From: Acidimicrobiia bacterium
GTDB lineage: Bacteria; Actinomycetota; Acidimicrobiia; Spongiisociales; Spongiisociaceae
Assembly (NCBI GenBank): GCA_022827785.1
Contig: JAJEIM010000042.1
Span: 2,924 to 66,923, forward strand
Reading direction: 5' to 3'
Length of the DNA: 64,000 nt
Both the position numbers and the translations under genes were made by a program. The notes beneath the pieces were generated by a model. The model worked only from the letters and a program-made list of their open reading frames with translations. It ran no database searches and was not told where the DNA came from. This document shows positions 1-64,000 of the stretch, piece by piece (position 1 is the first letter of the stretch; the number at the start of each line of letters is the position of its first letter).

Positions 1-1
1 G

Positions 2-1360
2 GAGCCGGAGATCTCGATCACCGGCGGAACGTCGATACTGGTCCAGCTACCCGGTGTGACCGATCAGGAACGGGCGCTGGACGCGGTGGGGAGAACAGGG
101 CTCCTGTCATTCCGGCCGGTCCTGTCCTGCACCTCGCAGGCCTTCTCCGGGGGCTGCCTGCCGGGGGCCCTCTCGCCGATCCATCTGGAGGCCCAGCAGC
201 AGGGCGAAGGCTTCGCGTTCCCGGACGGAGTCGACCCCGAGACCGGACTCACCATCGAGGACGACATCAACGCGGCCAGATCCTTCCTCCCCGAATACGA
301 CGACCTGGGGAACATCGTGGCCGTTTACGAGGTGGGCCCGGCCGATATAGCCGCGCATCGCCAGGGCATCTGCAGAGACGGGCTGGACTGCTCCCGAATA
401 CCCGCGGCGCCGAGCCCCCTGACCGGTGCGGAGGTGGCTTCGGCCCTGGCGCTCTTCGGGCAGTACGCGGACAGCGCATGGACCGTACAACTCAACATGA
501 CCGGCGAGGGCGCCGGCCGGTTCGCGGCGGTCACCGGACTGCTCGCCCAGTACCCCTTGGGAACCCCCAACCGCCGGCTGGCGATAGTGCTGGACGGCGC
601 GGTCGTTTCGGCGCCGGAGATCTCCAGCGGGGTCGGTCCGGGCGGAATAACGGGAGGCACCGCGGTGATAACCCTGGGCGCCTCGGGAGACGTGCAGGAG
701 GAGGCGGAGGACCTGACCACGGTGTTGCGGTACGGGTCGTTGCCGGTGGCCTTCGAGCGATCCTCGGTCCAGAAGGTCTCCGCCACCCTCGGAGAGGACT
801 CCCTGCGAGCCGGCCTGATCGCGGGCCTCGGCGGCTTGGCGCTGGTCGTGCTGTTCCTGCTGGTCTACTACCGGTCCTTGGGATTGATAACGCTGCTGGG
901 CCTGAGCGTGTTCGGCAGCCTGCTGGTGGTCATCTTCGGGGTGCTCGGAGCCTGGCAGGGCCTGACCCTGACCCTTGCCGGGGTGGCCGGGGTGATCGTG
1001 TCGGTGGGGATCACCGCCGACTCCTACATCGTCCTGTTCGAGCGGACCAAGGAGGAGATCCGCAACGGCCGGACCGTGGTGGACGCGACCAGGGAGGGCT
1101 ACCGCCGCGCCTTCCGGACCATCCTGACCGCCGATTTCGTATCGTTCGTCGGCGCGGTGCTGCTGTGGGCGCTGGCGATCGGCCCGGTCAAGGGCTTCGC
1201 GCAGGCACTGGGCATCGCCACGGTGCTCGACGTGATCATCTTCGCCGTGTTCACGCGTAACGCGTCGGCAATCATGGCCCGGAGCCGTCTCGGCGACGGT
1301 GGTTTCTTCAGCATCCGGGGCACCACCGAGCAGCGGTTACCCCAAGGGATCACCCGATGA
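2..1360 (+). CDS. secD: Protein translocase subunit SecD (5' end outside window; frame open from base 2)
   Basis: Reading frame open to the window edge. ITGGTSILVQLPGV motif, then a C-terminal multi-TM domain typical of SecD. Stop overlaps the secF start (ATGA). Confidence 0.85.
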   Translation, partial: EPEISITGGTSILVQLPGVTDQERALDAVGRTGLLSFRPVLSCTSQAFSGGCLPGALSPIHLEAQQQGEGFAFPDGVDPETGLTIEDDINAARSFLPEYDDLGNIVAVYEVGPADIAAHRQGICRDGLDCSRIPAAPSPLTGAEVASALALFGQYADSAWTVQLNMTGEGAGRFAAVTGLLAQYPLGTPNRRLAIVLDGAVVSAPEISSGVGPGGITGGTAVITLGASGDVQEEAEDLTTVLRYGSLPVAFERSSVQKVSATLGEDSLRAGLIAGLGGLALVVLFLLVYYRSLGLITLLGLSVFGSLLVVIFGVLGAWQGLTLTLAGVAGVIVSVGITADSYIVLFERTKEEIRNGRTVVDATREGYRRAFRTILTADFVSFVGAVLLWALAIGPVKGFAQALGIATVLDVIIFAVFTRNASAIMARSRLGDGGFFSIRGTTEQRLPQGITR

Positions 1361-2370
1361 GCGCCATCGGCCGTCTGTACCGCGGTGAGACATCGATCGA
1401 TTTCGTCGGCCAGGCCCGCCGGTGGTTCATCGTCTCGGGCGTAGCGATCGCGATCTGCCTGCTGAGCCTGGCTATCCGCAACCTCAACCTCAGCCTCGAT
1501 TTCACGGGCGGGACCTCCATCAGCATGCCCAATCCGGCTGCTGCCGGGATCGGCGAGATCCGCTCGGCCCTCGGATCGGAGGGCACCGCCGCACGGGTGC
1601 AGCTGGTCGACGATGGCGCGTCGGTCCGGATCCAGACCGAGGCGGTCGGTCTCGACACCGAGCGGGCGATGGTGCTGTCACTCGTCGAGGTGACCGGGAC
1701 CCGGATCGAGTTGACCGACGTGGAGTCGGTGGGTCCCACGTTCGGGCGCCAGATTGCCGGACGGGCCGTGCAGGCATTGCTGGTGTTCCTCGGCGTAGTG
1801 GTGGTCTTCATCAGCATCCGGTTCGAGTGGAAGATGGCGATCGGCGCGATTGCGGCCCTGCTGCACGACCTCATACTGACGGCGGGGGCGTATTCGCTGG
1901 TGGGTTTCGAGGTCACCCCGGCCACGGTGGTGGCGGTGCTGACGATCCTCGGATACTCCCTCTACGACACCGTGGTCGTCTACGACAAGATCAAGGAGAA
2001 CGTGGAGTCCGACCAGGACCGGCGGACGTACACCGATCTGGTGGACCGTTCGATGAACCAGGTATTGATGCGCTCCATCAACACGTCCCTCACCAGCCTG
2101 CTCCCGGTCGGCTCACTCCTGTTCATCGGTTCCTTGCTGCTGGGCGCCGGCACGCTCCGCGACTTCGCGCTGGCCCTGTTCGTCGGGATCGGCGCGGGCA
2201 CGTACTCGTCGATATTCGTGGCGGCCCCGCTGCTCGCCCTGTGGAAGGAACGCGAGACCGAGTGGGCGAGGCGCCGCTACCGGTCGGAGCGCAAGGCCGG
2301 CGGGTCCGGCCCCTCCCCGCACCGGCTCAGCTCCAGAGGCCAGAGCGCCGCTCGCCGGAGGAAGAAGTGA
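1357..2370 (+). CDS. secF: Protein translocase subunit SecF
   Basis: N-terminus MSAIGRLYRGETSIDFVG...LSLDFTGGTSI is the SecF signature. 4-nt overlap with secD. Confidence 0.9.
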   Translation: MSAIGRLYRGETSIDFVGQARRWFIVSGVAIAICLLSLAIRNLNLSLDFTGGTSISMPNPAAAGIGEIRSALGSEGTAARVQLVDDGASVRIQTEAVGLDTERAMVLSLVEVTGTRIELTDVESVGPTFGRQIAGRAVQALLVFLGVVVVFISIRFEWKMAIGAIAALLHDLILTAGAYSLVGFEVTPATVVAVLTILGYSLYDTVVVYDKIKENVESDQDRRTYTDLVDRSMNQVLMRSINTSLTSLLPVGSLLFIGSLLLGAGTLRDFALALFVGIGAGTYSSIFVAAPLLALWKERETEWARRRYRSERKAGGSGPSPHRLSSRGQSAARRRKK

Positions 2371-2415
2371 GGTCCCGAGTCTCCGCTGCTCGGTCGGACC
2401 GGATCAGCCTTTAGA

Positions 2416-2952
2416 ATGACGGAGATGGATGTTGGCCGGCTGAGCGCGTTGATCCGCGATGTCCCCGGCTTCCCGGTTCCGGAGGTGACGTTCAAGGACA
2501 TCACGCCGTTGCTGGCCGATCCCGACGCCCTCCGGTCGGCCGTGGAACTGATGGCGGCTCCATTCGAAGATTCGGGTGTGACCATGGTGGCGGGGATAGA
2601 GGCCCGGGGATTCGTGCTCGCGCCCGCTGTGGCCCTGGTCCTCCGCAGTGGCTTCGTACCGTTGCGCAAGCCGGGCAAGTTGCCGTATCGCGCCCGCAGG
2701 GAGGAGTACCAGCTCGAATACGGTGTCGATGCGCTGGAGGTTCATGTCGACGGGGTTGGCCCGGAAGACCGGGTGCTGGTTGTGGACGACGTGATAGCCA
2801 CCGGCGGCACGGCCCGGGCGGGAACCAACCTGATCCGGGGGCTGGGCGCGGAGTTGGTCGGCATGGCGGTCCTCATCGAGCTGACCTTTCTGGCCGGAAG
2901 GGAAGCGTTGGACGGAGTCGATCTTCACTCGATCCTGACCTATGACAGCTGA
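2416..2952 (+). CDS. apt: Adenine phosphoribosyltransferase
   Basis: PRTase motif VLVVDDVIATGGTA, length 178 aa. Conserved position between secF and rel. Confidence 0.9.
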   Translation: MTEMDVGRLSALIRDVPGFPVPEVTFKDITPLLADPDALRSAVELMAAPFEDSGVTMVAGIEARGFVLAPAVALVLRSGFVPLRKPGKLPYRARREEYQLEYGVDALEVHVDGVGPEDRVLVVDDVIATGGTARAGTNLIRGLGAELVGMAVLIELTFLAGREALDGVDLHSILTYDS

Positions 2953-2955
2953 ACC

Positions 2956-5148
2956 ATGACCGACCTTGCGGTAGCGCGCGGTCGCCACGATGCCGCCCAG
3001 GCCGAGCTCGAACCGATCCTTGCCGCCCTTCGAAGCCACTTCCCGGATGCCGACGACGACATCATCATCCATGCCTACGATCTGGCCCAGAGCCACCATG
3101 CCGGCCAGTTCCGGCTTACCGGCGACCCGTACATCACCCATCCCATCGCGGTCGCCCAGATACTGGCCGAGTACGGGCTCGATCCGGAGACGATCGCCGC
3201 CGGATTGCTCCATGACACGGTGGAGGACACGGACCTGACCCTCGACGAGGTCGAGCGCATGTTCGGCGAGAACGTGGCCCGGATCACCGACGGTGTCACC
3301 AAGCTGGACGGAGTGGAGTTCGACATCACACGGGAGGAGGCCCAGGCCGAGACCATCCGCAAGATGGTGGTGTCGATGGCCCAGGATGTACGGGTGCTGA
3401 TCATCAAGCTCGCCGACCGGCTCCATAACCTCCGGACGATCTACCCGTTGCCGGTGGAGCGCCAGCAGGTCAAGGCGCGGGAGAGCCTGGAGATCTACGC
3501 GCCGCTGGCTCACCGGCTGGGATTCCAGGAAGTCAAGCATGAGATGGAGAACCTCTGCTTCCAGATCCTCTACCCGGGCCGCTACCAGGAGATCGAGGAA
3601 CTCATCCGCCGGCGGGCACCCGAGCGGGAGGCTGTGATCGACCAGGTCATGTCGGAGGCGAGGGAGATGCTGACCCGAGTCGGCATCGACGCGGTGCTCA
3701 AGGGCCGTCCGAAGCACCACTATTCGATCTACCGCAAGATGGTCGACAGCCAGTTGCCGTTCGAGGATATCCACGACCTGATCGGGATCCGCATCCTGGT
3801 GGAGGTTGTCAAGGACTGCTACGGGGCCCTGGGGCTGGTCCACTCCCGGTGGACTCCGGTCCAAGGGCGGTTCAAGGACTACATAGCGCTCCCCAAGTTC
3901 AATCTGTACCAGAGCCTGCACACCACCGTGATCGGTCCGGACGGGAAGCCGCTGGAGGTGCAGATCCGCACCCACGAGATGGACACGCGGGCGGAGTTCG
4001 GCATCGCCGCCCACTGGAGGTACAAGGAGGGTGGGACCAGCACCGACCTGGCGTGGATGGTGGACCTCCGCAACCTGCCGGCCGACTACGAGGATCCGGT
4101 CGAGTTCCTGGCCAACCTGAAGCTCGACCTGTACGAGGATCTGGTGTTCGTGCTCACCCCGCAGGGGGACGTCAAGACCCTGCCGCGCGGCGCCACTCCC
4201 GTGGACTTCGCCTACTCGGTACACACCGAGGTGGGCCACCGGTGCGTGGGCGCCAGGGTGAACGGGCGGCTGGTGACCCTGGCCACCGAGCTCCAGTCGG
4301 GTGACATCGTGGAGATCATCACCACCAAGTCCGATGACTCCGGTCCCACTCGCGACTGGCTCGGCTTCGTCCGCACCTCCAAGGCCCGCTCGAAGATCAA
4401 GCAGTGGTTCTCGCGGGCTCGCCGCAAGGAGTCCCTCCAGCGGGGCCGGGATTCCGTCCAGGACCTGATCAGGCGGGATCGGGTCCATATCGTCAAGAAC
4501 GAGCGGAGCAAGGTACTCCACGATGCGGCGCTCGCTCTCGGCTACCGCGACACGGAGACGATGTACATCGCAGTGGGGGACGGTGCGGTGGCCCCGCAAA
4601 CCGTCGTCGGCCGGATCAAGCGGGTGCTGTCGGTGCCGGTGGTGGGGGAGGATCTCGGAACGCTCGACCCGGTACGGCGGAGGACGGACCGGCCGGCCGG
4701 TGAGGGCGTCATCGTGGAAGGGTTCGATGACGTCTGGGTCCGGATCGCCCGCTGCTGCAGCCCGGTGCCCGGCGATGACCTCGTGGGGTTCGTCACCATC
4801 GGTCGAGGAGTGTCGATCCATCGCACCGAGTGCAGCAACATCCAGCGCCTGGCAGGTGAGGAGGAGCGCATGATCGAAGCGAGTTGGGCTCCGGGCCAAC
4901 TCAGCAGCTTCAGCGCGTGGATACAGGTGGAGGCTCTCGACCGGCCCAACCTGCTCCGGGACATCACCTCGGTCATATCTGATGCGGGCGCCAACATCGT
5001 GGGGGCGTCCTCCCGGACCGATCGCGACCGGGTGGCGGTCCTCCGGTACGAGGTGGAGCTATCGGATCCGGGCCAACTCGACCGCCTTCTGGCCGGTGTG
5101 CGCCGGGTTGCCAGCGTGTACGACGCCTTCCGCCTGAGGCCCGGCTGA
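2956..5148 (+). CDS. rel: Bifunctional (p)ppGpp synthetase/hydrolase Rel
   Basis: HD-domain motif HDTVEDT near the N-terminus, then synthetase, TGS and ACT regions. 730 aa. Confidence 0.92.
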   Translation: MTDLAVARGRHDAAQAELEPILAALRSHFPDADDDIIIHAYDLAQSHHAGQFRLTGDPYITHPIAVAQILAEYGLDPETIAAGLLHDTVEDTDLTLDEVERMFGENVARITDGVTKLDGVEFDITREEAQAETIRKMVVSMAQDVRVLIIKLADRLHNLRTIYPLPVERQQVKARESLEIYAPLAHRLGFQEVKHEMENLCFQILYPGRYQEIEELIRRRAPEREAVIDQVMSEAREMLTRVGIDAVLKGRPKHHYSIYRKMVDSQLPFEDIHDLIGIRILVEVVKDCYGALGLVHSRWTPVQGRFKDYIALPKFNLYQSLHTTVIGPDGKPLEVQIRTHEMDTRAEFGIAAHWRYKEGGTSTDLAWMVDLRNLPADYEDPVEFLANLKLDLYEDLVFVLTPQGDVKTLPRGATPVDFAYSVHTEVGHRCVGARVNGRLVTLATELQSGDIVEIITTKSDDSGPTRDWLGFVRTSKARSKIKQWFSRARRKESLQRGRDSVQDLIRRDRVHIVKNERSKVLHDAALALGYRDTETMYIAVGDGAVAPQTVVGRIKRVLSVPVVGEDLGTLDPVRRRTDRPAGEGVIVEGFDDVWVRIARCCSPVPGDDLVGFVTIGRGVSIHRTECSNIQRLAGEEERMIEASWAPGQLSSFSAWIQVEALDRPNLLRDITSVISDAGANIVGASSRTDRDRVAVLRYEVELSDPGQLDRLLAGVRRVASVYDAFRLRPG

Positions 5149-5222
5149 TGGGGGCGAGTGCCAGGTGTGGCCGTGAGGAGTCGGAACCGGCGCCGATCCG
5201 TCGCATCTAATCTGGCCGCCTT

Positions 5223-5870
5223 ATGTTGATCCTCCAACTCGAGTTGTGGCTGGTCGCCACCAACACCTACGTAGTCGCCCCCGAGGCCGGTGGGCCGGCG
5301 GTCATCATCGATGCGCCACCGGAATGTTTCGAGCCCCTCACCGACCTGCTGGCGACGCACGATCTGACGCCGACGGCCTTACTGGTCACCCACGGACATG
5401 TCGATCATCTCGGAGGCGCCGCCGACCTCGTGGCTCGAACCGGGGTCGCCGCCTACCTCCACCCGGAGGATGACTTCCTGGCCCGGCGCCCGGAGGATCA
5501 GCTCCGCGTCTTGATGGGCACCGTGCCGCCCGGCGACTACCGGCCGCCCGAGACGTATCGGGAACTCTCCGACGGTCAGGTTCTCGACCTGGCCGGCCTC
5601 CGGCTCGGAGTGGTCGCAACGCCGGGACACACGCCCGGGCACTGCTGCTTCTATCTGGCCGAAGAGGGGGTGTTCTTCTCGGGCGACCACCTGCTGGCCG
5701 GCTCGATCGGGCGCACCGACCTCCCCGGCGCTGACCAACAGACCCTCATGACCAGCATGAGGGACAAGATCCTTCCACTTGACGACGGGGTTACTGTGAT
5801 GCCGGGCCATGGCCCTTCGACCACCGTGGGTCGCGAACGGCGGTCCAACCCCTTTCTGATAGGTCTGTGA
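5223..5870 (+). CDS. MBL-fold metallo-hydrolase (glyoxalase II-like)
   Basis: THGHVDHLGG metal-binding motif and later GHTPGH. 215 aa. Confidence 0.7.
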   Translation: MLILQLELWLVATNTYVVAPEAGGPAVIIDAPPECFEPLTDLLATHDLTPTALLVTHGHVDHLGGAADLVARTGVAAYLHPEDDFLARRPEDQLRVLMGTVPPGDYRPPETYRELSDGQVLDLAGLRLGVVATPGHTPGHCCFYLAEEGVFFSGDHLLAGSIGRTDLPGADQQTLMTSMRDKILPLDDGVTVMPGHGPSTTVGRERRSNPFLIGL

Positions 5871-7115
5871 ATGAGCTTCCGGGCGCCCAAGGGCACCGAC
5901 GACATATTGCCTCCGGAGTCCCGGCGTTGGCGCGAGCTGCTCCGGTCCTGGGATCTGCTGGCGGAACAGTACGGGTACGCCTACGTCGCCACCCCCGTAT
6001 TCGAGGCCACCGACCTGTTCGCACGGGGAGTGGGCGAGGCTACCGAGGTGGTCGAGAAGCAGATGTACAGCTTCCGGGACAAGGGCGGGCGGAGTCTCAC
6101 CCTCCGTCCCGAGGTGACTGCGAGTGTCCTGAGGGCGTACATCCAGGCAGGTCTGTCGGGCGAGTTCAAGGGGGCCTACTCGGGACCTTGCTTCCGGTAC
6201 GAACGCCCGCAGGAGGGCCGCCGCCGGCAGTTCTGGCAGCTGGGGGTCGAGTACCTGGGCGCCCCTGACGCCGAGGCCGATCTGGAGGTGATCGAGCTCG
6301 GCTATCGCTACCTGCTGGACTGCGGTCTCGGGGACGTGGTCGTGCACGTGAACTCCATCGGCGACGCCCCGGATCGGGTGGCCTACCACGACCGGCTTTC
6401 GGGGTGGTTGGACGAGCGGAGCCACCTGCTCTCCCCGGATGCCCGCAGGCGGATCCGTACCAACCCCTTGCGGGTGCTGGACTCCAAGGCCGACCGGGAA
6501 GTGGTGGCCGATGCCCCCGTCCCCGTCGATTACCTGGAGGGCGAGGCCGCCGCGCATCACGACCAACTCATCGCGGGTCTCCAGGAACGGGGGATCGCGC
6601 ACCGGCATGCGCCCCGGCTGGTACGGGGCTTGGACTACTACAACCGCACCGTGTTCGAGTACATCCCGCCCCGCTATGCGGCCGCCCATAACGCGGTCGG
6701 CGGCGGCGGCCGTTACGACGGATTGTCCCGCTTGCTCGGTGGTGCGGATCTGCCGGGCGTCGGCCTGGCGCTCGGGCTCGACCGGATCCTGTCGGCCGCG
6801 GGGCAGAGCCCTCCGGCGAGGGCGTTGGACGTGTTCCTGGTAGTGGCCGACCAGGAGCGCCGCAGCCTCGCCCATGCTTTCGCTCGTCGCCTCAGGGCAG
6901 CCGGGGTCAGGTGTGATCTGGTGGCGGGCCGCCGATCGGTCAAGGCGCAGTTCCGGGCGGCCAATCGGCGTGACGCGGCGGCGGCGGTGGTGATCGGCGC
7001 CGAGTGGGATCAGGGGATGGTGACCTTCAAGGACCTAAGTTCGGGCGACGAGCGCACCATCCCGGCCGGCGAGGTGGCGGCGTGGGTGATCGGCGGGCCC
7101 GGGGGAGGGTCCTGA
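5871..7115 (+). CDS. hisS: Histidine--tRNA ligase
   Basis: MSFRAPKGTDDILP N-terminus and class-II aaRS motifs. Stop TGA overlaps the aspS ATG (ATGA at 7113-7117). Confidence 0.92.
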   Translation: MSFRAPKGTDDILPPESRRWRELLRSWDLLAEQYGYAYVATPVFEATDLFARGVGEATEVVEKQMYSFRDKGGRSLTLRPEVTASVLRAYIQAGLSGEFKGAYSGPCFRYERPQEGRRRQFWQLGVEYLGAPDAEADLEVIELGYRYLLDCGLGDVVVHVNSIGDAPDRVAYHDRLSGWLDERSHLLSPDARRRIRTNPLRVLDSKADREVVADAPVPVDYLEGEAAAHHDQLIAGLQERGIAHRHAPRLVRGLDYYNRTVFEYIPPRYAAAHNAVGGGGRYDGLSRLLGGADLPGVGLALGLDRILSAAGQSPPARALDVFLVVADQERRSLAHAFARRLRAAGVRCDLVAGRRSVKAQFRAANRRDAAAAVVIGAEWDQGMVTFKDLSSGDERTIPAGEVAAWVIGGPGGGS

Positions 7116-8914
7116 TGGCCACCTACCGTTCCCACTTCGCTGACGAGCTCGGACCCGACCAGTTGGGCCGGCATGTGAAGGTGGCCGGCTGGGTGGCTCG
7201 GGTCAGGGACCTGGGCGGTATCTCGTTCTTCGACCTGAGGGACGGGCGGGGGACGGTGCAGGTGGTGGTCGATCCGGCGGTTGTCCCATCGGCCTCGGAC
7301 CTCCGCATGGAGTACTGCGTCCGGGTCGAGGGCACGCTCCGCCGCCGGCCGGCCGGCACCGAGAACCCCGACCTCCCCACCGGGGACTTCGAGGTCGAGG
7401 CCGGATTGCTCGAGGTCTTGAGCAAAGCGGCCCCACTCCCCTTTATGATCGACGACCGGTCCCACTCGGAGGAACGGATCCGGCTCAAGTATCGCTATCT
7501 GGATCTGCGCCGCCCCCGCATGGCCGCCAATCTGCGGGCCCGTTCGAATTGCATCAGCGCCATCCGGCGCACCCTCGACGGCTTGGGGTTCCTCGACGTG
7601 GAAACGCCGACGCTCGTGAACTCGACACCCGAGGGGGCCCGGGACTTTCTGGTCCCGAGCCGGCTGCGGCCCGGCCGTTTCTATGCCCTGCCCCAGAGCC
7701 CCCAACTCTTCAAGCAACTGCTGATGGTGGCGGGGGTGGAGCGCTACTACCAGATCGCCCGCTGCTACAGGGACGAGGACACCCGGGCCGATCGCCAGGT
7801 CGAGTTCACCCAGCTGGATCTGGAGGGATCGTTCTGGGAGCGGGAGGACGTCTTCGCCGCCATCGAACTGGTGGTGGCGGCGGTGGTGCGTGAACTGCGC
7901 GGCGTCGAGCTCCCCCTGCCGCTCCCGAGGATCACCTACCAGGAGGCACTGGCTCGCTACGGCACCGACAAGCCCGATCTACGGTTCGGCATGGAGGTAA
8001 CCGAGCTGTCGGATGCGTTCTCGGGCACCGGTTTCCGCGGCTTCGGCGGCGCCCTCGACGCCGGGGGAGTGGTCCGGGGGATCAACGCAGGTCCGGCGAA
8101 TCCCTCCAGGGCGGAGTTGGACGGTCTGGTGGGCCGGGCCAGGGAATTGGGCGCCGCCGGCCTGGTCTGGGCCGTGGTCAAGGAAGGCGGTGGCTGGCGG
8201 TCGCCAGTGGCCAAGTTCTTGGGCGGAGCCGAGATGGCGGAGGCGACCCGGATACTGGACGCATCGCCGGGCGACCTGTTGCTGCTGGTGGCTGGCGGGG
8301 CCGCCATGGCCTCCTCAGTGCTGGGTGCGATCCGCCTGGACCTGGGCCAGCCCGGCAGCCACGAGGAACTGCGTTTCCTCTGGGTAGTGGACTTTCCGGT
8401 CTTCGAGACCACCGGCGAGGGCGAGTTGGTACCGTCCCACCATCCGTTCACCGCTCCGGTCTCGGTGGAGGAGATGCGCGAGAGGCCGGAGAAGGCGGTG
8501 GCCCAGGCATACGATCTCGTACTCAACGGGTCCGAGCTGGGCTCCGGGTCGGTGCGGATCCATGACCCCGATACCCAGAGGGCCGTGTTCGATACCCTAG
8601 GGATCTCCGATGAGGAGGCCGAGTCCCGTTTCGGCTGGTTTCTTGAGGCTCTCGGCTACGGGACACCTCCCCACGCCGGCTTCGCGGTGGGGATCGATCG
8701 CCTGGTAGCCATCCTCCAGAACGAGACCAGCATCAGAGAGGTGATCCCGTTCCCCAAGACCCAGAGCGGCGCAGATCCGCTCACCACCGGCCCTACCCGG
8801 GTGGCCGACGCCCAGCTGGAGGAACTCGGCCTGGATCTCACCGCTGATGCCAAGGCGGCCCTGGCGGCCACGGACGACCCCCCTTCGGGGCCTTCCGACC
8901 CCTCCGGATCCTGA
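7115..8914 (+). CDS. aspS: Aspartate--tRNA ligase
   Basis: N-terminal OB-fold anticodon-binding region (MATYRSHFADELG...VKVAGWVARVRDLGGISFFDLRDGRG), QSPQLFKQLLM and class-II core. Start chosen at the ATG overlapping the hisS stop rather than the upstream 7004 ORF start. Confidence 0.92.
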   Translation: MATYRSHFADELGPDQLGRHVKVAGWVARVRDLGGISFFDLRDGRGTVQVVVDPAVVPSASDLRMEYCVRVEGTLRRRPAGTENPDLPTGDFEVEAGLLEVLSKAAPLPFMIDDRSHSEERIRLKYRYLDLRRPRMAANLRARSNCISAIRRTLDGLGFLDVETPTLVNSTPEGARDFLVPSRLRPGRFYALPQSPQLFKQLLMVAGVERYYQIARCYRDEDTRADRQVEFTQLDLEGSFWEREDVFAAIELVVAAVVRELRGVELPLPLPRITYQEALARYGTDKPDLRFGMEVTELSDAFSGTGFRGFGGALDAGGVVRGINAGPANPSRAELDGLVGRARELGAAGLVWAVVKEGGGWRSPVAKFLGGAEMAEATRILDASPGDLLLLVAGGAAMASSVLGAIRLDLGQPGSHEELRFLWVVDFPVFETTGEGELVPSHHPFTAPVSVEEMRERPEKAVAQAYDLVLNGSELGSGSVRIHDPDTQRAVFDTLGISDEEAESRFGWFLEALGYGTPPHAGFAVGIDRLVAILQNETSIREVIPFPKTQSGADPLTTGPTRVADAQLEELGLDLTADAKAALAATDDPPSGPSDPSGS

Positions 8915-8926
8915 CCGGTTAGCCGG

Positions 8927-10306
8927 ATGCAATCCGGACCCGACCTGTTCTCCGCCGGCCGGGAAAGACGCCGGCGCCGGGTAGCCCCGCTGGCCGACCG
9001 CATGCGTCCCCGATCCTTGCAGGAGGTGGTGGGCCAACCCGATCTTCTGGGGAAGGGCGCGGCCTTCCGGGCCATGGTCGAGTCGGGCCGCCTGGTCTCT
9101 GTGCTGCTTTTCGGACCGCCGGGTACCGGGAAGACAACGCTCGCCCGACTCATGGCCTCCGAAAGCGACGCGGTCTTCGAGCAGCTGACCGCTTCCGCCC
9201 ATGGGGTGCGTGATGTTCGCCGGGTCCTGGAAGGGGCGGAGCGCCGGCTCGGGGAGGAGGGGACCCGAACGGTGCTGTTCCTGGACGAGATCCATCGCTT
9301 CAACAAGGCCCAGCAGGACGCCCTCCTGCCCGGGGTCGAGAACGGCACGATCATCCTGGTCGGTGCCACCACAGAGAACCCTTTCTTCGAGGTCAACTCC
9401 CCCCTGATCAGCCGGTGCACCCTGTTCCGGCTGGTCCCGCTCTCCGCGGCCTCGGTGGTCGAGCTCCTGCAGCGGGCACTGACCGACCGCGAGAGGGGGC
9501 TGGGCGCCGCAGAGATGGCGATCGACCCGTCGGCGGCCGAGGCCCTGGCCGGGCGGGCGGGAGGAGACGCCCGCCTGTCACTCAACGTTCTCGAGTTGGC
9601 CGCCATCGTGGCCGGCGGTGAGGGACGGGCCACCATCACCTACCGGCACGTGGAGGAGGCCCTCCAGCGCCGAATAATCCGTTACGACAAGAAGGGCGAC
9701 CAGCACTACGACGTCATCTCGGCCTTCATCAAGTCGATGCGGGGCTCCGACCCCGACGCCGCCCTCTACTGGCTCCATACCATGCTGTCGGCCGGCGAGG
9801 ATCCCGAGTTCGTGGCACGACGGATGGTCATCTTCGCCTCCGAGGACATCGGCATGGCCGACCCGGACGCCCTGGTCCAGGCGGTGGCCGCCGCCCAGGC
9901 TCTCGCCATGGCGGGCCTGCCCGAGGCGTCCTACAACCTGTCGCAGGCCGCGGTCTACCTGGCTACCGCTCCCAAGTCCGACTCGGTGAAGCGGTCGATG
10001 GGAGCGGCCCGGCGGGCGGTCGATGAGACCCCCGCCGCCACCGTCCCCGCCCACCTGCGGTCCACCGGTGGCCGGCTGGTGTCATCACAGGTGGACGGCA
10101 CACCGGCCGGCTACGTGGATCCTCACACCGGTCCGGAGCACCTAGCTCCGCAGACGTACCTTCCGGAGCAGATGGAGGGACGGATCCTGTACCGACCCAC
10201 CCGCCAGGGCCGGGAGGCGAGCATCGCCGACCGGCTCGAGGAATGGGACATGGTGCTCGGCCGCCCCACCCGCAGCACCATCGCGGACCAGCCAAAGGAT
10301 CAATAG
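8927..10306 (+). CDS. rarA: Replication-associated recombination protein A (AAA+ ATPase RarA/MgsA)
   Basis: Walker A LFGPPGTGKTTLARLMA, FLDEIHRFNKAQQDALL, and the C-terminal MgsA helical domain. Confidence 0.88.
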   Translation: MQSGPDLFSAGRERRRRRVAPLADRMRPRSLQEVVGQPDLLGKGAAFRAMVESGRLVSVLLFGPPGTGKTTLARLMASESDAVFEQLTASAHGVRDVRRVLEGAERRLGEEGTRTVLFLDEIHRFNKAQQDALLPGVENGTIILVGATTENPFFEVNSPLISRCTLFRLVPLSAASVVELLQRALTDRERGLGAAEMAIDPSAAEALAGRAGGDARLSLNVLELAAIVAGGEGRATITYRHVEEALQRRIIRYDKKGDQHYDVISAFIKSMRGSDPDAALYWLHTMLSAGEDPEFVARRMVIFASEDIGMADPDALVQAVAAAQALAMAGLPEASYNLSQAAVYLATAPKSDSVKRSMGAARRAVDETPAATVPAHLRSTGGRLVSSQVDGTPAGYVDPHTGPEHLAPQTYLPEQMEGRILYRPTRQGREASIADRLEEWDMVLGRPTRSTIADQPKDQ

Positions 10307-10320
10307 CGGCGCCGGAGCAG

Positions 10321-10362
10321 TGGCCGGTGGCCGGTGGCCGGTTGCCAGTGGCCAGTTTGCGG
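10321..10362. repeat. Tandem heptanucleotide array (TGGCCGG x3, TTGCCAG, TGGCCAG, TTTGCGG)
   Basis: Read directly from the sequence in the rarA-alaS intergenic region. Confidence 0.8.
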
Positions 10363-10433
10363 CCTAGAGGTAATCAAGTTCTTGTGGCCCTTGAGACAGT
10401 TGGGTGCCCATCTCGTCCCCGGGGTTACAAAGC

Positions 10434-10480
10434 CACCGACCACTGACCACTGACCACTGACCACTGACCACTGGCCACTA
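10434..10480. repeat. Tandem heptanucleotide array (CACCGAC, CACTGAC x4, CACTGGC, CACTA) about 6.7 copies
   Basis: Read directly from the sequence, immediately upstream of the alaS start. Partially inverse-complementary to the 10321-10362 array. Confidence 0.85.
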
Positions 10481-10491
10481 ACCTGCATCTG

Positions 10492-13113
10492 ATGCGAGCC
10501 AATGCCATCCGGCGCGCCTTCACCGACTTCTTCGCCGAGCGAGACCACGTAGTTCGTCCGTCCGCATCGTTGATTCCCACCGATCCCACGCTGCTGGTGA
10601 CCAACGCCGGCATGGTCCCGTTCAAGCCCTATTTCCTCGGGGAGGAGGAGCCCCCCTGGCCCCGAGCCGTCAGCGTCCAGAAGTGCGTTCGGACCGTCGA
10701 CATCGACATCATCGGTACCACTGCGCGCCATCTGACCATGTTCGAGATGCTCGGGAACTTCTCGTTCGGTGACTACTTCAAGGAACTGGCCATCCGCTAC
10801 GCCTTCGACTTCGTCACCGGGCCGCTCGGCCTGGATCCCGAACTGCTCTGGTACACGGTCTACGAGACCGACGACGAGGCCGAGGAGATCTGGATCGATT
10901 CGATCGGGGTTCCCCCCGCTCGGGTGCAGCGGGGCGGCAAGGACAACTTCTGGCAGATGGGCATTCCCGGCCCGTGCGGCCCGTGCTCGGAGATCTTCAT
11001 CGACCGGGGTCCGGCCTACGGGCATGACGGAGGCCCGATCGGTGGTGGCGAGGACCGGTTCGTGGAGCTGTGGAATCTGGTCTTCATGCAGAACATCCAG
11101 GACGAGCCCTATCACGTCGTCGGCGACATCCCCGCCAAGGGGATAGATACCGGTACCGGGCTGGAGCGCCTGGCGATGATCCTCCAGGGGGTCGACACCC
11201 TCTTCGAGGCCGACTGTGTCCATGACGTGCTGGCGGCTGCGTCGGGCGCCCTGGGCCGGACCTATGGCGAGGACGAACGGGTCGACGTGACGCTTCGCCT
11301 GCTCGCCGACCACGCCCGTGCCTCCACGTTCCTGATCGGCGACCGTGCCCTGCCCGGGAACGAGGGCCGGGGTTACGTGGTGAGACGCCTGATCCGCCGA
11401 GCGGTACGGCACGCCTGGCAACTGGGCAGCGAGAGCCTCATCATGCCCGGCCTGGCCGAGGTGACCGCCGACGTCATGGAGGATGCCTACCCCGAACTCA
11501 AAGCCAACCTCGACTTCATCCGGCACGTCTTCGAGCGGGAGGAGTCCCAGTTCCGGCGCACCCTCGCCACCGGTACCCAGATGCTGGACGAGGCACTGGA
11601 AGGTTCGGAAACGGATGAGGTCGTATCCGGTGCTCTGGCCTTCAAGCTGCACGACACGTACGGCTTTCCGATCGACCTCACGCGTGAGATCGTGGCCGAG
11701 CAACAGCGCGAGGTAGACCTGGACGGGTTCGAGGCCGAGATGGCCGCCCAGCGGACCCGGGCCAAGGCCGCCTGGAAGGGGGGAGCCGAGGCGGTCCGCG
11801 TCGAGTCCTACAAGCGCATCCTCGACACCGTCGGCCCCACCGAGTTCCTTGGTTACGTCAGGGACGATTCGCCTGCCCTCGTCCTCGCCATTCTCCGGGA
11901 GGGAGAGCTGGTGGAGAGGGCTGAGGCGGGTCAGGAGGTGGAGGTCTTCCTGGACAGCTCACCCTTCTACGCGGAGGCCGGCGGGCAGGTGGGCGATGTC
12001 GGCCTGATCGAGTCGGCGACCGGACGGATCGAGGTGGGCGACACGCAGGCGGCCGTGACCGGTTTGCACGGCCACCGAGGCAAGGTCGAAAGTGGGTTCG
12101 TCCAGACCGGGCAGGAGGTGGACGCTCGGATCGACAGCCCCCGGCGCGACCGCATCCGCAGGTCGCACACCGGCACCCACCTCCTCCATTGGGCGCTCCG
12201 GGAGGTGATAGGCGAGCATGCCAACCAGGCCGGTTCCCTGGTCCAGGACGGGCGCCTCCGTTTTGACTTCAGCCACTACACGGCGGTGCCTTCCGAAGAA
12301 CTCGGTGAGGTGGAGCAGCTGGTCAACCAGCGGGTGGTGGACAACCATCGGGTCGGGCTGCTCGAGACGTCCAAGGACGAAGCCGAGGCCATGGGGGCGC
12401 TGGCGTTCTTCGGCGACAAGTACGGTGAGCGTGTGCGGGTGGTCTCGGTGGGAGACTTCTCGGTCGAGTTCTGCGGGGGCACCCACGTGGGCAGTTCGGC
12501 GGAGATCGGGCCGCTGCTGGTCACCTCCGAATCCTCCATCGGGTCGAACGTTCGCCGGGTTGAGGCTCTGACCGGTATGGCCGCCTATGCCCATGCTCGG
12601 GAAGCGAGGGAGCGGTTGGCCGATGTAGGTCGCTTCCTAGGCATGTCGATGCCTGAAGTCCCGGCGGGCGTGCGCCGGCTCGCCGAGCGGGCCGACGCCA
12701 TCCAGAGCGAGTTGGATCAGCGCCGCCAGCAGGACAGGACAGCGGTCGCCGCCGACCTGGCGGGCGCGGCCCGGTGCACGGGTGATACCTCGTGGCTCGT
12801 GGCCGAACTCGACGATCACGCTCCGGTGGCGTTGCGCCAGGTCGGGGCGCAGGTCCGGGACCGGCTCGGGTCCGGTGTCGTGGTCCTGGGAAGCACGACG
12901 GGCGGCAAGGGGGCGCTGGTCGGCCTTGCGACCCGTGACCTGGTCGACCGGGGGGTCTCGGCGGCCGATCTCGTACTGGTGGGCGCCAAGCTTCTCGGCG
13001 GGGGAGGGAGTCGCGACCCCGAGTTATCACAGGCGGGCGGACCGAGAGGCGACAAGGTTGGCGAGGCGCTGGACGCGATTCGGGAGGCGGTGGCACGCCG
13101 TCTGAGTGCCTGA
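10492..13113 (+). CDS. alaS: Alanine--tRNA ligase
   Basis: 873 aa. N-terminus MRANAIRRAFTDFFAERDHVVRPSASLIP, FxGDYFK and the editing domain HTGTHLLHWALR. Confidence 0.95.
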   Translation: MRANAIRRAFTDFFAERDHVVRPSASLIPTDPTLLVTNAGMVPFKPYFLGEEEPPWPRAVSVQKCVRTVDIDIIGTTARHLTMFEMLGNFSFGDYFKELAIRYAFDFVTGPLGLDPELLWYTVYETDDEAEEIWIDSIGVPPARVQRGGKDNFWQMGIPGPCGPCSEIFIDRGPAYGHDGGPIGGGEDRFVELWNLVFMQNIQDEPYHVVGDIPAKGIDTGTGLERLAMILQGVDTLFEADCVHDVLAAASGALGRTYGEDERVDVTLRLLADHARASTFLIGDRALPGNEGRGYVVRRLIRRAVRHAWQLGSESLIMPGLAEVTADVMEDAYPELKANLDFIRHVFEREESQFRRTLATGTQMLDEALEGSETDEVVSGALAFKLHDTYGFPIDLTREIVAEQQREVDLDGFEAEMAAQRTRAKAAWKGGAEAVRVESYKRILDTVGPTEFLGYVRDDSPALVLAILREGELVERAEAGQEVEVFLDSSPFYAEAGGQVGDVGLIESATGRIEVGDTQAAVTGLHGHRGKVESGFVQTGQEVDARIDSPRRDRIRRSHTGTHLLHWALREVIGEHANQAGSLVQDGRLRFDFSHYTAVPSEELGEVEQLVNQRVVDNHRVGLLETSKDEAEAMGALAFFGDKYGERVRVVSVGDFSVEFCGGTHVGSSAEIGPLLVTSESSIGSNVRRVEALTGMAAYAHAREARERLADVGRFLGMSMPEVPAGVRRLAERADAIQSELDQRRQQDRTAVAADLAGAARCTGDTSWLVAELDDHAPVALRQVGAQVRDRLGSGVVVLGSTTGGKGALVGLATRDLVDRGVSAADLVLVGAKLLGGGGSRDPELSQAGGPRGDKVGEALDAIREAVARRLSA

Positions 13114-13556
13114 TGAGCGCCGTACCGGAACGGGCCAGCCGCATCATGGGCATCGACTACGGAAGCCGGCGAGTGGGTGTGGCTCTCTCCGACCGGCTCG
13201 GAATCGCCGCCCATCCCTTCGACGTGTTCGAGGCGGGTCCCGGCCTCCACCGCCGGCTGGCCGACCTGGTCGGTTCCGAGGATGTGACCGAGGTGGTGGT
13301 CGGGTTGCCGGTCTCGCTCGATGGCACCGAACAGGCTGCCGCCCGCAGGACCCGCCGCTTTGCCGATCGGCTCCGTCCCCTCGTCGGGGTGGAGGTGGTC
13401 CTCTACGACGAGCGCCTGACCACCCGGATCGCGGAAGGCGTCCTGGTGGCGGCCGGAACATCCCGGGCAAAGCGACGCCGGCGGGTCGACAAGGTAGCGG
13501 CCGCGGTGATGCTCCAGGGCTATCTGGACAATCGAGCTCGGGCGAGGGTGGAATGA
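13113..13556 (+). CDS. ruvX: Putative pre-16S rRNA nuclease / Holliday-junction resolvase YqgF (RuvX)
   Basis: GIDYGSRRVGVALSD N-terminal motif, 147 aa. Start overlaps the alaS stop. Confidence 0.88.
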   Translation: MSAVPERASRIMGIDYGSRRVGVALSDRLGIAAHPFDVFEAGPGLHRRLADLVGSEDVTEVVVGLPVSLDGTEQAAARRTRRFADRLRPLVGVEVVLYDERLTTRIAEGVLVAAGTSRAKRRRRVDKVAAAVMLQGYLDNRARARVE

Positions 13557-14680
13557 GCGCCTACCGGCGTCCGGATCGCCCGCCGGAGCGTCATACCGAC
13601 GGCGATGATCGGTGGCTGATCCGCGCCCGGGGCGGCATCACCGGCCTTCTGGTGGCGGCTGTCGTCACGTACGCCCTGGTGGTGGGGGGCGCCGGCCTGG
13701 GCAACTGGGTCAACAGGCTGGGCGGGCTCGGCGGAGGAGATGAGACCGTCGAGGTCGAGCCGGGTCGCACCGTGGTGGTGGAGATCCCGTCGGGGTCGAG
13801 TGCCCGCAGCATCGCCGGCATCCTCGTGAGCAACGGTGTGGTGCCCTCCGCCATCGAGTTCGAGTCATTGGTCCGGACCCGAGAGGCGGGCAGCCTCCTC
13901 AAGGCCGGCACCTACGAGTTGGTCACCGGAACCGACCTCGACGAGATCGTGGACCTTCTCATCGCGGGGCCGTCCCTCGATGTGTTCCGGGTGACGGTGG
14001 TCGAAGGACTCCGTCTCGGCGAGGTCCTGGAGGTGTTGGCCCTAGCCACCGGCGACTACACGGACGAGGACTTCACGGCTGCGCTCGCGAGCGGTGACGT
14101 CACCTCCTCCTACGTGCCCCAGGGTCTCGAGACAGGGGTATGGGAGGGGCTCTTCTTCCCGGCCACCTACGAGTTCTTCGGTGATGCAACCCCGTCCGAG
14201 ATGCTGCAACGGCTGGCGACCGAGATGGAGCGGCGCCTGGAGGGGTACGACTGGTCCACGGTCACCGCACGGGGCTTCTCGGTGTACGAAGGGCTGGTCA
14301 TGGCCTCGCTGGTGGAGGCCGAGGCCGGAACCGATGAGGACCGGCCCCTGATCGCCAGCGTTATCAACAACCGGCTGGAGCGGGGCATGCCGCTCCAGAT
14401 CGACGCCACGGTCCTCTACGCCCTGGGGGACCGGGGCCGGTCGCCCACGCTCGATGACCTCGAGTTCGAGTCTCCCTACAACACCTACCGGATCTCCGGG
14501 CTCCCGCCGACGCCGATCGGCGCGTCGGGCGCCAAGTCCATCGAAGCGGTCATCGAGCCGGCAGAGACCGACTACCTCTATTACGTTCTCACGTCGGAGG
14601 ACGGATCCCACTCCTTCTTCGTTGAATACGACGACTTCCTGGTGGCCAAGCAGCAGGCGGACGCTCTGGGGATCGGTTGA
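13553..14680 (+). CDS. mltG: Endolytic murein transglycosylase MltG (YceG family)
   Basis: N-terminal TM segment then a YceG-like domain (...LQIDATVLYALG...YNTYRISGLPPTPI). Start chosen at the ATG overlapping the ruvX stop, not the long upstream ORF extension from 13106. Confidence 0.85.
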   Translation: MSAYRRPDRPPERHTDGDDRWLIRARGGITGLLVAAVVTYALVVGGAGLGNWVNRLGGLGGGDETVEVEPGRTVVVEIPSGSSARSIAGILVSNGVVPSAIEFESLVRTREAGSLLKAGTYELVTGTDLDEIVDLLIAGPSLDVFRVTVVEGLRLGEVLEVLALATGDYTDEDFTAALASGDVTSSYVPQGLETGVWEGLFFPATYEFFGDATPSEMLQRLATEMERRLEGYDWSTVTARGFSVYEGLVMASLVEAEAGTDEDRPLIASVINNRLERGMPLQIDATVLYALGDRGRSPTLDDLEFESPYNTYRISGLPPTPIGASGAKSIEAVIEPAETDYLYYVLTSEDGSHSFFVEYDDFLVAKQQADALGIG

Positions 14681-15492
14681 TCCGGATGGCCTTCCTGCAT
14701 CTGGCGGTCCTCGGCGATCCGGTGGCCCATTCGCTCTCGCCGGTCATCCACGCGGCCGCCCTGGAGTTCGCGGGACTCGAGGGCGAGTACACCCGGCGCA
14801 GGGTTGATGGACAGGGCATGGGGCGGGCTGCCGCCGATCTGCGGTCCGGACGCCTGACCGGCGCCAACGTGACCATGCCCCACAAGGCGCTGGCCGCAGA
14901 GTTGGCCGACCGGCGCTCGGAAGCGGTGGTCCGGTCCGGCGGCGCCAACACCCTGTGGATGGAGGAGGGCCGGCTACACGCCGACTCGACCGATCCTGAC
15001 GGAGTGCGGTTCGCCTGGCAGCACGCCCGGCTCCCCGACGAAGCTCCGGTGCTGCTGCTGGGTGCGGGCGCGGCCGCCGCCGCGGCCCTCCTGGCACTGA
15101 GCGATCGTGACGTCCGGGTGGCGGCGCGGCGGCCGGAAGCAGCCCACGACCTGGTAGCCCGCGTCGGCGCCAGGGCGGCGGTCGCGCCGTGGGGGCGGCC
15201 GGTGGCGGGGGCGGTGCTGGTCAATGCCACCCCGCTGGGCATGGGTGGTGAAGACCTCCCGGCCGCCGTGCTGGAGCAGGCGGGGGGTTTGCTGGAACTG
15301 GCCTACGGCCACGGGCAGACCCCGGCAGAGATGGCGCTGCGGGCTCGGAACCTGCCAGTGGCCTCCGGGGAGCTGATGCTGGTAGGCCAGGGAGCGGCCT
15401 CCTTCGCCATCTGGACCGGCGTGGAGGTACCTCCGACCGTCATGCTGGAGGCGCTCGCCGGACACCGGGATCAACCCACAGCTCGCCCCTAG
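14677..15492 (+). CDS. aroE: Shikimate dehydrogenase
   Basis: LAVLGDPVAHSLSPVIHAAALEFAGL N-terminus typical of AroE. Overlaps the mltG stop. Confidence 0.85.
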   Translation: MIRMAFLHLAVLGDPVAHSLSPVIHAAALEFAGLEGEYTRRRVDGQGMGRAAADLRSGRLTGANVTMPHKALAAELADRRSEAVVRSGGANTLWMEEGRLHADSTDPDGVRFAWQHARLPDEAPVLLLGAGAAAAAALLALSDRDVRVAARRPEAAHDLVARVGARAAVAPWGRPVAGAVLVNATPLGMGGEDLPAAVLEQAGGLLELAYGHGQTPAEMALRARNLPVASGELMLVGQGAASFAIWTGVEVPPTVMLEALAGHRDQPTARP

Positions 15493-15602
15493 TGTCCCGG
15501 ATCGTTGGTTCGTCGGGTTCCAAGGCTTCCTGAACGAGGCACTTGACCGATCCGGATCGATCTTGATTCTCAGGCCTGTGACGTTGTCCGGCGACAAGGG
15601 GG

Positions 15603-15624
15603 TTGAATGTGTCACATCCGCGTT
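15603..15624 (+). promoter_or_regulatory. Candidate sigma-70-like promoter (TTGAAT -35, TATAGG -10-like) in a lower-GC intergenic patch
   Basis: TTGAAT-(15 nt)-TATAGG, read directly. Flanked by the inverted hexamers TGTGAC/GTCACA. Confidence 0.3.
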
Positions 15625-15837
15625 ATAGGTTGTTGGATTACCGCAATTGCCAAGCGGTTCGGCACCGACGTCGACCGGACCTCCGGAGGGATCAAATCGT
15701 TCGAGGTGGCCCCGTGGAGGGCATAGCGGACCGCGTCTCGAACCCAGGTGGTGGCGGTGGAGGAGGGCCCGCCGGGTCGGGTTTGGCGTGGCGATTTTCG
15801 CGTCATCTTTCCGATGCAGGACACAAGGAGCATGCTG

Positions 15838-15939
15838 ATGAAGACGGGGATGGGTTGGACCGCGATGTCTCTACCAGGGCTTTCATTGCCGAACTATCAG
15901 GCCACCCGGCCACTCTTCAGCACCCTCCTGGTGGACTAG
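15838..15939 (+). CDS. Candidate small protein (33 aa) with a strong SD, immediately upstream of the prepilin peptidase
   Basis: AAGGAG at 15825-15830, 7 nt before an ATG. ORF MKTGMGWTAMSLPGLSLPNYQATRPLFSTLLVD. No recognisable homology. Confidence 0.25.
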   Translation: MKTGMGWTAMSLPGLSLPNYQATRPLFSTLLVD

Positions 15940-15942
15940 GCG

Positions 15943-16719
15943 GTGCCGCTCCACCTTCTCATGGGAGTGGCGGGCCTCTTCGCGGGCCGATTCCTGGTGA
16001 CCCTGATCCGGGCCGACCTGGAGCGGGCGCCGATCAGGTCGGTCATAACCTGCCGCCCGGCCTGCGCTTGTCCTGCCAGGCCGGCGGACTACATGCCGAT
16101 GTTGTGGTGGGCGGTAAGCGGGGATCCCTGTTCCGGGTGCCACCGGCCTACCGGCGCACTTCACCGGCTGGTGGAGCCGGTGACCGCGGCCGCCTGGGCC
16201 GGTACGGCGTGGTTGGTCGGCGCGCAGTGGACGCTGGCGGCCCATCTGTGGATGGTGGCGGTGACGGTGGCGCTGGGCTTCGTAGACCTGCGGAGCTACC
16301 GCCTCCCCAACCGGGTGCTCGTACCCGGGACGGTGACGGGCCTTCTCCTGCTCGCCGGCGGCGCTCTTGCGGACGGTCGGATCGGCGACATGCCGGCGGC
16401 CCTGGCGGCCGGCCTCGGCTACTTCTGCGCGCTGCTGATCCCGGCCCTGCTGACCCGAGGCGCCATCGGGATGGGCGATGTCAAGCTGGCGTTCCTGCTG
16501 GGACTGTTCGCCGGTTACCACGGGTGGGAAACCGCCTTCTCAGCGCTGGCGGGGGCGTTCCTGGCGGTCGGATCGGCGGCCGCGGTGCTACTGGCACTGC
16601 GTCGTATCACCCGCCACGATTACCTGCCGTTCGGCCCGTTCATGGTCGCCGGGGCCTGGTTCGCGATCGCGCTACGAGTTGCCAACTACCAACTACTGTA
16701 TCCTGCCGGGTTCGTATGA
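15943..16719 (+). CDS. Prepilin (type IV leader) peptidase, A24 family
   Basis: N-terminal Cys cluster (CRPACACP...CSGCH) and the GMGDVKLAFLLGL catalytic-Asp motif. Multi-TM. Stop overlaps the argS ATG. Confidence 0.8.
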   Translation: MPLHLLMGVAGLFAGRFLVTLIRADLERAPIRSVITCRPACACPARPADYMPMLWWAVSGDPCSGCHRPTGALHRLVEPVTAAAWAGTAWLVGAQWTLAAHLWMVAVTVALGFVDLRSYRLPNRVLVPGTVTGLLLLAGGALADGRIGDMPAALAAGLGYFCALLIPALLTRGAIGMGDVKLAFLLGLFAGYHGWETAFSALAGAFLAVGSAAAVLLALRRITRHDYLPFGPFMVAGAWFAIALRVANYQLLYPAGFV

Positions 16720-18479
16720 GCCTTCTCTCGGATCTGACCACGATCGTCGCGGCCGGCTTCGAAGCCGCCGGATTGGACGCCTCGTTCGGCGCCGTCCAGG
16801 TCTCCGATCGTCCCGACCTGGGCCAGTTCCAATGCAACGGCGCGCTGGCCGCTGCTCGGAGCGCCGGCCGTGACCCTCGCTCCATAGCCCGCCAGGTGGC
16901 GGCGCAGATCGAGAGCGACCATAGGCTCGCGTCGGTGTCGATCGCCGGGCCGGGTTTCATCAACCTGACCGTAACCGACCGGACCCTCGCCGGCTGCATG
17001 GACGCCATGGCGGGGGACGAGCGGTTGGGCGTGTCCCCGGTCGAGGAGCCGCTAAATGTGATAGTGGACTATGCGGGGCCGAACGTGGCCAAGGCAATGC
17101 ATGTCGGGCACCTCCGAGCCACGATCATCGGGGACACTCTCAAGCGCCTCTTCCGTTTCGCAGGACACGAGGTGTTGGGAGACGTCCACTTCGGTGACTG
17201 GGGCCTTCAGATGGGCATGCTCATCGTGGCCACCCGCCGGCGCCGTCCGGACCTGGCGCACTTCGACAGATCCTACGGGGGTCCCTACGAGGAACCCCTC
17301 GACGTGACTCTGGCCGATCTCCAGGCGTGGTATCCGGAGATGGCTCGCGAGGTGGCGCGTGACGAGGACGTTGCCGCCGAAGCTCGCCGGGCGACCACCG
17401 ATCTCCAGTCGGGCCGGCCCGGATACGTGGCGCTCTGGGAACACTTCGTCCGGGTGTCCCGTGCCTCCCAGGAGCGGGACTTCTCCGACCTGGGGGTGGA
17501 GTTCGACCTCTGGTACGGGGAGAGCACGGTCCGGGATCTGCTCCGGCCGCTGGTGGATGACGCCCTTGCTCGGGGGGTAGCGGTGCGGTCGGACGGAGCC
17601 GTGGTGATCGAAGTGAGCCGGCCCGGCGACAAGGCCGAGATCACGCCCCTCGTGCTCGAGACCTCCCACGGGGCCTTCCTCTACGGCACCACCGACGTGG
17701 CCACCATCCAGATGCGGGTCGCGGACTTGAGGGCGGACCTGATCCTCTACGTAGTCGACTCTCGCCAGTCCTACCACCTCGAGCAGGTATTCCGGGCCGC
17801 CTGCCGGGCCGGCCTGTCCGGCCGGACAGTCATGGAACACATCGGCTTCGGAACCATGAACGCGCGGGACGGAACCCCCTTCAAGACGCGGGAGGGCGGT
17901 GTGCTCAGGTTGGGAGATCTGATCGAGATGGTCACTGACGCCGCGGCGACCCGTCTCGAGGAGTCGGACCTGGCAGCCGGATATTCGCGGGCGGAACGGG
18001 CCGTGATCGCTCGCCAGGTCGGGATCGCCGCTCTCAAGTTCGGCGACCTGGTCAACAACCGTACCTCCAACTACGTCTTCGACCTGCGCCGATTCACCGC
18101 GCTGGAAGGCAAGACCGGGCCCTACTTGCAGATGGCGGCAGTGCGAATGGATTCGATCCTCACCCGGGCCTCACGCCGGGGATTGGCGCCTGGCGCCGTC
18201 CTGCCGCCCCACCACGAGACGGACACCGGGCTCGTGCTACGCCTTCTCCAACTCCCGGAGGTGATCGACCGCGCCATGGAGTTGCGCGCCCCCAACCATC
18301 TGGCCGAATTCGCCTACGAGGTGGCTGCCGATTTCAGCCGTTTCTACGAGGCATGCCACATCCTGACCGAGCCTGATCCCGGGCAGCAGGCCTCGTGGCT
18401 GGAAATGGTCCGGACGGCCCGCCGGACGCTGGAGCTCCTGCTCGACCTGCTGGGAATCGAGGTTCCTGCCCGCATGTAG
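16716..18479 (+). CDS. argS: Arginine--tRNA ligase
   Basis: HVGH(LR) class-I motif (AKAMHVGHLRATIIGD) and the C-terminal DALR anticodon-binding region. Start at the ATG overlapping the pilD-like stop. The upstream part of ORF 15603..18479 is out-of-frame overlap with pilD. Confidence 0.9.
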   Translation: MSLLSDLTTIVAAGFEAAGLDASFGAVQVSDRPDLGQFQCNGALAAARSAGRDPRSIARQVAAQIESDHRLASVSIAGPGFINLTVTDRTLAGCMDAMAGDERLGVSPVEEPLNVIVDYAGPNVAKAMHVGHLRATIIGDTLKRLFRFAGHEVLGDVHFGDWGLQMGMLIVATRRRRPDLAHFDRSYGGPYEEPLDVTLADLQAWYPEMAREVARDEDVAAEARRATTDLQSGRPGYVALWEHFVRVSRASQERDFSDLGVEFDLWYGESTVRDLLRPLVDDALARGVAVRSDGAVVIEVSRPGDKAEITPLVLETSHGAFLYGTTDVATIQMRVADLRADLILYVVDSRQSYHLEQVFRAACRAGLSGRTVMEHIGFGTMNARDGTPFKTREGGVLRLGDLIEMVTDAAATRLEESDLAAGYSRAERAVIARQVGIAALKFGDLVNNRTSNYVFDLRRFTALEGKTGPYLQMAAVRMDSILTRASRRGLAPGAVLPPHHETDTGLVLRLLQLPEVIDRAMELRAPNHLAEFAYEVAADFSRFYEACHILTEPDPGQQASWLEMVRTARRTLELLLDLLGIEVPARM

Positions 18480-18514
18480 GCAATGGCCTGCCGGGCTCCC
18501 GATACGGCTCCCGC

Positions 18515-19153
18515 TCAGGCGCCCCGGTATTCCAGGATGACGAGGAGCATCCAGGGTGCGTAGAGCAGGGATGGAACGTTGGCGGTGATCCACCGGTAGC
18601 GCGGCGCCCCGTACTGGAGCGCCGGCCAGGCCAGTGCCAGGGCTATCAGACCCGCCGGCCAGGCCCGGCCGCCCACCACGCCCAGATAGGTAGGTACGAG
18701 GTCGAACAGTTCGGAGAAGCGGGCCAGCGCCGAGGCCGACAGGTCTGCCAGCCGGCCGGTGATCCACATGCAGACCAGGATGGCCGGCACCCAGGTGAGG
18801 AGCGTCTCCCACGGTTCAGCCTCCGCCCGCCGACCGGATCGCCCGAGTCCCCCCTCTGCGGCCAGGCCTATCACCGCCGCGCCGAGCATCAACACCGCCA
18901 CGCCGACCGCCAGGACTTCGGACTCCGGCGGCGCCAGATTCAGCGTGAGCAGGCCGAGCCCACCCAGGGCCATCCCGATCCCCATGCCGGCGAGTCCGGT
19001 GCCGATGACCGCCAGCACTACCCCGAGCACCGTCCGCAGCGACTGGATGCCGATGGTCGCCCACCTCCAGACCTCGGACCCGGGCTGGAGAGTCGGGGGC
19101 AGCAGTTCCGGGACGTTCCGGCGCCGCCGCTCATAAGGTGGGTAGTCGGTCAC
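18515..19153 (-). CDS. Hypothetical integral membrane protein
   Basis: 212 aa with several hydrophobic helices (GLAGMGIGMALGGLGLL...). No recognisable family. Confidence 0.5.
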   Translation of the reverse strand: MTDYPPYERRRRNVPELLPPTLQPGSEVWRWATIGIQSLRTVLGVVLAVIGTGLAGMGIGMALGGLGLLTLNLAPPESEVLAVGVAVLMLGAAVIGLAAEGGLGRSGRRAEAEPWETLLTWVPAILVCMWITGRLADLSASALARFSELFDLVPTYLGVVGGRAWPAGLIALALAWPALQYGAPRYRWITANVPSLLYAPWMLLVILEYRGA

Positions 19154-20397
19154 CGGACGGCTCCCCGTCTCTCGGACCGCTGCAGTGCCTCCCAGTAGAG
19201 CTCCACCGGATGAGCGACGCGGGCCTCATGGCCGAGTTCGCTCAGGTAGCTGCGCAGCTGGATCTCGCATCCCGGATTGGCGCTGGCTACCAGAGTGGCG
19301 CCGGTCGCTTGCACCTGTTCCGCCTTGGAAGAGCCAAGCCGGCTCGACATGTCAGGCTCCAGCAGGCTGTAGATGCCGGCCGCGCCACAGCATCCACCGT
19401 TCGGGTCGACCTCGACGACGGTCAGGCCTGCCGCGGCCAGGATCTCTCGGGGCTGGTCGGTAATCCGCTGCACATGCCGGAGATGGCAGGGGTCCTGCAC
19501 AGCCACCCGGTCGCCGCTAGCGCTCAATCTGGGGAGCCTCCCGTCGACGATGGCCTCCGCCACCACGTCGTTCGCATCGGCCACCCGGGTGGCGAGCTCC
19601 TCCCCGCCGTCGGCCCAATGGTCGTACTCCTTCATGTGGGCTCCGCACCCGGCCGAGTTGACGACTACCAGGTCCACTCCTCGGAAGGCCGCCATGTTCA
19701 CGGAGGCCATCTTCCGGGTGTCGTCCGCCCAGCCGTCATGCGCGGCGAGTGCTCCACAACAGGTCTGGCCCCGGGGTGAGACCACTTCCCACCCTGCCGC
19801 CGCCAGCAGCTCGACGGTGGCGGTGTGGACATCCCCGAACCAGGCGTCCATTACGCAACCGGCCAGGAGAGCGGCCACCCCCCGTCTCTCCCCCCGTGCG
19901 GCCCGAGTCCTCCCTACGATCGAGGGTGGCCTCCCCTTGAGCGATCGCATCCCTGCCAGGCTGCCCCGGATCCGGCGCGGCGCCAATCTGTCGAGCCGGG
20001 ATGACTGGGCGATCGACGCGGCCACCGCACCTAGACGAACCGCCGTCCGGCTGCGCAGCAGGCGGGCGGTCACCAGCCGCCGTAGCCGGCGGGTGAACCC
20101 CGATGTCTGGGCGGCTATCTCGGCTCTGGCACCCTCCATGGCCCGGCCGAACGGCACGAACGACGGGCACACGACCTCGCAGGCGCGGCATTGCAGGCAT
20201 GCGCCCATGATCTCCTCGAAGCGGCTGTCCACGGGCCTGCCCGCGGCGACCGCCGACATCGCGGTCAGGCGTCCTCTCGGCGAGGCTGTCTCCAGCCCGG
20301 TCAGCCGGAAGGTGGGACAGCTCGGCAGGCACAGCCCGCACTGGATGCACGAGGAGAGCTCGTCTGCTCGCGGCGCGTGACGGGTCACCCAGCTCAT
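19150..20397 (-). CDS. glcF: Glycolate oxidase iron-sulfur subunit (GlcF-like, 4Fe-4S plus CCG domains)
   Basis: CIQCGLCLPSCPTF and CLQCRACEVVCPS ferredoxin motifs plus cysteine-rich CCG repeats. Overlaps upstream glcE. Confidence 0.8.
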   Translation of the reverse strand: MSWVTRHAPRADELSSCIQCGLCLPSCPTFRLTGLETASPRGRLTAMSAVAAGRPVDSRFEEIMGACLQCRACEVVCPSFVPFGRAMEGARAEIAAQTSGFTRRLRRLVTARLLRSRTAVRLGAVAASIAQSSRLDRLAPRRIRGSLAGMRSLKGRPPSIVGRTRAARGERRGVAALLAGCVMDAWFGDVHTATVELLAAAGWEVVSPRGQTCCGALAAHDGWADDTRKMASVNMAAFRGVDLVVVNSAGCGAHMKEYDHWADGGEELATRVADANDVVAEAIVDGRLPRLSASGDRVAVQDPCHLRHVQRITDQPREILAAAGLTVVEVDPNGGCCGAAGIYSLLEPDMSSRLGSSKAEQVQATGATLVASANPGCEIQLRSYLSELGHEARVAHPVELYWEALQRSERRGAVR

Positions 20398-20398
20398 A

Positions 20399-21523
20399 TC
20401 AGATCCGGCCCGGCAGGATGCCCCGGTTGATCCTGCGGCCTGGATCGAACAGGTTGACGACCCGCCGCTGGATCTCGATGGACGGGGGTGGCGTTCCCCA
20501 CGGGTCGAATGCCCCGACCACTGCTGCTGGCGCGTCCAGCATCACCAGAGCGCCTCCGAGCGACTCGGCCCGGCGTCTCAGCTCGTCGAGTTCTCCGAGA
20601 CCGACCTCGTCGGCGGCGACCGTCACCTCACCGACGCCGAACTGGGCCAGGTAGGTCCAGGCCGGGTCCAGCCGGTCAACGATGCCCCGCAAGGACGAGG
20701 GCGGGGTCCGCACCGAGAAGCGAACCGCTCCGGACGGATGGCTCGGCCAGTTCAGCCCGGGGACGGGTTCGGCGCCCAGCGCGGCCGCCTGGCCGGCCAC
20801 CTCCTCGCGGGTGCCTCCGAGAAAAACGGCGGCGCCCTCCCGGGTCTCCAGCGCGGCCAGCGGGCGATAGGCCACCTCGAGCGCCTCTTCGGGGGACTCC
20901 ACGGGCACCGTGGCGGATGCCTGGGGAACCGGCCATAACTTGAGGCAGACCCGGGCGATCAGGCCCATCGCTCCGAGAGAGCCTGTGGCAAGGCGGGGAA
21001 TGTCGTACCCGGTCACGTTCTTCACCACCCTGCCACCGGCGGTGACTATCCGACCGTCGCTGGACACCAGGGTCAACTCCAGTACCCGGTCCCGGATCGG
21101 TCCGTACCGGTGACGCCGCCATCCGGACGTGGCGGTCGCGATCGCCCCGCCCACCGTGCCGGTTCCAGGTTGCTCCGGCAGCAGGGCGGTCTGGCCCTTC
21201 GACGCGAGCATCTGCTCGAGTTCTGCGACCAGTACACCCGCCTCCACCACCACGGTCAGGTCATCCGGCTCCCACGCCACCACGCGATCCAGCCGGGACG
21301 TGGAAATGACCACGTCCGAGGTCACCGGGTATCCGATACCCCGGTGCGAGCCGCCGCCGCGGATGCGGATACGATCGCCTCCGGCAGGCAGGTTGGCCAT
21401 GAGGCCGGCCGCCTCCTCCATGGTCTCGGGTGCGGCGGCCGGTAGGCCCGAGCCTTCCCGGGCTGAGGTGGCGAGGCTCACACCCAAGTCCCCACCGGCG
21501 GCGGACGGCCGAAGTCGAAGCAT
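20399..21523 (-). CDS. glcE: Glycolate oxidase FAD-binding subunit GlcE-like
   Basis: FAD_binding_4-type region (IRIRGGGSH...). Operon position between glcD and glcF. True start may be the internal M (around 21421). Confidence 0.75.
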   Translation of the reverse strand: MLRLRPSAAGGDLGVSLATSAREGSGLPAAAPETMEEAAGLMANLPAGGDRIRIRGGGSHRGIGYPVTSDVVISTSRLDRVVAWEPDDLTVVVEAGVLVAELEQMLASKGQTALLPEQPGTGTVGGAIATATSGWRRHRYGPIRDRVLELTLVSSDGRIVTAGGRVVKNVTGYDIPRLATGSLGAMGLIARVCLKLWPVPQASATVPVESPEEALEVAYRPLAALETREGAAVFLGGTREEVAGQAAALGAEPVPGLNWPSHPSGAVRFSVRTPPSSLRGIVDRLDPAWTYLAQFGVGEVTVAADEVGLGELDELRRRAESLGGALVMLDAPAAVVGAFDPWGTPPPSIEIQRRVVNLFDPGRRINRGILPGRI

Positions 21524-22953
21524 CGTGAGCCTTGCGGAACGATCTTGCCGGGGTTCAGCCTTCCCCCGGGGTCGAGAGCCTCGCGGATGCGGGCCTGGGC
21601 ATCGAGGTCCATCTCGTCGAAGACCAGATGCATGTAATCCCGCTTCTCCATGCCGATACCGTGCTCACCGGAAAGCGAACCGCCGATGGCGACGCACATC
21701 TCGATGAGGTCCTTCCCGGCCGCATCCACCCGCTCCATCACCCCTGGAAGGGAACCATCGAACGACATGAGCGGATGCAGGTTGCCGTCGCCTGCGTGGA
21801 AAACGTTGAGCATCGGGATGTCGTGACGCTTGGAGATGGAGTAGGTCTGCTCGATGGCTTCCACCAGCCGGGTCCGGGGTACCACAGTGTCGTGCAGGTA
21901 GTAGTCCGGGTTCATCTGGGCGATGGCACCGAAGGCCGACTTGCGGCCCAACCAGATCCGCTTCCGTTCAGCCTCGTCAGAGGCGATGCGGATGAGGGTC
22001 GCCTGATGGGAGGTGGCAAGGCGGCGCACCAGCTCAGCCTCGGCGTCCACCGCCGACGGATGCCCTGTCACCTCGGCGATCAGCACTGCCGCCGCCTCGG
22101 TGGGGAAGCCGGCGTTGGCGAAGCGTTCCACCGCGACCGTCATCGGCTGGTCCATCATCTCGAGGGCGGCCGGGATCAGCCCGTTGGCGATAATCCCCGA
22201 CACGGTGGCAGCCGCATGCTGTACCTCGGAAAAGGCCAGGAGGATGGTGCGGGACGCGGGCGGGTTGGGGAGCAGATTCACCAGGACGTCGGTGACGATG
22301 CCCAGCGTTCCCTCGGAGCCGACCATCAACCCGCGTATGTCGAGTCCGATCGGATCCGGCGCCGGCCCGCCCACCGTCACGATGTCGCCATCCGGTGTCA
22401 CCATCTCCATCGCCAGCACATGGTTGACGGTGGTGCCTTCGGCCAGGCAGTGGGGCCCCCCCGAGTTGTTGGCTACGTTGCCTCCGATCGTGCATACCGA
22501 CTGGGAGGAGGGATCGGGCGCGTAGTGGAGCCCGAACGGGGTGGTATGGATGCTGAGGTCCAGGTTGATGACCCCGGGCTGTACCCAGACGCACAGGTTC
22601 TCGACATCGACGCCGCCTATCCGGTTCATGCGGGTGGTGACCAGGAGCACGTGGGGTCCGGTGGTGACCGCCCCACCTGCCAGGCCGGTTCCCGACCCGC
22701 GCGGCACCACCGGCACGCCGTGGCGACCGGCGAGGCGCATGATCGTGGCTACGTCGGCCGTGTCACGGGGGAAGACCACCAAGCCCGGCTCGCCGCGTAC
22801 CAGTCCGGCATCCTTGCCGAACACGTACAGGTCGAGCGGGTCGGAGGCCACCTGCTCGTCACCGAGCCGGTCGCGGAACTCGAGTTCGAGGGACGGGATC
22901 ACATTTTGATGGTAGTGGTTACGAGGTTGCGAAAATGGGGACGGGATTAACAT
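21478..22953 (-). CDS. glcD: FAD-linked oxidase GlcD (glycolate oxidase subunit)
   Basis: PVVPRGSGTGLAGGAV FAD-binding motif, about 490 aa. Start chosen at the internal ATG (cat at 22951-22953) to avoid overlap with the divergent nfu-like gene. The ORF-track start is 23007. Confidence 0.8.
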   Translation of the reverse strand: MLIPSPFSQPRNHYHQNVIPSLELEFRDRLGDEQVASDPLDLYVFGKDAGLVRGEPGLVVFPRDTADVATIMRLAGRHGVPVVPRGSGTGLAGGAVTTGPHVLLVTTRMNRIGGVDVENLCVWVQPGVINLDLSIHTTPFGLHYAPDPSSQSVCTIGGNVANNSGGPHCLAEGTTVNHVLAMEMVTPDGDIVTVGGPAPDPIGLDIRGLMVGSEGTLGIVTDVLVNLLPNPPASRTILLAFSEVQHAAATVSGIIANGLIPAALEMMDQPMTVAVERFANAGFPTEAAAVLIAEVTGHPSAVDAEAELVRRLATSHQATLIRIASDEAERKRIWLGRKSAFGAIAQMNPDYYLHDTVVPRTRLVEAIEQTYSISKRHDIPMLNVFHAGDGNLHPLMSFDGSLPGVMERVDAAGKDLIEMCVAIGGSLSGEHGIGMEKRDYMHLVFDEMDLDAQARIREALDPGGRLNPGKIVPQGSRCFDFGRPPPVGTWV

Positions 22954-22972
22954 CTCCGCCAAAGGAGGGCCG

Positions 22973-23233
22973 GTGCCGATCGTTCCCCAACACACCCCCA
23001 ATCCCAACGCGATGAAGTTCGGCGTCGGGGTGGAGGTGGGTGGTCCTCGTAGCTACGTTCCGGCCAACTCCGGTGACGATCCCGTGGCCCGCGAGCTGTT
23101 CGGGATCGAAGGGGTCATGAGCGTCTTCATGACCGCCGACTTCGTCACTGTCACCAAGAATCCCGACGCCGACTGGCCCGGCATCGCCCCCGCGGTCGCG
23201 GCGATCCTCGAGAGGCACTTTCCTAACGCATAG
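22973..23233 (+). CDS. Nfu/NifU N-terminal-domain protein (Fe-S scaffold accessory)
   Basis: HTPNPNAMKF...FVTVTK..DADW matches the Nfu_N domain pattern. GTG start preceded by AAAGGAGGG. Confidence 0.7.
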   Translation: MPIVPQHTPNPNAMKFGVGVEVGGPRSYVPANSGDDPVARELFGIEGVMSVFMTADFVTVTKNPDADWPGIAPAVAAILERHFPNA

Positions 23234-23313
23234 CCTGCTGGGCCACCGCTACCGGGTCGAGACGAAATTCCCATGCCATGAGTCCTGGCACGATGAAGCC
23301 CACTCCGGACCGC

Positions 23314-24084
23314 TTACCCCTGTTCGTTCGGCGTTAGGCCGGCGTGCTCCCGGTACATGGCTATGCCGAGGATGAGTGCCCACAGGCTGAGTGGCATGCT
23401 CGCGTAGTCGGCCAGCGTGTAGAAGGTGCCGGCCACGTCGTGGAAGTGGTCACCGATGAGCAGCGAGATCAGCGCGGCCGCCGAGACCACGAGCAGCAGG
23501 ATGGCGAGCAGACGGTGGAGCCCCGAGCGGAAGTGAAGGGTCAGGCCCGCCGCGATGCAGGTGAACCCCAGCAGGTATCCGTAGCCGGAAATGATGGCGA
23601 TGCCTGCCTTCACCGCCTGAATGGTCACTGCGACGGTAAGCAGTGTCCTCGGGTTAGTGGCGTCCCCTCCATGATTGACGGTGTGGGCGATGATGTGGTT
23701 GAGCCCGTAGCCGAACGCGAGCCCGATGCACCCGAAGGCGAGAAGGAAGACGCCGAGAGTGACCACCATGTGCTTCACGGTCCCCCTGCCCAGGGTGCGC
23801 CGCAATCCGAGGAGGCCGAATACCAGCAGGAACAACCCCAGGGATCCGAGAAGCGACGAGGTGTGGGTGAAGACAGCGTTATCGGCCAGCACCTGCACAC
23901 GATCGAGCAGCCGTGACGCTCGCTCCAAGGGCTCGACGACGAGACCGCCCGGTCGAATGAACGGAATGATTATCCCCAGCAGGCCGCCCAAGGCCAGTGC
24001 CATGCCCGTAAGTCTGGTTGCCGTCTTTGCTCCCATTGCAGAGACCTCCTGTTCAAGGTCGGCGTCGTACACATCGTGCCGCAC
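23314..24084 (-). CDS. Hypothetical polytopic membrane protein
   Basis: 256 aa, 6-7 predicted TM helices. No family recognised. Confidence 0.5.
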   Translation of the reverse strand: MRHDVYDADLEQEVSAMGAKTATRLTGMALALGGLLGIIIPFIRPGGLVVEPLERASRLLDRVQVLADNAVFTHTSSLLGSLGLFLLVFGLLGLRRTLGRGTVKHMVVTLGVFLLAFGCIGLAFGYGLNHIIAHTVNHGGDATNPRTLLTVAVTIQAVKAGIAIISGYGYLLGFTCIAAGLTLHFRSGLHRLLAILLLVVSAAALISLLIGDHFHDVAGTFYTLADYASMPLSLWALILGIAMYREHAGLTPNEQG

Positions 24085-24377
24085 TATCCGCCGTGAACTC
24101 CTCGTGCATCCGATTGGGAATGGAAGCCGTCAGCGAGGCCGGGCCGCCATCTGCGGCAAGGTGGTCTCCCCCGGTTCGGTAGCAACCGCCCTCCGACCCG
24201 GCCCACTTGCCAGCGTACCAGCGCTTGCTTCTCGCTGGCTTTGGAGACATCCCGATTGTGGAAGGATCGTCCGGGACCGTCGGCACCGATCGCTACCTCG
24301 GCCGGGTGTGGGTGCGTCGTTATCGGAGGGAGGGGGTTGGCGATGAGCCCGTATGGCGTCATCGGGATGCCCGGCGA

Positions 24378-25169
24378 TCAACGGGTCATCGGCCACCCGA
24401 TGCCGGCCGAGTCTTCCACCCAGGCCAGTTCGGTCTCCGGCATCAGGACCAGATCCGTCTCGGTCGGTGGGGAGAACTCGGGCAGCGAGATGGCACGGAT
24501 CCTTCCATCCGCCTGCACCCGGAGGTCGACCTCCACCCGCTCCACCGGAAGCCGCTGGAACCCGACTCCGTCCGGCGCCACCAAACGGCGGATCAGGACG
24601 AGGGCTCGGTAGGTGTCCGATCCGGTCCGGGTGACCGATCGGGTCCGGGTCCATTCCACGTAGGACACGGTCCCGGCGCTTGATAGCTCAGGTGCCACCC
24701 CGTCGGGCAGTCGCAGGCCCGAAGCGGCCTGCACCCGCTCGGTCCATACGTCGGATGGGTCGATGGTGAAGAACTCCAACACCAGCCATTCGGCCGTTCC
24801 GGCCACCGTGCGCTCCGTCCCTTCCCGGTCGACCGCCATGAGGTCAGCCTCCGAGATCCGGGCGGTGACCTCCGGCTCGGCAAGGGCCACGGTGGCCGGT
24901 GCCGGTCCGCCCCCGCCAGCCACCGGCAGGAGGGTGGTGGTTGTCGCCAGCGGCTCGGAGGCGACGGCAATCGGGGTGACCGGCACCAGATCCGACGCCG
25001 TAGGCCGGTTGAGATGCCGGAAGACGACCACGCCCAGCACCACCACGATCAGGCCGGCTGCGACGCCGTAGATCAGGAGCTTGCGGTCGGGCTGGGGAGG
25101 GATGGTGAGCTGTTCCCACGGGAGGTGCTCGCTCACCTGGTCGTCGGTTGGGGGTGGAAGGTTTGGCAC
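24378..25169 (-). CDS. Hypothetical membrane-anchored protein (single N-terminal TM, Pro/Thr-rich linker)
   Basis: TM segment LLIYGVAAGLIVVVLGVVVF, then a soluble domain. No homology recognised. Confidence 0.45.
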   Translation of the reverse strand: MPNLPPPTDDQVSEHLPWEQLTIPPQPDRKLLIYGVAAGLIVVVLGVVVFRHLNRPTASDLVPVTPIAVASEPLATTTTLLPVAGGGGPAPATVALAEPEVTARISEADLMAVDREGTERTVAGTAEWLVLEFFTIDPSDVWTERVQAASGLRLPDGVAPELSSAGTVSYVEWTRTRSVTRTGSDTYRALVLIRRLVAPDGVGFQRLPVERVEVDLRVQADGRIRAISLPEFSPPTETDLVLMPETELAWVEDSAGIGWPMTR

Positions 25170-25319
25170 GGGTGGACCCTTTCACTCCTCCCGGTGCCGA
25201 CGAACATCGCGCCTACCGGCAACATACCCGGAACATCCGGGCATTTCCAGCACGTCCTGATACTCCGTCGGGCAGGGATAACCGGGAAACCGGTCGCATG
25301 CGGACTAACGTTGTTCGCT

Positions 25320-25982
25320 ATGGTGTCCAACCCTGACCCCAGGCCCGGCCGGTGGGTGTTGCCCTTGGTGGTGCTGGGAATGATCCTGTTCACCTGGGTC
25401 TGGGTGAACCGTCTGGAGCCGCCTGCCGTCGAGGGTACGGCGGGTCCATCCGCTACTACGCGGTCCACGACCGAGACTACGCCGGCCGTTGACGAAACCA
25501 CCGCCGGCGGTGACGGAACCGAGACGCCCGACGAGACCACCCCCACGACCCTCCTGCCACCCGAGATCGAGGTGTACCTCACCAACCTGGCGGAGGACAA
25601 GGCTGCGCTGGCCGCGCTGGTCGAGGAACTGAACGCTGTCAACGACGCCTGGGAGAACCGGGATCAGACTGGCGTTACCTTCTCCGAGACCGAGGCCGCC
25701 ATGGTTGCCGCCTCCGAGCGGGCCGTAGTCTTCAGCGAGGCGGTGGAACTCCACCGGCCACCGGAGGACGTGGCGGGGTTGACCGACGCTCACCAGCGGG
25801 TCTACGAGTCGGCGGCCGCGGTAGCCGAAGCAGCCGCCAACACCCTCGCCGGACTGAGGGCGCCCGACACGGGAGAACTCCGTCGAGCAGCCGTGGTCGA
25901 GTTCCGGGCTGCGGCGGCCAGCTTCGAGCAACAGGTCGACCAGATCAGCGAGATCGTCATGCAAGGCTTCGGCGCCGCCTGA
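25320..25982 (+). CDS. Hypothetical secreted/anchored protein with a Thr-rich linker
   Basis: Internal ATG chosen at 25320. The 25014 ORF start would overlap the convergent upstream gene. TM WVLPLVVLGMILFTWVWV, then a TTRSTTETTPAVDETT low-complexity region, then a helical domain. Confidence 0.45.
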   Translation: MVSNPDPRPGRWVLPLVVLGMILFTWVWVNRLEPPAVEGTAGPSATTRSTTETTPAVDETTAGGDGTETPDETTPTTLLPPEIEVYLTNLAEDKAALAALVEELNAVNDAWENRDQTGVTFSETEAAMVAASERAVVFSEAVELHRPPEDVAGLTDAHQRVYESAAAVAEAAANTLAGLRAPDTGELRRAAVVEFRAAAASFEQQVDQISEIVMQGFGAA

Positions 25983-26150
25983 GCCTCGGGTCTTCCTTTC
26001 CCCGACACACGGCTGGGGCGGATCTATAGGCGGCCGCCTCCTCACCCTTCGTCTATAGGACTCCCGGCAACGACCCTCTTTGGATCTTTCATCAGATAGG
26101 TCGGCTCCCGCGAGTAGCCCGTCGCGAACTTTGGTCGAGGGCGCTACCGA

Positions 26151-26194
26151 AACGACAAAAGGCCCGACGCGCGCATCATGGCACGCATCGGGCC
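26151..26194 (-). terminator. Rho-independent terminator downstream of glnII
   Basis: GGCCCGA...TCGGGCC stem, then (minus strand) UUUUGUCGUUU, immediately 3' of the glnII stop. Confidence 0.55.
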
Positions 26195-26207
26195 TGAGGG
26201 TCGGTTG

Positions 26208-27236
26208 TTAGGAGGAGGCCGCTCCGCAGATGGTCTCCATGATCAGGCGGGTGACCACGTAGGGATCGCAGTTCGAGTTGGGACGGCGATCCTCGATGTA
26301 GCCCTTCTGGTTCTTGTGGGTGGTCCAGGGGATCCTCACCGATGCGCCCCGGTCCGACACCGCGTAGCTGAACTGGTCGTAGCGCTGGGTCTCGTGGGCC
26401 CCGGTCAGCCGCATTTCGATGTCCGCGCCGTAGTTCTTGATGTGCTCCTCCGCGTTGGCGCCTAGAGCCTCGCAGGCGGCGATCACAGCGTCGTAGCTCT
26501 CCATCATCTGGCGGGTCGAGACGTTGGTATGGCATCCGGCGCCGTTCCAGTCACCCTGTACCGGCTTCGGATGCAAGGTCACCTGGAGGCCGTAGTCCTC
26601 GGCGATCCGCTCGATCAGCCAGCGGGCGATCAGGATCTGGTCGGACACCTCGACCGGCGGCAGCGGCCCGATCTGGTATTCCCACTGCCCGGGCATCACC
26701 TCGGCGTTGGTGCCCTCGATCGACAGGCCGGCGTCGATGCAGGCCTGGCTGTGGGCATCCACGACAACCCTGCCGAAGGCGCGATTGGCGCCCACCGAGC
26801 AGTAGTACGGGCCCTGCGGGGCCGGATACCCACCGAGCGGGAATCCCGGCGGGGGTCCGTAGTACTGGCTGGCCGTCGGATCCATCATTGTGATGAAGGT
26901 GTACTCCTGCTCCAATCCGAAGATCGGGTTGAAGTCGGCATACTTGGCCTCCGCTTCCACGCAGGCCGCCCGGGTGTTGGTGGGATGGGGTTCGAAGTCG
27001 GGCGTCAGGCACTCGGACAGCACGAGTATGTCGTTGCCGCCCCTGATCGGGTCGGGTACGGTCTTCACCGGCCGGAGCACCACATCGGAGTCACCTCCGG
27101 GCGCCTGGTTGGTGCTCGAACCGTCGAAGCCCCAGATACCCGGTTCTTCACCGTCCTTGAGCACGTTGGTCTTCGACCGCAGGAGCGGGGTCGGCTCGGT
27201 CCCGTCCGACCAGATGTACATAGCTCTGTATGCCAT
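26208..27236 (-). CDS. glnII: Glutamine synthetase, type II (eukaryote-like GSII)
   Basis: 342 aa. MAYRAMYIWSDGTEP...GFDGSST...NPIFGLEQEYTF is diagnostic of GSII rather than the about 470-aa GSI. Confidence 0.88.
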   Translation of the reverse strand: MAYRAMYIWSDGTEPTPLLRSKTNVLKDGEEPGIWGFDGSSTNQAPGGDSDVVLRPVKTVPDPIRGGNDILVLSECLTPDFEPHPTNTRAACVEAEAKYADFNPIFGLEQEYTFITMMDPTASQYYGPPPGFPLGGYPAPQGPYYCSVGANRAFGRVVVDAHSQACIDAGLSIEGTNAEVMPGQWEYQIGPLPPVEVSDQILIARWLIERIAEDYGLQVTLHPKPVQGDWNGAGCHTNVSTRQMMESYDAVIAACEALGANAEEHIKNYGADIEMRLTGAHETQRYDQFSYAVSDRGASVRIPWTTHKNQKGYIEDRRPNSNCDPYVVTRLIMETICGAASS

Positions 27237-27478
27237 ACAAGCATCCTCTCATCAAGGGAATCCCCCATGCCGCGGTGAGTAGACCGCTTGGCGAGTGGTC
27301 GCCTCTACCCCTTTGCGATCATCGCACCCAGGCATCTATCAGGGCGTGGCGTGGCAAGGCTAGTCCGCTCGATCATGAATCGGAAACGCTACCCGTGCGC
27401 GCCACTCCGGTTTTCCCGATCAAGTAGGGGGCGCTGCTCCATGAGGGTGGAGGGGTGGCGTCCCTGTTCCGGCCCGGT

Positions 27479-28159
27479 TCATCCGTCCGGTTTCGAGGGT
27501 TTGGCGGCCACCAGCAATATGTCATGGGCCGCCCGCACCAGGCCGTCCTCGCCCTCCACATCACGGAATACCTTCTCGTTCTTCAGTATCTCCAGGTCAC
27601 CGAAGTCAGTGGCGAGGGCTTGCTCGTCAAACAGGACCTCCGGAAACTGGGGGCCTCCAACCCCGTCCGCGATGTTGTCGGAATGATGGGCGATCAGCCA
27701 GACCGTTCCCCCGGGGGCGACGGCGTTCGTGGCCTTGGCATGAGCCACCCGGCGGTCATGCGGCGGGAGTTGAAGGTAGGACAGGACCACCAGGTCGAAG
27801 GCACCCTGCGGCGGCGTCCAGCCCCCTACCACGTCCGCCACCTCGAAGATCACCTCCACCGCGTGGTCGGCCGCCAGCCGGCAGGCCTGTTCGATGGCGA
27901 CCGGGGACAGGTCGATCCCGGTGACCCGGTGGCCTCGGGTGGCCAGCCACACCGCGTTGCGCCCCTGGCCGCACCCGAGGTCGAGGATCCGGCGAGGGGT
28001 GAGCCCGGTCGCATACTCCGCCAGGAACCGGTTGGGGTCGGTTCCCCAAACCATGCCTCGGGTCGCGTAGCGCTCGTTCCACGCCTCCAGGGTGCCGCTC
28101 TCGTGATAGGAGCCGGTTGGAGTATGGCCCGAGGCTTCGGTGTGGCCGGCCGGCTGCAT
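27479..28159 (-). CDS. Class I SAM-dependent methyltransferase (TehB/TPMT-like)
   Basis: Motif I ILDLGCGQGRNAVWLA and post-I VTGIDLS. 226 aa. Confidence 0.75.
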   Translation of the reverse strand: MQPAGHTEASGHTPTGSYHESGTLEAWNERYATRGMVWGTDPNRFLAEYATGLTPRRILDLGCGQGRNAVWLATRGHRVTGIDLSPVAIEQACRLAADHAVEVIFEVADVVGGWTPPQGAFDLVVLSYLQLPPHDRRVAHAKATNAVAPGGTVWLIAHHSDNIADGVGGPQFPEVLFDEQALATDFGDLEILKNEKVFRDVEGEDGLVRAAHDILLVAAKPSKPDG

Positions 28160-28171
28160 GGAACCGGGGGG

Positions 28172-28564
28172 TTACCCGTCGCTTCGGGCGGCCACGATCT
28201 CGATCTCGACCCGGAACCCGCCCGGCAGGGCGGCCACTTCCACCGCTGACCGGGCCGGGGGGCCGGCCTCGAAGTACCCGGCGTACACCTCGTTGATAGC
28301 TGCGTAGTCCCCGATGTCAACCATGAAGATGGTGGTCTTGACGATGTCGGAGTAGCCGAGCCCGATGTCGTCCAGCATGGCGCCGATGTTGTCCATGACC
28401 TGGCGGGTCTGCGCAGACACGTCACCATCCTCTCGTCCACCCTCCGGGACGAGTGCCACCTGACCCGATAGGAACACCAGACCCGCCACCTCGACCGCCA
28501 CCGAATACGGACCGATGGCGGGTGGTGCGCTGGGGGTTTCGAGAATCCTGCCTGCCATCGTCAT
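28172..28564 (-). CDS. ridA: RidA/YjgF family reactive-intermediate deaminase
   Basis: AIGPYSVAV...KTTIFMVDIGDYAAINEVYAGYF. Internal start chosen (about 130 aa). The ORF-track start 28687 gives an atypical 40-aa extension. Confidence 0.8.
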   Translation of the reverse strand: MTMAGRILETPSAPPAIGPYSVAVEVAGLVFLSGQVALVPEGGREDGDVSAQTRQVMDNIGAMLDDIGLGYSDIVKTTIFMVDIGDYAAINEVYAGYFEAGPPARSAVEVAALPGGFRVEIEIVAARSDG

Positions 28565-28659
28565 GCCTCCGTAACCTGGGGGACTAGAGGCTACCGCGCG
28601 GTTTGGTGATCTCGGGCGCTTGAGTGGGACGACCGGCGATGACGAGAGAGCAAACGGCC

Positions 28660-29022
28660 CTAGCTGAAGCTGTTGCCGCAACCGCACGACCGGGTTACGT
28701 TCGGGTTGTTGATGGCGAAACCCGCACCCATGAGGCCGTCCTGGTAGTCCAGGGTCGAACCGCGCAGCAGGTCCACGCTCTGGCGGTCAACCACCACGTT
28801 GAGACCGTCGAACTCCTCGATGACGTCGGCGTCGGACCTGTCGGAGTCGAAGAACATCTCGTACGAGAATCCGGAACACCCTCCGGGGCGGACGGCCATA
28901 CGCAGGGCCAGGGCAGGGTCGCCCTCGGAAACCAGCAACTCGCGTACCTTGGCGACCGCTCCATCGGTCAGCGTGACCGCCCGCATCGGTCGGCGCGAGG
29001 TGATGTTGACAAGCTGTTCCAT
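28660..29022 (-). CDS. HesB/IscA-family iron-sulfur cluster insertion protein (ErpA/SufA-like)
   Basis: C-terminal CGCGNSFS and internal GCSGFSY cysteine motifs. 120 aa from the internal ATG. Confidence 0.8.
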   Translation of the reverse strand: MEQLVNITSRRPMRAVTLTDGAVAKVRELLVSEGDPALALRMAVRPGGCSGFSYEMFFDSDRSDADVIEEFDGLNVVVDRQSVDLLRGSTLDYQDGLMGAGFAINNPNVTRSCGCGNSFS

Positions 29023-29256
29023 CCGGGCACTCCCCGATCGACCGTCCGGGCCATCCCGAGGAATTGGCCCGACGCGGGCATTATACAAGCGGTCGACAGC
29101 CAACCGCGGGCGAGGCGGCGCTGGCGGTCGAACCCGTGCGGCACATTTGCTGCTTCCGTGGTCCGGCCTGCCGAAGGCCGTGCGCAGCATGGCGTGTCGA
29201 GAACGACGTCATTGGCGATAAGGTGGGTCGATCCGACGGATGGCGCGGAGACGACC

Positions 29257-30396
29257 ATGCCACAAACCCTCACCGAAGACCGGATCATGGAGGCCCTACG
29301 AGGGGTGATGGACCCTGAACTCGGTTCGGATGTGGTCGATCTGGGGATGGTGCGCGAAGTGGTACTCGATGAGGGTGTCGTGACCATCGGACTGGCCCTG
29401 ACCATCGCCGAGTGTCCCATGCGGAGCCAGATCGAGAACGACACCGTCCGCAGGATCGAGGCGATCCCCGGGGTGCAGAGGGTGGAGGTCAAGACCCGGG
29501 CCATGACGAGGAAACAGCGCTCGGAGCTGATGGAAGTGGCCCGCCGCCGCGCCCGGGAGAACGCCGCACCCACCCGCGTTCCGCCCACCACCAGGACGAT
29601 CGCGGTCGGGAGCGGCAAGGGCGGCGTCGGCAAGAGCTCGGTCTCCGTCAACCTGGCCCTGGCGCTCGGCCGGATGGGATACCGGGTCGGGTTGCTCGAT
29701 GCCGACATCTGGGGATTCTCGATCCCCAGGATGGTGGGGACGGACGCCCGGATCGGAGCTGACCCGGACACCAAGCTCATGCAACCGGTCGAGGCCTACG
29801 GCATCAAGGTGGTGTCCACGGGCCTGATCATCGAATCTGAGGAGACTGCGCTCATGTGGCGGGGCTTGATGCTATCCAAAGCGCTGGAGCAGTTCCTGCA
29901 GCAGGTCGCCTGGGGGAAGCTCGACTACCTGGTCATCGATCTGCCTCCCGGCACGGGCGATGTCCAGATGGCCCTGTCCCGCCTGCTTCCCCAGTCGGAG
30001 ATGATCGTGGTGACCACCCCTTCCCTGACCGCTCAGAAGGTGGCGATCAGGGTGGCCGACATGGCGCGTCGCTCCGCGATGCCGGTGGTCGCGGTGATCG
30101 AGAACATGTCCTACTTCGAGACTCCGGACGGGCAGCGGTTCGAGCTGTTCGGTCGCGGAGGGGGTGAGGCGCTGGCTGACTCGCTCAACATCCCGCTCAT
30201 AGGAGAGATCCCCCTGGATCCGGCCCTGGGCGCCGGCGCCGACCGGGGCGAGCCGGTGGTGGTCGTCCGACCCGATGGTCCCGCGGCCCGGGTCTTCATG
30301 GAAGTGGCCGGAAGGCTGGTCGTCCTGGTCCCCCCGGCCGAAGCCGAGACCTGCACGGGCCGGATCGCCAAGCTGATGGCGGCGCTCACCTCGTAG
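29257..30396 (+). CDS. apbC: Iron-sulfur cluster carrier protein ApbC/Mrp (NBP35 family ATPase) with N-terminal DUF59/MIP18 domain
   Basis: Deviant Walker A GSGKGGVGKSSVSVNLA, and DADIWGFSIPRM. N-terminal domain (MEALRGVMDPELGSDVVDLGMV) typical of Mrp. Start at the ATG 29257 inside the long ORF 28624..30396. Confidence 0.88.
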   Translation: MPQTLTEDRIMEALRGVMDPELGSDVVDLGMVREVVLDEGVVTIGLALTIAECPMRSQIENDTVRRIEAIPGVQRVEVKTRAMTRKQRSELMEVARRRARENAAPTRVPPTTRTIAVGSGKGGVGKSSVSVNLALALGRMGYRVGLLDADIWGFSIPRMVGTDARIGADPDTKLMQPVEAYGIKVVSTGLIIESEETALMWRGLMLSKALEQFLQQVAWGKLDYLVIDLPPGTGDVQMALSRLLPQSEMIVVTTPSLTAQKVAIRVADMARRSAMPVVAVIENMSYFETPDGQRFELFGRGGGEALADSLNIPLIGEIPLDPALGAGADRGEPVVVVRPDGPAARVFMEVAGRLVVLVPPAEAETCTGRIAKLMAALTS

Positions 30397-30478
30397 GAGG
30401 ACGCTGCCCGTCCGATTTCCCGGCGTTCCCATCGGAGGAGATGCCCTGTTCGGCCCCGGTCGTGGCACAATTCCCGGC

Positions 30479-31612
30479 ATGCTCTACCTGGACCACGCCG
30501 CCTCCTCGCCTCTGCGACCCGAGGCATGGGCTGCCATGGAGCCCTTCCGTCACGACGTCTACGGCAATCCGTCGGGAAGTCATGGCGTTTCCCGGAGAGC
30601 CAAGAACGCACTCGAGGATTCCCGCGACCTGGCCGCATCGCTCATCAATGCCGAGCCGGGGGAGATCGTGTTCACGGGGGGCGGATCGGAGGCTGACAAC
30701 CTGGCCATCAAAGGCCGCGCACTCGCGGGTGGCCGCCTCGGCGCAATCGTCACGTCTCCCACGGAGCACGACGCCGTCCTCGGGAGCGCCGAGCACTGCA
30801 GGTCCTTCGGATCAGCGGTTACCTTCGCGAAGGTGACCGCGGAAGGGCTCGTCGACCCGGCCGAGGTCGCCTCCCACATAACCGGGGATACCGCGGTGGT
30901 CTCGATCATGATGGGCAACAACGAAACCGGCGTGCGGATGCCCGTCGAGGAGGTGGCGGCGGCAGTCAAGGACGCTTGCCCCGGGGTCGTCCTCCACACC
31001 GATGCCGTCCAGGGATATGTGTCCGAACGGGTGGATGTCGACGTCCTGGGTGTCGACCTGCTGTCTCTGGCAGCCCACAAGTTCGGGGGCCCCAAGGGCG
31101 TCGGCCTCCTCTATGTGCGGTCGGGGACTCCCCTTGCTCCCTTGGTCCATGGTGGCGGGCAGGAACTGGGCCGGCGCTCCGGCACCCACAACGTGATGGC
31201 CATCGTCGGAATGGCGGCGGCCATGGCGGCTCTCGAGGATGAGCGCGCTGCCTTCCGAGCCCGGGTCATGGGCGAGCGTGACGCTTTCGAAGCCACGATG
31301 GCCGAGCTGATCCCCGATCTGGTCGTAACCGGCGCGGGCGCGCCCCGGATGGTCCAGACCAGCCACGTTCGCATTCCCGGCGTTCGCAACGAGATGCTTC
31401 TGGTCCGGCTCGACCGCGCCGGGCTGGCCGCGTCCGCGGCATCCGCATGCCAATCGGGTGCGGCCACCGTTTCCCACGTACTCGAGGCGATGGGCATGAG
31501 TCCCGCTCTGGCCAGGGAGTGCCTCCGGTTCTCGTTCGGATGGTCGACTGCGGAGGGTGAAGGCGTATGCGCGGCCCGCCTGGTCGCCGGCGAGGCAGGC
31601 GCCCTGCGATGA
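30479..31612 (+). CDS. Cysteine desulfurase (IscS/NifS family, class V PLP)
   Basis: MLYLDHAASSPLRPEAW..., SLAAHKFGGPKG PLP-lysine region. Stop overlaps the mnmA ATG. Confidence 0.88.
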   Translation: MLYLDHAASSPLRPEAWAAMEPFRHDVYGNPSGSHGVSRRAKNALEDSRDLAASLINAEPGEIVFTGGGSEADNLAIKGRALAGGRLGAIVTSPTEHDAVLGSAEHCRSFGSAVTFAKVTAEGLVDPAEVASHITGDTAVVSIMMGNNETGVRMPVEEVAAAVKDACPGVVLHTDAVQGYVSERVDVDVLGVDLLSLAAHKFGGPKGVGLLYVRSGTPLAPLVHGGGQELGRRSGTHNVMAIVGMAAAMAALEDERAAFRARVMGERDAFEATMAELIPDLVVTGAGAPRMVQTSHVRIPGVRNEMLLVRLDRAGLAASAASACQSGAATVSHVLEAMGMSPALARECLRFSFGWSTAEGEGVCAARLVAGEAGALR

Positions 31613-32661
31613 GAGCGTTGGTAGCCATGTCGGGCGGGGTCGATTCCTCTGTTGCCGCCGCCTTGATGAAGGAGCAGGGCTGGGAGGTCATGGGGGTGAC
31701 CATGAAGCTCTGGCAGGGCCCGGACGGCGAGGCGCCCACCGCCGGATGCTGCACGGTTTCGGATGCCGAGGACGCCAGGCGAGTGGCCGCCCGGCTCGAC
31801 ATCCCCTACTACGTCTGGGACTACACCGAGGAGTTCATGTCCGGTGTGGTCGGGGGTTTTATCGACGATTACCTAACGGGCCGTACTCCCAATCCGTGCG
31901 TGGAGTGCAATCGAACGGTCAAGTTCTCGCGCCTCCTGGCTCATGCCGACGCCCTCGAATACGACTTGGTTGTAACCGGCCACTATGCCCGCATCACTTC
32001 GGACGGCGGGCGCTACCGCTTGTGGCGGGGAGTCGATCCCGGCAAGGACCAGTCGTACGTGCTCTCGATGCTGGGCCAGGCCCAGCTGGCCCGGCTCTGT
32101 TTCCCGGTCGGCGACCTGACGAAGGACCAGACCCGCCGGATGGCCGCCCGCCTCGGGCTCCGCACCGCTCACAAGCCCGACAGCCAGGACATCTGCTTCG
32201 TCGGGCAGGGAAACTACCGCGATTTCCTCGCCGGACAGGGCGTGGCGCCGGCGCAGGGCCCGATCATCCACCAGGACGGCCGGTTGCTCGGTGTCCATCA
32301 CGGCATCACCAACTTCACGATCGGCCAGCGCCGCGGCCTCGGGGTGGCCGTGGGCGAGCCCCTGTACGTGACCGACATCGATGCCGACTCCGGAATCGTG
32401 ACGGTGGGTGACCGGTCCGACCTGGGGGTGGACGAGGCAACGGTCGAGAATATGAGTTGGGTGGACCGGCCGGTCACAGGCGCCCTGCTGGCGCAGTACC
32501 GGGCCCACGGCCGGGCCGTTCCGGCCGAGGTTTCGCTGGAGGACGAGTTGACGACCGTCCGTTTCTCCGAGCCCCAGGAGGCGTTGGCGAGAGGACAGAC
32601 CCTGGCCCTCTACGTAGATGAAGAGGTGGTCGGTGGGGGAATCATCAGGACGACCACCTGA
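31609..32661 (+). CDS. mnmA: tRNA-specific 2-thiouridylase MnmA
   Basis: PP-loop VAMSGGVDSSVAA, CNRTVKF, DQSYVL. ATGA-coupled to the desulfurase gene. Confidence 0.9.
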   Translation: MRALVAMSGGVDSSVAAALMKEQGWEVMGVTMKLWQGPDGEAPTAGCCTVSDAEDARRVAARLDIPYYVWDYTEEFMSGVVGGFIDDYLTGRTPNPCVECNRTVKFSRLLAHADALEYDLVVTGHYARITSDGGRYRLWRGVDPGKDQSYVLSMLGQAQLARLCFPVGDLTKDQTRRMAARLGLRTAHKPDSQDICFVGQGNYRDFLAGQGVAPAQGPIIHQDGRLLGVHHGITNFTIGQRRGLGVAVGEPLYVTDIDADSGIVTVGDRSDLGVDEATVENMSWVDRPVTGALLAQYRAHGRAVPAEVSLEDELTTVRFSEPQEALARGQTLALYVDEEVVGGGIIRTTT

Positions 32662-32727
32662 CCTGCGCAGCGCGTCGAGAACCAGACCGACCACGGGGGA
32701 CCCGCGACAGCAAACGAACGCGCATAG

Positions 32728-34800
<2,073 letters not shown>

Positions 34801-35191
34801 CCGTTTCCTCCCGGTGTCCTGTACCCGAGAATCGTTCGTGTCCCGCTAGGCCCAGCCCGGACACGGCGACCCATCCGGAGACCCCTCGATTCCTCTCTAC
34901 GCATGGCTCTCTCCGCCGGATGAGTGTTGATTCGGCCAGGGGTAGCAGGTAACGTGTCACACCGCCGCTATATGTTGCCTATCGCCAAGCACCTACATCG
35001 GCCGAAGACCCAAGACCGATCGGAACGGCCGGTCCGGAGGGAACATACCGAGGCTTCATGGAGCGACCGTCGATTCCCGGCAGCCGGCCGGGCATGGCCG
35101 AACACGCTCCGAACCAGGAGGTGGTGGCGGGGGAGGGCCCGGCGGGCGAAGCCCGCTTTGCGCGATTTTCGCGTTCTGCCGGTCCAGGAAC

Positions 35192-35677
35192 CTAGAAGAC
35201 CCGGAACTCCCAGCTGTATCCGCCCTCGTCGGGAAGTCCGCTCAGCTTCCGCCAGTTCACCAGAACGGTGTGTGGTCCGGGCGTCCACAGGATGGTCGAG
35301 GAACGCGTCGGCGCCCACGAATGCACGCCGGTTCCCTCCACGAAACGTACCTCCGAGTCGGGCACCCGGAACCCGTCGATGTAGATGTCCACCCGGTAGC
35401 CGACCGGAACGTCCACCTCGACGGGCGTCTGGAGCGGTACCTGGCTGCCGGGCTGGGGCGAGATGCTCTCGAGCACGCGAGGTAGGGGCTCGCGACCCGT
35501 GTCCGGTGACCCGAACACGAACCCGATCACGACCACCAACACCGCCGCCAGTCCGAGCAACAGGAAAACGGCGAGGTAGCGCCGGTCGGTCAAGTCAGGC
35601 TCTCCACGGCAGGGGATTCTATGGGGTGGCTCACCTGTCGGGTCCGCCGCCGGGATCGTTGCCGTTCCGGGCGACAC
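35192..35677 (-). CDS. Hypothetical membrane-anchored protein
   Basis: 161 aa. TM YLAVFLLLGLAAVLVVVIGFVF, then a beta-rich region. No family recognised. Confidence 0.4.
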   Translation of the reverse strand: MSPGTATIPAADPTGEPPHRIPCRGEPDLTDRRYLAVFLLLGLAAVLVVVIGFVFGSPDTGREPLPRVLESISPQPGSQVPLQTPVEVDVPVGYRVDIYIDGFRVPDSEVRFVEGTGVHSWAPTRSSTILWTPGPHTVLVNWRKLSGLPDEGGYSWEFRVF

Positions 35678-35722
35678 GTGGGCCGGAGTGGGTTGTCATG
35701 GCCATGACGCTACCCTGATCCC

Positions 35723-36862
35723 GTGCGTGTCAATCCGGTGCTGGACCAGATCGGCTCCCACGCCATTACGGCCATACAGGACCGGGCCCGCCACCTCCGC
35801 GAGGCCGGCAGGCCGCTGGTCGACTTCTCGATCGGCGATCCGCGCGAACCGACCCCTGCATTCATCCCGGAGGCGCTCAAGAGAGCCGTTCCGAGAGTGT
35901 CGCAGTACCCGACGGTCATGGGCTTGCCCGCCCTGCGCCGGGCTATCGCCGGCTACATAGGCCGGCGCTTCGGCCTGGAGGTCGATCCTGACACCCAGGT
36001 GTTACCTACCACCGGCTCCAAGGAGTCCATCTTCTCCACTGCGCTGGCGTTCGTGGATCGTGACCGGGGCGACGGGGTGGTGTGGCCCACTCCCGGCTAT
36101 CCCATCTACGAGCGGGGGGCTCGCCTGGCCGGTGCGTTGCCGCTCCCTGTCCGCCTGCCGGGCGACTTCCTGTTCCGCGCCTCGGATGTCGCGGACCGAT
36201 CCTGGGAGCAGGCGCGCATGTTGTGGCTGAACAGCCCCCACAATCCCGCCGGCGTGGTCAGTCCGCTCGACGAGTTGGCCCGGTTCAGGGAACGGGCGCA
36301 GCGTCACGAAGTTCTCTTGTGCTCCGACGAGTGCTACGTGGATCTCTACGACCACGATCCGCCCGCCTCCCTTCTCCAGACGGGTGGCACGGAGGGAGTA
36401 CTCGTCTATCTGAGCCTTTCCAAGCGGAGCGGCATGACCGGCTACCGGAGCGGAGCGATCGTGGGGGACGAGCGGGCGATCGCCGTCCTCAAGTCCCTCC
36501 GCACCGGGACGGGCACGGCCCCTCCCGAGTTCACCCAGGCCGCCGCCATCGCCGCCTGGAATGACGATTCCCATGTCGAGCAACGCCGTAACCTGTTCCG
36601 GCGTAAGCGGGAGATCATCTCCCAAGGGTTCGCGGCACTCGGGTACCGCACGATCGGCTCGGAGGCGGGCTTGTATATCTGGTTGAAGGTGAAGGATGAT
36701 GTGGCCATAACCGAGCGGTTGCTGGAACACGGTGTGGTGGTGTCGCCCGGTCGCGTGTTCGGGCCCGGTGGCGAAGGGCATATACGCTTGGCGCTGGTAC
36801 CTAACCTGGACGAGTGCGAGCAGGCGATCGACGTGGTCAGAATCTGCCTGGGTGAAGCATGA
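35723..36862 (+). CDS. Class I/II aminotransferase (N-succinyl-diaminopimelate aminotransferase DapC-like)
   Basis: PLP aminotransferase fold (LSLSKRSGMTGYRSGAIVGD contains the PLP-lysine). Adjacent and overlapping the dapE-like gene. Confidence 0.75.
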   Translation: MRVNPVLDQIGSHAITAIQDRARHLREAGRPLVDFSIGDPREPTPAFIPEALKRAVPRVSQYPTVMGLPALRRAIAGYIGRRFGLEVDPDTQVLPTTGSKESIFSTALAFVDRDRGDGVVWPTPGYPIYERGARLAGALPLPVRLPGDFLFRASDVADRSWEQARMLWLNSPHNPAGVVSPLDELARFRERAQRHEVLLCSDECYVDLYDHDPPASLLQTGGTEGVLVYLSLSKRSGMTGYRSGAIVGDERAIAVLKSLRTGTGTAPPEFTQAAAIAAWNDDSHVEQRRNLFRRKREIISQGFAALGYRTIGSEAGLYIWLKVKDDVAITERLLEHGVVVSPGRVFGPGGEGHIRLALVPNLDECEQAIDVVRICLGEA

Positions 36863-37923
36863 CGCTGGTCGACACCCTGGCCTGGCTGGTTGACATCCCG
36901 TCGCCGACCGGGCGTGAAGGTCGGTTATGCGAAGCCCTTTCGGCCCGGCTTGGCTCGACCTATCCGAGGGAGCGCCTCCGGCGCATCGGTAAGAGCCTGG
37001 TAGTGGGCGCCGGCACCGGTCGCCCTCTCATCCTGTTGGTGGGTCACATCGATACCGTTCCATCCCAGGGCCAGGGCCCGGCTCGGGTTGACGGAGGCCG
37101 GATGTTCGGGCTCGGAACGTCGGACATGAAGTCGGGCGTCGCGGTAATGGTCCACCTGCTCGAGGAGGAGGCGGTCCGGGAGGGCCCCTTGGATGTGGTG
37201 GGTGTGTTCTACGACGCCGAGGAGGGTCCCTACGCCGAGAACGGCCTCGAGCCGGTCCTGCAGGAGATGTCATGGCTGCGAGAGGCGGAATTCGCAGTTG
37301 TGCTCGAGCCTTCGGACCTCGAGCTCCAGCTCGGTTGTCAAGGCACCGCGAACGCCACCGTCCGGTTCGAGGGCAGGGCCGCCCACAGCGCCCGCCCCTG
37401 GCTGGGTGAGAACGCCATCACCAAAGCAGGCGCGTGGCTGGCCGATCTCCACGAGCGGCAGCCGGAGGAGCATGTGGTGGCGGGCCTTTCCTTCTACGAG
37501 GTGTTCTCGGTGACCCAGGCCACCGCAGGGATTGCGCGCAATGTGATCCCCGGAAGCTTCGACCTCCACCTCAACTACCGTTTCCCGCCCGACGTCACGC
37601 CTGACGCAGCGCGAGAGCGGCTCTCCGAGATCGCCGCCCCGGCGGATGCGGTGGAGATTCACGAGATCGTTCCCGGTGCCCCGGTCCCGGAAGGCAATCC
37701 GTACCTCGACCGTCTGATCCGGGCCACCGGAGCACTCATCACTCCCAAGCAGGCCTGGACCGATGTGGCCCGACTGGCGCGCTACGGGATCCCGGCGGTC
37801 AACTACGGGCCGGGTGAGGTCGCCCAGGCCCACCAAGCCGCGGAGAGCGTGCCGATCGCCAACCTGGACCCGGCGTATCAAGCCCTGCTCGGCTTCCTGA
37901 CCGAGACACCGGCGCCAGGCTGA
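36859..37923 (+). CDS. dapE: Succinyl-diaminopimelate desuccinylase-like M20 metallohydrolase
   Basis: LVGHIDTVP and GTSDMKSG metal-binding motifs. 354 aa. Confidence 0.75.
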   Translation: MTLVDTLAWLVDIPSPTGREGRLCEALSARLGSTYPRERLRRIGKSLVVGAGTGRPLILLVGHIDTVPSQGQGPARVDGGRMFGLGTSDMKSGVAVMVHLLEEEAVREGPLDVVGVFYDAEEGPYAENGLEPVLQEMSWLREAEFAVVLEPSDLELQLGCQGTANATVRFEGRAAHSARPWLGENAITKAGAWLADLHERQPEEHVVAGLSFYEVFSVTQATAGIARNVIPGSFDLHLNYRFPPDVTPDAARERLSEIAAPADAVEIHEIVPGAPVPEGNPYLDRLIRATGALITPKQAWTDVARLARYGIPAVNYGPGEVAQAHQAAESVPIANLDPAYQALLGFLTETPAPG

Positions 37924-37992
37924 TGGCCTCGCGCTCCACCGGCGTTCCATGTCCCGACTGCCGCTACCTGACCGTGGTCTGCCCGCTACCGG

Positions 37993-38310
37993 GTGCCGGT
38001 TAACCTCCCGTCCGTGACCGTGGAGATCAACATTTCCCATGTGGCGCGCCTGGCGCGTCTGGAGCTGTCGGATGAGGAGTTGGGCACTTACGGGCGCCAG
38101 TGCCGGGAACTGCTCGAGCATGTGGCTCGCATCCAGGCTGTGGATACCGAGGGTGTGGAGCCCACCTCCCATCCCTTCCCGATGACCAACCGCTTTCGCG
38201 AGGATCGAGTCACCCCCGAGACCGTGCTGGGCCGCGAGGAGGTGCTGGCCCGGGCCCCGGACACCGAAGGCCCTTTCTTCCGGGTGCCGCCGGCCATCGA
38301 GGAGGCCTGA
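37993..38310 (+). CDS. gatC: Asp/Glu-tRNA amidotransferase subunit C
   Basis: ISHVARLARLELSDEEL... typical GatC. Followed directly by gatA and gatB. Confidence 0.85.
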   Translation: MPVNLPSVTVEINISHVARLARLELSDEELGTYGRQCRELLEHVARIQAVDTEGVEPTSHPFPMTNRFREDRVTPETVLGREEVLARAPDTEGPFFRVPPAIEEA

Positions 38311-38311
38311 G

Positions 38312-39796
38312 GTGCCTTTCACCACGATCGCGGGGGCGGCCCGCGCCCTCCGGGACGGGCGGGTCACTTCCGTGGCGCTAGCCGAGCAGGTCCTGGAGCG
38401 CACCTCGATGGTCGAGGCCCAGCTCCACGCCTACCTGACGCTCGACACGGACGGCCTGATGGAAGCCGCCGCCCGGGCCGACGAGGACTTGGCGGCCCGG
38501 AAGGATCACGGCCCGCTCCACGGTATCCCGATCGCGGTCAAGGACAACATGACCACCCGCCACATGGAGACCACCGCCGGCTCGAGGATCCTGTCCGGCT
38601 ACGTCCCTCCGTACGATGCCACGGCGGTCCGGCGCCTCCGGGATGCCGGCGCGCTCATTGCGGGCAAGACCAACCTCGACGAGTTCGCCATGGGGTCCTC
38701 CACCGAGAACTCCGCCTTCGGGCCCACCCGCAACCCCTGGAACACCGACCGGGTTCCGGGCGGTTCATCGGGCGGGAGCGCGGCGGCGGTGGCGGCCGGG
38801 ATGGCTCTGGGCGGCCTGGGTTCCGACACGGGTGGTTCGATCCGCCAGCCCGCCTCGCTGTGCGGAGTGGTCGGGGCCAAGCCCACCTACGGAGCGGTCA
38901 GCCGCTACGGGCTGATCGCCTTCGCGTCCTCGCTCGACCAGATCGGTCCCATCACCCACCGGGTCGAGGATGCCGCGCTCCTGCTCGACGCCATTAGTGG
39001 CCACGATCCCCTCGATTCCACCTCCTATCCGGGCGCGATCGAGGCCGCCGGGGCCCGGCTGGACTGGGGTCTGGACGGGATCCGCGTGGGTGTGGTCCGC
39101 CGGTTGGGTGGCGCCGAGGCGGTGGAGCCCGATGTCGAAGCGGCCTTCGACTGCACGCTGGCGGCCATGGAGGCTGCCGGCGCCACCACTCTGGAGGTCG
39201 ATCTCCCATCCACCGAGCAGGGCCTCTCCGCCTACTACCTGATCGCTCCGGCCGAGTGCTCCGCCAACCTGGCCCGCTTCGACGGGGTCCGGTACGGGCT
39301 CCGGGTCGACGGCGCCACCACCGAGCAGATGATGTCCCGTTCCCGCGCCGACGGGTTCGGCGCCGAGGTCACCCGCCGGGTGCTGCTGGGCACGTTCGCC
39401 CTGTCGGCCGGTTATCACGAGGCGTTCTACGGCCAGGCCCAGAAGGTGCGCACCCTGATCCGCGAGGACTTTGCCCGCGCCTACCGGCAGTGCGACGTGC
39501 TGGTCTCGCCCACCAGCGCCACCACCGCCTTCCCGCTGGGTGACCGGACCGATGATCCTCTGTCGATGTATGTGAGTGATGTCTTCACGATCCCGTCCAA
39601 TTTGGCAGGGCATCCGGCCATCAGCGTCCCGATCGGCCTGGACCGTCACGACCTTCCCATCGGTTTCCAGGTGATGGCCCCCGCCCTGGCGGAGGCCGTC
39701 ATGTTCCAGGTGGCGGCCGCCGTGGAGTCTCTCGCCGGCTTCGACACCACCGTTCCGTTCGACCCCGCGTACGGGCTGAGAGGTGGGGTCCGGTGA
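38312..39796 (+). CDS. gatA: Asp/Glu-tRNA amidotransferase subunit A (amidase)
   Basis: Amidase signature GGSSGGSAAAVAAG, 494 aa. Confidence 0.93.
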   Translation: MPFTTIAGAARALRDGRVTSVALAEQVLERTSMVEAQLHAYLTLDTDGLMEAAARADEDLAARKDHGPLHGIPIAVKDNMTTRHMETTAGSRILSGYVPPYDATAVRRLRDAGALIAGKTNLDEFAMGSSTENSAFGPTRNPWNTDRVPGGSSGGSAAAVAAGMALGGLGSDTGGSIRQPASLCGVVGAKPTYGAVSRYGLIAFASSLDQIGPITHRVEDAALLLDAISGHDPLDSTSYPGAIEAAGARLDWGLDGIRVGVVRRLGGAEAVEPDVEAAFDCTLAAMEAAGATTLEVDLPSTEQGLSAYYLIAPAECSANLARFDGVRYGLRVDGATTEQMMSRSRADGFGAEVTRRVLLGTFALSAGYHEAFYGQAQKVRTLIREDFARAYRQCDVLVSPTSATTAFPLGDRTDDPLSMYVSDVFTIPSNLAGHPAISVPIGLDRHDLPIGFQVMAPALAEAVMFQVAAAVESLAGFDTTVPFDPAYGLRGGVR

Positions 39797-41241
39797 CCTG
39801 GGAAGCGGTGATAGGCCTGGAGACCCATGTCGAGCTGTCCACGGAGTCCAAGATGTTCTGCGGCTGTCCGGCCCGGTTCGACGCCGAGCCCAACACCAAC
39901 ATATGCCCGGTCTGCCTCGGATTGCCGGGTGCGTTGCCCGTGCCCAACCGGGAGGCGATCAACCGGATCATGCAGATCGGTCTGGCGCTGAGTTGTTCGG
40001 TGACCCGCCGGCCGGTGTTCCACCGCAAGAATTATTTCTACGCCGACCTACCGAAGAATTACCAGATCTCCCAGTTCGATCTGCCGGTCTGCGTGGACGG
40101 CTACCTCGAGGTGGGCGGGGACGATCCCGCACGGATCGGGATCGAGCGTGTCCACCAGGAGGAGGACACCGGCAAGAGCACCCACCGGGGCGGCGACGGG
40201 AGGATCAGCGCGGCCGAGTACTCGTTGCTCGACTTCAACCGTTCCGGCGTTCCGCTGGTCGAGATCGTGACCCGTCCGGACATCCGGTCCGCCGCCCAGG
40301 CCAGGGCATACGCGCAGGAGCTCAGGCTATTGGTGGAGGCGCTAGGAGTCTCCGACGCCCGGCTGGAGGAGGGGTCGATTCGCTTCGACGCCAACGTCTC
40401 GGTGCGTCCGGGACCCGAGGCGCCACTCGGCACGAAGGTGGAGATCAAGAACATGAACTCGTTCCGGTCGCTGGAGCGGGCCGTCTCGTACGAGATCGAA
40501 CGCCAGACCGCCGGCCTGTCGAGCGGGCAGAGGATCGTCATGGAGACCCGTCACTGGGATGAGGAGGCCGGCGTCACCAGGGGTGGGCGGATCAAGGAGG
40601 GCAGCTCGGACTACCGCTACTTCCCCGACCCCGACCTGGTGCCGATGGAACTCGACCATGAGTGGGAGAGCCGGATGGCGGCCCTGTTGCCGGAGTTACC
40701 GAGCGTCCGGCGGGCCCGGTACGAGGAGATGGGTGCCGACGCGGCCCAGGCGGCCGTGCTGGCGGGAGCGGATGCCGGCCTGTCACGACTGTTCGAAGAC
40801 GCCACAGAAGCCGGGGCCGACCCCGCTCAGTCCGCTAACTGGGCGACCGGTGAGGTCGTGGCCTCCCTGCGGAAAGCCGGCATTCAGTCGGTGCGTGATT
40901 CGTCACTGACCGGGGCGTCGCTGGCCGAACTGCTGGGCATGATCCGGCAAGGATCCCTGTCCGGCTCGGCCGCCCGGGAGGTGCTGGCGGGAGTGATCGC
41001 AGGGGAGGGTTCTCCGGCAGAAGTGGCTGCCGACCGCGATCTGTTGCAGATCTCCGACACCGGCCTGCTGGAGTCGGTGGTGGACGAGCTGATCGCGGCG
41101 AATCCTGACGAGTTCGCCCGCCTCGCCAAGGGCGAACGCAAACTGGTCGGGTTCTTCGTGGGCCAGGTGATGCGTCACACCCGGGGGAAGGCCGACCCGA
41201 AGCTGGCAGGAAGCCTCATCGCTGAACGAGCCGGGCTCTGA
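39793..41241 (+). CDS. gatB: Asp/Glu-tRNA amidotransferase subunit B
   Basis: MTWEAVIGLETHVELST... and C-terminal GatB/YqeY domain. Overlaps the gatA stop. Confidence 0.93.
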   Translation: MTWEAVIGLETHVELSTESKMFCGCPARFDAEPNTNICPVCLGLPGALPVPNREAINRIMQIGLALSCSVTRRPVFHRKNYFYADLPKNYQISQFDLPVCVDGYLEVGGDDPARIGIERVHQEEDTGKSTHRGGDGRISAAEYSLLDFNRSGVPLVEIVTRPDIRSAAQARAYAQELRLLVEALGVSDARLEEGSIRFDANVSVRPGPEAPLGTKVEIKNMNSFRSLERAVSYEIERQTAGLSSGQRIVMETRHWDEEAGVTRGGRIKEGSSDYRYFPDPDLVPMELDHEWESRMAALLPELPSVRRARYEEMGADAAQAAVLAGADAGLSRLFEDATEAGADPAQSANWATGEVVASLRKAGIQSVRDSSLTGASLAELLGMIRQGSLSGSAAREVLAGVIAGEGSPAEVAADRDLLQISDTGLLESVVDELIAANPDEFARLAKGERKLVGFFVGQVMRHTRGKADPKLAGSLIAERAGL

Positions 41242-41320
41242 TCGCTGCCGCCTGAGGGGCGCGATCCGGAACCGGCCGGGCCGAACTACTCGCGCCTCGG
41301 GGTGAGTGTCCTTTCGAGCG

Positions 41321-41785
41321 TCAACCCGTGAGGGCCTGAACGATCCAGGCCGCGCCGAGACCCCACAACCCTGCCACCACGTCGTCCGCGGTGATCCCGA
41401 TTCCGCCCGGCAATGTCTCGGCCCTTCGCACGAGCGGGAACCACTTGGTGATGTCGGCGATCCGGAACACCACGAAGCCGACCAGAGCAGGCCCGAGCGA
41501 CACCCCGATGGTGGCGATGAACGTTCCGGCCGCCTCGTCCACCACCACCCAAGCCGGATCACCCTCATCGGCGAAGTATCCGCTCGCCCAGACCGAGAGT
41601 CCGCCTACCACAACCGCTGCCGCGAGCTGGGCCACCCAGCCCGCCCGGCCGAGGAGGAGCGCCGGCGCCAGAGCGGCCAGGGCGCCCACCGTCCCGGCGC
41701 CCTCGTCAGAGCCCCGGAGCCGGCGCGGGATGAACCCGCACCCGAACCATGAAGCGACGACCCTGGCCACCATCAATCCGGCCAT
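41321..41785 (-). CDS. pgpA: Phosphatidylglycerophosphatase A (PgpA)-like membrane protein
   Basis: WFGCGFIPR...GTVGALAA and DEAAG motifs characteristic of PgpA. 154 aa. Confidence 0.7.
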   Translation of the reverse strand: MAGLMVARVVASWFGCGFIPRRLRGSDEGAGTVGALAALAPALLLGRAGWVAQLAAAVVVGGLSVWASGYFADEGDPAWVVVDEAAGTFIATIGVSLGPALVGFVVFRIADITKWFPLVRRAETLPGGIGITADDVVAGLWGLGAAWIVQALTG

Positions 41786-41840
41786 GGGCGGCAGCGTAGC
41801 GACGGGAGCGCCTCCAGTACCGGAAGCCTCGACGCGGATA

Positions 41841-42563
41841 TCAGGAGCCGGCCGGCTGGTTGCGCCGCATCCGCATGTTCAGCATCTCGACCAGCACGGC
41901 GAACCCCATGGCCGAGTAGATGTAGCCCTTGGGGAGGTGGGCGCCTCCGCCCTCGGCGACGAGGGAGACCCCGATCAGTAGGAGGAACGCCAGCGCCAGC
42001 ATCCGGATGGTCGGGTGCTCGTTGACGATCCGCATGACCGGGCTCGACAGCCACATCATCACGCCGACCGCGATGAGCACGGCCGTGATCATGACGCTGA
42101 TCCGGTCGGCCATGCCGACGGCGGTAATCACCGAGTCCAGGCTGAATACGACGTCCAGCAACGCGATCTGGGTCAGCACCCCCGCGAAGGTGGCGGCGGT
42201 CCGGTCAACCCTCCCATCGTGGCGAGTCCCCGGATAGAGCTGCTCGTGTATCTCGATTACGGCCTTGGCGAGCAGGAACAAGCCGCCGCCCAGGAGGATG
42301 AGGTCCCGGCCGGAGACGGTGTGGTTCAGGATGGAGAACAGCGGGGCGGTGAGGCCTATGACCCAGGTGATGGCGAACAGGAGCAGTATCCGCATGATGG
42401 CGGCCATGGCGAGCCCGATCTTCCACACCCGGTCCCGGGATTCGCGCGGGAGCTTGTTGGCCATCAGGGAGATGAACACCAGGTTGTCCACGCCCAGCAC
42501 GATCTCGAGGGCCGTAAGGGCCACGAGGGATACCCAGATATCGGGCGAGAGCAGGCTACTCAC
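41841..42563 (-). CDS. TerC family integral membrane protein
   Basis: ALEIVLGVDNLVFISLMANKLP signature of TerC/Alx. 240 aa. Confidence 0.8.
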   Translation of the reverse strand: MSSLLSPDIWVSLVALTALEIVLGVDNLVFISLMANKLPRESRDRVWKIGLAMAAIMRILLLFAITWVIGLTAPLFSILNHTVSGRDLILLGGGLFLLAKAVIEIHEQLYPGTRHDGRVDRTAATFAGVLTQIALLDVVFSLDSVITAVGMADRISVMITAVLIAVGVMMWLSSPVMRIVNEHPTIRMLALAFLLLIGVSLVAEGGGAHLPKGYIYSAMGFAVLVEMLNMRMRRNQPAGS

Positions 42564-42693
42564 GAAAGCTAACCATCAGGATCAGCCAGCAGGATACCGC
42601 GTGTGCAACATTCGGACCCCGACAGATCCGGTGGCGGCACCCTGGGGCAAATCGGGAGCGGGTCCGGGTTGCTCGGTCTGCGGGGCTTCTAAG

Positions 42694-43614
42694 ATGGTGC
42701 TCATGGATACGGCTAGATACATATGGATGGATGGTCGGATCGTTGACTTCGAAGACGCCACCGTCCATGTCCTGACCCACGCATTGCATTACGGCACGGG
42801 TGTCTTCGAGGGCATCCGGGCCTACGAGGCCGCCGGCGGCACCGCCGGATTCCGCCTGACGGACCACATGAAACGCCTGGCGCGGTCCGCCAAGTCGTAC
42901 AGCATGGATCCCGGCTACACGGTGGACGAGCTGGTCGAGGCTGCCAAGGAGGTGGTCCGGGCCAACGAGTTCTCATCCGCCTACATCCGGCCGATCGTCT
43001 TCCTCGGTCTCGGCGCTCTCGGTCTGGATCCCCGCAACGCCAAGGTTCAGGTGGCGATCATCACGTGGCAGTGGGGTGCCTATCTCGGCGAGGAGGGCAT
43101 CCTCAACGGCATCCGGGTGAAGGTGTCCTCGTGGCGCCGCTTCTCCCACGACGCCTTCCCGAACGCCAAGGCGACCGGGACCTATATCAACTCGATCCTC
43201 GCCAAGCGGGAGGCGGTGACGGACGGCTACGACGAGGCCCTGATGCTCAATTCGGAGGGTGCTATCTCCGAGGGCTCGGGGGAGAACCTGTTCGTGATCC
43301 GTGACGGCGTCATCTACACGCCCCCGCTCTCGGCCGGTTGTCTCGACGGCATCACCCGCAACTCGGTGATGACGCTGCTCCGGGACGACGGGTACGAGGT
43401 GGTGGAGAAGGTGATCCACCGCTCCGACCTTTACTACTGCGACGAGCTGTTCATGACTGGGACCGCGGCCGAGGTGACACCGGTCCGGGAGGTCGATAAC
43501 CGTCCGGTGGGTTCGGGCCGTCCCGGCCCGGTGACCAGGCGGGCCCAGGAGATCTACGCCGACGCCTACACCGGGAAGCTGGATGAATACACCGATTGGC
43601 TCGACTACATCTAG
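42694..43614 (+). CDS. ilvE: Branched-chain amino acid aminotransferase
   Basis: 306 aa, fold-type IV PLP (EGSGENLF, LNGITR). Start at the internal ATG 42694 of ORF 42265..43614. The upstream part overlaps terC on the opposite strand. Confidence 0.88.
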   Translation: MVLMDTARYIWMDGRIVDFEDATVHVLTHALHYGTGVFEGIRAYEAAGGTAGFRLTDHMKRLARSAKSYSMDPGYTVDELVEAAKEVVRANEFSSAYIRPIVFLGLGALGLDPRNAKVQVAIITWQWGAYLGEEGILNGIRVKVSSWRRFSHDAFPNAKATGTYINSILAKREAVTDGYDEALMLNSEGAISEGSGENLFVIRDGVIYTPPLSAGCLDGITRNSVMTLLRDDGYEVVEKVIHRSDLYYCDELFMTGTAAEVTPVREVDNRPVGSGRPGPVTRRAQEIYADAYTGKLDEYTDWLDYI

Positions 43615-44135
43615 TTCTGATGGGTAGGCAACCGAACATCCGCCTGCGCGCTACAGAGCGGCCTGTTGAAGACCTGGATCGGGCCCCGGAGCGGCGCTGG
43701 ACCCCGACCCGTCCCGGTGAGATCACCTCTCCTGCCGAGACTCCCTCCGGAGGGTCGTTCGGACGGCCGGGCCCCGACACCGGCTGGGGGTTGCGGATGA
43801 TCAGGGCGGCTTCGTTCGAGCGGGGCCGGAGGCCCCGAGATCTGGAGCGTCTTCTATGCGCGCTGGTGGGCGCTCGGGCATCCGGGGCTCGTCGGGGACC
43901 CACTCGCCAGGACGTGGAGGTGGCGCTGTCGCTGGTGGGGCTGCACGATGGCTACGCCCGGACAGGTGGCGCCCCGGAAGGGCTCGCCGAGGTGAGAGAA
44001 CGCTGGCTGGACGAGTTGGCACACGATCCCTGGCCGGGCCGCTCGGCGCTCGGGTCTGTCCCGGCCGACCTGCTCATGGACGAGCCCCACCGGGTTCGAG
44101 CCCGTCTCCAGGCTGACCCGTCCCTGGTCGGCTGA
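43596..44135 (+). CDS. Hypothetical protein (Arg-rich, no recognisable domain)
   Basis: ORF only. Overlaps the ilvE stop. Could begin at a later start (about 43620). Confidence 0.3.
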   Translation: MARLHLVLMGRQPNIRLRATERPVEDLDRAPERRWTPTRPGEITSPAETPSGGSFGRPGPDTGWGLRMIRAASFERGRRPRDLERLLCALVGARASGARRGPTRQDVEVALSLVGLHDGYARTGGAPEGLAEVRERWLDELAHDPWPGRSALGSVPADLLMDEPHRVRARLQADPSLVG

Positions 44136-44534
44136 CCGGCCGGAAGAGGGCGTCAAGGGTGTTCTCTCGCCGGTCCGGAGCCTGGCGGCCCGCGTCACGA
44201 GGAAGGCCGCTCCGGCATGGCCCGATCCCTCCGCCGACCCCCCGACCGGAGGAGCGCAAACCGTCGCCGCCTGCGGCGGCCCCGCCGGGCCCTCCCCCAC
44301 CACCACCTTTCCTGGGATGAGAGCGCGCTTCGCCGGGCCGGGCCTCGGAGCCCGCTCTCGATGTTTGATAACTCCTCGGGCGGCCGGGCCGACGTCTGGG
44401 CTCGGGGCCGCCGGGTATTTGGTGATCCCCAACATGGTGCGACCCTGTGACAGATACGGCCCCGTCGCCCCGAGAACGCGAAAAAACCTCCGCCTGAGAC
44501 CCGGACCGCCGCGTTCGCCAGGGAGCGTGCGCCG

Positions 44535-45296
44535 GTGAAGATCGTCCGTATGCAGACCCCCGAGGGCATCCGTTACGGTGCTGTCGAGCCGGAAGGGATC
44601 CGCATCCACGACGGGACTCCGTTCGTAGCCTGGCAACCCACCGAGGTGGTGGTCGACTTCCGCCAGGCCCGTCTCCTGTCGCCGGTGTTCCCGACCAAGG
44701 TGATCGGCGTCACCGCCAACTACGCCTCCGGCTCGGACGATGCCGGCAGTGCGCTTCCGGACAGGCCGAGCCTGTTCATCAAGCCCTCCACGTCCGTCAT
44801 CGGCCCGAGCCAGGCGATCGTGCTGCCTGCCCTGTCCGGCGAGGTCCACCACGGAGCGGCCCTGGCCGTGGTGATCGGCAAGGTCGCCCGCAAGGTGGCG
44901 GTCGAGGATGCCGCCTCGGTGGTGCTCGGCTACACCGCCGGTAACGACATCACGGCCCAGGACCTTCTCCGGGAGGAGCAGCAGCCGGGCCGGGCCAAGA
45001 GCTTCGACTCCTTCTGCCCGCTCGGGCCGGCCATCGAGACCGAATACGATCCTTTGGAGGACTTCTCCCTCGAATGCCGTGTGAACGGCGTATTGCGACA
45101 GGGAACATCGATCAACGACATGATCTTCGGGGTGGCGGAGTTGATCTCGTTCGTGACCTACGTGATGACCCTGCTGCCCGGTGACGTGATCCTCACCGGT
45201 ACCCCTCAGGGCGCCGGGCCGGTCAAGAGCGGCGATGTCGTGGAGGTGTCGCTCGAGGGAGTGGGCACCCTGACCAATCCGGTGGTGTCCGAATGA
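44535..45296 (+). CDS. Fumarylacetoacetate hydrolase (FAH) family protein
   Basis: Conserved FAH-fold C-terminal half (GYTAGNDITAQDL...PGDVILTGTPQG). GTG start. Confidence 0.8.
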   Translation: MKIVRMQTPEGIRYGAVEPEGIRIHDGTPFVAWQPTEVVVDFRQARLLSPVFPTKVIGVTANYASGSDDAGSALPDRPSLFIKPSTSVIGPSQAIVLPALSGEVHHGAALAVVIGKVARKVAVEDAASVVLGYTAGNDITAQDLLREEQQPGRAKSFDSFCPLGPAIETEYDPLEDFSLECRVNGVLRQGTSINDMIFGVAELISFVTYVMTLLPGDVILTGTPQGAGPVKSGDVVEVSLEGVGTLTNPVVSE

Positions 45297-46762
45297 GCAG
45301 CAATGCCCGAGTCCGGGTCCGCATCGCCCCGTCGCCTACCGGTTACCTCCATGTCGGCAACGTGCGGGCTGCGCTGTTCAACTGGCTGTACGCCCGCCGC
45401 CACGGGGGTGTCTTCATCATCCGTATCGATGACACCGACCGGGCCCGCTCTGACGACCACTACATCGAGGACATCGTCTCCGGGTTCCGCTGGCTCGGTC
45501 TGGACTGGGACGAGGGGGTGGAGGTGGGAGGGCCGCACGGCACCTATCGCCAGTCGGACCGTTTCGATCGCTACCGGGAGGTGGCGGACCGGTTGATCGA
45601 CATGGGACGCGCCTACCACGACTTCCGTTCGGCAAGCGAGCTGGAGGAGCTGCGGACCCGGGCCCGGGCGGAGAAGAAGGCCCCCGGCCACTACGTGCGG
45701 CGTCCTCGCGGCAGCGACCCGGCCACGGCCCGCCGGCGCATCGGCGCCGGGGAGCAGGCGGTGGTTCGATTCTCGAATCCGGGCCGGGCCGTGGGGTTCA
45801 CGGACGTGGTCCGGGGCGAGGTGCGGTTCGAGGCGGACGCTATCGACGACTTCGTGATCCTGCGCTCCGACGGCTCACCGACCTATCACCTGGCGTCCAC
45901 CGTCGATGACATCGACTACGGGATCACCCACGTGGCCAGGGGGGAGGACCTGCTCTCCTCGACCCCCAAGCACATCCTGATCACCGAGGCGCTCGGCGGC
46001 GAGCGTCCCGTCTATGCCCATCTCCCGCTTCTCTTCGGCCCTGACGGGCGGAAGCTGTCGAAGCGTCACGGCGACACCTCGCTGCGCGCCTACCGGGAGG
46101 GCGGGTACCTGCCGGAGGCGGTGTTCAACTACATGGGCCTGCTGGGCTGGTCGCACGATCCCGACAACGAGGTCTTCGGCCGGGAGGAGGCGATCGCCGC
46201 CTTCGACCTGGCGGATGTCCAGAAGAGCCCGGCCGTGTTCGACCCCGGCAAGTTGGGCTGGATGAACGGCGTGTACATGCGGTCGATGGCCGCCGGGCGC
46301 TTCGCCGATCTGGCGGTCGCATCGGTCGAGGAGGATCTGGGGCGTGACCTTGACGATGACGAACGGAGCCGTCTGGCCGGATTGGCGCCCCTCATCCAGG
46401 AGCGTGCCAAGCTGACCACCGACATCGGCCCGGCGGCGCGCTTCCTGTTCTCGGACATCACCTACGAGGAGAAAGCCTGGCGGAAGGTGATGAAGGCCGA
46501 TGCCCCGCGGGCTTTGGCCTCCGCCCGGACGATGCTCGAGGGCATCGGGATCTGGACCGCAGGGAACATCGAGCGGGCCTTGCGGGACATGCTGGCCGCC
46601 GAGGGCCTCAACCCCCGCAAGGGATGGCAGCCGATCAGGGTGGCGATCACCGGATCCAACATCTCACCACCCCTCTTCGAGAGCCTGGAGGCTCTCCCGA
46701 AGGCGGTGGCTCTCGCCCGGATCACGGCTGCAATCGACCGGCTCTCTGCTGCGAACGGCTGA
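45293..46762 (+). CDS. gltX: Glutamate--tRNA ligase
   Basis: RIAPSPTGYLHVGNVRAALFNW (HIGH region) and KLSKRHG (KMSKS). 489 aa. Confidence 0.92.
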   Translation: MSSNARVRVRIAPSPTGYLHVGNVRAALFNWLYARRHGGVFIIRIDDTDRARSDDHYIEDIVSGFRWLGLDWDEGVEVGGPHGTYRQSDRFDRYREVADRLIDMGRAYHDFRSASELEELRTRARAEKKAPGHYVRRPRGSDPATARRRIGAGEQAVVRFSNPGRAVGFTDVVRGEVRFEADAIDDFVILRSDGSPTYHLASTVDDIDYGITHVARGEDLLSSTPKHILITEALGGERPVYAHLPLLFGPDGRKLSKRHGDTSLRAYREGGYLPEAVFNYMGLLGWSHDPDNEVFGREEAIAAFDLADVQKSPAVFDPGKLGWMNGVYMRSMAAGRFADLAVASVEEDLGRDLDDDERSRLAGLAPLIQERAKLTTDIGPAARFLFSDITYEEKAWRKVMKADAPRALASARTMLEGIGIWTAGNIERALRDMLAAEGLNPRKGWQPIRVAITGSNISPPLFESLEALPKAVALARITAAIDRLSAANG

Positions 46763-46811
46763 CCTACGCGTCCCCATAGGGACGCCGCGGGCGGAAGACC
46801 GTGAGAAACGC

Positions 46812-46837
46812 AGAGGCTCGCCACCAAGGGCGAGCCT
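46812..46837 (+). terminator. GC-rich 10-bp perfect hairpin downstream of gltX (terminator-like, no U-tract)
   Basis: GAGGCTCGCC-accaag-GGCGAGCCTC, read directly. 50 nt after the gltX stop. Confidence 0.4.
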
Positions 46838-46924
46838 CGCACCCAGCCACCGAAGCGAACTGGGGGGATTACTAGGACAAAGTATCTCACAGGTGTGACA
46901 CAAATACAACTCCGTTGTAGTTAG

Positions 46925-47572
46925 GTGTCTTACAATCGCAGCTTCATGGCGACGATTGTCTATATCGACGGGCTCAACTTTTACTACGGTGCTGTAAGGG
47001 GGACTGCCTACAAGTGGCTTGACTACCAGGCGCTTTGCGCACGGCTGCTTCCGCGCGACCAAATCACCAAGATACGCTACTTCACGGCGCGAGTCACCGG
47101 ACTCCCCCATGATGCGAGCGCGGCGACTCGGCAGGACACCTACCTACGCGCCCTCGAAACCCTCGCGCTCGTCGAGATTCACTACGGCCAAATTGTCACC
47201 AGGACCCGGAGGTTGCCGCTGGCCAATCCGACCCCAGGCAGCCCACGAACGGTGGAGGTTCTGGTGACCGAGGAGAAGCGGACCGATGTAAACCTCGCTA
47301 GCTACCTCCTACTCGATGCCTTCACCGGTGCATGCGACACGGCGGTCGTTGTCTCGAATGATTCGGACCTTGCCGAGGCCATCGACATCGCCACGAATGT
47401 CGCCGGAATCAAAGTGGGGGTGGTGAATCCCCACCCTGCCCGATACCGCTCACGACATATGTCGGGAACGTTCTTCAAGCAGTTGCGCTGCGGGATTCTT
47501 CGCCATTGCCAGCTCCCTTCGGAGCTCCACGACGATGCGGGAAGAGCCATCCGGAAACCAACTACCTGGTAG
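46925..47572 (+). CDS. NYN-domain (PIN-like) ribonuclease family protein
   Basis: IVYIDGLNFYYG ... AVVVSNDSDLAEAI matches the NYN/LabA-like fold. Locally lower GC. Alternative ATG start at 46946. Confidence 0.7.
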   Translation: MSYNRSFMATIVYIDGLNFYYGAVRGTAYKWLDYQALCARLLPRDQITKIRYFTARVTGLPHDASAATRQDTYLRALETLALVEIHYGQIVTRTRRLPLANPTPGSPRTVEVLVTEEKRTDVNLASYLLLDAFTGACDTAVVVSNDSDLAEAIDIATNVAGIKVGVVNPHPARYRSRHMSGTFFKQLRCGILRHCQLPSELHDDAGRAIRKPTTW

Positions 47573-47597
47573 TGCCCAGGTGATCGATGTCCGTCGG

Positions 47598-48854
47598 TCA
47601 GCCGAGAGCGAAGTCGAGGGCGTCGATCAGCCGGTCGATTTCGTCTTCGGTGGTGTAGTGGATGAAGGACATCCTCAGCACGCCGGGCTTAGTCGGTATC
47701 CGCATTTCGTCGAGGAGGCGCGGGGCGTAGAAGTCCCCGACGCCGACCATCATCCGGCGCCGGACGAGCGACTCCGCGACATCCGCAACCGGGCGTCGCA
47801 AGGGGACGATCGACACGGTGGGAGCCCGCCGGGTGGCGTCAGTCGGGCCTGCCACCCGCACATCGTCCCGCCCCGAGAGGCAACGCAGCAACCGATCCAG
47901 CAGCCTCGTCTCGTGGGCCCGGAACATGTCATGGACCGCCCGGCCTCGCTCCACCGGGGTCGCAGGAGGTCCTCCATGGTGGGCGTACAGGTCATCCACG
48001 TAGTCGATCACTCCGGCGCACGCCGCGATCTGGGCGTGGTCCTGACCGGCGGGCACCAGCTTGAAGCGAGGCTCGTCGGCCACGAAGTAGTGGCCCTCGT
48101 TCCCGAGCCTCTCCGCCAGTTCGCGGCGGACGAACATCACCCCCTGGTGCGGGCCCCAGGTCTTGTAGGCGGAGAAGAGGTAGACATCCACGCCTGACCC
48201 GCCGATGTCGGGCAGGCCGTGGGGAGCGTAGGACACGCCGTCGACCACCACCTTGGCGCCGACCTCCGCCGCCCGGGCCACCACCTCGGTGACCGGATTG
48301 ATGGCGGCCACCACGTTCGAGGCGTGGGGGAAGGCGACGAGTCTGGTGCGTCCGGTGATCAGCTTGTCGAGATCGGCCAGGTCCAGGGTCCCCTTCTCAG
48401 GATCGACCCGCCACTCCCTGACGACGATCCCCGTCGCCTCCAACCGCCTCCACACGCCGGCGTTGGCCTCGTGGTCCTGGGTTGACGCCACGATCTCGTC
48501 CCCCTCGCGCCACATCGACCTGAACGCCCGGGCCAGGACGTAGGTGTTCTGCGAAGTGGATGGCCCGAAATGGATCTCGTCCACCCCCACGCCCATCCAT
48601 CCCGCCATCCGCCGGTACGAGTGTTCCATCGCCTCGGTCGCCGCCTGGGAGAGCGGGAACGGATGGTCGGGCTGGACCTTGGTGCGGCGGTAGAAGCCGG
48701 TGAGCCGGTCGATCACCTGGCGGCAGACGTAGGAGCCGCCGGCGTTCTCGAAGTGCGCCCAATCCCTGAGGTCGGGGTCGGCGAAGGCCGGGAACCGGCT
48801 GCGGGCATACGCTACGTCGAGGGGTCCCAAGGATGCCTTCGCCTGTGCGTTCAC
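47598..48854 (-). CDS. Class V aminotransferase-fold PLP-dependent enzyme (cysteine desulfurase/epimerase-like)
   Basis: 418 aa. LFSAYKTWGPHQG (PLP-lysine context), class-V fold. Confidence 0.75.
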   Translation of the reverse strand: MNAQAKASLGPLDVAYARSRFPAFADPDLRDWAHFENAGGSYVCRQVIDRLTGFYRRTKVQPDHPFPLSQAATEAMEHSYRRMAGWMGVGVDEIHFGPSTSQNTYVLARAFRSMWREGDEIVASTQDHEANAGVWRRLEATGIVVREWRVDPEKGTLDLADLDKLITGRTRLVAFPHASNVVAAINPVTEVVARAAEVGAKVVVDGVSYAPHGLPDIGGSGVDVYLFSAYKTWGPHQGVMFVRRELAERLGNEGHYFVADEPRFKLVPAGQDHAQIAACAGVIDYVDDLYAHHGGPPATPVERGRAVHDMFRAHETRLLDRLLRCLSGRDDVRVAGPTDATRRAPTVSIVPLRRPVADVAESLVRRRMMVGVGDFYAPRLLDEMRIPTKPGVLRMSFIHYTTEDEIDRLIDALDFALG

Positions 48855-48945
48855 GCGCCCGAGTTTGCCAGATCGGGGCGCTCGGTACCGGTGGTCACGA
48901 CGCGGATGCTCCTCCGGTCAGCCGCAGCTACGAGCCGCTCCCGGC

Positions 48946-49371
48946 TCAGACTCGCTCCAGGACGATGACCGGGATGACCCGCGAGGTGCTGGACTCGTAC
49001 TCCGCGAACTGCGGGTAATCCCGCTTCTGCCTGGTCCAGATCTGATCTCGCTCGTCTCCGGTGGCGACGCGGGCGTGGACCCGGACCGTGTCGGTCCCGA
49101 CCTCCACCTCCGTACCCGGATTGGCCACCACGTTGTGGTACCAGTCGGGGTTGGTGTCCGCCCCGGCCTTGGAGGCGAAGATCGCGTAGCCATCGGCCAA
49201 GTCCTGATACACGAGCGGTGTGACCCGCCGGGTCCCGGTGCGGGCGCCCGTGTTGTGAAGGAGAAGCAGGGGCTTCCCGTCGAACATTCCTCCTACCCGG
49301 CCACCGTTGGCGCGGAACTCCTCGATGATCGCCTTGTTCCAGTCGTTCATGTCCCTATTCCGATCGCTCAT
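48946..49371 (-). CDS. Deazaflavin (F420)-dependent nitroreductase family protein (Ddn-like, DUF385)
   Basis: LLLLHNTGARTGTRRVTPLVY...ASKAGADTNPDWYHN pattern of the Ddn/F420H2-dependent family. Internal ATG start (141 aa). Confidence 0.7.
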   Translation of the reverse strand: MSDRNRDMNDWNKAIIEEFRANGGRVGGMFDGKPLLLLHNTGARTGTRRVTPLVYQDLADGYAIFASKAGADTNPDWYHNVVANPGTEVEVGTDTVRVHARVATGDERDQIWTRQKRDYPQFAEYESSTSRVIPVIVLERV

Positions 49372-49563
49372 CCTGCGCTCCGATCCGTGTCCTTGCTCAA
49401 GGGACTGTCGAAGCCCGCGCCGATGATGCCATGGTCCTGTCACAACCGTAAGGCTGATCCGTCGATCCTTCCTGGCGCCATGGCGGATCGGCTGGTAAAA
49501 GTCCCCACCGTGCGGGAGAAAAGTCTGTTTTCCACATGCAAGGGCCAAAGCAAATCATAAGTT

Positions 49564-50742
49564 ATGATGGCTAATCGGAACACGACGTGCTTCAGAGACG
49601 AGAGTAATGGGGATGGGTCGAGAAAGGCAGCCTTCGACTCCGCGCCGGCGGCTGGGATGATGGCGAGTCGAGGATCCGGGGGAGCGGTGTCAGCTATGCC
49701 AACCCGGCGTAGTGTGGTACTTGAGAACGTCCCGCTGGCCTCGCCGTTTCCTGAGGGTTGGTACTTCGTCACGAGCCGTAAGGCGCTCGAAGCCGGGATG
49801 ATCGAAAAGACCTGGATGGGGGAGAAGATCGTCGCCTGGAGCGACGAGAACGGGAACGTGTGCGTCGCCGGCGCCTTTTGCCCGCACCTTGGCGCCGATC
49901 TGGGACCGACCGCGGGAGGGCGCATCTGCGATGGGAGGCTGGTCTGCCCGTTCCATGGCTACGAGTTCGACGCGACCGGCCAGTGCGTGGCCACCCCCTA
50001 TTCACCCCCGCCTACCAAGGCGAAGTTGCGCGTCTTCGAGACCCGGGAAATCGCCGGCATGATCTTCGCCTGGTGGGGGATCGGGGGGCGGGCACCGCAA
50101 TGGAGCCTGGCTGACGACGATCTGGACCAGGACGGATGGACCGGTCTCAAGATCAGGACCGTCCGCTTTCCCGGCCATCCCCAGGAGACCACGGAGAACT
50201 CGGTGGACGTGGGCCACCTGCGCTACGTCCATGGCTATGACAGCGTGAGTCGTGTCGGGCGGGTCTCGGTGGACGGGGCGCGTCTTGAGAGCGACTTCGA
50301 CTTCATGCGCACCCGGACCATCGGCAAGGTGTTGAACCTCACCTTCGACGTGGCGGCGCGTACCCGTATCTTCGGGTTGGGCTATTCGTTCGTGCAGATC
50401 CGCGAGCGCTCGATCGGAATGGACATGCGCCTGTGGGTGCTGGCCACGCCGGTCGACGGTTTGCTCATCGACCTGTCACTGGTTTCGCAGGTGCGGGAGA
50501 TACGCAAGCCGCGGCGGTGGATAGCGGGCCTGGGGTTTCTGCCGGTGAAGTTACGCGCCCCCATCATGAACCGGTTCATTTCCGCTCAGCAATACGGGGA
50601 CGTCCAGCAGGACGTGATCATCTGGAGCCGCAAACAGTACCGATCCCGCCCGCTTCTCTGCCGTTCCGACGGCGAGATCATGCCGTTCCGGCGCTACTGC
50701 GCCCAGTTCTACCCCGACCGGGGCGACCCGGAGAACCGCTAG
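49564..50742 (+). CDS. Rieske [2Fe-2S] non-heme-iron oxygenase, KshA/Neverland-like
   Basis: Rieske motif CPHLGADLG-x17-CPFHGYEF. Mononuclear-iron motif E-x3-D-x2-H-x4-H (ENSVDVGHLRYVH). About 390 aa like KshA. True start may be a later M. Confidence 0.75.
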   Translation: MMANRNTTCFRDESNGDGSRKAAFDSAPAAGMMASRGSGGAVSAMPTRRSVVLENVPLASPFPEGWYFVTSRKALEAGMIEKTWMGEKIVAWSDENGNVCVAGAFCPHLGADLGPTAGGRICDGRLVCPFHGYEFDATGQCVATPYSPPPTKAKLRVFETREIAGMIFAWWGIGGRAPQWSLADDDLDQDGWTGLKIRTVRFPGHPQETTENSVDVGHLRYVHGYDSVSRVGRVSVDGARLESDFDFMRTRTIGKVLNLTFDVAARTRIFGLGYSFVQIRERSIGMDMRLWVLATPVDGLLIDLSLVSQVREIRKPRRWIAGLGFLPVKLRAPIMNRFISAQQYGDVQQDVIIWSRKQYRSRPLLCRSDGEIMPFRRYCAQFYPDRGDPENR

Positions 50743-50860
50743 CGCGCGAGCTGACCGGATCGGGGGTATGCAGATGGCCCGCTGGGGAGGGACGTGTTCT
50801 CTCGGTTTTCGCGTTCTTGATGCCCGGGTATGGGCGACGAACTGCTGAATCAGCGCCCTC

Positions 50861-51949
50861 TTACAGCGGCTTGCGGGCCAGGAAACAATACAGCGGTGTG
50901 AAGATCCCGGCCCTGCCACCCGCGACATATGCCCTGGCGGTCCGATCCATCAGCCTCACGACGTCCGCGGTGCCTTCCGGAAATATCTTCACCAACTCGG
51001 CCAGCCTGAGTCCCCCGATCATCGCCTTCCGGCCCAATGGGACCCTGTACAGGGTGCCGCCCGGCGTGCCGCGCCGGGTCTCCATGGGCCGATACCAGGG
51101 AACGGGGTGGCTCGGACTGTTCTGCGCTACGGCCCGATCCTTCCCTTCGAGGACCTCGAATCCCGCTTCTTCGAGCGCCCGGTTCACCTCGCCCGTGGTG
51201 GCGATTCCGTCGAGCGCGATGCCGTGCATCAGCTCATGCTCGATGGCTCGGTGCCGGTCGTCGTCGGGATCGAACCTGTCCGTCAAGCACATCTCCTGGC
51301 CCCAGAAGAGAGCTCCGGGCTTGAGAACCCGGTGGATCTCCGCGAACGCGCTCACCTTGTCCGGCGCATGGCACGTCGATTCGATGGCGTAGCCGCGGTC
51401 GAATGTGTCGTCCGCGACGGCGCTCATGTCCATGAAGCTGCAGGCAAGGTAGTCGACCACGTGGTCGAGACCCGCCTCGGCATTCAACGACTTCGCCTTG
51501 TCCAATTGGAGATCGTTGTTGTTGACGCCTACGACCCGGACACCACCCTCCCGAACGACACGGCGCATCGGGCCGCCGATCCCGCAACCGACGTCGATCA
51601 CGGTCATGCCCTCGCGCAATTCCAGCTTGTCGATCATCAGTCGCTGGTGCCTGATCTGCGATTCTTCCAGGCTCTCCTCGGGCGACAGTGGCGCGAAGTG
51701 CAGGGACTCGCTCCAACCGAACACCATGAACTCCCCGCAAAGGTCGTAGTAGTCCCTCACGGTTTTGGCGTGGTCGTAGGCTGTTGCGCCGGTTCCCGTG
51801 CGAATTGCCCGGTCGGTCCATCCGTTGAAGTGGCGCACGCGACCGGCGACGTCCGTCCCACGGTACGTCGCCTTGAGCCCGGTGGCTAGCTCGCGCAGAC
51901 CCATGAACCCTGGGACATCAACAGCGACGGGGTGTCTTCTCGTGTCCAT
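50861..51949 (-). CDS. Sterol 24-C-methyltransferase (ERG6/SMT)-like SAM-dependent methyltransferase
   Basis: SMT region I YYDLCGEFMVFGWSESLHF. SAM motif VIDVGCGIGGPMR. GVNNNDLQLDKAK and YAIESTCHAPD match ERG6-family signatures closely (ERG6: GLNNNDYQI..AK, YAIEATCHAP). Internal ATG start at 51949. Confidence 0.85.
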   Translation of the reverse strand: MDTRRHPVAVDVPGFMGLRELATGLKATYRGTDVAGRVRHFNGWTDRAIRTGTGATAYDHAKTVRDYYDLCGEFMVFGWSESLHFAPLSPEESLEESQIRHQRLMIDKLELREGMTVIDVGCGIGGPMRRVVREGGVRVVGVNNNDLQLDKAKSLNAEAGLDHVVDYLACSFMDMSAVADDTFDRGYAIESTCHAPDKVSAFAEIHRVLKPGALFWGQEMCLTDRFDPDDDRHRAIEHELMHGIALDGIATTGEVNRALEEAGFEVLEGKDRAVAQNSPSHPVPWYRPMETRRGTPGGTLYRVPLGRKAMIGGLRLAELVKIFPEGTADVVRLMDRTARAYVAGGRAGIFTPLYCFLARKPL

Positions 51950-52109
51950 TCTCCGCGCACCAGAAAATACTACAGGGAGAGAGAGGCGATCATGGCTACG
52001 GCGGCAGGATGCATCCGAGAGGGATCCTGCCCACCCGTCGAATCGGTCTAGATCCGTCCGGTTCGGCGCCACGGCCAGTACCGGGCCACACTCTCGAGTG
52101 GATCGCCTC

Positions 52110-54137
52110 CTACACCGGCAGTTCGTGCCGCTGCGCGGCGATGACGAACTTCAGCTTGTTGTTCACCGACGAAGATGGGAACGGGCTGATCTTCAGCTTG
52201 TACCTGGCGGGTGAGATCTCGAGGGTGAAATGGTGTACGAGCATCAGCAAATGGATCGCCATTTGAAGTGACGTCCACCGGGAGCCCAGGCATGTGTGGG
52301 TACCCAGACCGTACGGCGCAAATGAGGATCCGACGTGTTCCCTGCGCGGCGCTAGATAGCGACCGATATCAAACGAGAAGGGATCGGGGAAGACTTCCTC
52401 CATGTAGTGTGTGGCCGTTTGGGCAATCACGACCCGGGACCCCTGCGGGAGTTCGTATCCGTCAACTGTGCACGTGTTCATCACGTTTCGATAGGATGCC
52501 GGCACGATCGGATAGACACGCATGCACTCCATGATGAACCGGCGTGTGACGTCTATCCCAGGTCCGGTGATCTCATCACGATCGGGATCCCCGTTGGCGA
52601 ACAAGGCATCGGCCTCGCCCTGGATCTTCTCGTAGAACTCGGGCTGTGACACCATCGCGTAGGTGATCAAGCCAAGCTGGTCACCCACATACATGCTTGC
52701 GATCAACGGCGCCGAGAGCACGAACGGCAGATTCGACTCCGGGAGGAACTGCCGGTCGCTCGTATGCATGCTCAGAAGGTCATCGGCAAGATCGCGAGGG
52801 CACCCTGCCCGCTGGGCGGGCGTGTGGACGCTCTGGACTCGTTCCACAACCTCTCCGACCAGCTTCGCCCGGCGCTTCATGGCAGGAGTACGCAGCATGA
52901 ACTTGGGCATGTTCCTGACGACATGGGTCTGAAGGGCTCGTTCCTTGAACTTGTGCAGGTCATCGACGAGATCCTGGGAATCGATACTGACGGTGAGCGG
53001 CGACATTGTTGCGTTGACCAGGCGCCTGCACATCGCCTTCGCGGGAAGCACATCTCCGACAGACCAGGCTGCCATGTGGTTCCGGGCATTGGAGTAGACC
53101 TCATCCAGCTGAGCTTCCAGCCTCGCGCGTGAATAGGCCGGCTGCATGGACTTGCGATACCGGAAATGATCACCACCGTCGAGGGTAGGCAATAACCCCG
53201 ATCCTCCGTATACCTTCTCGAAGTCCTCCAGATAATCCTTGGCCCTCAGATACATGCGCCCGTGCCGATGCACCCAGTGGTTCATTTCTGGTCCGGCGAG
53301 AAAGATCATCGGGTTGGCGAAGGGTGGACGAACCTGGAACACGGGACCATATTCTTGCGCGAGCTCTGCAAATAGTGCAGGAATATTACCTTGACGAAGG
53401 TGTCGACTGCCCAGCAGATGGCGAAGCGGCGCAACCGGAATCGGCTTAGCGAAAGCGGAGGGTCTGAACAAGGACCCAGCCAGGTTGTCGCTAACTGCTG
53501 CGGCGATGGACCTGCCGATCAGGTCCATCTTGCCGATGAATTCAACACGCCTTTCCGACTCTTCATCAAGGTCAAATATGAAGCGCAAGACATCACATGT
53601 ATTGATGAGACAGATGATAATGATATCTCTAGGGTCCGGAATCTCGTTGGCGAAGATCGCTCGACCGAGGCGCGTCTTGACGAAGTCTACAGCAGTACCT
53701 TCCCCAGATCTGGCATACGTGTCCTTCTGACATCCGCCCCGGGCCAACGACCAGAAGTCACCGTCGTGGTGCTGCAAGATCTTCAGGTCGACCAATCGAT
53801 CAAGGGTTAAGTCGATAATCGATTCTGCACGGGGAGCGAGCCGTTCGATCCAGTACTGGGCGTTCCGCTGAACCGGCTCTGCGGCGATCTTCTCGAGAAT
53901 AGGATCCAGGGCAGGATCGCCTGTTTCTGTTCGATCCAGAAGGATCAAGGAATCCATATCCGTGTCGATACGAGATAGCAGCGACAGCTCTCCCAACACG
54001 GCGCCGATAACGGCACAGTTCAGATCCCACCCGGGAACCTGCCGGAAGTAGCCACTCTCCTCGTTGAGGAGCGTGAGGACGAACTCGTCGAGCAAACTGA
54101 GCGTCTGACTGGTCGCACTGCTTGCGGTAAGAGTCAT
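52110..54137 (-). CDS. Cytochrome P450 with N-terminal GPP34/GOLPH3-like domain (fusion, 675 aa)
   Basis: C-terminal P450 has EXXR (ECMRVYP) and heme-thiolate loop FAPYGLGTHTCLGSRW. N-terminal about 200 aa match the GPP34 family (LLDEFVLTLLNEESGYF..VPGWDLNCAVIGAVLGELSLLSRI ... DPRDIIIICLINTCDVLRFIF). Lower GC than the flanks. Confidence 0.85.
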   Translation of the reverse strand: MTLTASSATSQTLSLLDEFVLTLLNEESGYFRQVPGWDLNCAVIGAVLGELSLLSRIDTDMDSLILLDRTETGDPALDPILEKIAAEPVQRNAQYWIERLAPRAESIIDLTLDRLVDLKILQHHDGDFWSLARGGCQKDTYARSGEGTAVDFVKTRLGRAIFANEIPDPRDIIIICLINTCDVLRFIFDLDEESERRVEFIGKMDLIGRSIAAAVSDNLAGSLFRPSAFAKPIPVAPLRHLLGSRHLRQGNIPALFAELAQEYGPVFQVRPPFANPMIFLAGPEMNHWVHRHGRMYLRAKDYLEDFEKVYGGSGLLPTLDGGDHFRYRKSMQPAYSRARLEAQLDEVYSNARNHMAAWSVGDVLPAKAMCRRLVNATMSPLTVSIDSQDLVDDLHKFKERALQTHVVRNMPKFMLRTPAMKRRAKLVGEVVERVQSVHTPAQRAGCPRDLADDLLSMHTSDRQFLPESNLPFVLSAPLIASMYVGDQLGLITYAMVSQPEFYEKIQGEADALFANGDPDRDEITGPGIDVTRRFIMECMRVYPIVPASYRNVMNTCTVDGYELPQGSRVVIAQTATHYMEEVFPDPFSFDIGRYLAPRREHVGSSFAPYGLGTHTCLGSRWTSLQMAIHLLMLVHHFTLEISPARYKLKISPFPSSSVNNKLKFVIAAQRHELPV

Positions 54138-54301
54138 CCGTCCGCCCCTCCGTTACCCAACCATGGAAACCTTAGCATGCAGGGGCTGTTTCGAGATCTG
54201 CGGGATAGGGCGAGGAGGGTGACGAATCCTGCCACCGCGTCACCTATGGCGAGCTTCGGGTAAAGGCACCCTGGCGGTCCGCGAGCAACTAGCCTGGGGC
54301 C

Positions 54302-55072
54302 ATGGCTCAACTACAACTCCGTCCGCTAGGTGTCGGCGAGATCGTCGACGCCACATTCACCGTCTACCGGCGCCGCTTCGGCCCGATGTTCGCCATCGCG
54401 CTGATGCTCGTGTTCATCCCGTTCCTCATCAGCCTGGTCGGTGGCTGCAGCCTCGACGCGAGCGGCACGACCACATGTACGTCTCCCATCGGCTGGCTCG
54501 CGTACATCGCAGGCTCGATCGGCACCCTCGTGGCGGGCACGGCTGCCGCCCTGGTGGCGGCCGAAGCCTATGCAGGTGTCCCGTCCGACTGGCGGCGAGC
54601 GACGAGGATCGGGCTTCGTAGAACCCTGGCGATCATCGGGGCGACGATCGTGGCCGGGGTGCTGATCGCCATCGGATTCGTGCTCGTGATCGTCCCGGGT
54701 ATCTTCCTGGCCGTGTCCCTCGCGGTGGTCTGGCAGGCTCTGATCATCGAAGGCGCTGGTCCGATGGAGAGCATCAAGCGGTCGTGGCGTCTGGTGGCCG
54801 GCGAGCGCTGGAGGGTGTTCGGGGCCGGCTTGCTCGTCATAATCATCGCGATCATCGTCTTCGGGGTTGCCTCGGCGGTGATCTGGCTCATCCTCTCGGC
54901 CGGCCTGGGAGTGAGCGGAGATACGGGCGGTTACCTCGTCCAGCAGGTAGCCACCCTGCTGTCAGTCCCGCTGAGCGCCGCGGTAGGTACGGTCATCTAT
55001 CTCGATCTGCGGGTGCGCAAGGAGTCGCTCGGCACGGCCGAACTCGCCGCCGCTCTGTCCGAACGGGGCTGA
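54302..55072 (+). CDS. Hypothetical polytopic membrane protein
   Basis: 256 aa, multiple TM helices. N-terminal GEIVDATFTVYRRRF resembles GPDPase-membrane/DUF-type families. Weak. Confidence 0.45.
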   Translation: MAQLQLRPLGVGEIVDATFTVYRRRFGPMFAIALMLVFIPFLISLVGGCSLDASGTTTCTSPIGWLAYIAGSIGTLVAGTAAALVAAEAYAGVPSDWRRATRIGLRRTLAIIGATIVAGVLIAIGFVLVIVPGIFLAVSLAVVWQALIIEGAGPMESIKRSWRLVAGERWRVFGAGLLVIIIAIIVFGVASAVIWLILSAGLGVSGDTGGYLVQQVATLLSVPLSAAVGTVIYLDLRVRKESLGTAELAAALSERG

Positions 55073-55161
55073 ATCAACTAGCCTCCGGTCCCCGAGCAAC
55101 ACTGACCGTTGATCGAGGTTCTCCGGATGCCCATCAAGGGCGTAGGATCATCGGAGCCACA

Positions 55162-55238
55162 GGCCCCGTCGTCCAGCCGGCCTAGGACGCTGGCCTTTCA
55201 AGCCAGAAACGCGGGTTCGAATCCCGTCGGGGCCACCA
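55162..55238 (+). tRNA. tRNA-Glu (anticodon TTC), CCA encoded
   Basis: Manual fold. Acceptor GGCCCCG/CGGGGCC, D-stem GTCC/GGAC, anticodon stem CTGGC/GCCAG, loop CTTTCAA, T-loop TTCGAAT. Confidence 0.85.
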
Positions 55239-55276
55239 TTAAGAATCTCACCGCCCCCGCCTTTCGTGAGGTGTAG

Positions 55277-56476
55277 ATGACCGGGGACAGACACTTCTAC
55301 GTAGACTCGTTCGATACGGTCCGGCTGAGTTCGTATCGGCTCGGTCGGTCGCCCTTTGCCGGCCGATACGTGACGGACCAGACGATCTTCGGCCTGTACT
55401 GCGGTCGCTTGTATCCCCTCAAGACCACCCCCGACGAGGACCCAGTTCCCCGGTACTGGAAGCTGCGTCGCGGGGTGCTGCTCTACGACGTTCCGGAGAA
55501 GCCCCTCGAGATCAGCGGACCGGACGCCGCCCGAGTGCTCGAGAGGGTTCTCATCTGCAGGGTCGCAACGCTCGCAGTGGGTCGGGCTCGCTATGGCATC
55601 GCCTGCAAAGAGGACGGCACCGTTCTGATGGACGGTGTGCTCATGCGCCTTGCGCAGGATCGCTTCTGGTACGTGAAGGCGAACGGGGAGTTCACGAGCT
55701 GGCTCGAGGCGCACGCCGTCGGGCTTGACGCAGAAGTCTCCGATCCGGATTCGAGAGTGCTGCAGATCCAAGGGCCGAAGTCGCTCGATGTTCTGGACGC
55801 GGCCATCGGTGGTGGGCTATCGACCGACTTCAGATATTTCCACGCCGGATTCTTCGACATCGGAGGCCAGACATTGTGGGTCTCCCGGACCGGGTGGACG
55901 GGGGAGATGGGCATCGAGATCTACTGCAACAGCGGTCCGGAGCCCACGGATCATGACGCCCTCTGGGATCATCTGTTCGCCAGCGGTGGACCCTTCGGAC
56001 TCGAGTTCAGCTCGGGGTCGTCGATGGGAATACGGCGCATCGAAGCCGGCATCCTGGACAATGGCACCGATATCGAAGCGGACCTGACGCCGTTCGGCGC
56101 CGGCCTCGGGAACTTTGTCGCCCTCGACAAGGGGGACTTCATCGGCCGCTCCGCGTTGGTGAAGGCCGATCGCAGCCAGCTCCTGTTCGGCCTGGTATGT
56201 GCCACCGCCGCTCCGGACGCCGGGCTGCAGGTCCACTTCGAGAACCGCCCGGTCGGGCACATCACGATAGGCACCTGGTCGCCCACGCTGGACAGAGGAG
56301 TCGGCTACGTGCGCTTCGATCGACCGCTGCCGGGTGGTGACTGGCTCGGCAAGACGGTCATGTTGCTCGACCATCGGGGAGGCCTCCACCCGGCGACTGT
56401 CGACACCCTGCCGTTCGTGGACAAGGAGAAGCGGTTACCGCGCGCCGAGTGGCGTGGCGGAGGGTCCGGGACATAG
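55277..56476 (+). CDS. Aminomethyltransferase (GcvT) family folate-binding protein
   Basis: GcvT-like N- and C-terminal barrel domains (YDVPEKPLEISGPDA..., GTDIEADLTPFGAGL). 399 aa. Confidence 0.75.
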   Translation: MTGDRHFYVDSFDTVRLSSYRLGRSPFAGRYVTDQTIFGLYCGRLYPLKTTPDEDPVPRYWKLRRGVLLYDVPEKPLEISGPDAARVLERVLICRVATLAVGRARYGIACKEDGTVLMDGVLMRLAQDRFWYVKANGEFTSWLEAHAVGLDAEVSDPDSRVLQIQGPKSLDVLDAAIGGGLSTDFRYFHAGFFDIGGQTLWVSRTGWTGEMGIEIYCNSGPEPTDHDALWDHLFASGGPFGLEFSSGSSMGIRRIEAGILDNGTDIEADLTPFGAGLGNFVALDKGDFIGRSALVKADRSQLLFGLVCATAAPDAGLQVHFENRPVGHITIGTWSPTLDRGVGYVRFDRPLPGGDWLGKTVMLLDHRGGLHPATVDTLPFVDKEKRLPRAEWRGGGSGT

Positions 56477-56545
56477 GGCGTCGCCGGTCCGGCGCGCGGT
56501 CCGGTTGACGCGAGCGCCACCATACCTGGTAACTTGGCGGCCTGA

Positions 56546-56617
56546 TCGGGAGTGGTGTAATCGGCAGCACGACAGGTTCTGGCCCTGTTAGTAGGGGTTC
56601 GAGTCCTCTCTCCCGAG
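56546..56617 (+). tRNA. tRNA-Gln (anticodon CTG)
   Basis: Manual fold. U1-A72 acceptor TCGGGAG/CTCCCGA, D-stem GTGT/GCAC, anticodon stem ACAGG/CCTGT, loop TTCTGGC, T-arm AGGGG-TTCGAGT-CCTCT, discriminator G. Confidence 0.8.
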
Positions 56618-56644
56618 CGGTTGGTATCATTCGCCACACGCAGT

Positions 56645-56717
56645 GGCCCCGTCGTCTAGGGGCCTAGGACACCGCCCTCTCAAGGCGGAGACGCCAGTTC
56701 AAATCTGGTCGGGGCTG
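56645..56717 (+). tRNA. tRNA-Glu (anticodon CTC)
   Basis: Manual fold. Acceptor GGCCCCG/CGGGGCT (G1-U72), anticodon stem CCGCC/GGCGG, loop CTCTCAA, T-loop TTCAAAT. 27 nt after tRNA-Gln. Confidence 0.8.
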
Positions 56718-57111
56718 CGATAGAACGACCCGGTCGGACCCATCACCGTGTGAAGGGTTCCGGTCGGGTCATTCCTTTCGCTGTCTCGGACGGCTCTTCG
56801 CAAACGAGCGGGTCGATATGTGTCCGACCGAGAGCCTCGCTCCCGAAAATCCGGTGCTTCGCATCGGGCCCCGCCCCCACCACCACCCATCCTGTTGGAG
56901 CGTGGTCGGCCATGCCCGGCTGGATGCCGGGGATCGGCTGTCGCTCCATGAAGCCTTCCATGTTCCCTCGGTCCGGCCGGTCCGATCGTCATCGGCCGGT
57001 TAGGTGCTTGGCGATGGGCACCTTATAGCGGGGGTGTGACGATTCCGGCCACGATCTGCGAGAACGCGAAAGAACGGTAAGGAAGCGCCTCCGCGATCGG
57101 TGAGGGTCGTG

Positions 57112-57819
57112 TCAGGCGCGTCCGAACACGGGGACGACCGCTCCGGACATGACCCCCGATTCGCCGGTCAGGATGAACTCCGCCACCGCCGCGATCTCGT
57201 CAGGGGTGGGCCACTTGACGTACTCCGCGAAGGGCAGCGCCCGGCGGGTGGCGGGCGTGTCGATAACCGACGGCAGGATCACGTTGACGGTGATGTCGGC
57301 GTCCTCCAGTTCCGCCGCGGCGGTCTTGGCCAGGGCGACCACCCCCGCCTTGGCGATGTTGAAGGCGGCCTGCCCGGGCGGGTTGTCCACCACCGCCCGG
57401 CTCCCGACCAGCAGGATGCGGCCGTCGCCGGCGTCTTCTAGGTGGGGGACGGCGGCCCGCACGGTGTAGAAGGCCGACCGAAGGTTGAGGTCGATCATCC
57501 AGTCGAACCGTACATCGTCGGTGTCTTTCACATCCCGGCCGGCGGCCCAGCCTCCCACCAGCGAGGCGACCGCGTCGATGCGGCCGAACCGGGCTGCCAC
57601 CCTGGCCATGAAGTCCTCGACCTCCCCGGACTCCGTGGCGTTGACGCGGCGGAGGACCAGCTGGTCCTCATCGAAGGGGAACCGTTCCTCGAACTCGTCC
57701 GTATCGATGGGCCTCAGGTAGGTGGCGCCGATGCGGTAGCCCTGGCGGATCAGCCGCCCGGTGAGGGCGGTACCGAGCCCGCCGGTGGCGCCGACGATGA
57801 CTGCTACGGGGCTACTCAT
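57112..57819 (-). CDS. SDR family NAD(P)-dependent oxidoreductase
   Basis: VAVIVGATGGLGTALTGRL (TGxxxGxG). Catalytic YxxxK lies in the downstream region. Internal ATG start chosen. The ORF-track start is 57858. Confidence 0.75.
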   Translation of the reverse strand: MSSPVAVIVGATGGLGTALTGRLIRQGYRIGATYLRPIDTDEFEERFPFDEDQLVLRRVNATESGEVEDFMARVAARFGRIDAVASLVGGWAAGRDVKDTDDVRFDWMIDLNLRSAFYTVRAAVPHLEDAGDGRILLVGSRAVVDNPPGQAAFNIAKAGVVALAKTAAAELEDADITVNVILPSVIDTPATRRALPFAEYVKWPTPDEIAAVAEFILTGESGVMSGAVVPVFGRA

Positions 57820-57823
57820 GGGG

Positions 57824-59143
57824 TCAGGATATAACGATCCGTTCGGCGGTGGAACCACTCCCCGATCGGTCGACGATCCACAGGTCGGCCACGTTGGTTC
57901 CCGTCCTGCCGGTCCGGAGCAGGCCTCCCGCCTCCTTCAGATACGGGTAGGAATCGCAGGCGTCCAGGTGGCGCCGGGCCAGTTCCGGATCGGTGACCGT
58001 GGCGCCGTCCACGCAACCACCGGCCGCATCGGTCGGGCCGTCCACGCCGTCGGTTCCGAACGCCAGGAACCGGTGGTCGGTACCGGCGATCTCGATACCG
58101 GCGGTGACGGCGGCGTGCTGGTTGCGACCGCCCCTGCCCCTCCCGCTCACCTCCACGGTGGTTTCTCCGGCCAGGACCCGAACGGTGCCCTCCGGCGTGG
58201 CGGCCAGCTCCCTCAGGACGGCGTCGACGGCCTCTCCGGCCAGCTGCTCGGGGGCCGGCGACACGTCCGGGCCCGTTGAGGACAGGAACCGGACCGCCGC
58301 CCGCCCCGCGGTCATCCCGTCAGCCAGGATCAGGGCGAGATCGTTCCCCGTCCCATGCCTGGCATTCGAGACCTCGACCCCGGTGGCAGCGACACGCCGG
58401 ACCCGATCCGCCGCTCCACCCCGGATGGAGTACCGGTCGAGTATCTCGCCCAGGGGGGCGGGGTTGCGTGGTGCCGTGACGGTAGGGCCGGAAGCCACCA
58501 CCGCCGGGTCGTTGCCCACGTCGGAGACCACCAGCGTGACGACCGGGCTCCGGCAGCGGGCCGCCAACCGTCCGGCCTTCACTCGCGACACCGCCTGGCG
58601 GACCTCGTTGATCGTCTCGATGGGGGCGCCGGAGTGGATCAACTGGTCGTTCAGGTCCTGGACGTCGTCGAGGCTGAGACCCTCGGCCGGCGCCTCCAGC
58701 AGGGCCGACCCGCCGCCGGACACGAGCGCCAGCAGGAGTTCACCCCGCTCCACGTTCCTGGCAAGGTCGATGGCGCGCTCGGCCGCCCAGACGCTCCCCT
58801 CATCGGGGACCGGGTGACCCCCCACCGCCAGTTCCGCCCAATCGGGCGCGTGACCGGCCCGGTCGGTCGCCACCAAGCCCCGCGATACCAGCGGTCCCAG
58901 GGCGTCCGCCGCGCCGAGGCTCATGCCGGTGGCCGCCTTGCCGAAAGCCAGTACGGCCACCCGCCGTGCCGCGATGAAATGCCCTCCGGCGAGGACCCCG
59001 CCCTCCGTGGGAACGAGCGTGGAGCGCACCAGCCGCCGGGGATCCACCTCCTCCAATGCCGCGTCGACGGCGCCGAGCAGGCGGCCCGTGGCTCGAGGAT
59101 TGACCGCGCGGAGATCGCCGAGCCGGTCACCCGCAAGTCCCAT
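57824..59143 (-). CDS. Glycerate 2-kinase (MOFRL family)
   Basis: MOFRL/DUF4147 architecture. 439 aa. Overlaps the upstream PIG-L gene stop. Confidence 0.8.
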   Translation of the reverse strand: MGLAGDRLGDLRAVNPRATGRLLGAVDAALEEVDPRRLVRSTLVPTEGGVLAGGHFIAARRVAVLAFGKAATGMSLGAADALGPLVSRGLVATDRAGHAPDWAELAVGGHPVPDEGSVWAAERAIDLARNVERGELLLALVSGGGSALLEAPAEGLSLDDVQDLNDQLIHSGAPIETINEVRQAVSRVKAGRLAARCRSPVVTLVVSDVGNDPAVVASGPTVTAPRNPAPLGEILDRYSIRGGAADRVRRVAATGVEVSNARHGTGNDLALILADGMTAGRAAVRFLSSTGPDVSPAPEQLAGEAVDAVLRELAATPEGTVRVLAGETTVEVSGRGRGGRNQHAAVTAGIEIAGTDHRFLAFGTDGVDGPTDAAGGCVDGATVTDPELARRHLDACDSYPYLKEAGGLLRTGRTGTNVADLWIVDRSGSGSTAERIVIS

Positions 59144-59898
59144 CAGGGTGTGATCCGCTTGAACGCCTCGGCGCGAGGAAGGCCGGCCTCGGTGCCGGTC
59201 ACCCGGGCGCGGTCGTCGATCTTGAGGCGGAATGCCTCTGTCGCCTCCGCCGAGTCACCGGCGCCGTCCATGGTGGTAGTGGTCTGGCTGGAATGCGACA
59301 GCAGAGCGGCCACCTTGTGATCGACGAAACCGGTCAGGTCCTCGTAGTGATCAGGCTCGTCTGCCGCCCACAGCAGCACGGTCCCGGGGCGGTGATGGGT
59401 CAGGCCATCGGCCAGCTGCTCCGGGAAGAAGAGATGGTCCCGCGCAGCCACCACCCCGTCGATGGCAGCCCATCCGGTCGCCCGGTGGTCGGGATGCAGC
59501 ATGTAGCGGCGCCATGGATCGTGGGTGAGGACCACGTCGGGCCGTAGCCGGCGGATCCACAGGCACACCTCGGCGCGCAGTTCCATGGTGTATTCCAGCT
59601 CACCGTCGACATAGGAGAGGTTGAGGGTGCTTCCCACCCCCAGGGCCTCGGCGGCCCGGGTCTGCTCGTTCATTCTCATGCCGACCAGCTCGGACGGGCT
59701 GAGCGAGGGATCCCATGATCCCTTGGAGCCGTCGGTCAGGACCAGGATGGTCGCCTCCGTCCCGGCGGCGGTCCACTTGGCCAGGGTGCCTCCGGCCCCG
59801 AACTCGGCATCGTCGGGATGCGCGCCGATTGCCAGAGCTCGCCTCGGAACCGGCAGGTCGGAGGTCATGCCCTGTTCGGGAACGCGGTAATCGACCAT
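59143..59898 (-). CDS. PIG-L family (LmbE-like) N-acetylglucosaminyl deacetylase
   Basis: AIGAHPDDAEFGAGGTLAKW zinc-binding motif. Confidence 0.8.
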   Translation of the reverse strand: MVDYRVPEQGMTSDLPVPRRALAIGAHPDDAEFGAGGTLAKWTAAGTEATILVLTDGSKGSWDPSLSPSELVGMRMNEQTRAAEALGVGSTLNLSYVDGELEYTMELRAEVCLWIRRLRPDVVLTHDPWRRYMLHPDHRATGWAAIDGVVAARDHLFFPEQLADGLTHHRPGTVLLWAADEPDHYEDLTGFVDHKVAALLSHSSQTTTTMDGAGDSAEATEAFRLKIDDRARVTGTEAGLPRAEAFKRITP

Positions 59899-59969
59899 GG
59901 CCCGAGCCTAGGCCACGCCCGGGGTGGCGGAGCTTCGCACCATCGTGGGTTTCCCACGTAGGGTCGCTG

Positions 59970-59989
59970 GAAAGATAGCACTATCTTTC
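59970..59989. promoter_or_regulatory. 20-bp perfect palindrome GAAAGATAG-ca-CTATCTTTC (operator-like), copy 1
   Basis: Read directly. In a low-GC divergent intergenic region between the PIG-L gene (-) and glpD (+). Confidence 0.6.
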
Positions 59990-60020
59990 GCGAATAAGCT
60001 CGAAAACGGCCGATTCTCGG

Positions 60021-60040
60021 GAAAGATTTCGCTATCTTTC
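60021..60040. promoter_or_regulatory. 20-bp near-palindrome GAAAGATTTCGCTATCTTTC (operator-like), copy 2
   Basis: Shares the 8-bp arms GAAAGAT(A/T)...TATCTTTC with copy 1. 51 bp centre-to-centre spacing. Confidence 0.55.
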
Positions 60041-60260
60041 CTAAGGTGTCGCTCGTCTTGAGGGAACGAGCGGTTGTTCCCCGGGTTCCGAAAGTGCCAC
60101 AAGACGAAACACCAGGGGGAGGGATGGACCAGGGCGAGGCGGTACTACCTGCCCCACTAGCCATCTGGGCGGTGAGTTACTACCTCTGTGTCGGCGAAGG
60201 CAGTACGGCGTGGTGGCGGAGCCCATCCGGTGGCCGGGGGACGAACTATGCCGTGGACGG

Positions 60261-61976
60261 ATGTACGCTCGCACGGTGCGGAACCCCTCCCTCCCGCAGT
60301 CCCCCGTCCCCACCGGGTCCGGCAACGACCTAACCGGGTCCTGGACGCGCGCCGGCTCCCGCCGAGCCTTGCTGGAATCCCGGCTGTTCGACATGGTGGT
60401 TGTCGGCGGGGGCGTGATCGGCGCGGCGGTGGCCAGGGATGCGGCGAGCCGGGGCCTGTCCGTGGCGCTGGTCGAAAAGGGCGACTTCGCAAGCGCAACC
60501 TCGAGCAGGTCCACCAAGCTGTTGCACGGGGGTATCCGCTACCTGCCCCAGATGCGGTTGCAGCTGATCCGCCAGGGACTCCGCGAGCAGGATGTACTGC
60601 GCCGGACGGCCGACTACCTCTACTCCGACCTCGACTTCGTCATACCTCTATTCAGGGGCCGGCGGATCGTGGACCTACCAGGCTGGCTGACGGCCGGACC
60701 GCTGGCTTCCGTCAGCCTCCGGGCGGGACTGTCGCTCTACGACCGGCTGGGCGGGAGGCGGGGATCCGACAGGCATCGAAGGCTGGGTAAGCCGGACCTG
60801 GCCGGTGCCTTCCCCAAGCTGCGCTCTGAATCACTGGTGGGAGGATTCTCCTACCGGGATGCCCAGACCGATGACGCCCGGCTGACCGTTGCGTTCCTCA
60901 AGACGGCAGTCGCGCACCACGGGGCCGTGGCGGTCTCCCGGATGGCGGCCCGGTCGATCGACCGGGCGGGCGGCGAGCTCAGGGTCGGGTTGACGGAAAA
61001 CGGTCCGGAGGGCGATGGCCGACCGGTGGTGCTCCGGGCCAGGACCGTGGTATCGGCCACCTGGGCGTTCGCTCCCCCTCCGCTCGACGGCCGACCTCCG
61101 GACGGGTCCCGGCGCCTGTCCAAGGGGGTTCACCTGGTCTACCGGGCCGAAGACCTTGGCGTCCGGGAGAAGGCGCTGGTGCTCCCCGAGACCGATGACG
61201 GGCGCCTCCTGTTCGTGGTTCCCTGGCGAGGATTGGCCCTGCTCGGGACCACCGACACGCCATACCACCAGGATCCGGACCGGGTCCGCCCCGACGAGGA
61301 CGACGTGGAGTACCTGGAGCGGCATGTGGTCCGTTATCTGGACCACTCCGGGTCTCCGCTGGCGGCCTTCGCCGGCCTACGGACGCTGGCCGGGGAGCGG
61401 ACACCGGTCTCCGCCGCCTCTCGGGAGCACCGGATCGTGGAGAGGGCGCCAGGCGTATTCGCCGTGGTCGGGGGCAAGCTGAGTTCCGCCCGGTTGATCG
61501 GATCGGAGGCGGTGGACCTTGCCTGTGCCCGTCTGCGGATCGACCAGCCATCCCGGACGGCCGGCGAACCGCTCGTCGGTGCGGGTGCGGATGCCCCCCT
61601 CCGTGATCGGCTCCGGACCGGCCTGGCACGCATCCAACTCCCGGAGGAATACGCCGACGATCTGATCGGACGCTACGGGACCGAGGCAGGCGCGGTGCTC
61701 CGCATCCTGGAGCAGCGGCCCGCCTGGCGAGGCCTGATGTCCCCGGCTCGGATCTCGCTGGCAGAGGTCGCCTACACCGCTCTCCACGAATCGGTGGCGT
61801 CGATCGGCGACTTCGCCCTGCGCCGGACCAGGCTCGCGTGGGGCAGTCGCGATCATGGCCGCTCGCATGCCCGGCGGATAGCTTCGACGCTGTCTTCGGT
61901 GCTGGACTGGTCCTCTCACCGGACAACGAAGGAGTTGGCCGATTACGCGGACGAACTCTCCGCCCTCGGCCTCTGA
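60261..61976 (+). CDS. glpD: FAD-dependent glycerol-3-phosphate dehydrogenase
   Basis: DMVVVGGGVIGAAVARDAASRGLSVALVEKGDFASATSSRSTKLLHGGIRYL is the classic GlpD N-terminus. Start uncertain (60210 on the ORF track; ATG 60261 chosen). Confidence 0.85.
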   Translation: MYARTVRNPSLPQSPVPTGSGNDLTGSWTRAGSRRALLESRLFDMVVVGGGVIGAAVARDAASRGLSVALVEKGDFASATSSRSTKLLHGGIRYLPQMRLQLIRQGLREQDVLRRTADYLYSDLDFVIPLFRGRRIVDLPGWLTAGPLASVSLRAGLSLYDRLGGRRGSDRHRRLGKPDLAGAFPKLRSESLVGGFSYRDAQTDDARLTVAFLKTAVAHHGAVAVSRMAARSIDRAGGELRVGLTENGPEGDGRPVVLRARTVVSATWAFAPPPLDGRPPDGSRRLSKGVHLVYRAEDLGVREKALVLPETDDGRLLFVVPWRGLALLGTTDTPYHQDPDRVRPDEDDVEYLERHVVRYLDHSGSPLAAFAGLRTLAGERTPVSAASREHRIVERAPGVFAVVGGKLSSARLIGSEAVDLACARLRIDQPSRTAGEPLVGAGADAPLRDRLRTGLARIQLPEEYADDLIGRYGTEAGAVLRILEQRPAWRGLMSPARISLAEVAYTALHESVASIGDFALRRTRLAWGSRDHGRSHARRIASTLSSVLDWSSHRTTKELADYADELSALGL

Positions 61977-62107
61977 GCCACCCTGCCAAGGGGTCGGACC
62001 TATCCCGCACAACCAGGTCCGGCATACGGAAAGAAACCGGCGAATCCCGGCGGGATGGGCGCTCGCCCGATAAGGTGGGGGACAGCGACCGCAGGAGGTG
62101 AGGTTCG

Positions 62108-62983
62108 GTGTATCCATCCGCGTTCGACTACTCGGCGCCCGGCAGTCTAGAGGAGGCCTTGGCCAGCCTGGCCGAGTTGGGTGATGAGGGCCGGGTCCTC
62201 GCCGGAGGCCAGAGCCTTATCCCCATGATGAAGCTCCGGCTGGCGGCGCCGGGCCATCTCGTAGACATCAACGGCGTCAGCGAACTGGCATGCATCAGCG
62301 AGTCCAACGGCCATCTGGCGATCGGGGCGCTGGCTCGTCACGCCGACGTGGCCTCATCGGAGGCGGTGAGCCGCCACAACCACACCGTGGCCTCCGCCGC
62401 GCCGTGGGTGTCCGATCCGCTGGTGCGGAACCGGGGAACCCTGTGCGGCTCCGTGGCCCACTGCGACCCCGAAGGCGACTGGAACTCGGTGATGCTGGCG
62501 GTGGGCGCCTCCGTGGTGGCCCGCTCATCTTCGGGCGAGCGGGTGATCCCCATCACCGACTTCATAGTTGACTTCTTCACCAACTCGCTCCACCCCGGAG
62601 AGATGGTCACCGAGGTGCGGATCCCCGCGTACCGGGGGCCTGCCGGGGGCGCTTACCTCAAGCTGGAGCGCAAGGTCGGCGACTACGCCACCGTGGGGGT
62701 GGCCACCCATCTCGTTCTCGACGATTCGGGGAACGTGGCGGAGGCGGGCCTGGGCCTGACCGCTGTCTACGGCCACAATCTGAAGGTCACGGAGGCGGAG
62801 GAGATGATGGCCGGGCAGACACCCGGACCGGAACTGTTCGCCGAGGCCGCGGCCATCGCAGCCCGTACCTGCGATCCCGATGACAACGTCCGGGGTCCGG
62901 CCGAGTACAAGCGGGCCGTGGTAGCCGAGTACACCAGGCGCGGGTTCGCCCAAGCGCTGACCCTGGCAAGAGGGGAGGGCTGA
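62108..62983 (+). CDS. Xanthine dehydrogenase-family FAD-binding (medium, CoxM-like) subunit
   Basis: [17 protein letters not shown]-binding motif. 291 aa. Followed by small and large subunits. Confidence 0.8.
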
Positions 62984-63444
62984 TGCAGATCACCGTCAAC
63001 ATAAACGGCGCCAGCGAGACCCGGGATGTCGAGCCCAGGCGCCTGCTGGTCGACTTCATCCGTTCGGATGCCGGCCTTACCGGGACCCATATCGGCTGCG
63101 ACACCTCCTCCTGCGGTGCTTGCACCGTCCTTCTCGACGGCCGGCCGGTCAAGTCCTGCACGGTGCTGGCGGTCCAGGCCGACGGCAGCGAGGTGAAGAC
63201 CGTGGAGGGTCTGGCCGAGGGTGGCGAGCTCCATCCGGTCCAGGCGGCCTTCAAGGAGCACCACGGTCTGCAATGCGGGTTCTGCACGCCGGGGATGATG
63301 CTGGTGGGCAGTGCCCTGCTCGAAGAGAATCCGGATCCGAGCGAAGAAGAGGTCCGCTGGGCCATTTCCGGCAACATCTGCCGCTGCACCGGTTACATGA
63401 ACATCGTGACGGCCATCCAGGCCGCGGGCGGAGAGGGGAGCTGA
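62983..63444 (+). CDS. (2Fe-2S)-binding small subunit (CoxS-like)
   Basis: [11 protein letters not shown] and [16 protein letters not shown] cysteine motifs. ATGA-coupled to the medium subunit. Confidence 0.85.
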
Positions 63445-63445
63445 C

Positions 63446-64000
<555 letters not shown>

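What the first reader, a model, noticed from the sequence alone, without database searches (positions are those of the whole stretch)
35164..35177. Recurring intergenic motif TTTCGCGTTCT(C) at five or more non-coding sites
Near-identical 11-14-mers occur at 35164-35177 (GATTTTCGCGTTCT), 50804-50817 (GGTTTTCGCGTTCT), on the opposite strand at 44472-44487 (GAGAACGCGAAAAAAC) and 57060-57075 (GAGAACGCGAAAGAAC), and in a weaker variant at 15793-15803 (GATTTTCGCGT). All lie in intergenic, locally AT-richer patches. The 44472 copy is about 50 bp upstream of the FAH gene. The 50804 copy is between the convergent Rieske and SMT genes. The 57060 copy is between tRNA-Glu and the SDR gene. In a 68% GC genome an AT-containing 11-mer recurring only outside genes is unlikely by chance. 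It may be a transcription-factor or sigma-factor site, or the core of a small dispersed repeat.
Basis: seen in the sequence. Interest (0 to 1): 0.55.

Follow-up and report, generated by a model that had tools for sequence, protein, structure and literature searches.

The report
End motif of a repeated small-RNA gene
The recurring 11-mer is real, but it is the conserved end piece of a roughly 290-base repeated unit that looks like a small structured-RNA gene with its own promoter and terminator, present in many copies in sponge-associated Acidimicrobiia and matching no described RNA family.

Summary
TTTCGCGTTCT occurs four times exactly (0.38 expected).

The motif is not a free-standing site. 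It marks the ends of a ~290-nt dispersed unit with four full copies and one 3' fragment in the window. The unit consists of:
- an optional 5' motif, 12±1 nt upstream of the -35 hexamer;
- a sigma-A-type promoter (TTGAAn, 17 nt, TAnnnT);
- a ~150-nt RNA with a three-way junction;
- a G-rich tract and a GC hairpin of variable sequence;
- the tail (A)TTTTCGCG(TTCT).

Covariation supports the RNA fold: 96% of cells paired, 21 of 35 pairs with double changes, G·U to A·C 85:12. No Rfam family matches.

Copies occur in sponge-associated Acidimicrobiia MAGs, at roughly one per 16-35 kb in the DNA I hold. They show no fixed orientation to neighbouring genes and no transposase, tRNA, phage or plasmid link. 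Some copies are conserved at orthologous loci; others are present or absent between relatives.

Best reading: the 3' motif is the terminator tail of a multicopy small-RNA gene. The identical 5' copy is unexplained. The RNA's function is unknown.

The parts
34956..34976 (+). Copy c35p promoter region: conserved spacer word GTCACAC (34956-34962) and -10 hexamer TATGTT (34971-34976). The hexamer at the -35 position, GGTAAC (34948-34953), is a poor match.
34981..35142 (+). Copy c35p RNA core. It has a closing stem P0 (5' CGCCA..CACC with GGUG.UGGCG), hairpin P1, junction GAGGGAACA, the P2/P2b/P3 arm and a G-rich tract ending in GGGCCCGG.
   Evidence: CM R1 162.6 bits, E 1e-29; nhmmer E 1.7e-65
35142..35177 (+). 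Copy c35p 3' module: GC hairpin GCGGGC-GAA-GCCCGC (35142-35156), TTT, mini-hairpin CGCGA-UUU-UCGCG (35161-35173), and the reported motif GATTTTCGCGTTCT (35164-35177).
   Evidence: tail HMM E 2.3e-13
57061..57072 (-). Copy c57m 5' motif CTTTCGCGTTCT. It lies 12 nt upstream of the -35-position hexamer and 41 nt after the SDR stop codon.
57020..57048 (-). Copy c57m promoter region: -35-position hexamer CCGGAA, spacer word GTCACAC (57034-57040), -10 hexamer TAAGGT (57020-57025).
56865..57015 (-). Copy c57m RNA core, 89.5% identical to c35p.
   Evidence: CM R1 150.3 bits
56811..56867 (-). Copy c57m 3' module: hairpin CCGATGCGAAGCACCGG, a degenerate tail ATTTTCGGGAGCG (56838-56850), and a further hairpin GGTCGGACACATATCGACC.
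   Evidence: (E 4.2e-07)
44473..44486 (-). Copy c44m 5' motif TTTTTTCGCGTTCT. It lies 13 nt upstream of the -35 position and about 50 nt from the divergent FAH start at 44535.
   Evidence: The ortholog in L120 has TTTCCGCGTTCTCGG while the flank towards FAH has diverged.
44431..44459 (-). Copy c44m promoter region: spacer word GTCACAG (44445-44451) and a weak -10-like hexamer CATGTT (44431-44436).
44285..44426 (-). Copy c44m RNA core (short subfamily). It is conserved at the same locus in L120 (88%) and L133 (91%).
   Evidence: CM R1 53.3 bits, E 8e-09
44251..44280 (-). Copy c44m 3' module: hairpin GCCGCC-GCA-GGCGGC (44266-44280) and a degenerate tail GGTTTGCGCTCC (44251-44262).
15603..15631 (+). 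Copy c15p promoter: -35 TTGAAT (15603-15608), spacer word GTCACAT (15611-15617), -10 TAGGTT (15626-15631).
15637..15772 (+). Copy c15p RNA core (short subfamily).
   Evidence: nhmmer E 4.7e-64; CM R1 21.5 bits, E 0.01, poorly aligned by the model built from the long subfamily
15768..15806 (+). Copy c15p 3' module: hairpin CCCG-CCGGGT-CGGG and the weak motif variant GATTTTCGCGTCAT (15793-15806).
   Evidence: (E 1.6e-07)
50773..50820 (+). Solo 3' module c50p, which has no RNA body: GATGGCCCGCTGGGGAGGGACG, a small hairpin (50787-50803), and GGTTTTCGCGTTCTTGA (50804-50820). It sits at the edge of an indel (~50763-52090) that carries the methyltransferase gene and is absent from relative L120.
   Evidence: A tail HMM built without window copies gives E 3.7e-04

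Best explanation
The 11-mer is the conserved end module of a ~290-nt dispersed unit that has the anatomy of an independently transcribed small-RNA gene.

Shown by the analyses:
- Each unit carries a sigma-A-type promoter (TTGAAn, 17 nt, TAnnnT).
- It encodes a ~150-nt RNA with a closing stem and two hairpin arms, supported by covariation.
- After the RNA come a G-rich tract, a GC-rich hairpin whose sequence differs from copy to copy, and then (A)TTTTCGCG(TTCT).
- The window sites at 35167 and 15795 are such 3' tails.
- 50807 is a 3' module that has lost its RNA body.
- 44473 and 57061 are a second copy of the same 12-mer, placed 12±1 nt upstream of the -35 hexamer of two other units.

Inferred, not shown:
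- At the 3' end, the hairpin plus the T-run acts as the intrinsic terminator of the RNA gene. The motif is kept because it is part of that module.
- Because it is the longest stretch shared by all subfamilies, it also serves as microhomology when copies duplicate or recombine. That would explain units bracketed by direct repeats of the motif and the solo module next to an indel.

The RNA itself most likely acts in trans, as a regulatory or protein-binding small RNA. It has no fixed orientation or distance to neighbouring genes.
For: Repeat and anatomy:
- Four full copies in the window, nhmmer E 1e-62 to 1e-65.
- At least 45 more copies in Acidimicrobiia loci.
- The alignment shows where similarity between copies begins and ends.

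Promoter:
- -10 hexamer: T 26/32, A 29/32, final T 31/32.
- -35 hexamer at 17-nt spacing: T18 T13 G25 A20 A17 of 32.

RNA structure:
- 96.2% of cells paired.
- 21 of 35 pairs changed on both sides, against 9.4±1.7 in shuffles (0/500).
- Covariation score 0.262, against 0.079 or less when partners are slid.
- G·U 85 against A·C 12 fixes the transcribed strand.

3' hairpin:
- The 38 nt upstream of the T-run fold at -15.2 kcal/mol on average at 54 element 3' ends, against -10.2±4.0 at random positions.
- The stems differ in sequence between copies.

Motif placement:
- In 385 kb of related loci, TTTCGCG falls 54 times at element 3' ends, 9 times at 5' ends, 20 times alone in intergenic DNA and 9 times alone in coding DNA.
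- The exact 11-mer is at 12 of 32 3' ends and 6 of 32 5' ends.

Other:
- Solo module c50p, E 3.7e-04.
- Not a leader: the downstream gene is convergent in 24 cases and co-oriented in 15.
- Selection: the c44m unit is 88-91% identical in two relatives at the same locus, while the flank beyond the motif has diverged.
Against: - The T-run is only 4-6 T long. It fails the simple terminator criterion of the scan tool.
- In about half of the copies the T-run is separated from the main hairpin by 6-10 nt.
- CGCGTTCT downstream of the T-run is conserved, although a terminator does not need it.
- The 5' copies have no hairpin upstream (-9.9 kcal/mol, the same as control), so they are not terminators. 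Their fixed spacing to -35, with a spacer that varies in sequence, looks like selection for a DNA-level role.
- The minimum free energy of the RNA is no better than shuffles (z -0.17).
- The covariation counts come from an alignment fitted to the model's own structure.
- No expression data are available.
Confidence: 0.65

Rival explanations
1. The motif is a binding site for a DNA-binding protein, either an activator or an UP-like contact for RNA polymerase. It brackets the RNA gene. At about -59 to -48 it would stimulate the unit's promoter, and at the 3' end it would act as a roadblock or insulator.
For: - The same 12-mer occurs where it is not transcribed from the unit's own promoter.
- The spacing to -35 is 12±1 nt in all 9 clear cases, while the spacer sequence differs.
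- No hairpin lies upstream of the 5' copies.
- CGCGTTCTCGG is kept in the c44m ortholog although the adjacent flank has diverged.
- The core TCGCGA is palindromic. Some tails read CGCGA-TTT-TCGCG or TTTCGCGAAA.
Against: - Only about one third of copies keep a 5' motif, and the others have decayed versions.
- The position of the 3' copy relative to any promoter is not fixed.
- No cognate regulator gene recurs next to the units.
- Copies without the 5' motif keep the RNA under the same conservation (c35p against L132, 91%).
Confidence: 0.15
2. The unit is a mobile or cassette-like element, and the motif is its recombination site. The element would be flanked by direct repeats because it integrates at, or excises between, TTTTCGCGTTCT sites.
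For: - Similarity between copies starts at the T-run of the 5' motif and stops right after TTCT at the 3' end.
- L058 has the exact 11-mer at both ends.
- Presence or absence between relatives. The ligA locus has the unit in the window and L132 but not in L133, L134 or L135. The SDR-tRNA locus has it in the window, L127 and L128 but not in L129 or L131.
- The solo module lies at the edge of the methyltransferase indel.
- c35p and c57m are 89.5% identical.
- The copy density is high.
Against: - There are no terminal inverted repeats.
- No transposase or recombinase recurs nearby.
- No copies were found in viral contigs or plasmids.
- There is no association with tRNA genes.
- Empty sites do not contain the motif, and the junctions are not clean.
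- Copies are old and divergent with compensatory changes, and are stable at orthologous loci.
- The shared part of c35p and c57m excludes both flanks, which fits gene conversion better than transposition.
Confidence: 0.15
3. The motif is a sigma-factor promoter element or an operator for the neighbouring protein genes (FAH, Rieske/KshA-like, SDR). One candidate is a half-site of a KstR-like steroid-catabolism operator.
For: - The 44473 copy is about 50 nt upstream of the FAH gene.
- AGAACGCG resembles half of the KstR consensus TnnAACnnGTTnnA and the GGAAC -35 element of ECF sigma factors. Both resemblances are from memory, not tested.
- A KshA-like gene is nearby.
Against: - Three of the five sites lie at the 3' ends of genes or units, not upstream of a gene.
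- There is no second half-site and no -10 partner at the required spacing.
- In 45 copies from other genomes the neighbouring genes are unrelated.
Confidence: 0.03

Closest known systems
TRIT, the sequence-conserved terminator motif of Mycobacterium (Gardner et al. 2011, PMC3152330; read)
   Same: It is a lineage-restricted, multicopy (147 copies) motif at transcript ends in a high-GC actinobacterium that has few canonical U-tract terminators. Its sequence as well as its hairpin is conserved. Its authors suggested that an extra factor may recognise it.
   Different: TRIT is a palindromic hairpin, mostly bidirectional, that overlaps stop codons of protein genes (around -8). Here the conserved part is the tail after a hairpin of variable sequence. 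It belongs to an RNA gene rather than protein genes, it is directional, and a second copy lies upstream of the promoter.
Multicopy trans-acting small-RNA gene families (for example Qrr, LhrC, csRNAs, cyanobacterial Yfr2-5; from general knowledge)
   Same: These are paralogous RNA genes, each with its own promoter and intrinsic terminator. They lie in intergenic DNA in any orientation, with conserved structure and conserved unpaired segments.
   Different: Those families have 2-10 copies of 60-120 nt and known seed regions. Here the density is about one per 16-35 kb, which by extrapolation means tens to about a hundred per genome. The RNA is ~150 nt with a three-way junction, and no seed, target or partner is known.
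Transcribed intergenic repeats and MITEs (Correia/NEMIS, ERIC, BOX; from general knowledge)
   Same: They are high-copy intergenic units of 100-300 nt. Some carry promoters or terminators and form RNA structure, and they vary in presence between relatives.
   Different: Those elements are defined by terminal inverted repeats or one long palindrome and by short variable target duplications. This unit has neither. Its ends are direct repeats of one fixed 12-mer, and its internal helices covary independently.
Integron gene cassettes bounded by conserved core sites (from general knowledge)
   Same: The units are bounded on both sides by the same short conserved sequence in direct orientation.
   Different: There is no integrase, no attC-type imperfect palindrome and no cassette array. 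The resemblance is only formal.

Membership tests
Intrinsic (Rho-independent) terminator | GC-rich hairpin immediately upstream | tested here: met
   At 54 element 3' ends the upstream 38 nt fold at -15.2 kcal/mol on average, against -10.2±4.0 at random positions. The stems differ in sequence between copies. This feature is not met at the 5' copies (-9.9) or at stand-alone 7-mers (-8.4).
Intrinsic (Rho-independent) terminator | U-tract of about 7-9 nt directly after the stem | tested here: inconclusive
   Only 4-6 T are present, followed by CGCG. In about half of the copies the T-run lies 6-10 nt from the main stem, inside a mini-hairpin CGCGA-UUU-UCGCG.
Intrinsic (Rho-independent) terminator | RNA 3' ends map to the tract | not testable with these tools
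   No transcript data are available.
Sigma-70/sigma-A-type promoter (of the unit) | -35 and -10 hexamers at 16-18 nt spacing, conserved in position | tested here: met
   The -10 hexamer fits TAnnnT in 23/32 copies and CAnnnT in 6/32. TTGAAn lies 17 nt upstream (G at position 3 in 25/32, A at position 4 in 20/32). Window copies c35p, c57m and c44m have poor -35 hexamers. The generic scan with a 9-of-12 rule does not list them.
Structured non-coding RNA | Base pairs supported by compensatory changes | tested here: met
   21 of 35 pairs changed on both sides. 82 such cells were counted against 17.5±4 in shuffles. There were 49 further pair types against 36.5±2. All measures 0/500. Slid controls give 0.079 or less against 0.262. 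Caveat: the alignment is fitted to the model.
Structured non-coding RNA | Folding energy better than shuffled sequence | tested here: not met
   z = -0.17 on the forward strand and -0.10 on the reverse strand. This test has little power at 69% G+C.
Any Rfam 15 family | Match at the family's gathering score | tested here: not met
   The whole window yields only 3 tRNAs. Permissive scans of c35p, c15p and c44m give only hits at E above 1, far below gathering score.
Riboswitch or cis-regulatory leader | Constant position upstream of, and co-oriented with, a regulated gene | tested here: not met
   The downstream gene is convergent in 24 cases and co-oriented in 15. Neighbouring proteins are unrelated.
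MITE or IS-derived element | Terminal inverted repeats | tested here: not met
   The ends are direct repeats of the 12-mer. No terminal inverted repeats appear in the alignment.
MITE or IS-derived element | Target-site duplication that varies between copies, and a cognate transposase | tested here: not met
   The flanking repeat is the same sequence in all copies. No transposase recurs among the neighbours.
MITE or IS-derived element | Insertion polymorphism between relatives | tested here: inconclusive
   Presence or absence is seen at the ligA and SDR-tRNA loci, but without clean junctions or polarity.
Transcription-factor operator | Fixed position relative to a promoter, with dyad or direct-repeat symmetry | tested here: inconclusive
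   The 5' copies are fixed at 12±1 nt from -35. Only a 6-nt palindrome, TCGCGA, is present. The 3' copies are not promoter-linked.
TRIT-type terminator | Conserved palindromic hairpin overlapping the stop codon of a protein gene | tested here: not met
   The conserved part is the tail, not the hairpin. The sites lie 40-370 nt from stop codons.

The most novel reading that the evidence does not exclude
The unit is a new kind of self-promoted RNA gene cassette, specific to sponge-symbiotic Acidimicrobiia. It would spread or be exchanged by recombination at its 12-nt boundary sequence TTTTCGCGTTCT. The structured RNA itself, or a host factor that recognises the boundary, would take part in that process. 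On this reading the motif is an att-like or cassette-boundary site rather than merely a terminator tail.
Probability: 0.12. Interest if true: 0.85.

Novelty: new member of a known kind. Interest (0 to 1): 0.55.

Why it matters
- It adds a covariation-supported RNA family that no Rfam model detects. The family occurs at unusually high copy number in an uncultivated clade of sponge symbionts.
- It gives a concrete model, with promoter, RNA and tail coordinates, that metatranscriptomes can test.
- It explains spurious ORF calls over these intergenic regions in MAG annotations.
- The motif-bounded units mark places where genomes of close relatives differ. One such place is the indel carrying a sterol-methyltransferase-like gene.
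- If the conserved tail or the 5' copy proves to be recognised by a factor, it would bear on how high-GC actinobacteria that lack canonical U-tracts end transcripts. That question was also raised by the mycobacterial TRIT motif.

Tried and rejected
- **Known RNA families.** Rfam at gathering score on the whole window, and at E up to 10 on three copies, found nothing relevant.
- **Consensus structure from plain MAFFT alignments.** RNAalifold on alignments of both subfamilies failed because of misalignment. I replaced it with a covariance model built on the long subfamily.
- **Thermodynamic stability.** Not significant.
- **Generic promoter and terminator scan.** It lists neither the unit promoters nor the tails.
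- **Small protein gene.** Rejected. There is no conserved ATG, indels are not multiples of three, and substitutions follow a covarying-stem pattern.
- **Riboswitch, leader or T-box-like RNA.** Rejected on orientation statistics and the absence of Rfam hits.
- **Operator or sigma-factor site for neighbouring genes.** I considered KstR half-sites, LexA, GlnR or PhoP-type repeats and ECF GGAAC..GTT promoters from memory. I rejected them because there is no second half-site or -10 partner and most sites lie at 3' ends.
- **5' motif as the tail of a decayed upstream copy.** The tail HMM finds no module there.
- **Guide-like match between the RNA's internal ACGCGUUC and the motif.** Seen only in the short subfamily, with no covariation.
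- **Associations with mobile or other elements.** I tested for association with transposases, tRNA genes, phages and plasmids and found none.
- **Empty sites carrying the motif.** Not found.
- **Literature.** Searches on the host clade and on small RNAs of sponge Acidimicrobiia found no papers.

Full report
**1. The observation**

TTTCGCGTTCT occurs exactly four times: 35167+, 50807+, 44473- and 57061-. About 0.38 matches are expected at up to one mismatch, and none of 100 shuffles reached four. At three mismatches the list is noise. The 7-mer core alone is not enriched, 7 against 6.7 expected.

**2. The motif is the end of a larger repeat**

Aligning the flanks showed shared sequence well beyond the 11-mer. 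A repeat search found 40-60-nt arms at 90% identity between 34956-35146 and 56867-57040. A profile built from the four regions recovers four full copies, each at E of 1e-62 to 1e-65:

| Copy | Coordinates | Strand |
|---|---|---|
| c35p | 34898-35199 | + |
| c57m | 57101-56803 | - |
| c44m | 44518-44222 | - |
| c15p | 15543-15834 | + |

In c35p and c15p the motif lies at the 3' end of the unit. In c57m and c44m it lies at the 5' end. The own 3' tails of c57m and c44m are degenerate: ATTTTCGGGAGCG and GGTTTGCGCTCC.

The fifth site, 50807, matches only the last ~45 positions of the unit. A profile of that 3' module, built without any window sequence, hits it at E 3.7e-04. It is a solo 3' module.

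**3. Where else the unit occurs**

A scan of one genome per species with the G-rich core pattern returned many loci. The profile confirmed full units only in MAGs labelled Acidimicrobiia, Candidatus Spongiisociaceae or Spongiisocius, or unnamed "bacterium" bins. Judging by the bin and isolate names, I take these to be sponge-derived. Ten of about 44 eight-kilobase loci hold a second copy.

The window itself is from GCA_022821195.1, contig JAJEEB010000002.1. The density is about one unit per 16 kb in the window and one per ~34 kb for second copies. That implies tens to about a hundred copies per 3-Mb genome. This is an extrapolation, not a count.

The six pattern matches in viral contigs do not carry the unit. 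A blastn search against the plasmid collection found no match.

**4. Anatomy of the unit**

These features come from the alignment of 32 copies. In order:

- **5' motif.** In about a third of copies, TTTTTCGCGTTCTCG ends 12±1 nt before the -35 hexamer.
- **-35 hexamer.** It is preceded by GGGG and reads TTGAAn. Counts out of 32: T 18, T 13, G 25, A 20, A 17.
- **Spacer.** It is 17 nt long and contains GTCACAC, conserved in 27 of 32 copies.
- **-10 hexamer.** It fits TAnnnT: T 26/32, A 29/32, final T 31/32.
- **RNA.** It begins about 7 nt after the -10 hexamer.
- **After the RNA.** A tract GGGGGnGGGCCCGG is followed by a GC-rich hairpin whose sequence differs between copies. Examples are GCGGGC/GCCCGC, CCGGTGC/GCACCGG, GCCGCC/GGCGGC and GCGCCG/CGGCGC.
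- **Tail.** The unit ends in (A)TTTTCGCG.

There are two tail classes. In one, the T-run follows the hairpin directly, and GTTCTTGA comes 15-20 nt later, followed by a long palindrome. In the other, the tail reads GCGCGATTTTCGCGTTCT, in which CGCGA-UUU-UCGCG can form a second small hairpin.

**5. The RNA is structured**

A covariance model built from the 14 long-subfamily copies finds the four window copies and 29 others. On the resulting alignment:

- 96.2% of cells form standard pairs.
- 21 of 35 pairs show changes on both sides, against 9.4±1.7 in shuffles.
- There are 49 further pair types, against 36.5±2.0 in shuffles.
- The covariation score is 0.262, against at most 0.079 when the partners are slid.

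Helices P1 and P2 carry most of the double changes. G·U pairs outnumber A·C 85 to 12, so the strand with the promoter and T-run is the one that folds.

The caveats are real. The alignment is fitted to the model. The folding energy is no better than shuffles, z = -0.17.

No Rfam 15 family matches any subtype.

**6. It is not a leader and is not tied to any gene**

Across 45 copies the downstream gene is convergent in 24 cases and co-oriented in 15. The upstream gene is co-oriented in 18 and divergent in 19. Neighbouring proteins share no family beyond orthologous loci, and no transposase recurs. There is no link to tRNA genes.

**7. What the motif does at the 3' end**

In 385 kb of related loci, TTTCGCG falls as follows:

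| Position | Count |
|---|---|
| Element 3' ends | 54 (50 intergenic, 4 overlapping called ORFs) |
| Element 5' ends | 9 |
| Stand-alone, intergenic | 20 |
| Stand-alone, coding | 9 |

Intergenic density is about 15 times coding density, but four fifths of the intergenic sites belong to the unit.

The 38 nt upstream of the 3' sites fold at -15.2 kcal/mol on average, against -10.2±4.0 at random positions. A variable GC hairpin followed by a T-run at the end of a promoter-bearing unit is the anatomy of an intrinsic terminator, so I read the 3' motif as its tail.

Three things do not fit a textbook terminator:
- The T-run is short.
- It is not always adjacent to the stem.
- CGCGTTCT beyond it is conserved.

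The mycobacterial TRIT motif is the nearest precedent for a sequence-conserved, lineage-specific terminator element in a high-GC actinobacterium. It differs in being a palindromic hairpin over stop codons.

**8. The 5' copy is not explained**

The 5' sites have no hairpin upstream (-9.9 kcal/mol). The tail profile finds no decayed module there. Their distance to the -35 hexamer is constant while the intervening 12 nt vary.

In the c44m ortholog of relative L120, CGCGTTCTCGG is kept although the flank towards the FAH gene has diverged. Many copies without an intact 5' motif have recognisable decayed versions.

Three options remain:
- an UP-like or activator site;
- an insulating element;
- a by-product of recombination between copies through the motif, which is the longest stretch common to all subfamilies.

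**9. Stability and turnover**

Some copies are stable at orthologous loci:
- The c44m-type unit sits at the same place upstream of the FAH gene in L120. A closely similar copy lies in L133 at what appears from the gene order to be the same locus. It is 88-94% identical among the three.
- The c35p unit is present downstream of ligA in L132 at 91% identity.

Other loci differ between relatives:
- L133, a relative at a similar distance, has only 31 nt between ligA and the 133-residue gene. L134 and L135 also lack the unit there.
- The c57m unit is present in relatives whose SDR protein is 93% identical (L127, L128). It is absent from those at 77-79% (L129, L131), where the SDR gene and tRNA-Glu are separated only by a shared hairpin.

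The empty sites do not carry the motif, and the junctions are not clean.

The core of c57m is closer to its paralog c35p (89.5%) than to its positional ortholog (84.3%). The similarity between c35p and c57m excludes both flanks. This suggests gene conversion between copies.

The solo module c50p lies at the edge of a ~1.3-kb segment that carries the methyltransferase gene and is missing from L120.

**10. Verdict**

Its third suggestion is the nearest, but the thing found is larger: a multicopy, promoter- and terminator-equipped structured-RNA gene family in sponge-associated Acidimicrobiia that matches no Rfam family.

- The role of the 3' motif as terminator tail is inferred from anatomy.
- The role of the 5' motif and the function of the RNA are open.
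- A mobile-cassette reading is not excluded, but it lacks positive evidence.

Noticed in passing
window 49564-54137: This is a cluster of three genes: a Rieske/KshA_C-type oxygenase, a methyltransferase with a Sterol_MT_C domain (50861-52072, - strand), and a 675-residue GPP34-cytochrome P450 fusion (52110-54137, - strand). The P450 gene has the lowest G+C in the window (0.56-0.60). The methyltransferase gene is absent from relative L120 (GltX 91% identical), where the Rieske and P450 genes are only ~95 nt apart.
   Followed up: partly
window 48946-49700; L116 versus L117 at locus positions 14412-16133: Two assemblies that carry the identical FAH protein differ by about 970 nt here. L117 has a full F420H2_quin_red gene (141 aa) plus a 283-residue gene. 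The window and L116 have a 61-residue remnant and lack the extra gene.
   Followed up: no
L045 about 4780-4830, and equivalents in L042, L034, L092, L106, L052, L076 and L008: Long-subfamily copies carry a further near-perfect palindrome just after the tail: GTTCTTGAGGCAGAGGGCGTCATATATGACGCCCTGAGCCTCAGG. Copy c57m has a degenerate version at 56811-56829.
   Followed up: no
window 34956-34962, 57034-57040, 44445-44451, 15611-15617: The word GTCACAC in the promoter spacer, just downstream of the -35 hexamer, is kept in 27 of 32 copies. That is better conservation than the -35 hexamer itself, and it is unexplained.
   Followed up: partly
window 54186-54244 (- strand): A weak match (nhmmer E 0.19) to the promoter part of the unit, GGATTCGTCACCCTCCTCGCCCTATCC, lies about 50 nt upstream of the P450 start codon. 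It may be chance.
   Followed up: partly
window 56865-57040 versus 34956-35142 and L127 4830-5014: The c57m core is closer to its paralog c35p (89.5%) and to the L132 copy (90.3%) than to its positional ortholog in L127 (84.3%). This suggests gene conversion among copies.
   Followed up: partly
L135 about 12100-12215: A 7-nt microsatellite (CACCATT/CACCTTT, about 15 units) fills the spacer between ligA and the conserved 133-residue gene, at the position where the window has the RNA unit.
   Followed up: no
window 35192-35677 (- strand): A protein of 133-161 residues with no Pfam match lies convergent with ligA. It is kept at that position in all relatives examined (L132, L133, L135) and displaced by an Mrp antiporter operon in L134.
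   Followed up: no
window 34924-35718 (+) and 43854-44852 (-); L127 4945-5181: Long ORFs and one called gene (78 aa in L127) run across the RNA units. They are probably artefacts of high G+C content.
   Followed up: partly
L074 5869-5882: A stand-alone exact GGATTTTCGCGTTCTGG lies 187 nt upstream of a unit that also ends in the motif. A two-mismatch variant, GTTCGCGTCCT, lies between them.
   Followed up: partly

Follow-up and report, generated by a model that had tools for sequence, protein, structure and literature searches.

A composite plasticity zone downstream of gltX in a sponge-symbiont chromosome, with a copied-in sterol-methyltransferase gene and a probable sterol- or triterpenoid-tailoring module

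In a 64-kb stretch of DNA (the window), the low-GC region that follows gltX is a patch of accessory genes that is old and was put together piecemeal, not a discrete mobile island. In our preferred explanation, which we hold to be probable, the region forms a composite plasticity zone of the chromosome in an actinobacterial sponge symbiont (Acidimicrobiia) related to Ca. Spongiisocius; a gene of the sterol-methyltransferase family (SMT) was copied into this zone, which encodes a sterol- or triterpenoid-tailoring module. The arrival of the SMT segment was a recent event limited to this lineage. Its new position recreates a pairing seen repeatedly in many unrelated genomes of sponge symbionts, that with a gene for a GPP34-cytochrome P450 fusion (GPP34-P450).

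Organization and composition of the locus

The genes that a preliminary description of this DNA had named, from gltX to the GcvT-family gene, were all recovered with Pfam, and its three tRNA genes were all found by ARAGORN. The GC-rich hairpin that it had placed after gltX is also present, but as two, both of which were missed by a consensus terminator scan because they lack a T-tract. The features are as follows.

45293..46762, plus strand: gltX, glutamyl-tRNA synthetase (Pfam tRNA-synt_1c, Anticodon_2), the left backbone anchor of the block
46768-46785, plus strand: GC-rich hairpin 1, 3' of the gltX stop codon, GCGTCCCCATAGGGACGC (read from sequence)
46813-46838, plus strand: GC-rich hairpin 2, 3' of gltX, GAGGCTCGCC..GGCGAGCCTC (read from sequence)
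46925..47572, plus strand: NYN-domain protein, 215 aa (Pfam NYN, 37.7 bits)
47598..48854, minus strand: class-V aminotransferase (AT5), cysteine-desulfurase-like (Pfam Aminotran_5; NCBIfam TIGR01976-like)
48946..49548, minus strand: Ddn-like F420H2-dependent oxidoreductase (Pfam F420H2_quin_red, 125 bits; NCBIfam TIGR00026); translation probably starts inside the listed 200-aa ORF, as the domain spans just aa 75-198
49696..50742, plus strand: KshA-like Rieske non-haem-iron oxygenase, 348 aa (Pfam Rieske, KshA_C; listed ORF from 49564)
50757..50762: left 6-bp direct repeat GGATCG, flanking the SMT insertion
50763..52099, minus strand: inserted 1,337-bp segment (downstream spacer, SMT gene, its upstream region, signal-peptidase remnant)
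50861..51904, minus strand: SMT, 347 aa (Pfam CMAS, Methyltransf_11, Sterol_MT_C; alternative start 51949)
52048..52101, minus strand: 3'-end remnant of an S26 signal-peptidase (sodX-like) gene, last ~17 codons plus stop, with a 1-bp deletion
52100..52105: right 6-bp direct repeat GGATCG, 4 bp beyond the P450 stop codon
52110..54137, minus strand: GPP34-P450, 675 aa (Pfam GPP34, 92 bits; p450, 121 bits), the main GC trough
54302..55072, plus strand: multi-pass membrane protein, 256 aa (weak, below-cut-off Pfam matches to DUF975 and GPDPase_memb)
55162-55238, plus strand: tRNA-Glu(ttc) (ARAGORN)
55277..56476, plus strand: GcvT-family aminomethyltransferase (Pfam GCV_T, GCV_T_C), with below-cut-off DmdA- and TMAO-demethylase-like NCBIfam matches
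56546-56618, plus strand: tRNA-Gln(ctg) (ARAGORN)
56645-56718, plus strand: tRNA-Glu(ctc) (ARAGORN)

The preliminary description had set off about 8.3 kb as a lower-GC block, and sliding-window GC over the 64 kb agrees: positions 46770-55165 have a GC content of 62.7%, against 67.6% in the rest of the window, which is about the lowest value of all 8.4-kb windows (minimum 0.627, mean 0.669, s.d. 0.016; roughly -2.6 s.d.). The dip is patchy. It is concentrated in the NYN gene (GC 59.6%, GC3 0.72) and above all in the GPP34-P450 gene (GC 57.5%, GC3 0.69), the two regions already singled out as AT-richer, and the lowest 1-kb bin of the window lies at 53001-54000 (55.6%). The Ddn-like gene has a GC3 of 0.78, the Rieske, SMT, membrane-protein and GcvT genes have values of 0.81–0.83, and AT5 (GC 68.3%) has the same GC3 as gltX, 0.88.

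In principle, the low GC of GPP34-P450 and NYN could be peculiar to these genes, a consequence of their amino-acid composition or of weak codon bias at low expression, and not a mark of foreign origin. In keeping with such a cause, GC1 (0.58–0.62) and GC2 (0.41–0.42) of the GPP34-P450 gene are lower as well, and the trough, which is also present in the sister genomes L001-L005 and L009, persists across species at a dS of about 0.6 without drift to host composition. However, homologous fusions in L040, L048, L059 and L060 have GC3 values of 0.84–0.89 that match their hosts, and low GC is thus not intrinsic to the family. In addition, none of the family-level relatives L006, L007, L008, L010 and L012 has the module, and these proteins of Acidimicrobiia are 68–75% identical to homologues with Chloroflexi or Dadabacteria annotations, which points to horizontal spread. 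A gene-specific cause is therefore quite improbable, and our observations support the conclusion that the GPP34-P450 gene retains a foreign-looking composition.

Age and assembly of the block

Synteny was compared by tblastn and blastn against 13 gltX loci. The order AT5-Ddn-Rieske-GPP34-P450-membrane protein-tRNA-Glu(ttc) is common to six genus-level relatives (L001-L005 and L009) at 79–91% amino acid identity, all of them sponge symbionts of the same genus, Ca. Spongiisocius, in whose MAGs gltX is 88–93% identical. Block genes differ from those of the six by a dS of 0.3–0.65. Stepwise simpler states of the locus occur in L007/L012, L008 and L010. In the outgroup Acidimicrobiia L010 only 52 bp separate gltX from tRNA-Glu(ttc), and in the outgroup L008 the aminotransferase alone lies between them. 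Thus, the expected adjacency of gltX and tRNA exists in two distant Acidimicrobiia, whereas the six same-genus relatives carry the block instead, and the Ddn, Rieske, GPP34-P450 and membrane-protein genes must have been added between the two at some point.

These additions did not come as one piece. In L007, L008 and L012, which are distant relatives, AT5 adjoins gltX, and its composition is that of backbone; we therefore rejected it as part of an insertion; gltX and AT5 are backbone, and the Ddn-like gene, which follows AT5 in L007 and L012 too, probably is as well. The convergent Rieske and GPP34-P450 pair and the membrane-protein gene were in place before at least six sister species diverged. 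NYN is an old accessory gene undergoing loss in sister genomes, with independent deletions in L002, where only the C-terminal 42 aa are left, and in L005, where a different internal deletion is found; it is wholly absent from L001, L003, L004 and L009. The membrane-protein gene is kept in the sister genomes, with a tandem duplicate in L002, and strain L102 has an extra inserted paralogue that is 43% identical. Beyond tRNA-Glu(ttc), the GcvT-family gene is conserved in L003, L004 and L005, and the tRNA-Gln(ctg)/tRNA-Glu(ctc) pair is found in L003 as well.

The preliminary description had suggested an insertion or island at a tRNA hotspot, a view in which the whole 8.4 kb would be a single horizontally acquired element integrated at the tRNA-Gln/Glu genes downstream of gltX. 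Genes were indeed added between gltX and the tRNA, GPP34-P450 looks foreign, the block is the window's lowest-GC stretch of its size, gltX lies close to tRNA-Glu(ttc) in L010 and L008, and the DNA 3' of that tRNA is unrelated among L002, L004 and L009, which marks a plastic neighbourhood. Nonetheless, the block is neither one island nor recent: six relatives share it at the dS given above, AT5 has the composition and distribution of backbone, composition inside the block is heterogeneous, and its parts came and went separately in time, as shown by the SMT insertion, the NYN deletions and the L102 paralogue. The block also lies 5' of the tRNA, whereas integrative elements insert at the 3' end. 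As the preliminary description had itself observed, there is no integrase; the block has no recombinase either (Pfam), and no att-like direct repeat derived from a tRNA 3' end was found. The preliminary description had further held that relatives with the same genes at backbone composition would speak against an insertion; the six relatives share both the gene order and the GC trough. A single island is already largely refuted, and we regard it as very unlikely.

Capture of the SMT gene

The one recent arrival is the 1,337-bp segment, in which SMT is the sole complete gene. It is found in three independent assemblies, the window plus L016 (99.8% identical) and L102 (99.4%). L001-L005 and L009 lack it, and there the stop codons of the Rieske and P450 genes are separated by ~30 bp. 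At these empty sites, L001, L005 and L009 have one GGATCG copy and L002 has a one-base variant of it; L003 and L004 are more diverged there.

An alignment of the insert, including its non-coding flanks, with L014 7814-9120 gives 82.5% identity over 1,333 bp, and L019 and L053 match the insert likewise, at a different (sodN/sodX) locus. In L014 the neighbour of SMT is an S26 signal-peptidase gene (7486-7869), which encodes a complete Peptidase_S26 protein that ends in ..HSRVVARYWPWRRAGTI before the stop codon; the window remnant reads HSRV / ARYWPWRRTGRI and stop across the frameshift. This sodX remnant within the insert fixes the direction of transfer, from the sodX-SMT locus to the present site. 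The L014 contig also has a GPP34-P450, one of the cluster with 86% identity to that of the window, and so comes from a sister species. Between the window and L014, SMT has a dS of 0.36, within the backbone range of 0.29–0.47, and a dN/dS of 0.27.

These observations show that, in this lineage alone, a piece comprising the last 17 sodX codons, the SMT upstream region, SMT itself and about 100 bp downstream was copied from the locus of sodX (S26 peptidase) and SMT and landed in the ~30-bp spacer that separates the convergent Rieske and GPP34-P450 genes, where the 6-bp repeat flanks it. The insertion shows neither a transposase nor terminal inverted repeats, so that it probably arose by illegitimate recombination of the microhomology type. 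GPP34-P450 is now followed directly by SMT, on the same strand.

Enzymes of the module and their linkage elsewhere

The window SMT matches Sterol_MT_C at 55.9 bits (Pfam cut-off 21.7) and has the motifs VGCGIGGP, IESTCHAPDK and a C-terminal GGRxGIFTP..FLARKP. In region I its clade has EFMVFGWSESLHF in place of the canonical DFYEFGWGQSFHF; the Tyr and Glu that are replaced there matter for catalysis in Erg6, a point against the tailoring role. Sponge-symbiont bacterial SMTs methylate sterols in vitro (PMC10070321), but the two assayed enzymes that could be placed, L079 and L093, are just 40–46% identical to the window SMT. SMT would alkylate a sterol or triterpenoid side chain with SAM.

In GPP34-P450 the GPP34 domain occupies aa 15-215 and the P450 domain aa 245-661. 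Both the EXXR motif (E537/R540) and C616, the haem cysteine in YGLGTHTCLG, are invariant. More than 100 homologues share this architecture at 68–100% identity, several of them labelled Acidimicrobiia or Ca. Poriferisocius. The fusion is limited to sponge symbionts and belongs to the GPP34_L family; GPP34-Rieske fusions are reported but rare (PMC11706023). By sequence, the P450 best matches the PDB entries of CYP725A4, CYP120 and CYP51, eukaryote-type terpenoid and sterol P450s, and not CYP125 or CYP142. The N-terminal GPP34 may serve as a membrane- or lipid-docking module in place of the usual P450 membrane anchor.

The Rieske enzyme retains its metal ligands (invariant C62-x-H64, C84-xx-H87, H174, H179 and D302). 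Its AF2 model (pLDDT 77) has KshA5, KshA1 and M. tuberculosis KshA as best PDB folds (TM 0.72–0.74); although fold and domain are KshA-like, the sequence is just 21–23% identical, and it scores 28 bits against the NCBIfam SdmA model (cut-off 600). The P450 and the Rieske enzyme would oxygenate or desaturate the ring or the side chain. Against a tailoring role, the block encodes no ferredoxin, reductase or KshB as redox partner, and a scan that covered part of the 64 kb showed neither an oxidosqualene cyclase nor any further gene of sterol synthesis in it.

The linkage was surveyed in 35 sponge-type SMT loci that have 6 kb or more of flanking sequence; the metagenome loci among them are not all phylogenetically independent. 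In 20 of the 35, a P450 of the GPP34-P450 type lies within 10 kb of SMT; 19 of these P450s are fused to GPP34 and 10 sit less than 300 bp from SMT. The other 15 have none nearby, which counts against the module. A KshA-like Rieske gene occurs in 12 of the 35 and an SSD-RND transporter in 5, and at least eight different gene orders were counted. All three GPP34-P450 loci picked irrespective of SMT (L099, L100 and L101) have a Rieske gene 1.4–4 kb away, together with SDRs, BVMO, FAD oxidoreductases and further P450s; L100 also has an SSD-RND transporter. We infer that SMT, GPP34-P450 and the KshA-like Rieske enzyme form one lipid-tailoring module, which elsewhere would also include an HAE3 (HpnN/Patched-like) RND transporter and an FAD oxidoreductase. 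The separate parts of this picture are published; we found no paper linking SMT, GPP34-P450 and Rieske.

The same genes could be read as steroid catabolism of the 9,10-seco actinobacterial type, with KshA and a CYP125-like side-chain hydroxylase, by which the symbiont feeds on host sterols. The KshA-like fold and domain fit, as do the L099 and L101 pairs, which lie amid SDRs, BVMO, a family-III CoA-transferase and an acyl-CoA dehydrogenase, and sponge-only KshA clades and sponge steroid degraders have been reported (PMC5790920). We nevertheless think this unlikely: SMT, an anabolic tailoring enzyme, is the most frequent partner, no KshB, KstD, HsaA-D or mce4-type genes are present in the window block, and both the low identity to KshA and the P450 matches listed above point away from it.

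A host-directed role is about equally doubtful, in which GPP34-P450 is an effector that binds PI4P and blocks phagosome maturation (PMC11706023), with SMT and Rieske as unrelated passengers. GPP34 does bind PI4P in eukaryotes, the fusion is restricted to sponge symbionts, and 15 of the 35 SMT loci have no fusion nearby. However, the protein lacks an N-terminal signal peptide and any other evident export signal, its GPP34 domain starting at residue 15; its haem-thiolate catalytic domain is intact and under purifying selection (dN/dS about 0.13); GPP34 is fused to Rieske oxygenases too; and lipid-modifying enzymes and an RND transporter for lipids recur in tight linkage with the fusion, in many gene orders. 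The two ideas are compatible, since host membranes could be where a sterol-modifying enzyme acts.

In the tailoring module that we favour, the substrates would be sterols or related cyclic triterpenoids, either host-derived or made by the bacterium. The RND transporters score higher with the hopanoid transporter HpnN than with the sterol transporter BstA, all below cut-off, and the substrate could thus be another triterpenoid. The copying of SMT to a position beside a fusion found only in sponge symbionts suggests that the fusion acts on sterols, and selection for co-inheritance or co-expression may explain why SMT was captured at this site.

Composition and content of the block

The segment at 46770-55165, between gltX and tRNA-Glu(ttc), had been described as a lower-GC block, and this is borne out by sliding-window analysis: its GC content is 62.7%, compared with 67.6% for the remaining window, which puts it essentially at the bottom of the distribution of 8.4-kb windows across the 64 kb (minimum 0.627, mean 0.669, SD 0.016). 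The deviation is restricted to the NYN-domain gene and the GPP34-P450 fusion gene, two regions that the preliminary description had already named as visibly AT-richer, and the lowest 1-kb bin of the window (53001-54000) falls to 55.6% GC. Within the block, third-position GC (GC3) is 0.69 for GPP34-P450, 0.72 for NYN and 0.78 for the F420H2-dependent reductase gene (Ddn). The Rieske, sterol-methyltransferase-family (SMT), membrane-protein and GcvT-family genes have values of 0.81-0.83, and the class-V aminotransferase gene (AT5) is backbone-like, its GC3 of 0.88 equalling that of gltX. The features of the region are as follows.

45293-46762: gltX (Pfam)
3' of gltX: two GC-rich hairpins
46925-47572: NYN-domain gene (Pfam)
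47598-48854, minus strand: class-V aminotransferase, AT5 (Pfam)
48946-49548, minus strand: Ddn-like F420H2-dependent reductase (Pfam)
end at 50742: Rieske plus KshA_C oxygenase (Pfam)
50861-51904, minus strand: methyltransferase with a Sterol_MT_C domain, SMT (Pfam)
52110-54137, minus strand: GPP34-P450 fusion (Pfam)
54302-55072: membrane protein
55277-56476: GcvT-family gene (Pfam)

Each gene previously named for the block was confirmed by Pfam, and ARAGORN found exactly the three tRNA genes expected after it, tRNA-Glu(TTC), tRNA-Gln(CTG) and tRNA-Glu(CTC). After gltX, where one GC-rich hairpin had been reported, two are present. A promoter and terminator consensus scan was uninformative, with counts at or below shuffle expectation. 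Outside the block, family matches correspond to ordinary housekeeping genes (secDF, relA, hisS, aspS, alaS, mltG, aroE, ligA and an amidase), with approximately 17-30 kb and 40-42 kb of the window essentially devoid of annotation. For the GcvT-family gene between the tRNAs (55277-56476), models of DMSP demethylase and TMAO demethylase match about equally well as, or slightly better than, the GcvT subfamily model, and the gcvT equivalog model matches much more weakly; every match is below its cut-off. Instead of the T protein of glycine cleavage, the gene may encode an enzyme that removes methyl groups from sponge osmolytes or related compounds.

Age and assembly of the block

To place the block in its lineage, we gathered relatives with the gltX protein in a scan of one genome per species, which returned sponge-associated Acidimicrobiia. 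Amino acid identity of gltX is 88-93% in six sister genomes (L001-L005 and L009, including MAGs named Candidatus Spongiisocius), 76-80% at the more distant loci L006, L007, L008 and L012, and 60% at L010. Two further assemblies are near-identical to the window, L016 (GCA_022821195.1; 99.8%) and L102 (a 296-kb scaffold; 99.4%).

Comparison of the block with the gltX loci by tblastn and blastn, together with tRNA scans, revealed a nested series of states between gltX and tRNA-Glu(ttc). Only 52 bp separates the two in L010; AT5 alone lies between them in L008; and in L007 and L012 gltX is followed by AT5 and Ddn and then by unrelated genes. All six genus-level relatives have the order gltX, AT5, Ddn, Rieske, GPP34-P450, membrane protein, tRNA-Glu(ttc), and where the contig extends (for example, L003) GcvT, tRNA-Gln and tRNA-Glu(ctc) follow. 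Synonymous divergence (dS) between the window and sister species is 0.29-0.65. The nested series implies that the gain of genes between gltX and the tRNA predates the diversification of the genus. The GC trough at GPP34-P450 is likewise found in every sister genome (57-60% GC; GC3 0.69-0.76 vs 0.87-0.90 for gltX). As homologous fusions in other lineages have host-like GC3 values of 0.84-0.89, this low GC appears to be a retained foreign signature rather than a property of the family.

These results bear on the preliminary description, in which the block was a single island inserted at a tRNA-associated hotspot. Its core observation stands, in that genes have indeed been added between gltX and tRNA-Glu(ttc), as the closer spacing in L010 and L008 indicates. 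The idea of one island fares less well, given that the same block is carried by six genus-level relatives and lies 5' of the tRNA. It had also been noted that no integrase or clear direct repeats were visible, and our searches concur: Pfam and NCBIfam profiles detected no integrase or recombinase in the principal ORF at each position of 46.9-56.5 kb, and a search for repeats derived from the three tRNAs yielded no exact match longer than scattered chance 11-12-mers, almost all outside the block, with none resembling an att site. Identical gene content with backbone-like composition in relatives had been named as evidence against an island; the content is indeed shared by the six sisters, yet the GC trough persists at GPP34-P450. 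Variation among the assemblies compared is limited to the SMT segment, NYN and one paralogue of the membrane protein, and presence or absence of the whole unit as a polymorphism was not encountered among close relatives. The block resembles tRNA-linked genomic islands and integrative elements in having a lower overall GC and accessory genes, in lying close to tRNA genes and in a content that differs between relatives, but differs from them in lacking an integrase or att repeats, in its position 5' of the tRNA, in its genus-wide conservation and in its piecemeal assembly through indels of 0.6-1.3 kb. The single-island interpretation is thus only partly supported, and we assign the original hypothesis low credence.

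On the whole, genes come and go at this locus on a small scale. The NYN gene is intact only in the window lineage, with different remnants or internal deletions in L002 (11594-11719) and L005 (approximately 2458-2460) and no gene in the other four sisters. The differing remnants and the absences mark it as a long-standing gene that is disappearing rather than a newcomer, and point to repeated independent loss. In L102, an extra 1,073-bp segment of 57.8% GC (8374-9446) lies between Rieske and Ddn, replacing window 49436-49530, and encodes a 283-aa membrane protein 43% identical to that of window 54302-55072. The membrane-protein gene also occurs as a tandem duplicate in L002 (17187-17954 and 17998-18762; 87% and 67% identical to the window protein). 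Directly 3' of tRNA-Glu(ttc), GcvT follows in the window, L003 and L005, and different DNA is found in L002 (18934-21467), L004 (17802-20449) and L009 (17702-21416); that of L004 is a 2.6-kb insert of 60% GC, and those of L002 and L009 are unrelated sequence. ORFs in this variable DNA have no Pfam match, and it contains no recognizable genes or att repeat.

The structural and evolutionary account, comprising the age of the block, its stepwise build-up and the insertion of the SMT gene, is well supported. For genome scanning more generally, it shows that low GC beside tRNA genes need not signal an island, since such a block can be an old accessory zone that accumulated piecewise.

Copying of the SMT gene into the Rieske-P450 spacer

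The stop codons of the Rieske and P450 genes are approximately 30 bp apart at all six sister loci vs 1,367 bp in the window. The blastn breakpoints fall at 50762/50763 and 52099/52100, with GGATCG on each side, and the empty site has a single GGATCG in L001, L005 and L009 and a one-base variant of it in L002. We rejected assembly chimerism as the origin of this insertion because it is common to three assemblies. The entire insert, including the non-coding DNA on both sides of SMT, aligns with L014 at 82.5% over 1,333 bp, and aligns likewise with L019 and L053, which are separate assemblies 96-97% identical to L014. There, SMT has on one side a Ni-superoxide-dismutase gene and the gene for its S26 maturation peptidase (sodX), and on the other a DUF3048 gene. 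The 1.65-Mb contig of L014 also bears a GPP34-P450 belonging to a cluster 86% identical to that of the window, which identifies L014 as a sister species.

The direction of transfer can be read from the peptidase gene. Homology in L014 begins within the 3' end of the intact gene, which terminates in ...HSRVVARYWPWRRAGTI*, and the same 17 codons are kept in the window (52048-52101) as a frameshifted remnant (HSRV / ARYWPWRRTGRI*). This remnant establishes the direction: SMT was copied from a sodX-SMT locus into the Rieske/P450 spacer. Between the window and L014 copies of SMT, dS is 0.36, inside the backbone range, and dN/dS is 0.27; these values fit relocation within the lineage and continued function of the gene.

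No transposase was found in the insert, and its ends show no convincing terminal inverted repeats and no direct repeat other than the 6-bp one at the junctions. At each junction, two or three bases also occur in the donor. The junction sequences suggest microhomology-mediated illegitimate recombination as a possible route. A 9-mer, CCGATCCGG, spans the window junction (50755-50763) and recurs in L014 (7794-7802), 12 bp from the breakpoint, as part of the coding sequence of the S26 peptidase, and in L053 (approximately 11150-11170). It may have been the source of microhomology or may be a coincidence: it occurs nine times in the window vs 4.45 expected, an excess that is not clearly meaningful, as nine copies were reached in 1 of 100 shuffles.

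A candidate lipid-tailoring module

The window SMT is an SMT-family protein and a candidate for methyl transfer to Δ24 sterols. It has a Sterol_MT_C domain (PF08498; 55.9 bits vs a cut-off of 21.7), the SAM-binding motif IDVGCGIGGPMRR (LDVGCGVGGP-type), whose G-C-G-x-G-G-P core is invariant in its clade, a region III of the IEATCHAP type (YAIESTCHAPDK), and the C-terminal GGRxGIFTP..FLARKP motif common to assayed bacterial SMTs. Region I (YE[YF]GWGxSFHF) is altered, reading EFMVFGWSESLHF where L079 and L093, both assayed, have the canonical DFYEFGWGQSFHF: it retains the FGW..S.HF core and carries Met for Tyr, Val for Glu and Leu for Phe. Mutagenesis of Erg6 points to a functional importance of the residues at these positions. 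The closest solved structure is not a near relative (MitM, 71 bits).

Like the SMTs of Brown et al. 2023 (PMC10070321), the window protein is a member of the SMT family with Sterol_MT_C from an uncultured sponge symbiont, represented in the same metagenomes (LXNI/LXNJ, A. aerophoba). However, it is only 40-46% identical to L079 and L093, contigs with SMTs assayed in that study, which form a distant clade, and none of the assayed contigs is among our 43 sponge-type loci. The published clusters are canonical, combining ERG1/ERG7/ERG11/ERG24/ERG6 with sdmA/sdmB. In contrast, the block has no ERG1/7/11/24 or sdmAB, its Rieske protein is not SdmA and its SMT has the variant region I. No oxidosqualene cyclase, squalene monooxygenase, CYP51 or C-14 reductase was detected in the block or in 40.9-61.9 kb, and these genes are also absent from the recurrent neighbors of sponge-type SMTs.

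The Rieske protein retains all ligands of the cluster and iron site (C62, H64, C84, H87, H174, H179 and D302, invariant in 31 sequences) and a KshA_C domain (PF19298; 78.8 bits). KshA structures are the closest in the PDB to its model (pLDDT 77), with Foldseek TM scores of 0.72-0.74 to 4QDD, 4QDC, 4QDF and 4QCK, although sequence identity to KshA is only 21-23%. We considered and rejected its assignment as SdmA, as NF052579 scored 28.2 bits vs a cut-off of 600 with the Rieske domain alone aligned. In its Rieske [2Fe-2S] and KshA_C domains, metal ligands and best fold, it resembles KshA of the KshA/KshB 3-ketosteroid 9α-hydroxylase, and it may belong to the sponge-only KshA 'cluster IV' (Holert et al. 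2018, PMC5790920). It differs in its low identity and in its partners, which are an SMT and a P450 fusion and not ring-cleavage genes; the block offers it no KshB, reductase or ferredoxin as a redox partner. Separately, 12 loci with distant SMT homologues (41-45%; L062, L064, L066-L070, L073, L081, L094, L096 and L097), mostly on JGI 'Ga' metagenome contigs, have a Rieske gene directly downstream that is 26-28% identical to that of the window and probably corresponds to the sdmA-type gene found in canonical sterol clusters.

The GPP34-P450 protein combines PF05719 (aa 15-215; 92 bits) with PF00067 (aa 245-661; 121 bits). Neither its EXXR residues (E537/R540) nor the C616 of YGLGTHTCLG varies among 31 sequences; the gene is under purifying selection, and the protein has no obvious signal peptide. 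The GPP34 domain alone found no PDB sequence match at E ≤ 1, and the AF2 model of the full protein is poor (pLDDT 56). The I-helix (residues ~478-490) reads ASMYVGDQLG, with the consensus ...DQLS, and lacks the acid-alcohol Thr conserved in most P450s, so that oxygen activation may follow an unusual chemistry. More than 100 homologues share this architecture at 68-100% identity, the named relatives being Ca. Spongiisocius, Ca. Poriferisocius, Acidimicrobiia MAGs and sponge metagenomes (LXNI/LXNJ).

The window protein belongs to the GPP34_L family of Ferreira et al. 2025 (PMC11706023), sharing the same two-domain architecture, a length of ~675 aa and an occurrence in sponge-associated Acidimicrobiia and many other phyla. 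That family is reported to be exclusive to sponge symbionts, with its function unknown; GPP34-Rieske fusions exist, and genomes have one to six GPP34 copies. Ferreira et al. proposed that GPP34_L binds PI4P and blocks phagosome maturation, allowing evasion of phagocytosis, and their text makes no mention of sterols or methyltransferases. Unlike what that proposal envisages, the window gene is linked to an SMT, a KshA-like Rieske and, in related loci, an HAE3 RND transporter, and this linkage points to an enzymatic role of GPP34-P450 on lipids.

The extent of the linkage was assessed by a metagenome scan with the SMT alignment, which gave 43 sponge-type loci (61-83% identity) and 37 distant ones. 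A flank of 6 kb or more was available at 35 sponge-type loci, 31 of them from the scan and 4 from protein look-ups, which are not fully independent of one another. At 20 of the 35, a P450 of the GPP34-P450 type lies within 10 kb of SMT; it is fused to GPP34 in 19 and is less than 300 bp away in 10. Given that genomes carry one to six GPP34 copies (PMC11706023), chance would account for a few percent at most. A KshA-like Rieske gene is present at 12 of the 35 loci, and an RND transporter matching MMPL, Patched and Sterol-sensing at 5. Gene order varies, with at least eight arrangements, including co-directional GPP34-P450→SMT pairs resembling the new arrangement in the window. Several contexts have no GPP34-P450; at L018 (8001-13543), in a 72%-GC genome, a sponge-type SMT stands alone beside a complete glycine-cleavage operon (gcvT, gcvH, gcvP).

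Loci chosen for GPP34-P450 regardless of SMT (L099, L100 and L101) have a Rieske gene 1.4-4 kb away in all three cases, with SDRs, a Baeyer-Villiger-type monooxygenase, an FAD amine-oxidase-like oxidoreductase and more P450s as further neighbors. L099, in a Ca. Poriferisocius genome, contains a tandem GPP34-P450 pair (5795-7828 and 8001-10148) flanked by a KshA-like Rieske, an FAD oxidoreductase, a BVMO, SDRs and a further P450. L100 also has an RND transporter, as do L017, L021, L023, L048, L059 and L060 (Pfam MMPL, Patched, Sterol-sensing). This transporter is of the HAE3 type, matching HpnN best (124 bits; cut-off ~752), then BstA (48 vs 1400) and Patched, all below cut-off. The likeness to HAE3 RND lipid transporters (hopanoid HpnN, sterol BstA, and the sterol-sensing domain of Patched/NPC1) is confined to the related loci, as the window has no such gene. 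Homologues 68-77% identical are very numerous for SMT, GPP34-P450 and Rieske alike, and several of them carry Chloroflexi or Dadabacteria annotations, consistent with horizontal spread within sponge microbiomes.

Taken by their association, these genes would form a sterol- or triterpenoid-tailoring module in which GPP34 would dock the oxygenases to lipids or membranes. This reading draws on four points: activity has been assayed for members of the wider SMT family, the Rieske fold is KshA-like, the transporter is of the sterol/hopanoid type, and fusions of GPP34 to Rieske have been published. A broader proposal is that the variant-SMT clade, GPP34-P450, the KshA-like Rieske, the FAD oxidoreductase and the HAE3 (HpnN/Patched-like) transporter constitute a previously unrecognized, horizontally spreading, sponge-symbiont-specific pathway of sterol/triterpenoid remodeling, with GPP34 as a docking domain and not a secreted PI4P-binding effector. 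We advance it tentatively, as a possibility to which we give somewhat less than even weight. Each component has been published, and our literature search found no paper linking GPP34 to sterols in sponge symbionts. The locus itself is an unusually composed cluster around an SMT, and the recruitment of that SMT is documented.

The window and at least 35 related loci show that three strands of sponge-microbiome research are physically linked: bacterial SMTs, which figure in the 24-isopropylcholestane biomarker debate, GPP34-P450 fusions, a symbiosis marker of unknown function, and sponge-only KshA homologues. In one lineage, the copying of 1.34 kb, which can be traced, united them. Should the link be functional, the widespread GPP34-P450 family gains a concrete and testable biochemical role in sterol tailoring, and it is because the function of a symbiosis-specific family becomes open to biochemical testing that we regard the locus as of moderate to good interest. 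With a functional link, sponge symbionts would also have a second kind of cluster around an SMT, which contains no sterol-synthesis genes and therefore possibly acts on host sterols. If the proposed pathway is real, the window records the moment at which an SMT was recruited into the cluster in one lineage, and symbionts would be able to alkylate and oxygenate sterols of the host or of their own making, with implications for which organisms make the unusual side-chain-alkylated sponge sterols used as animal biomarkers.

Follow-up and report, generated by a model that had tools for sequence, protein, structure and literature searches.

Sterol methyltransferases (SMTs) have been described from sponge symbionts with the same methyltransferase plus Sterol_MT_C architecture, and in the same habitat, as the enzyme considered here (Brown et al., 2023, PMC10070321; Brown and Welander, 2025 preprint). 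Assayed SMTs with departures at conserved residues were often inactive on desmosterol or 24-methylenecholesterol (Brown and Welander, 2025 preprint). In Ircinia symbionts, SMT/ERG6 genes are enriched and at times flank ERG24-CYP51-LSS clusters (Kelly et al., 2022, PMC9531527). The GPP34_L family, reported solely from sponge symbionts, consists of proteins of approximately 675 amino acids with an N-terminal GPP34 domain (PF05719) and a C-terminal cytochrome P450 (PF00067). Eukaryotic GPP34 binds PI4P, and GPP34_L was put forward as an effector that is secreted, binds PI4P, and counteracts phagocytosis; rare GPP34 fusions with a Rieske domain or an ABC ATPase have also been published, and the main text of that study mentions neither sterols, lipids, nor methyltransferases (PMC11706023). 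Sponges are also enriched in steroid-degradation genes, with one KshA cluster exclusive to sponge metagenome-assembled genomes (MAGs) (Holert et al., PMC5790920). These families have been published apart (PMC10070321; PMC11706023; PMC5790920), and no paper linking them was found in the literature.

Three adjacent genes of these kinds lie on an Ircinia sponge metagenome scaffold from an Acidimicrobiia symbiont, belonging to the same metagenome set as the Ircinia steroid clusters (Kelly et al., 2022, PMC9531527). The window analyzed is a 64-kb stretch of this scaffold.

The three genes of the Ircinia locus

The trio is flanked by housekeeping genes (SecDF, RelA, five tRNA synthetases, GatB, and similar), and all three genes are intact and under purifying selection (dN/dS of 0.12-0.28, with 0.28 for the methyltransferase). 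The sequence-only reading had located three ORFs with their domains, which Pfam reproduced, while the starts of the Rieske and methyltransferase genes had to be moved; the motifs that it quoted are present (CPHLG...CPFHG; ENSVDVGHLRYVH; YYDLCGEFMVFGWSESLHF; IDVGCGIGGP; NNNDLQLDKAK; YAIESTCHAP). The low local GC that it described is real and chiefly confined to the fusion gene, which has a GC of 0.55-0.58 against 0.67 in the backbone and 0.64-0.65 in the Rieske and methyltransferase genes, and a GC3 of 0.66-0.71 against 0.82-0.88 in the backbone; the GPP34 domain is the lowest of the region (GC 0.55, GC3 0.66).

The KshA-like, non-haem-iron Rieske oxygenase (49696-50742, + strand, 348 aa) starts at M45 of an ORF open from 49564, as agreed by homologues and public annotation. 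It matches the Rieske (1.9e-16) and KshA_C (8e-22, whole-domain) models of Pfam and has the CxH...CxxH cluster, the 2-His-1-carboxylate iron site, and the KshA_C catalytic domain. In sequence as well as in fold, its nearest solved relatives are steroid hydroxylases of the KshA type, rather than aromatic dioxygenases; it shares with them the Rieske plus KshA_C architecture and the iron ligands at an identity of just approximately 18-30%. An identity as SdmA was rejected, with 28.2 bits on the NCBIfam equivalog NF052579 against a cut-off of 600 and the Rieske domain alone matched. A desaturation such as that of the Neverland/DAF-36 cholesterol 7-desaturases is presumably an equally possible reaction.

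KshA and Cyp125 attack sterols in actinobacterial cholesterol degradation. The Rieske oxygenase and the P450 might accordingly serve in the catabolism or detoxification of host steroids, with the methyltransferase as an unrelated passenger, and such a role is favored by KshA being the closest characterized relative of the Rieske protein and by the steroid-degradation genes and KshA cluster known from sponges (PMC5790920). The low identity to KshA speaks against it. The Pfam-annotated genes of the window (approximately 33-41 kb lying outside the scan) include no KshB, KstD, or HsaA-D, and neither do the families recurring over the 81 loci described below or the checked neighborhoods of two of them (L076 and L045); in contrast to KshA, the neighbors of the window protein and its relatives are biosynthetic or export-type.

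The ERG6-family SMT paralogue (50861-51901, - strand, 347 aa) converges on the Rieske gene across a 118-bp spacer (50743-50860). Homologues and public annotation agree on M57 of the long ORF (51901), not 51949, as its start, and the ORF stays open to 52072. Pfam identified Sterol_MT_C at residues 346-402 of the long ORF (4.5e-15; 55.9 bits, above the cut-off of 21.7) together with CMAS and class-I methyltransferase domains (Methyltransf_11/25/31 matches), and the protein is 35% identical to ERG6 over the full length. Given this identity and the SMT-specific Sterol_MT_C domain, it is not a cyclopropane or mycolate methyltransferase. The SAM site is intact, the Region II motif DxGxGxxGP being represented by IDVGCGIGGP with D125, G127, G129, G132, and P133, and the Sterol_MT_C residues G333, G352, F357, and P359 are present.

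Residues were compared on a yeast ERG6 reference sequence. At 34 of 36 numbered positions it agrees with Brown and Welander (2025 preprint), the other two (175 and 243) being positions where the yeast residue had been assumed. Of 25 residues shared by every SMT with demonstrated function (Brown and Welander, 2025 preprint), the window enzyme keeps 21 and deviates by T78G, G86S, F89L, and L341M; in place of the Region I motif Y81-E-(Y/F)-GWGxxFHF it has F-M-V-F-GWSESLHF (M81, S86, L89). It belongs to a sponge-symbiont clade marked by M81/F83/L89/I249 (yeast numbering; Region I consensus M81, F83, L89), which is internally more than 70% identical and separate from the canonical SMTs. The described sponge-symbiont SMTs are approximately 40% identical to the window enzyme, with the SAM site and Region III intact in it, and require Gly249 for propylation (PMC10070321; Brown and Welander, 2025 preprint); with M81, F83, L89, I249, and a replaced T78, the clade therefore lacks both the GWGxxFHF motif and the propylation Gly249. 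The earlier label of an ERG6-like SMT holds for the family and fails for a canonical SMT. More than 1,600 relatives that are 72-84% identical occur in sponge-symbiont MAGs, sponge samples are the sole source seen (65 of 65 metagenome matches), and none of the 65 metagenome contigs carrying the clade is the contig of an assayed SMT. Four Chloroflexota loci, and also Binatia, have canonical copies of the sponge-symbiont type in the same neighborhoods. Methylation of a delta-24 sterol side chain is a putative activity of the window enzyme.

The GPP34-P450 fusion gene (52110-54137, - strand, 675 aa) ends 208 bp from the start of the methyltransferase gene, which lies on the same strand (spacer 51902-52109). 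Pfam confirmed the fusion noticed by the sequence-only reading as a single protein with a GPP34 domain (GOLPH3/Vps74-like; 53448-54137; 6.7e-26, residues 15-215) at the N-terminus, followed by a P450 (52110-53447, residues ~231-675; 8.2e-35, match at residues 245-661). Its architecture and length are identical to those of GPP34_L, whose members are in many cases 70-86% identical to it, and as a protein of an Acidimicrobiia sponge symbiont it is a member of this published family (PMC11706023). The haem-binding Cys motif YGLGTHTCLG and the ExxR are invariant in 50 homologues. The nearest solved P450s by sequence are CYP725A4 and CYP120, which are only approximately 20% identical, and by fold (Foldseek) they are CYP51 of M. 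capsulatus, CYP184, BM3, and CYP90B1. By both comparisons, the P450 fits no known CYP family, including the sterol P450 families; an identity as CYP51 was rejected at approximately 20% identity and a Foldseek top rank barely above BM3, CYP184, and CYP90B1. The predicted model has a moderate confidence (pLDDT 70) at which the domain arrangement is not readable.

The role published for GPP34 would have the fusion secreted to bind PI4P on the sponge phagosome and stop its maturation, with the sterol-type neighbors irrelevant. A GPP34 profile built from 27 homologues matches GOLPH3 (3kn1) weakly (E-value of 2e-4), and the alignment is interrupted near R171/R174 by a gap of 10 residues. GOLPH3 reportedly contacts PI4P through W81, R90, R171, and R174. 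W81 aligns with the invariant W37 of the fusion, which fits an effector, as do the restriction of GPP34_L to sponge symbionts and the PI4P binding of eukaryotic GPP34 (PMC11706023). Against an effector, R90, R171, and R174 align in this weak, gapped alignment with I44 (I/V in the family), E105, and I108, with R99 and R103 nearby; the N-terminus, where the Pfam match begins at residue 15, is without signal-peptide-like features; and GPP34 shares its polypeptide with a haem enzyme that requires cytoplasmic redox partners. The linkage of the fusion to sterol-type genes, which is consistent as described below, also speaks against the effector role.

Recurrence of the genes across sponge symbionts

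A total of 81 loci of the methyltransferase clade were collected from species-representative genomes, and neighbors were counted within 10 kb. The counts were 58 for the fusion, 57 for the Rieske gene, 56 for an RND transporter that bears a sterol-sensing domain (SSD), and 42 for an FAD oxidoreductase, and the genes are arranged in at least four different orders. The trio recurs in at least seven lineages of bacterial sponge symbionts; the loci come from Chloroflexota, Acidimicrobiia, Alphaproteobacteria, Binatia, Dadabacteria, and Thermodesulfobacteriota. Of 30 independent contigs from sponge metagenomes, each 12 kb or longer, 17-20 have the fusion and 13 have the Rieske gene. In one locus (L089), all four of the methyltransferase, fusion, SSD-RND, and Rieske genes fit inside 9 kb. 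The set had been called rare and unexpected, which overstates the case, as the genes are common in sponge symbionts and SMT enrichment in the same Ircinia MAGs has been published (PMC9531527). The housekeeping flanks, the unequal GC of the three genes, and the seemingly separate arrival of the methyltransferase would fit three unrelated genes that were acquired horizontally and came to lie side by side by chance; this is contradicted by the synteny, with the same families together in approximately 70% of the 81 loci and in the independent metagenome set, in several orders and across phyla, and we consider it highly improbable. The persistence of linkage to SMT, Rieske, SSD-RND, and FAD-oxidoreductase genes through rearrangement across phyla likewise leaves the phagosome effector very unlikely.

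In three sister genomes (L084, L087, and L088), the fusion and Rieske genes lie 23-299 bp apart without the methyltransferase, and no methyltransferase remnant was found between them. The fusion-Rieske pair is ancestral at this chromosomal site in this lineage, and the methyltransferase was probably inserted between the two genes, because the three sister genomes have them adjacent without it. The 118-bp and 208-bp spacers are the two edges of the segment missing from the sister genomes; the 208-bp spacer has no similarity to the L084 spacer, and its promoter and terminator signals do not exceed chance.

The Binatia locus (L076) has a Rieske gene, two fusions, an FAD oxidoreductase, and two SMTs together, adjoining SdmA-like and SdmB-like genes, a 1269-aa squalene-epoxidase/oxidosqualene-cyclase (SMO-OSC) fusion, and ERG4/24; it is the sole related locus in which an oxidosqualene cyclase was seen. 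Its module adjoins exactly such a cluster as the ERG24-CYP51-LSS and SdmA/SdmB ones, whereas the core cyclase, CYP51, ERG24, and SdmA/B were not found where the window is annotated (approximately 33-41 kb lying outside the Pfam scan), which bears out the earlier statement that the window holds no oxidosqualene cyclase. The Rieske, GPP34-P450, FAD-oxidoreductase, and SSD-RND parts are, conversely, not among the described Ircinia clusters. The SdmA-like gene of the Binatia locus is a Rieske plus VanA_C protein likened to SdmA by domain content, and a 489-aa ORF is likened by position alone to the CYP51 of the published ERG24-CYP51-LSS clusters. ERG4/ERG24 genes adjoin the module in seven loci and the fusion alone in another (L086).

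A Ca. Poriferisocius locus (L085) has fusions, a Rieske gene, and an FAD oxidoreductase amid SDRs, an acyl-CoA dehydrogenase, a CoA-transferase, and an FMO, with no SMT near the fusions and Rieske gene. This setting looks catabolic and, like the fusion-Rieske pair without a methyltransferase in the three sister genomes, adds to the case for steroid catabolism. The recurring partners of the module are nevertheless anabolic or export-type (SMT, ERG4/24, SSD-RND, and a lipoprotein with an MFS pump), and the Binatia module sits within a de novo sterol cluster; we therefore regard catabolism as unlikely.

The transporter of the related loci matches RND proteins of the HAE3/HpnN/BstA class together with a sterol-sensing domain, at scores far under the equivalog cut-offs (75-107 bits against 752-1100 for HpnN, 24 against 1400 for BstA), and an LppX/LprG-like lipoprotein beside a DHA2 MFS pump accompanies the enzymes. 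This set resembles HpnN/BstA and the mycobacterial LprG-Rv1410 (P55), which move hopanoids, sterols, and glycolipids to the envelope; the counterparts are absent from the window itself, where no RND transporter or redox partner for the module was found among the Pfam-annotated genes. The SMT family also takes in squalene and botryococcene methyltransferases. This breadth, the altered Region I, the higher scores with the HpnN (hopanoid) than the BstA (sterol) models, and the lack of a cyclase where the window is annotated count for a non-sterol lipid, such as a hopanoid, another cyclic or acyclic triterpenoid, a carotenoid, or a polyprenol, as the substrate. The KshA_C and Sterol_MT_C domains, the sterol-sensing-domain match, and the association with an oxidosqualene cyclase, SdmA/B-like genes, and ERG4/24 count against it and make such a substrate quite unlikely.

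A candidate sterol-tailoring module

With moderate confidence, we take the trio to be a reduced form of a sponge-symbiont-specific, membrane-associated module that modifies sterols or very similar polycyclic triterpenoids. The Sterol_MT_C domain, the likeness to KshA, and the recurrence beside sterol genes support the sterol- or steroid-tailoring module first suggested from the sequence, which would either have its remaining steps encoded elsewhere or act on exogenous sterols; this suggestion withstood each of the refuting conditions set out with it. The co-location across phyla in changing gene orders, the intact SAM site and catalytic motifs, the transporter match, and the purifying selection also speak for the module. 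Weighing against this module are the window without cyclase, CYP51/ERG24/SdmAB, transporter, or redox partner in its annotated genes; the methyltransferase deviations at 4 of 25 residues invariant in SMTs active on desmosterol or 24-methylenecholesterol; the P450 outside the known sterol P450 families; and the catabolic-looking Ca. Poriferisocius setting without an SMT.

The substrate of the module would be a sterol with a side-chain double bond, produced by genes elsewhere in the genome or obtained from the host. The SMT paralogue would move a methyl group from SAM onto the sterol side chain, and its altered Region I and residue 249 may give a substrate or product unlike those of canonical C-24 SMTs. 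The P450 and the KshA-like oxygenase would each perform one O2-dependent hydroxylation or desaturation, with regiochemistry of a putative kind. The GPP34 domain may replace a membrane anchor and dock the otherwise soluble P450 where the lipid substrate sits, the site of action presumably being the symbiont's own cytoplasmic membrane. Cytoplasmic docking is favored by the absent signal-peptide features and by the GPP34 fusions with cytoplasmic Rieske and ABC ATPase partners; the non-conservation of three of the four GOLPH3 PI4P residues, on the weak alignment (E 2e-4), may point the same way. Most other genomes add the HpnN/BstA-class SSD-RND, the FAD oxidoreductase, and the LprG-like lipoprotein/MFS pair, suggesting that the product would be exported there; these parts are absent from the window.

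Implications for sponge-symbiont sterols

The locus joins SMT enrichment, the GPP34-P450 fusion, and the sponge-only KshA homologues into one testable pathway. It also brings into view an SMT clade, both large and strongly conserved, that no assayed contig represents and whose sterol-binding region is unlike that of every SMT shown to be active. The recurrence of the trio suggests that the fusion acts in sterol chemistry rather than in blocking host phagocytosis. GPP34 thereby gains a concrete explanation other than phagocytosis evasion, one that a few recombinant proteins could test.

The side-chain-alkylated steranes 24-isopropylcholestane and 26-methylstigmastane serve as the oldest chemical evidence for animals, and the capacity of sponge symbionts to make their parent sterols is disputed. 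It is a speculative and rather unlikely possibility that the fusion, which has been put forward as a sponge-symbiosis hallmark with host phagosomes as its target, is instead a membrane-docked sterol oxygenase that, with the SMT clade, the KshA-like oxygenase, and the SSD-RND, makes and exports an unusual sterol, which might have non-canonical side-chain alkylation as in sponge biomarkers, e.g., 26-methyl sterols. If this were true, bacteria would be candidate sources of sterols that are now taken as animal-specific molecular fossils.

The three genes and their surroundings

The sequence-only reading had proposed a candidate sterol- or steroid-tailoring set composed of a KshA-type Rieske oxygenase, an ERG6-like methyltransferase, and a GPP34–P450 fusion, and all three open reading frames (ORFs) were found in the window with the expected Pfam domains. 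The Rieske ORF (49564-50742, forward strand) matches Rieske and full-length KshA_C; the methyltransferase ORF (50861-52072, reverse strand) matches Sterol_MT_C with 55.9 bits (cut-off 21.7), CMAS, and class-I methyltransferase domains; the fusion gene (52110-54137, reverse strand) encodes a single product of 675 aa, with GPP34 at residues 15-215 and p450 at residues 245-661. The ORFs stand, but two of their starts do not, as homologues and public annotation give shorter forms, with the Rieske gene starting at 49696 (348 aa) and the methyltransferase gene at 51901 (347 aa). Alignment to KshA showed that the CxH/CxxH cluster ligands, the iron site E-x3-D-x2-H-x4-H, and the C-terminal Asp of the Rieske protein are intact. 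The methyltransferase retains its SAM motif and Region III, and the haem-Cys loop and ExxR of the P450 are invariant among homologues. Purifying selection acts on all three, as dN/dS against their nearest relatives is 0.12-0.28. A promoter and terminator scan of the spacer 51902-52109 gave no signal exceeding chance.

The annotated rest of the window consists of housekeeping genes, as had been proposed, including SecDF, RelA/SpoT, the His-, Asp-, Ala-, Arg-, and Glu-tRNA synthetases, glutamine synthetase, glycolate-oxidase-like genes, Mrp, an IscS-like gene, MnmA, GatB, a GcvT-like gene, and three tRNAs. Contig JAJEEB010000002.1 (MAG GCA_022821195.1) matches the window at 99.8% identity and scaffold KELL22-1_SAMN22237343_METAG-scaffold_30 at 99.65%; sample name and accession series agree with the tropical Ircinia sponge metagenomes published by Kelly et al. 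in 2022 (PMC9531527). The closest relatives carry Acidimicrobiia annotation. The annotated parts of the window (about 33-41 kb lies outside the Pfam scan) contain no oxidosqualene cyclase, in agreement with the first inspection, and no CYP51, ERG24, SdmA/B, KshB, KstD, or Hsa genes. The local drop in GC, earlier taken as a sign of acquisition, is real but mostly confined to the fusion gene (GC 0.55-0.58, GC3 0.66-0.71; backbone GC 0.67, GC3 0.82-0.88).

Several other features of the window were recorded. Between the Rieske gene and an F420H2-dependent reductase gene (window position about 49436-49534), the near-identical scaffold (L083) has 1.08 kb of additional sequence (L083:14606-15681), which includes a 283-aa ORF lacking a Pfam match; this is a strain-level insertion or deletion directly adjoining the trio. 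An NYN-domain gene (46925-47572) has a GC of 0.60 and a GC3 of 0.72, clearly below its neighbours, and the twin MAG has a related gene call cut short at 102 aa, so that it may be another acquired or decaying gene. The Arg-tRNA synthetase (15603-18479), Mrp/ApbC (28624-30396), and YceG (13106-14680) have approximately 220-385 N-terminal residues with no Pfam match, which are either over-extended ORFs or true extensions. Three tRNA genes (Glu-TTC, Gln-CTG, and Glu-CTC; 55162-56718) surround the GcvT-like gene approximately 1 kb from the fusion gene.

A recurrent module and its sterol context

More than 1,600 proteins in the collection searched are related to the methyltransferase; among the matches listed, identity is 71-84% and the named genomes are sponge-symbiont MAGs. 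They belong to Dehalococcoidia/SAR202, Acidimicrobiia, Dadabacteria, Alphaproteobacteria, Binatia, and Thermodesulfobacteriota. Synteny was analysed for 81 methyltransferase loci with 10 kb on each side, by clustering of ORFs followed by tblastn of the loci. Within 10 kb of the methyltransferase, the GPP34–P450 fusion is found in 58 of the 81 loci, the KshA-like Rieske gene in 57, and an RND transporter of approximately 825 aa (MMPL, 4e-46; sterol-sensing domain, 4e-13; HAE3/HpnN/BstA class) in 56, followed by an FAD amine-oxidase-like oxidoreductase (42/81), an LppX/LprG-like lipoprotein with a DHA2 MFS pump (19/81), and an ERG4/ERG24 reductase (7/81). Independent sponge-metagenome contigs repeat the pattern: among 30 loci no shorter than 12 kb, 17-20 carry the fusion and 13 the Rieske gene. 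The trio belongs to a conserved module, and mere chance adjacency of its three genes is hardly credible. Gene order and orientation vary by lineage: in most Chloroflexota, the transporter and methyltransferase genes lie head to tail with the fusion gene convergent on both, while the order in Dadabacteria and Thermodesulfobacteriota is transporter, reversed Rieske gene, and methyltransferase. The window differs from both arrangements, and a search of it for homologues of the RND transporter, the FAD oxidoreductase, the LprG-like lipoprotein, the MFS pump, and ERG4/24 gave none.

The interpretation of the module as sterol chemistry rests most firmly on three loci. A Binatia locus (L076) holds the Rieske gene along with two fusions, the FAD oxidoreductase, and a pair of sterol methyltransferases (SMTs), and these adjoin a 3-beta-HSD/epimerase (SdmB-like), a Rieske + VanA_C protein (SdmA-like), ERG4/24, and a squalene-epoxidase/oxidosqualene-cyclase fusion of 1269 aa. 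In L086, an ERG4/ERG24 gene lies immediately upstream of a fusion gene, and in L089, the methyltransferase, fusion, Rieske, and sterol-sensing RND genes all fall inside 9 kb. The trio is therefore probably a sterol-tailoring module at the symbiont membrane, which would methylate the sterol side chain, carry out two O2-dependent oxidations of the sterol, and, in most genomes, be coupled to export. A non-sterol substrate for the module is considered quite improbable.

Steroid catabolism by the trio is somewhat less improbable, yet still unlikely. It would accord with the kinship to KshA, with a report that steroid-degradation genes are enriched in sponges (PMC5790920), and with the gene context in Ca. 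Poriferisocius, whereas the partner genes are of anabolic and export type and no 9,10-seco pathway gene was found in the annotated parts of the window (about 33-41 kb lies outside the Pfam scan). The Poriferisocius locus (L085:4102-21832, on a 4.06-Mb contig) combines two tandem GPP34–P450 fusions with the FAD oxidoreductase gene and the Rieske gene. Around them lie four SDRs, another P450, an FMO-like monooxygenase, a family-III CoA-transferase, and an acyl-CoA dehydrogenase, a setting that looks catabolic and has no SMT.

Clade and history of the methyltransferase

Residues were numbered after yeast ERG6; 34 of the 36 numbered positions of the ERG6 sequence used agree with published ones, and at the other two the yeast residue was provisional. 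The window methyltransferase is 35% identical to ERG6. Of the 25 residues that published work lists as conserved in every functional SMT, it retains 21, and the four departures are T78 (G), G86 (S), F89 (L), and L341 (M). Its whole clade has M81, F83, L89, and I249. Canonical SMTs with T78, Y81, G86, F89, and Gly249 are separate genes in the Binatia and in four of the same Chloroflexota neighbourhoods (L017:14417-15433, L022:17217-18245, L059:14432-15505, and L067:18074-19171), a few kb from the window-type gene and only approximately 40% identical to that clade. The window enzyme is a member of a distinct clade of putative SMTs. Published SMT work reported Gly249 to be necessary for propylation and 24-isopropyl formation, and position 81 with Region I to control successive methylation; since the clade is altered at position 81 and Region I and lacks Gly249, its enzymes are predicted to behave differently from the assayed SMTs. 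A scan of 241 million metagenome records, which rests on six peptide patterns so that absence elsewhere is not proof, yielded 65 window-clade loci, all from Aplysina, Petrosia, or Sarcotragus sponge metagenomes. By contig-name comparison, an indirect measure, none of the 65 lies on a contig with an SMT assayed in 2023 or 2025.

Three sister Acidimicrobiia loci (L084, L087, and L088) encode fusion proteins 85-86% identical to that of the window and share its flanks, with DUF7847 on one side and the F420H2 reductase, an aminotransferase, and gltX on the other. Each of these loci has convergent fusion and Rieske genes only 23-299 bp apart and contains neither a methyltransferase nor a remnant of one; the pair without the methyltransferase is therefore ancestral at the site. 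The methyltransferase segment of approximately 1.37 kb (50743-52109) is most simply explained as an insertion, which probably took place in the window's lineage. The closest methyltransferase relatives (82-84%) are located elsewhere, one alone in another Acidimicrobiia chromosome and one in the looser cluster of L089. By NG86, a crude estimate under strong GC3 bias, dS is 0.35-0.36 between the window methyltransferase and its non-syntenic relatives (L003 and L090) and 0.58-0.69 between the fusion gene and those of the syntenic sister genomes; the lower value is consistent with the methyltransferase having been transferred more recently.

Oxygenases, the GPP34 domain, and the place of the module

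Identity of the Rieske protein with SdmA was rejected on its low score against the SdmA model (28.2 bits, cut-off 600), and assignment of the P450 to CYP51 or another known CYP family failed by both sequence and fold. By sequence, CYP725A4 and CYP120 are best, with no close family; by Foldseek against the PDB, M. capsulatus CYP51 ranks first at approximately 20% identity, by a narrow margin over BM3, CYP184, and CYP90B1, from a model with a pLDDT of only 70. The predicted I-helix (fusion residues about 480-488, window 52650-52700) has an invariant Y-x-G-D, after which comes Q or A, and lacks a conserved threonine; throughout the family, the acid–alcohol pair normally used for oxygen activation is absent from it, which is a peculiarity of this P450.

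Searched as a single sequence, the GPP34 domain had no relevant PDB match, and a profile of 27 homologues matches GOLPH3 at only E 2e-4. In this weak alignment, with a gap nearby, GOLPH3 W81 pairs with an invariant W37, while R90, R171, and R174 pair with I/V, E, and I; the mismatch at these positions, which in GOLPH3 contact PI4P, is suggestive only. The window fusion has the GPP34_L architecture, which a 2025 study found in sponge symbionts exclusively and read as a secreted PI4P-binding effector blocking phagosome maturation (PMC11706023). The main text of that study makes no mention of sterols, lipids, methyltransferases, or signal peptides, and its flank analysis covered the short form only (PMC11706023). 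A host-directed effector is very unlikely here. Four observations speak instead for a cytoplasmic role of the GPP34 domain in membrane docking: the module's gene linkage is conserved; the N-terminus of the fusion has no signal-peptide-like features; a haem enzyme needs cytoplasmic redox partners; and the partners in the rare reported GPP34–Rieske and GPP34–ABC-ATPase fusions are cytoplasmic (PMC11706023).

SMT enrichment with steroid gene clusters in the same metagenomes (PMC9531527), functional bacterial SMTs of sponge symbionts (PMC10070321), and a KshA cluster restricted to sponge MAGs (PMC5790920) have already been published. No literature linking GPP34 with sponges and sterols, or Rieske proteins with sponge-symbiont SMTs, was found in a search that covered subscription journals thinly. 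The very full sterol cluster of the Binatia MAG OZ242288.1 (L076:1932-20938, approximately 19 kb) carries its two SMTs in tandem, one per clade, together with two ORFs (275 and 387 aa) lacking a Pfam match and a 489-aa ORF where, by position only, CYP51 is expected; it would be a good template for pathway reconstitution. The finding lies within a known kind of system and is not a new category; what is apparently new is the linkage of the parts, the separate and seemingly unassayed SMT clade, and the history of insertion at the locus.
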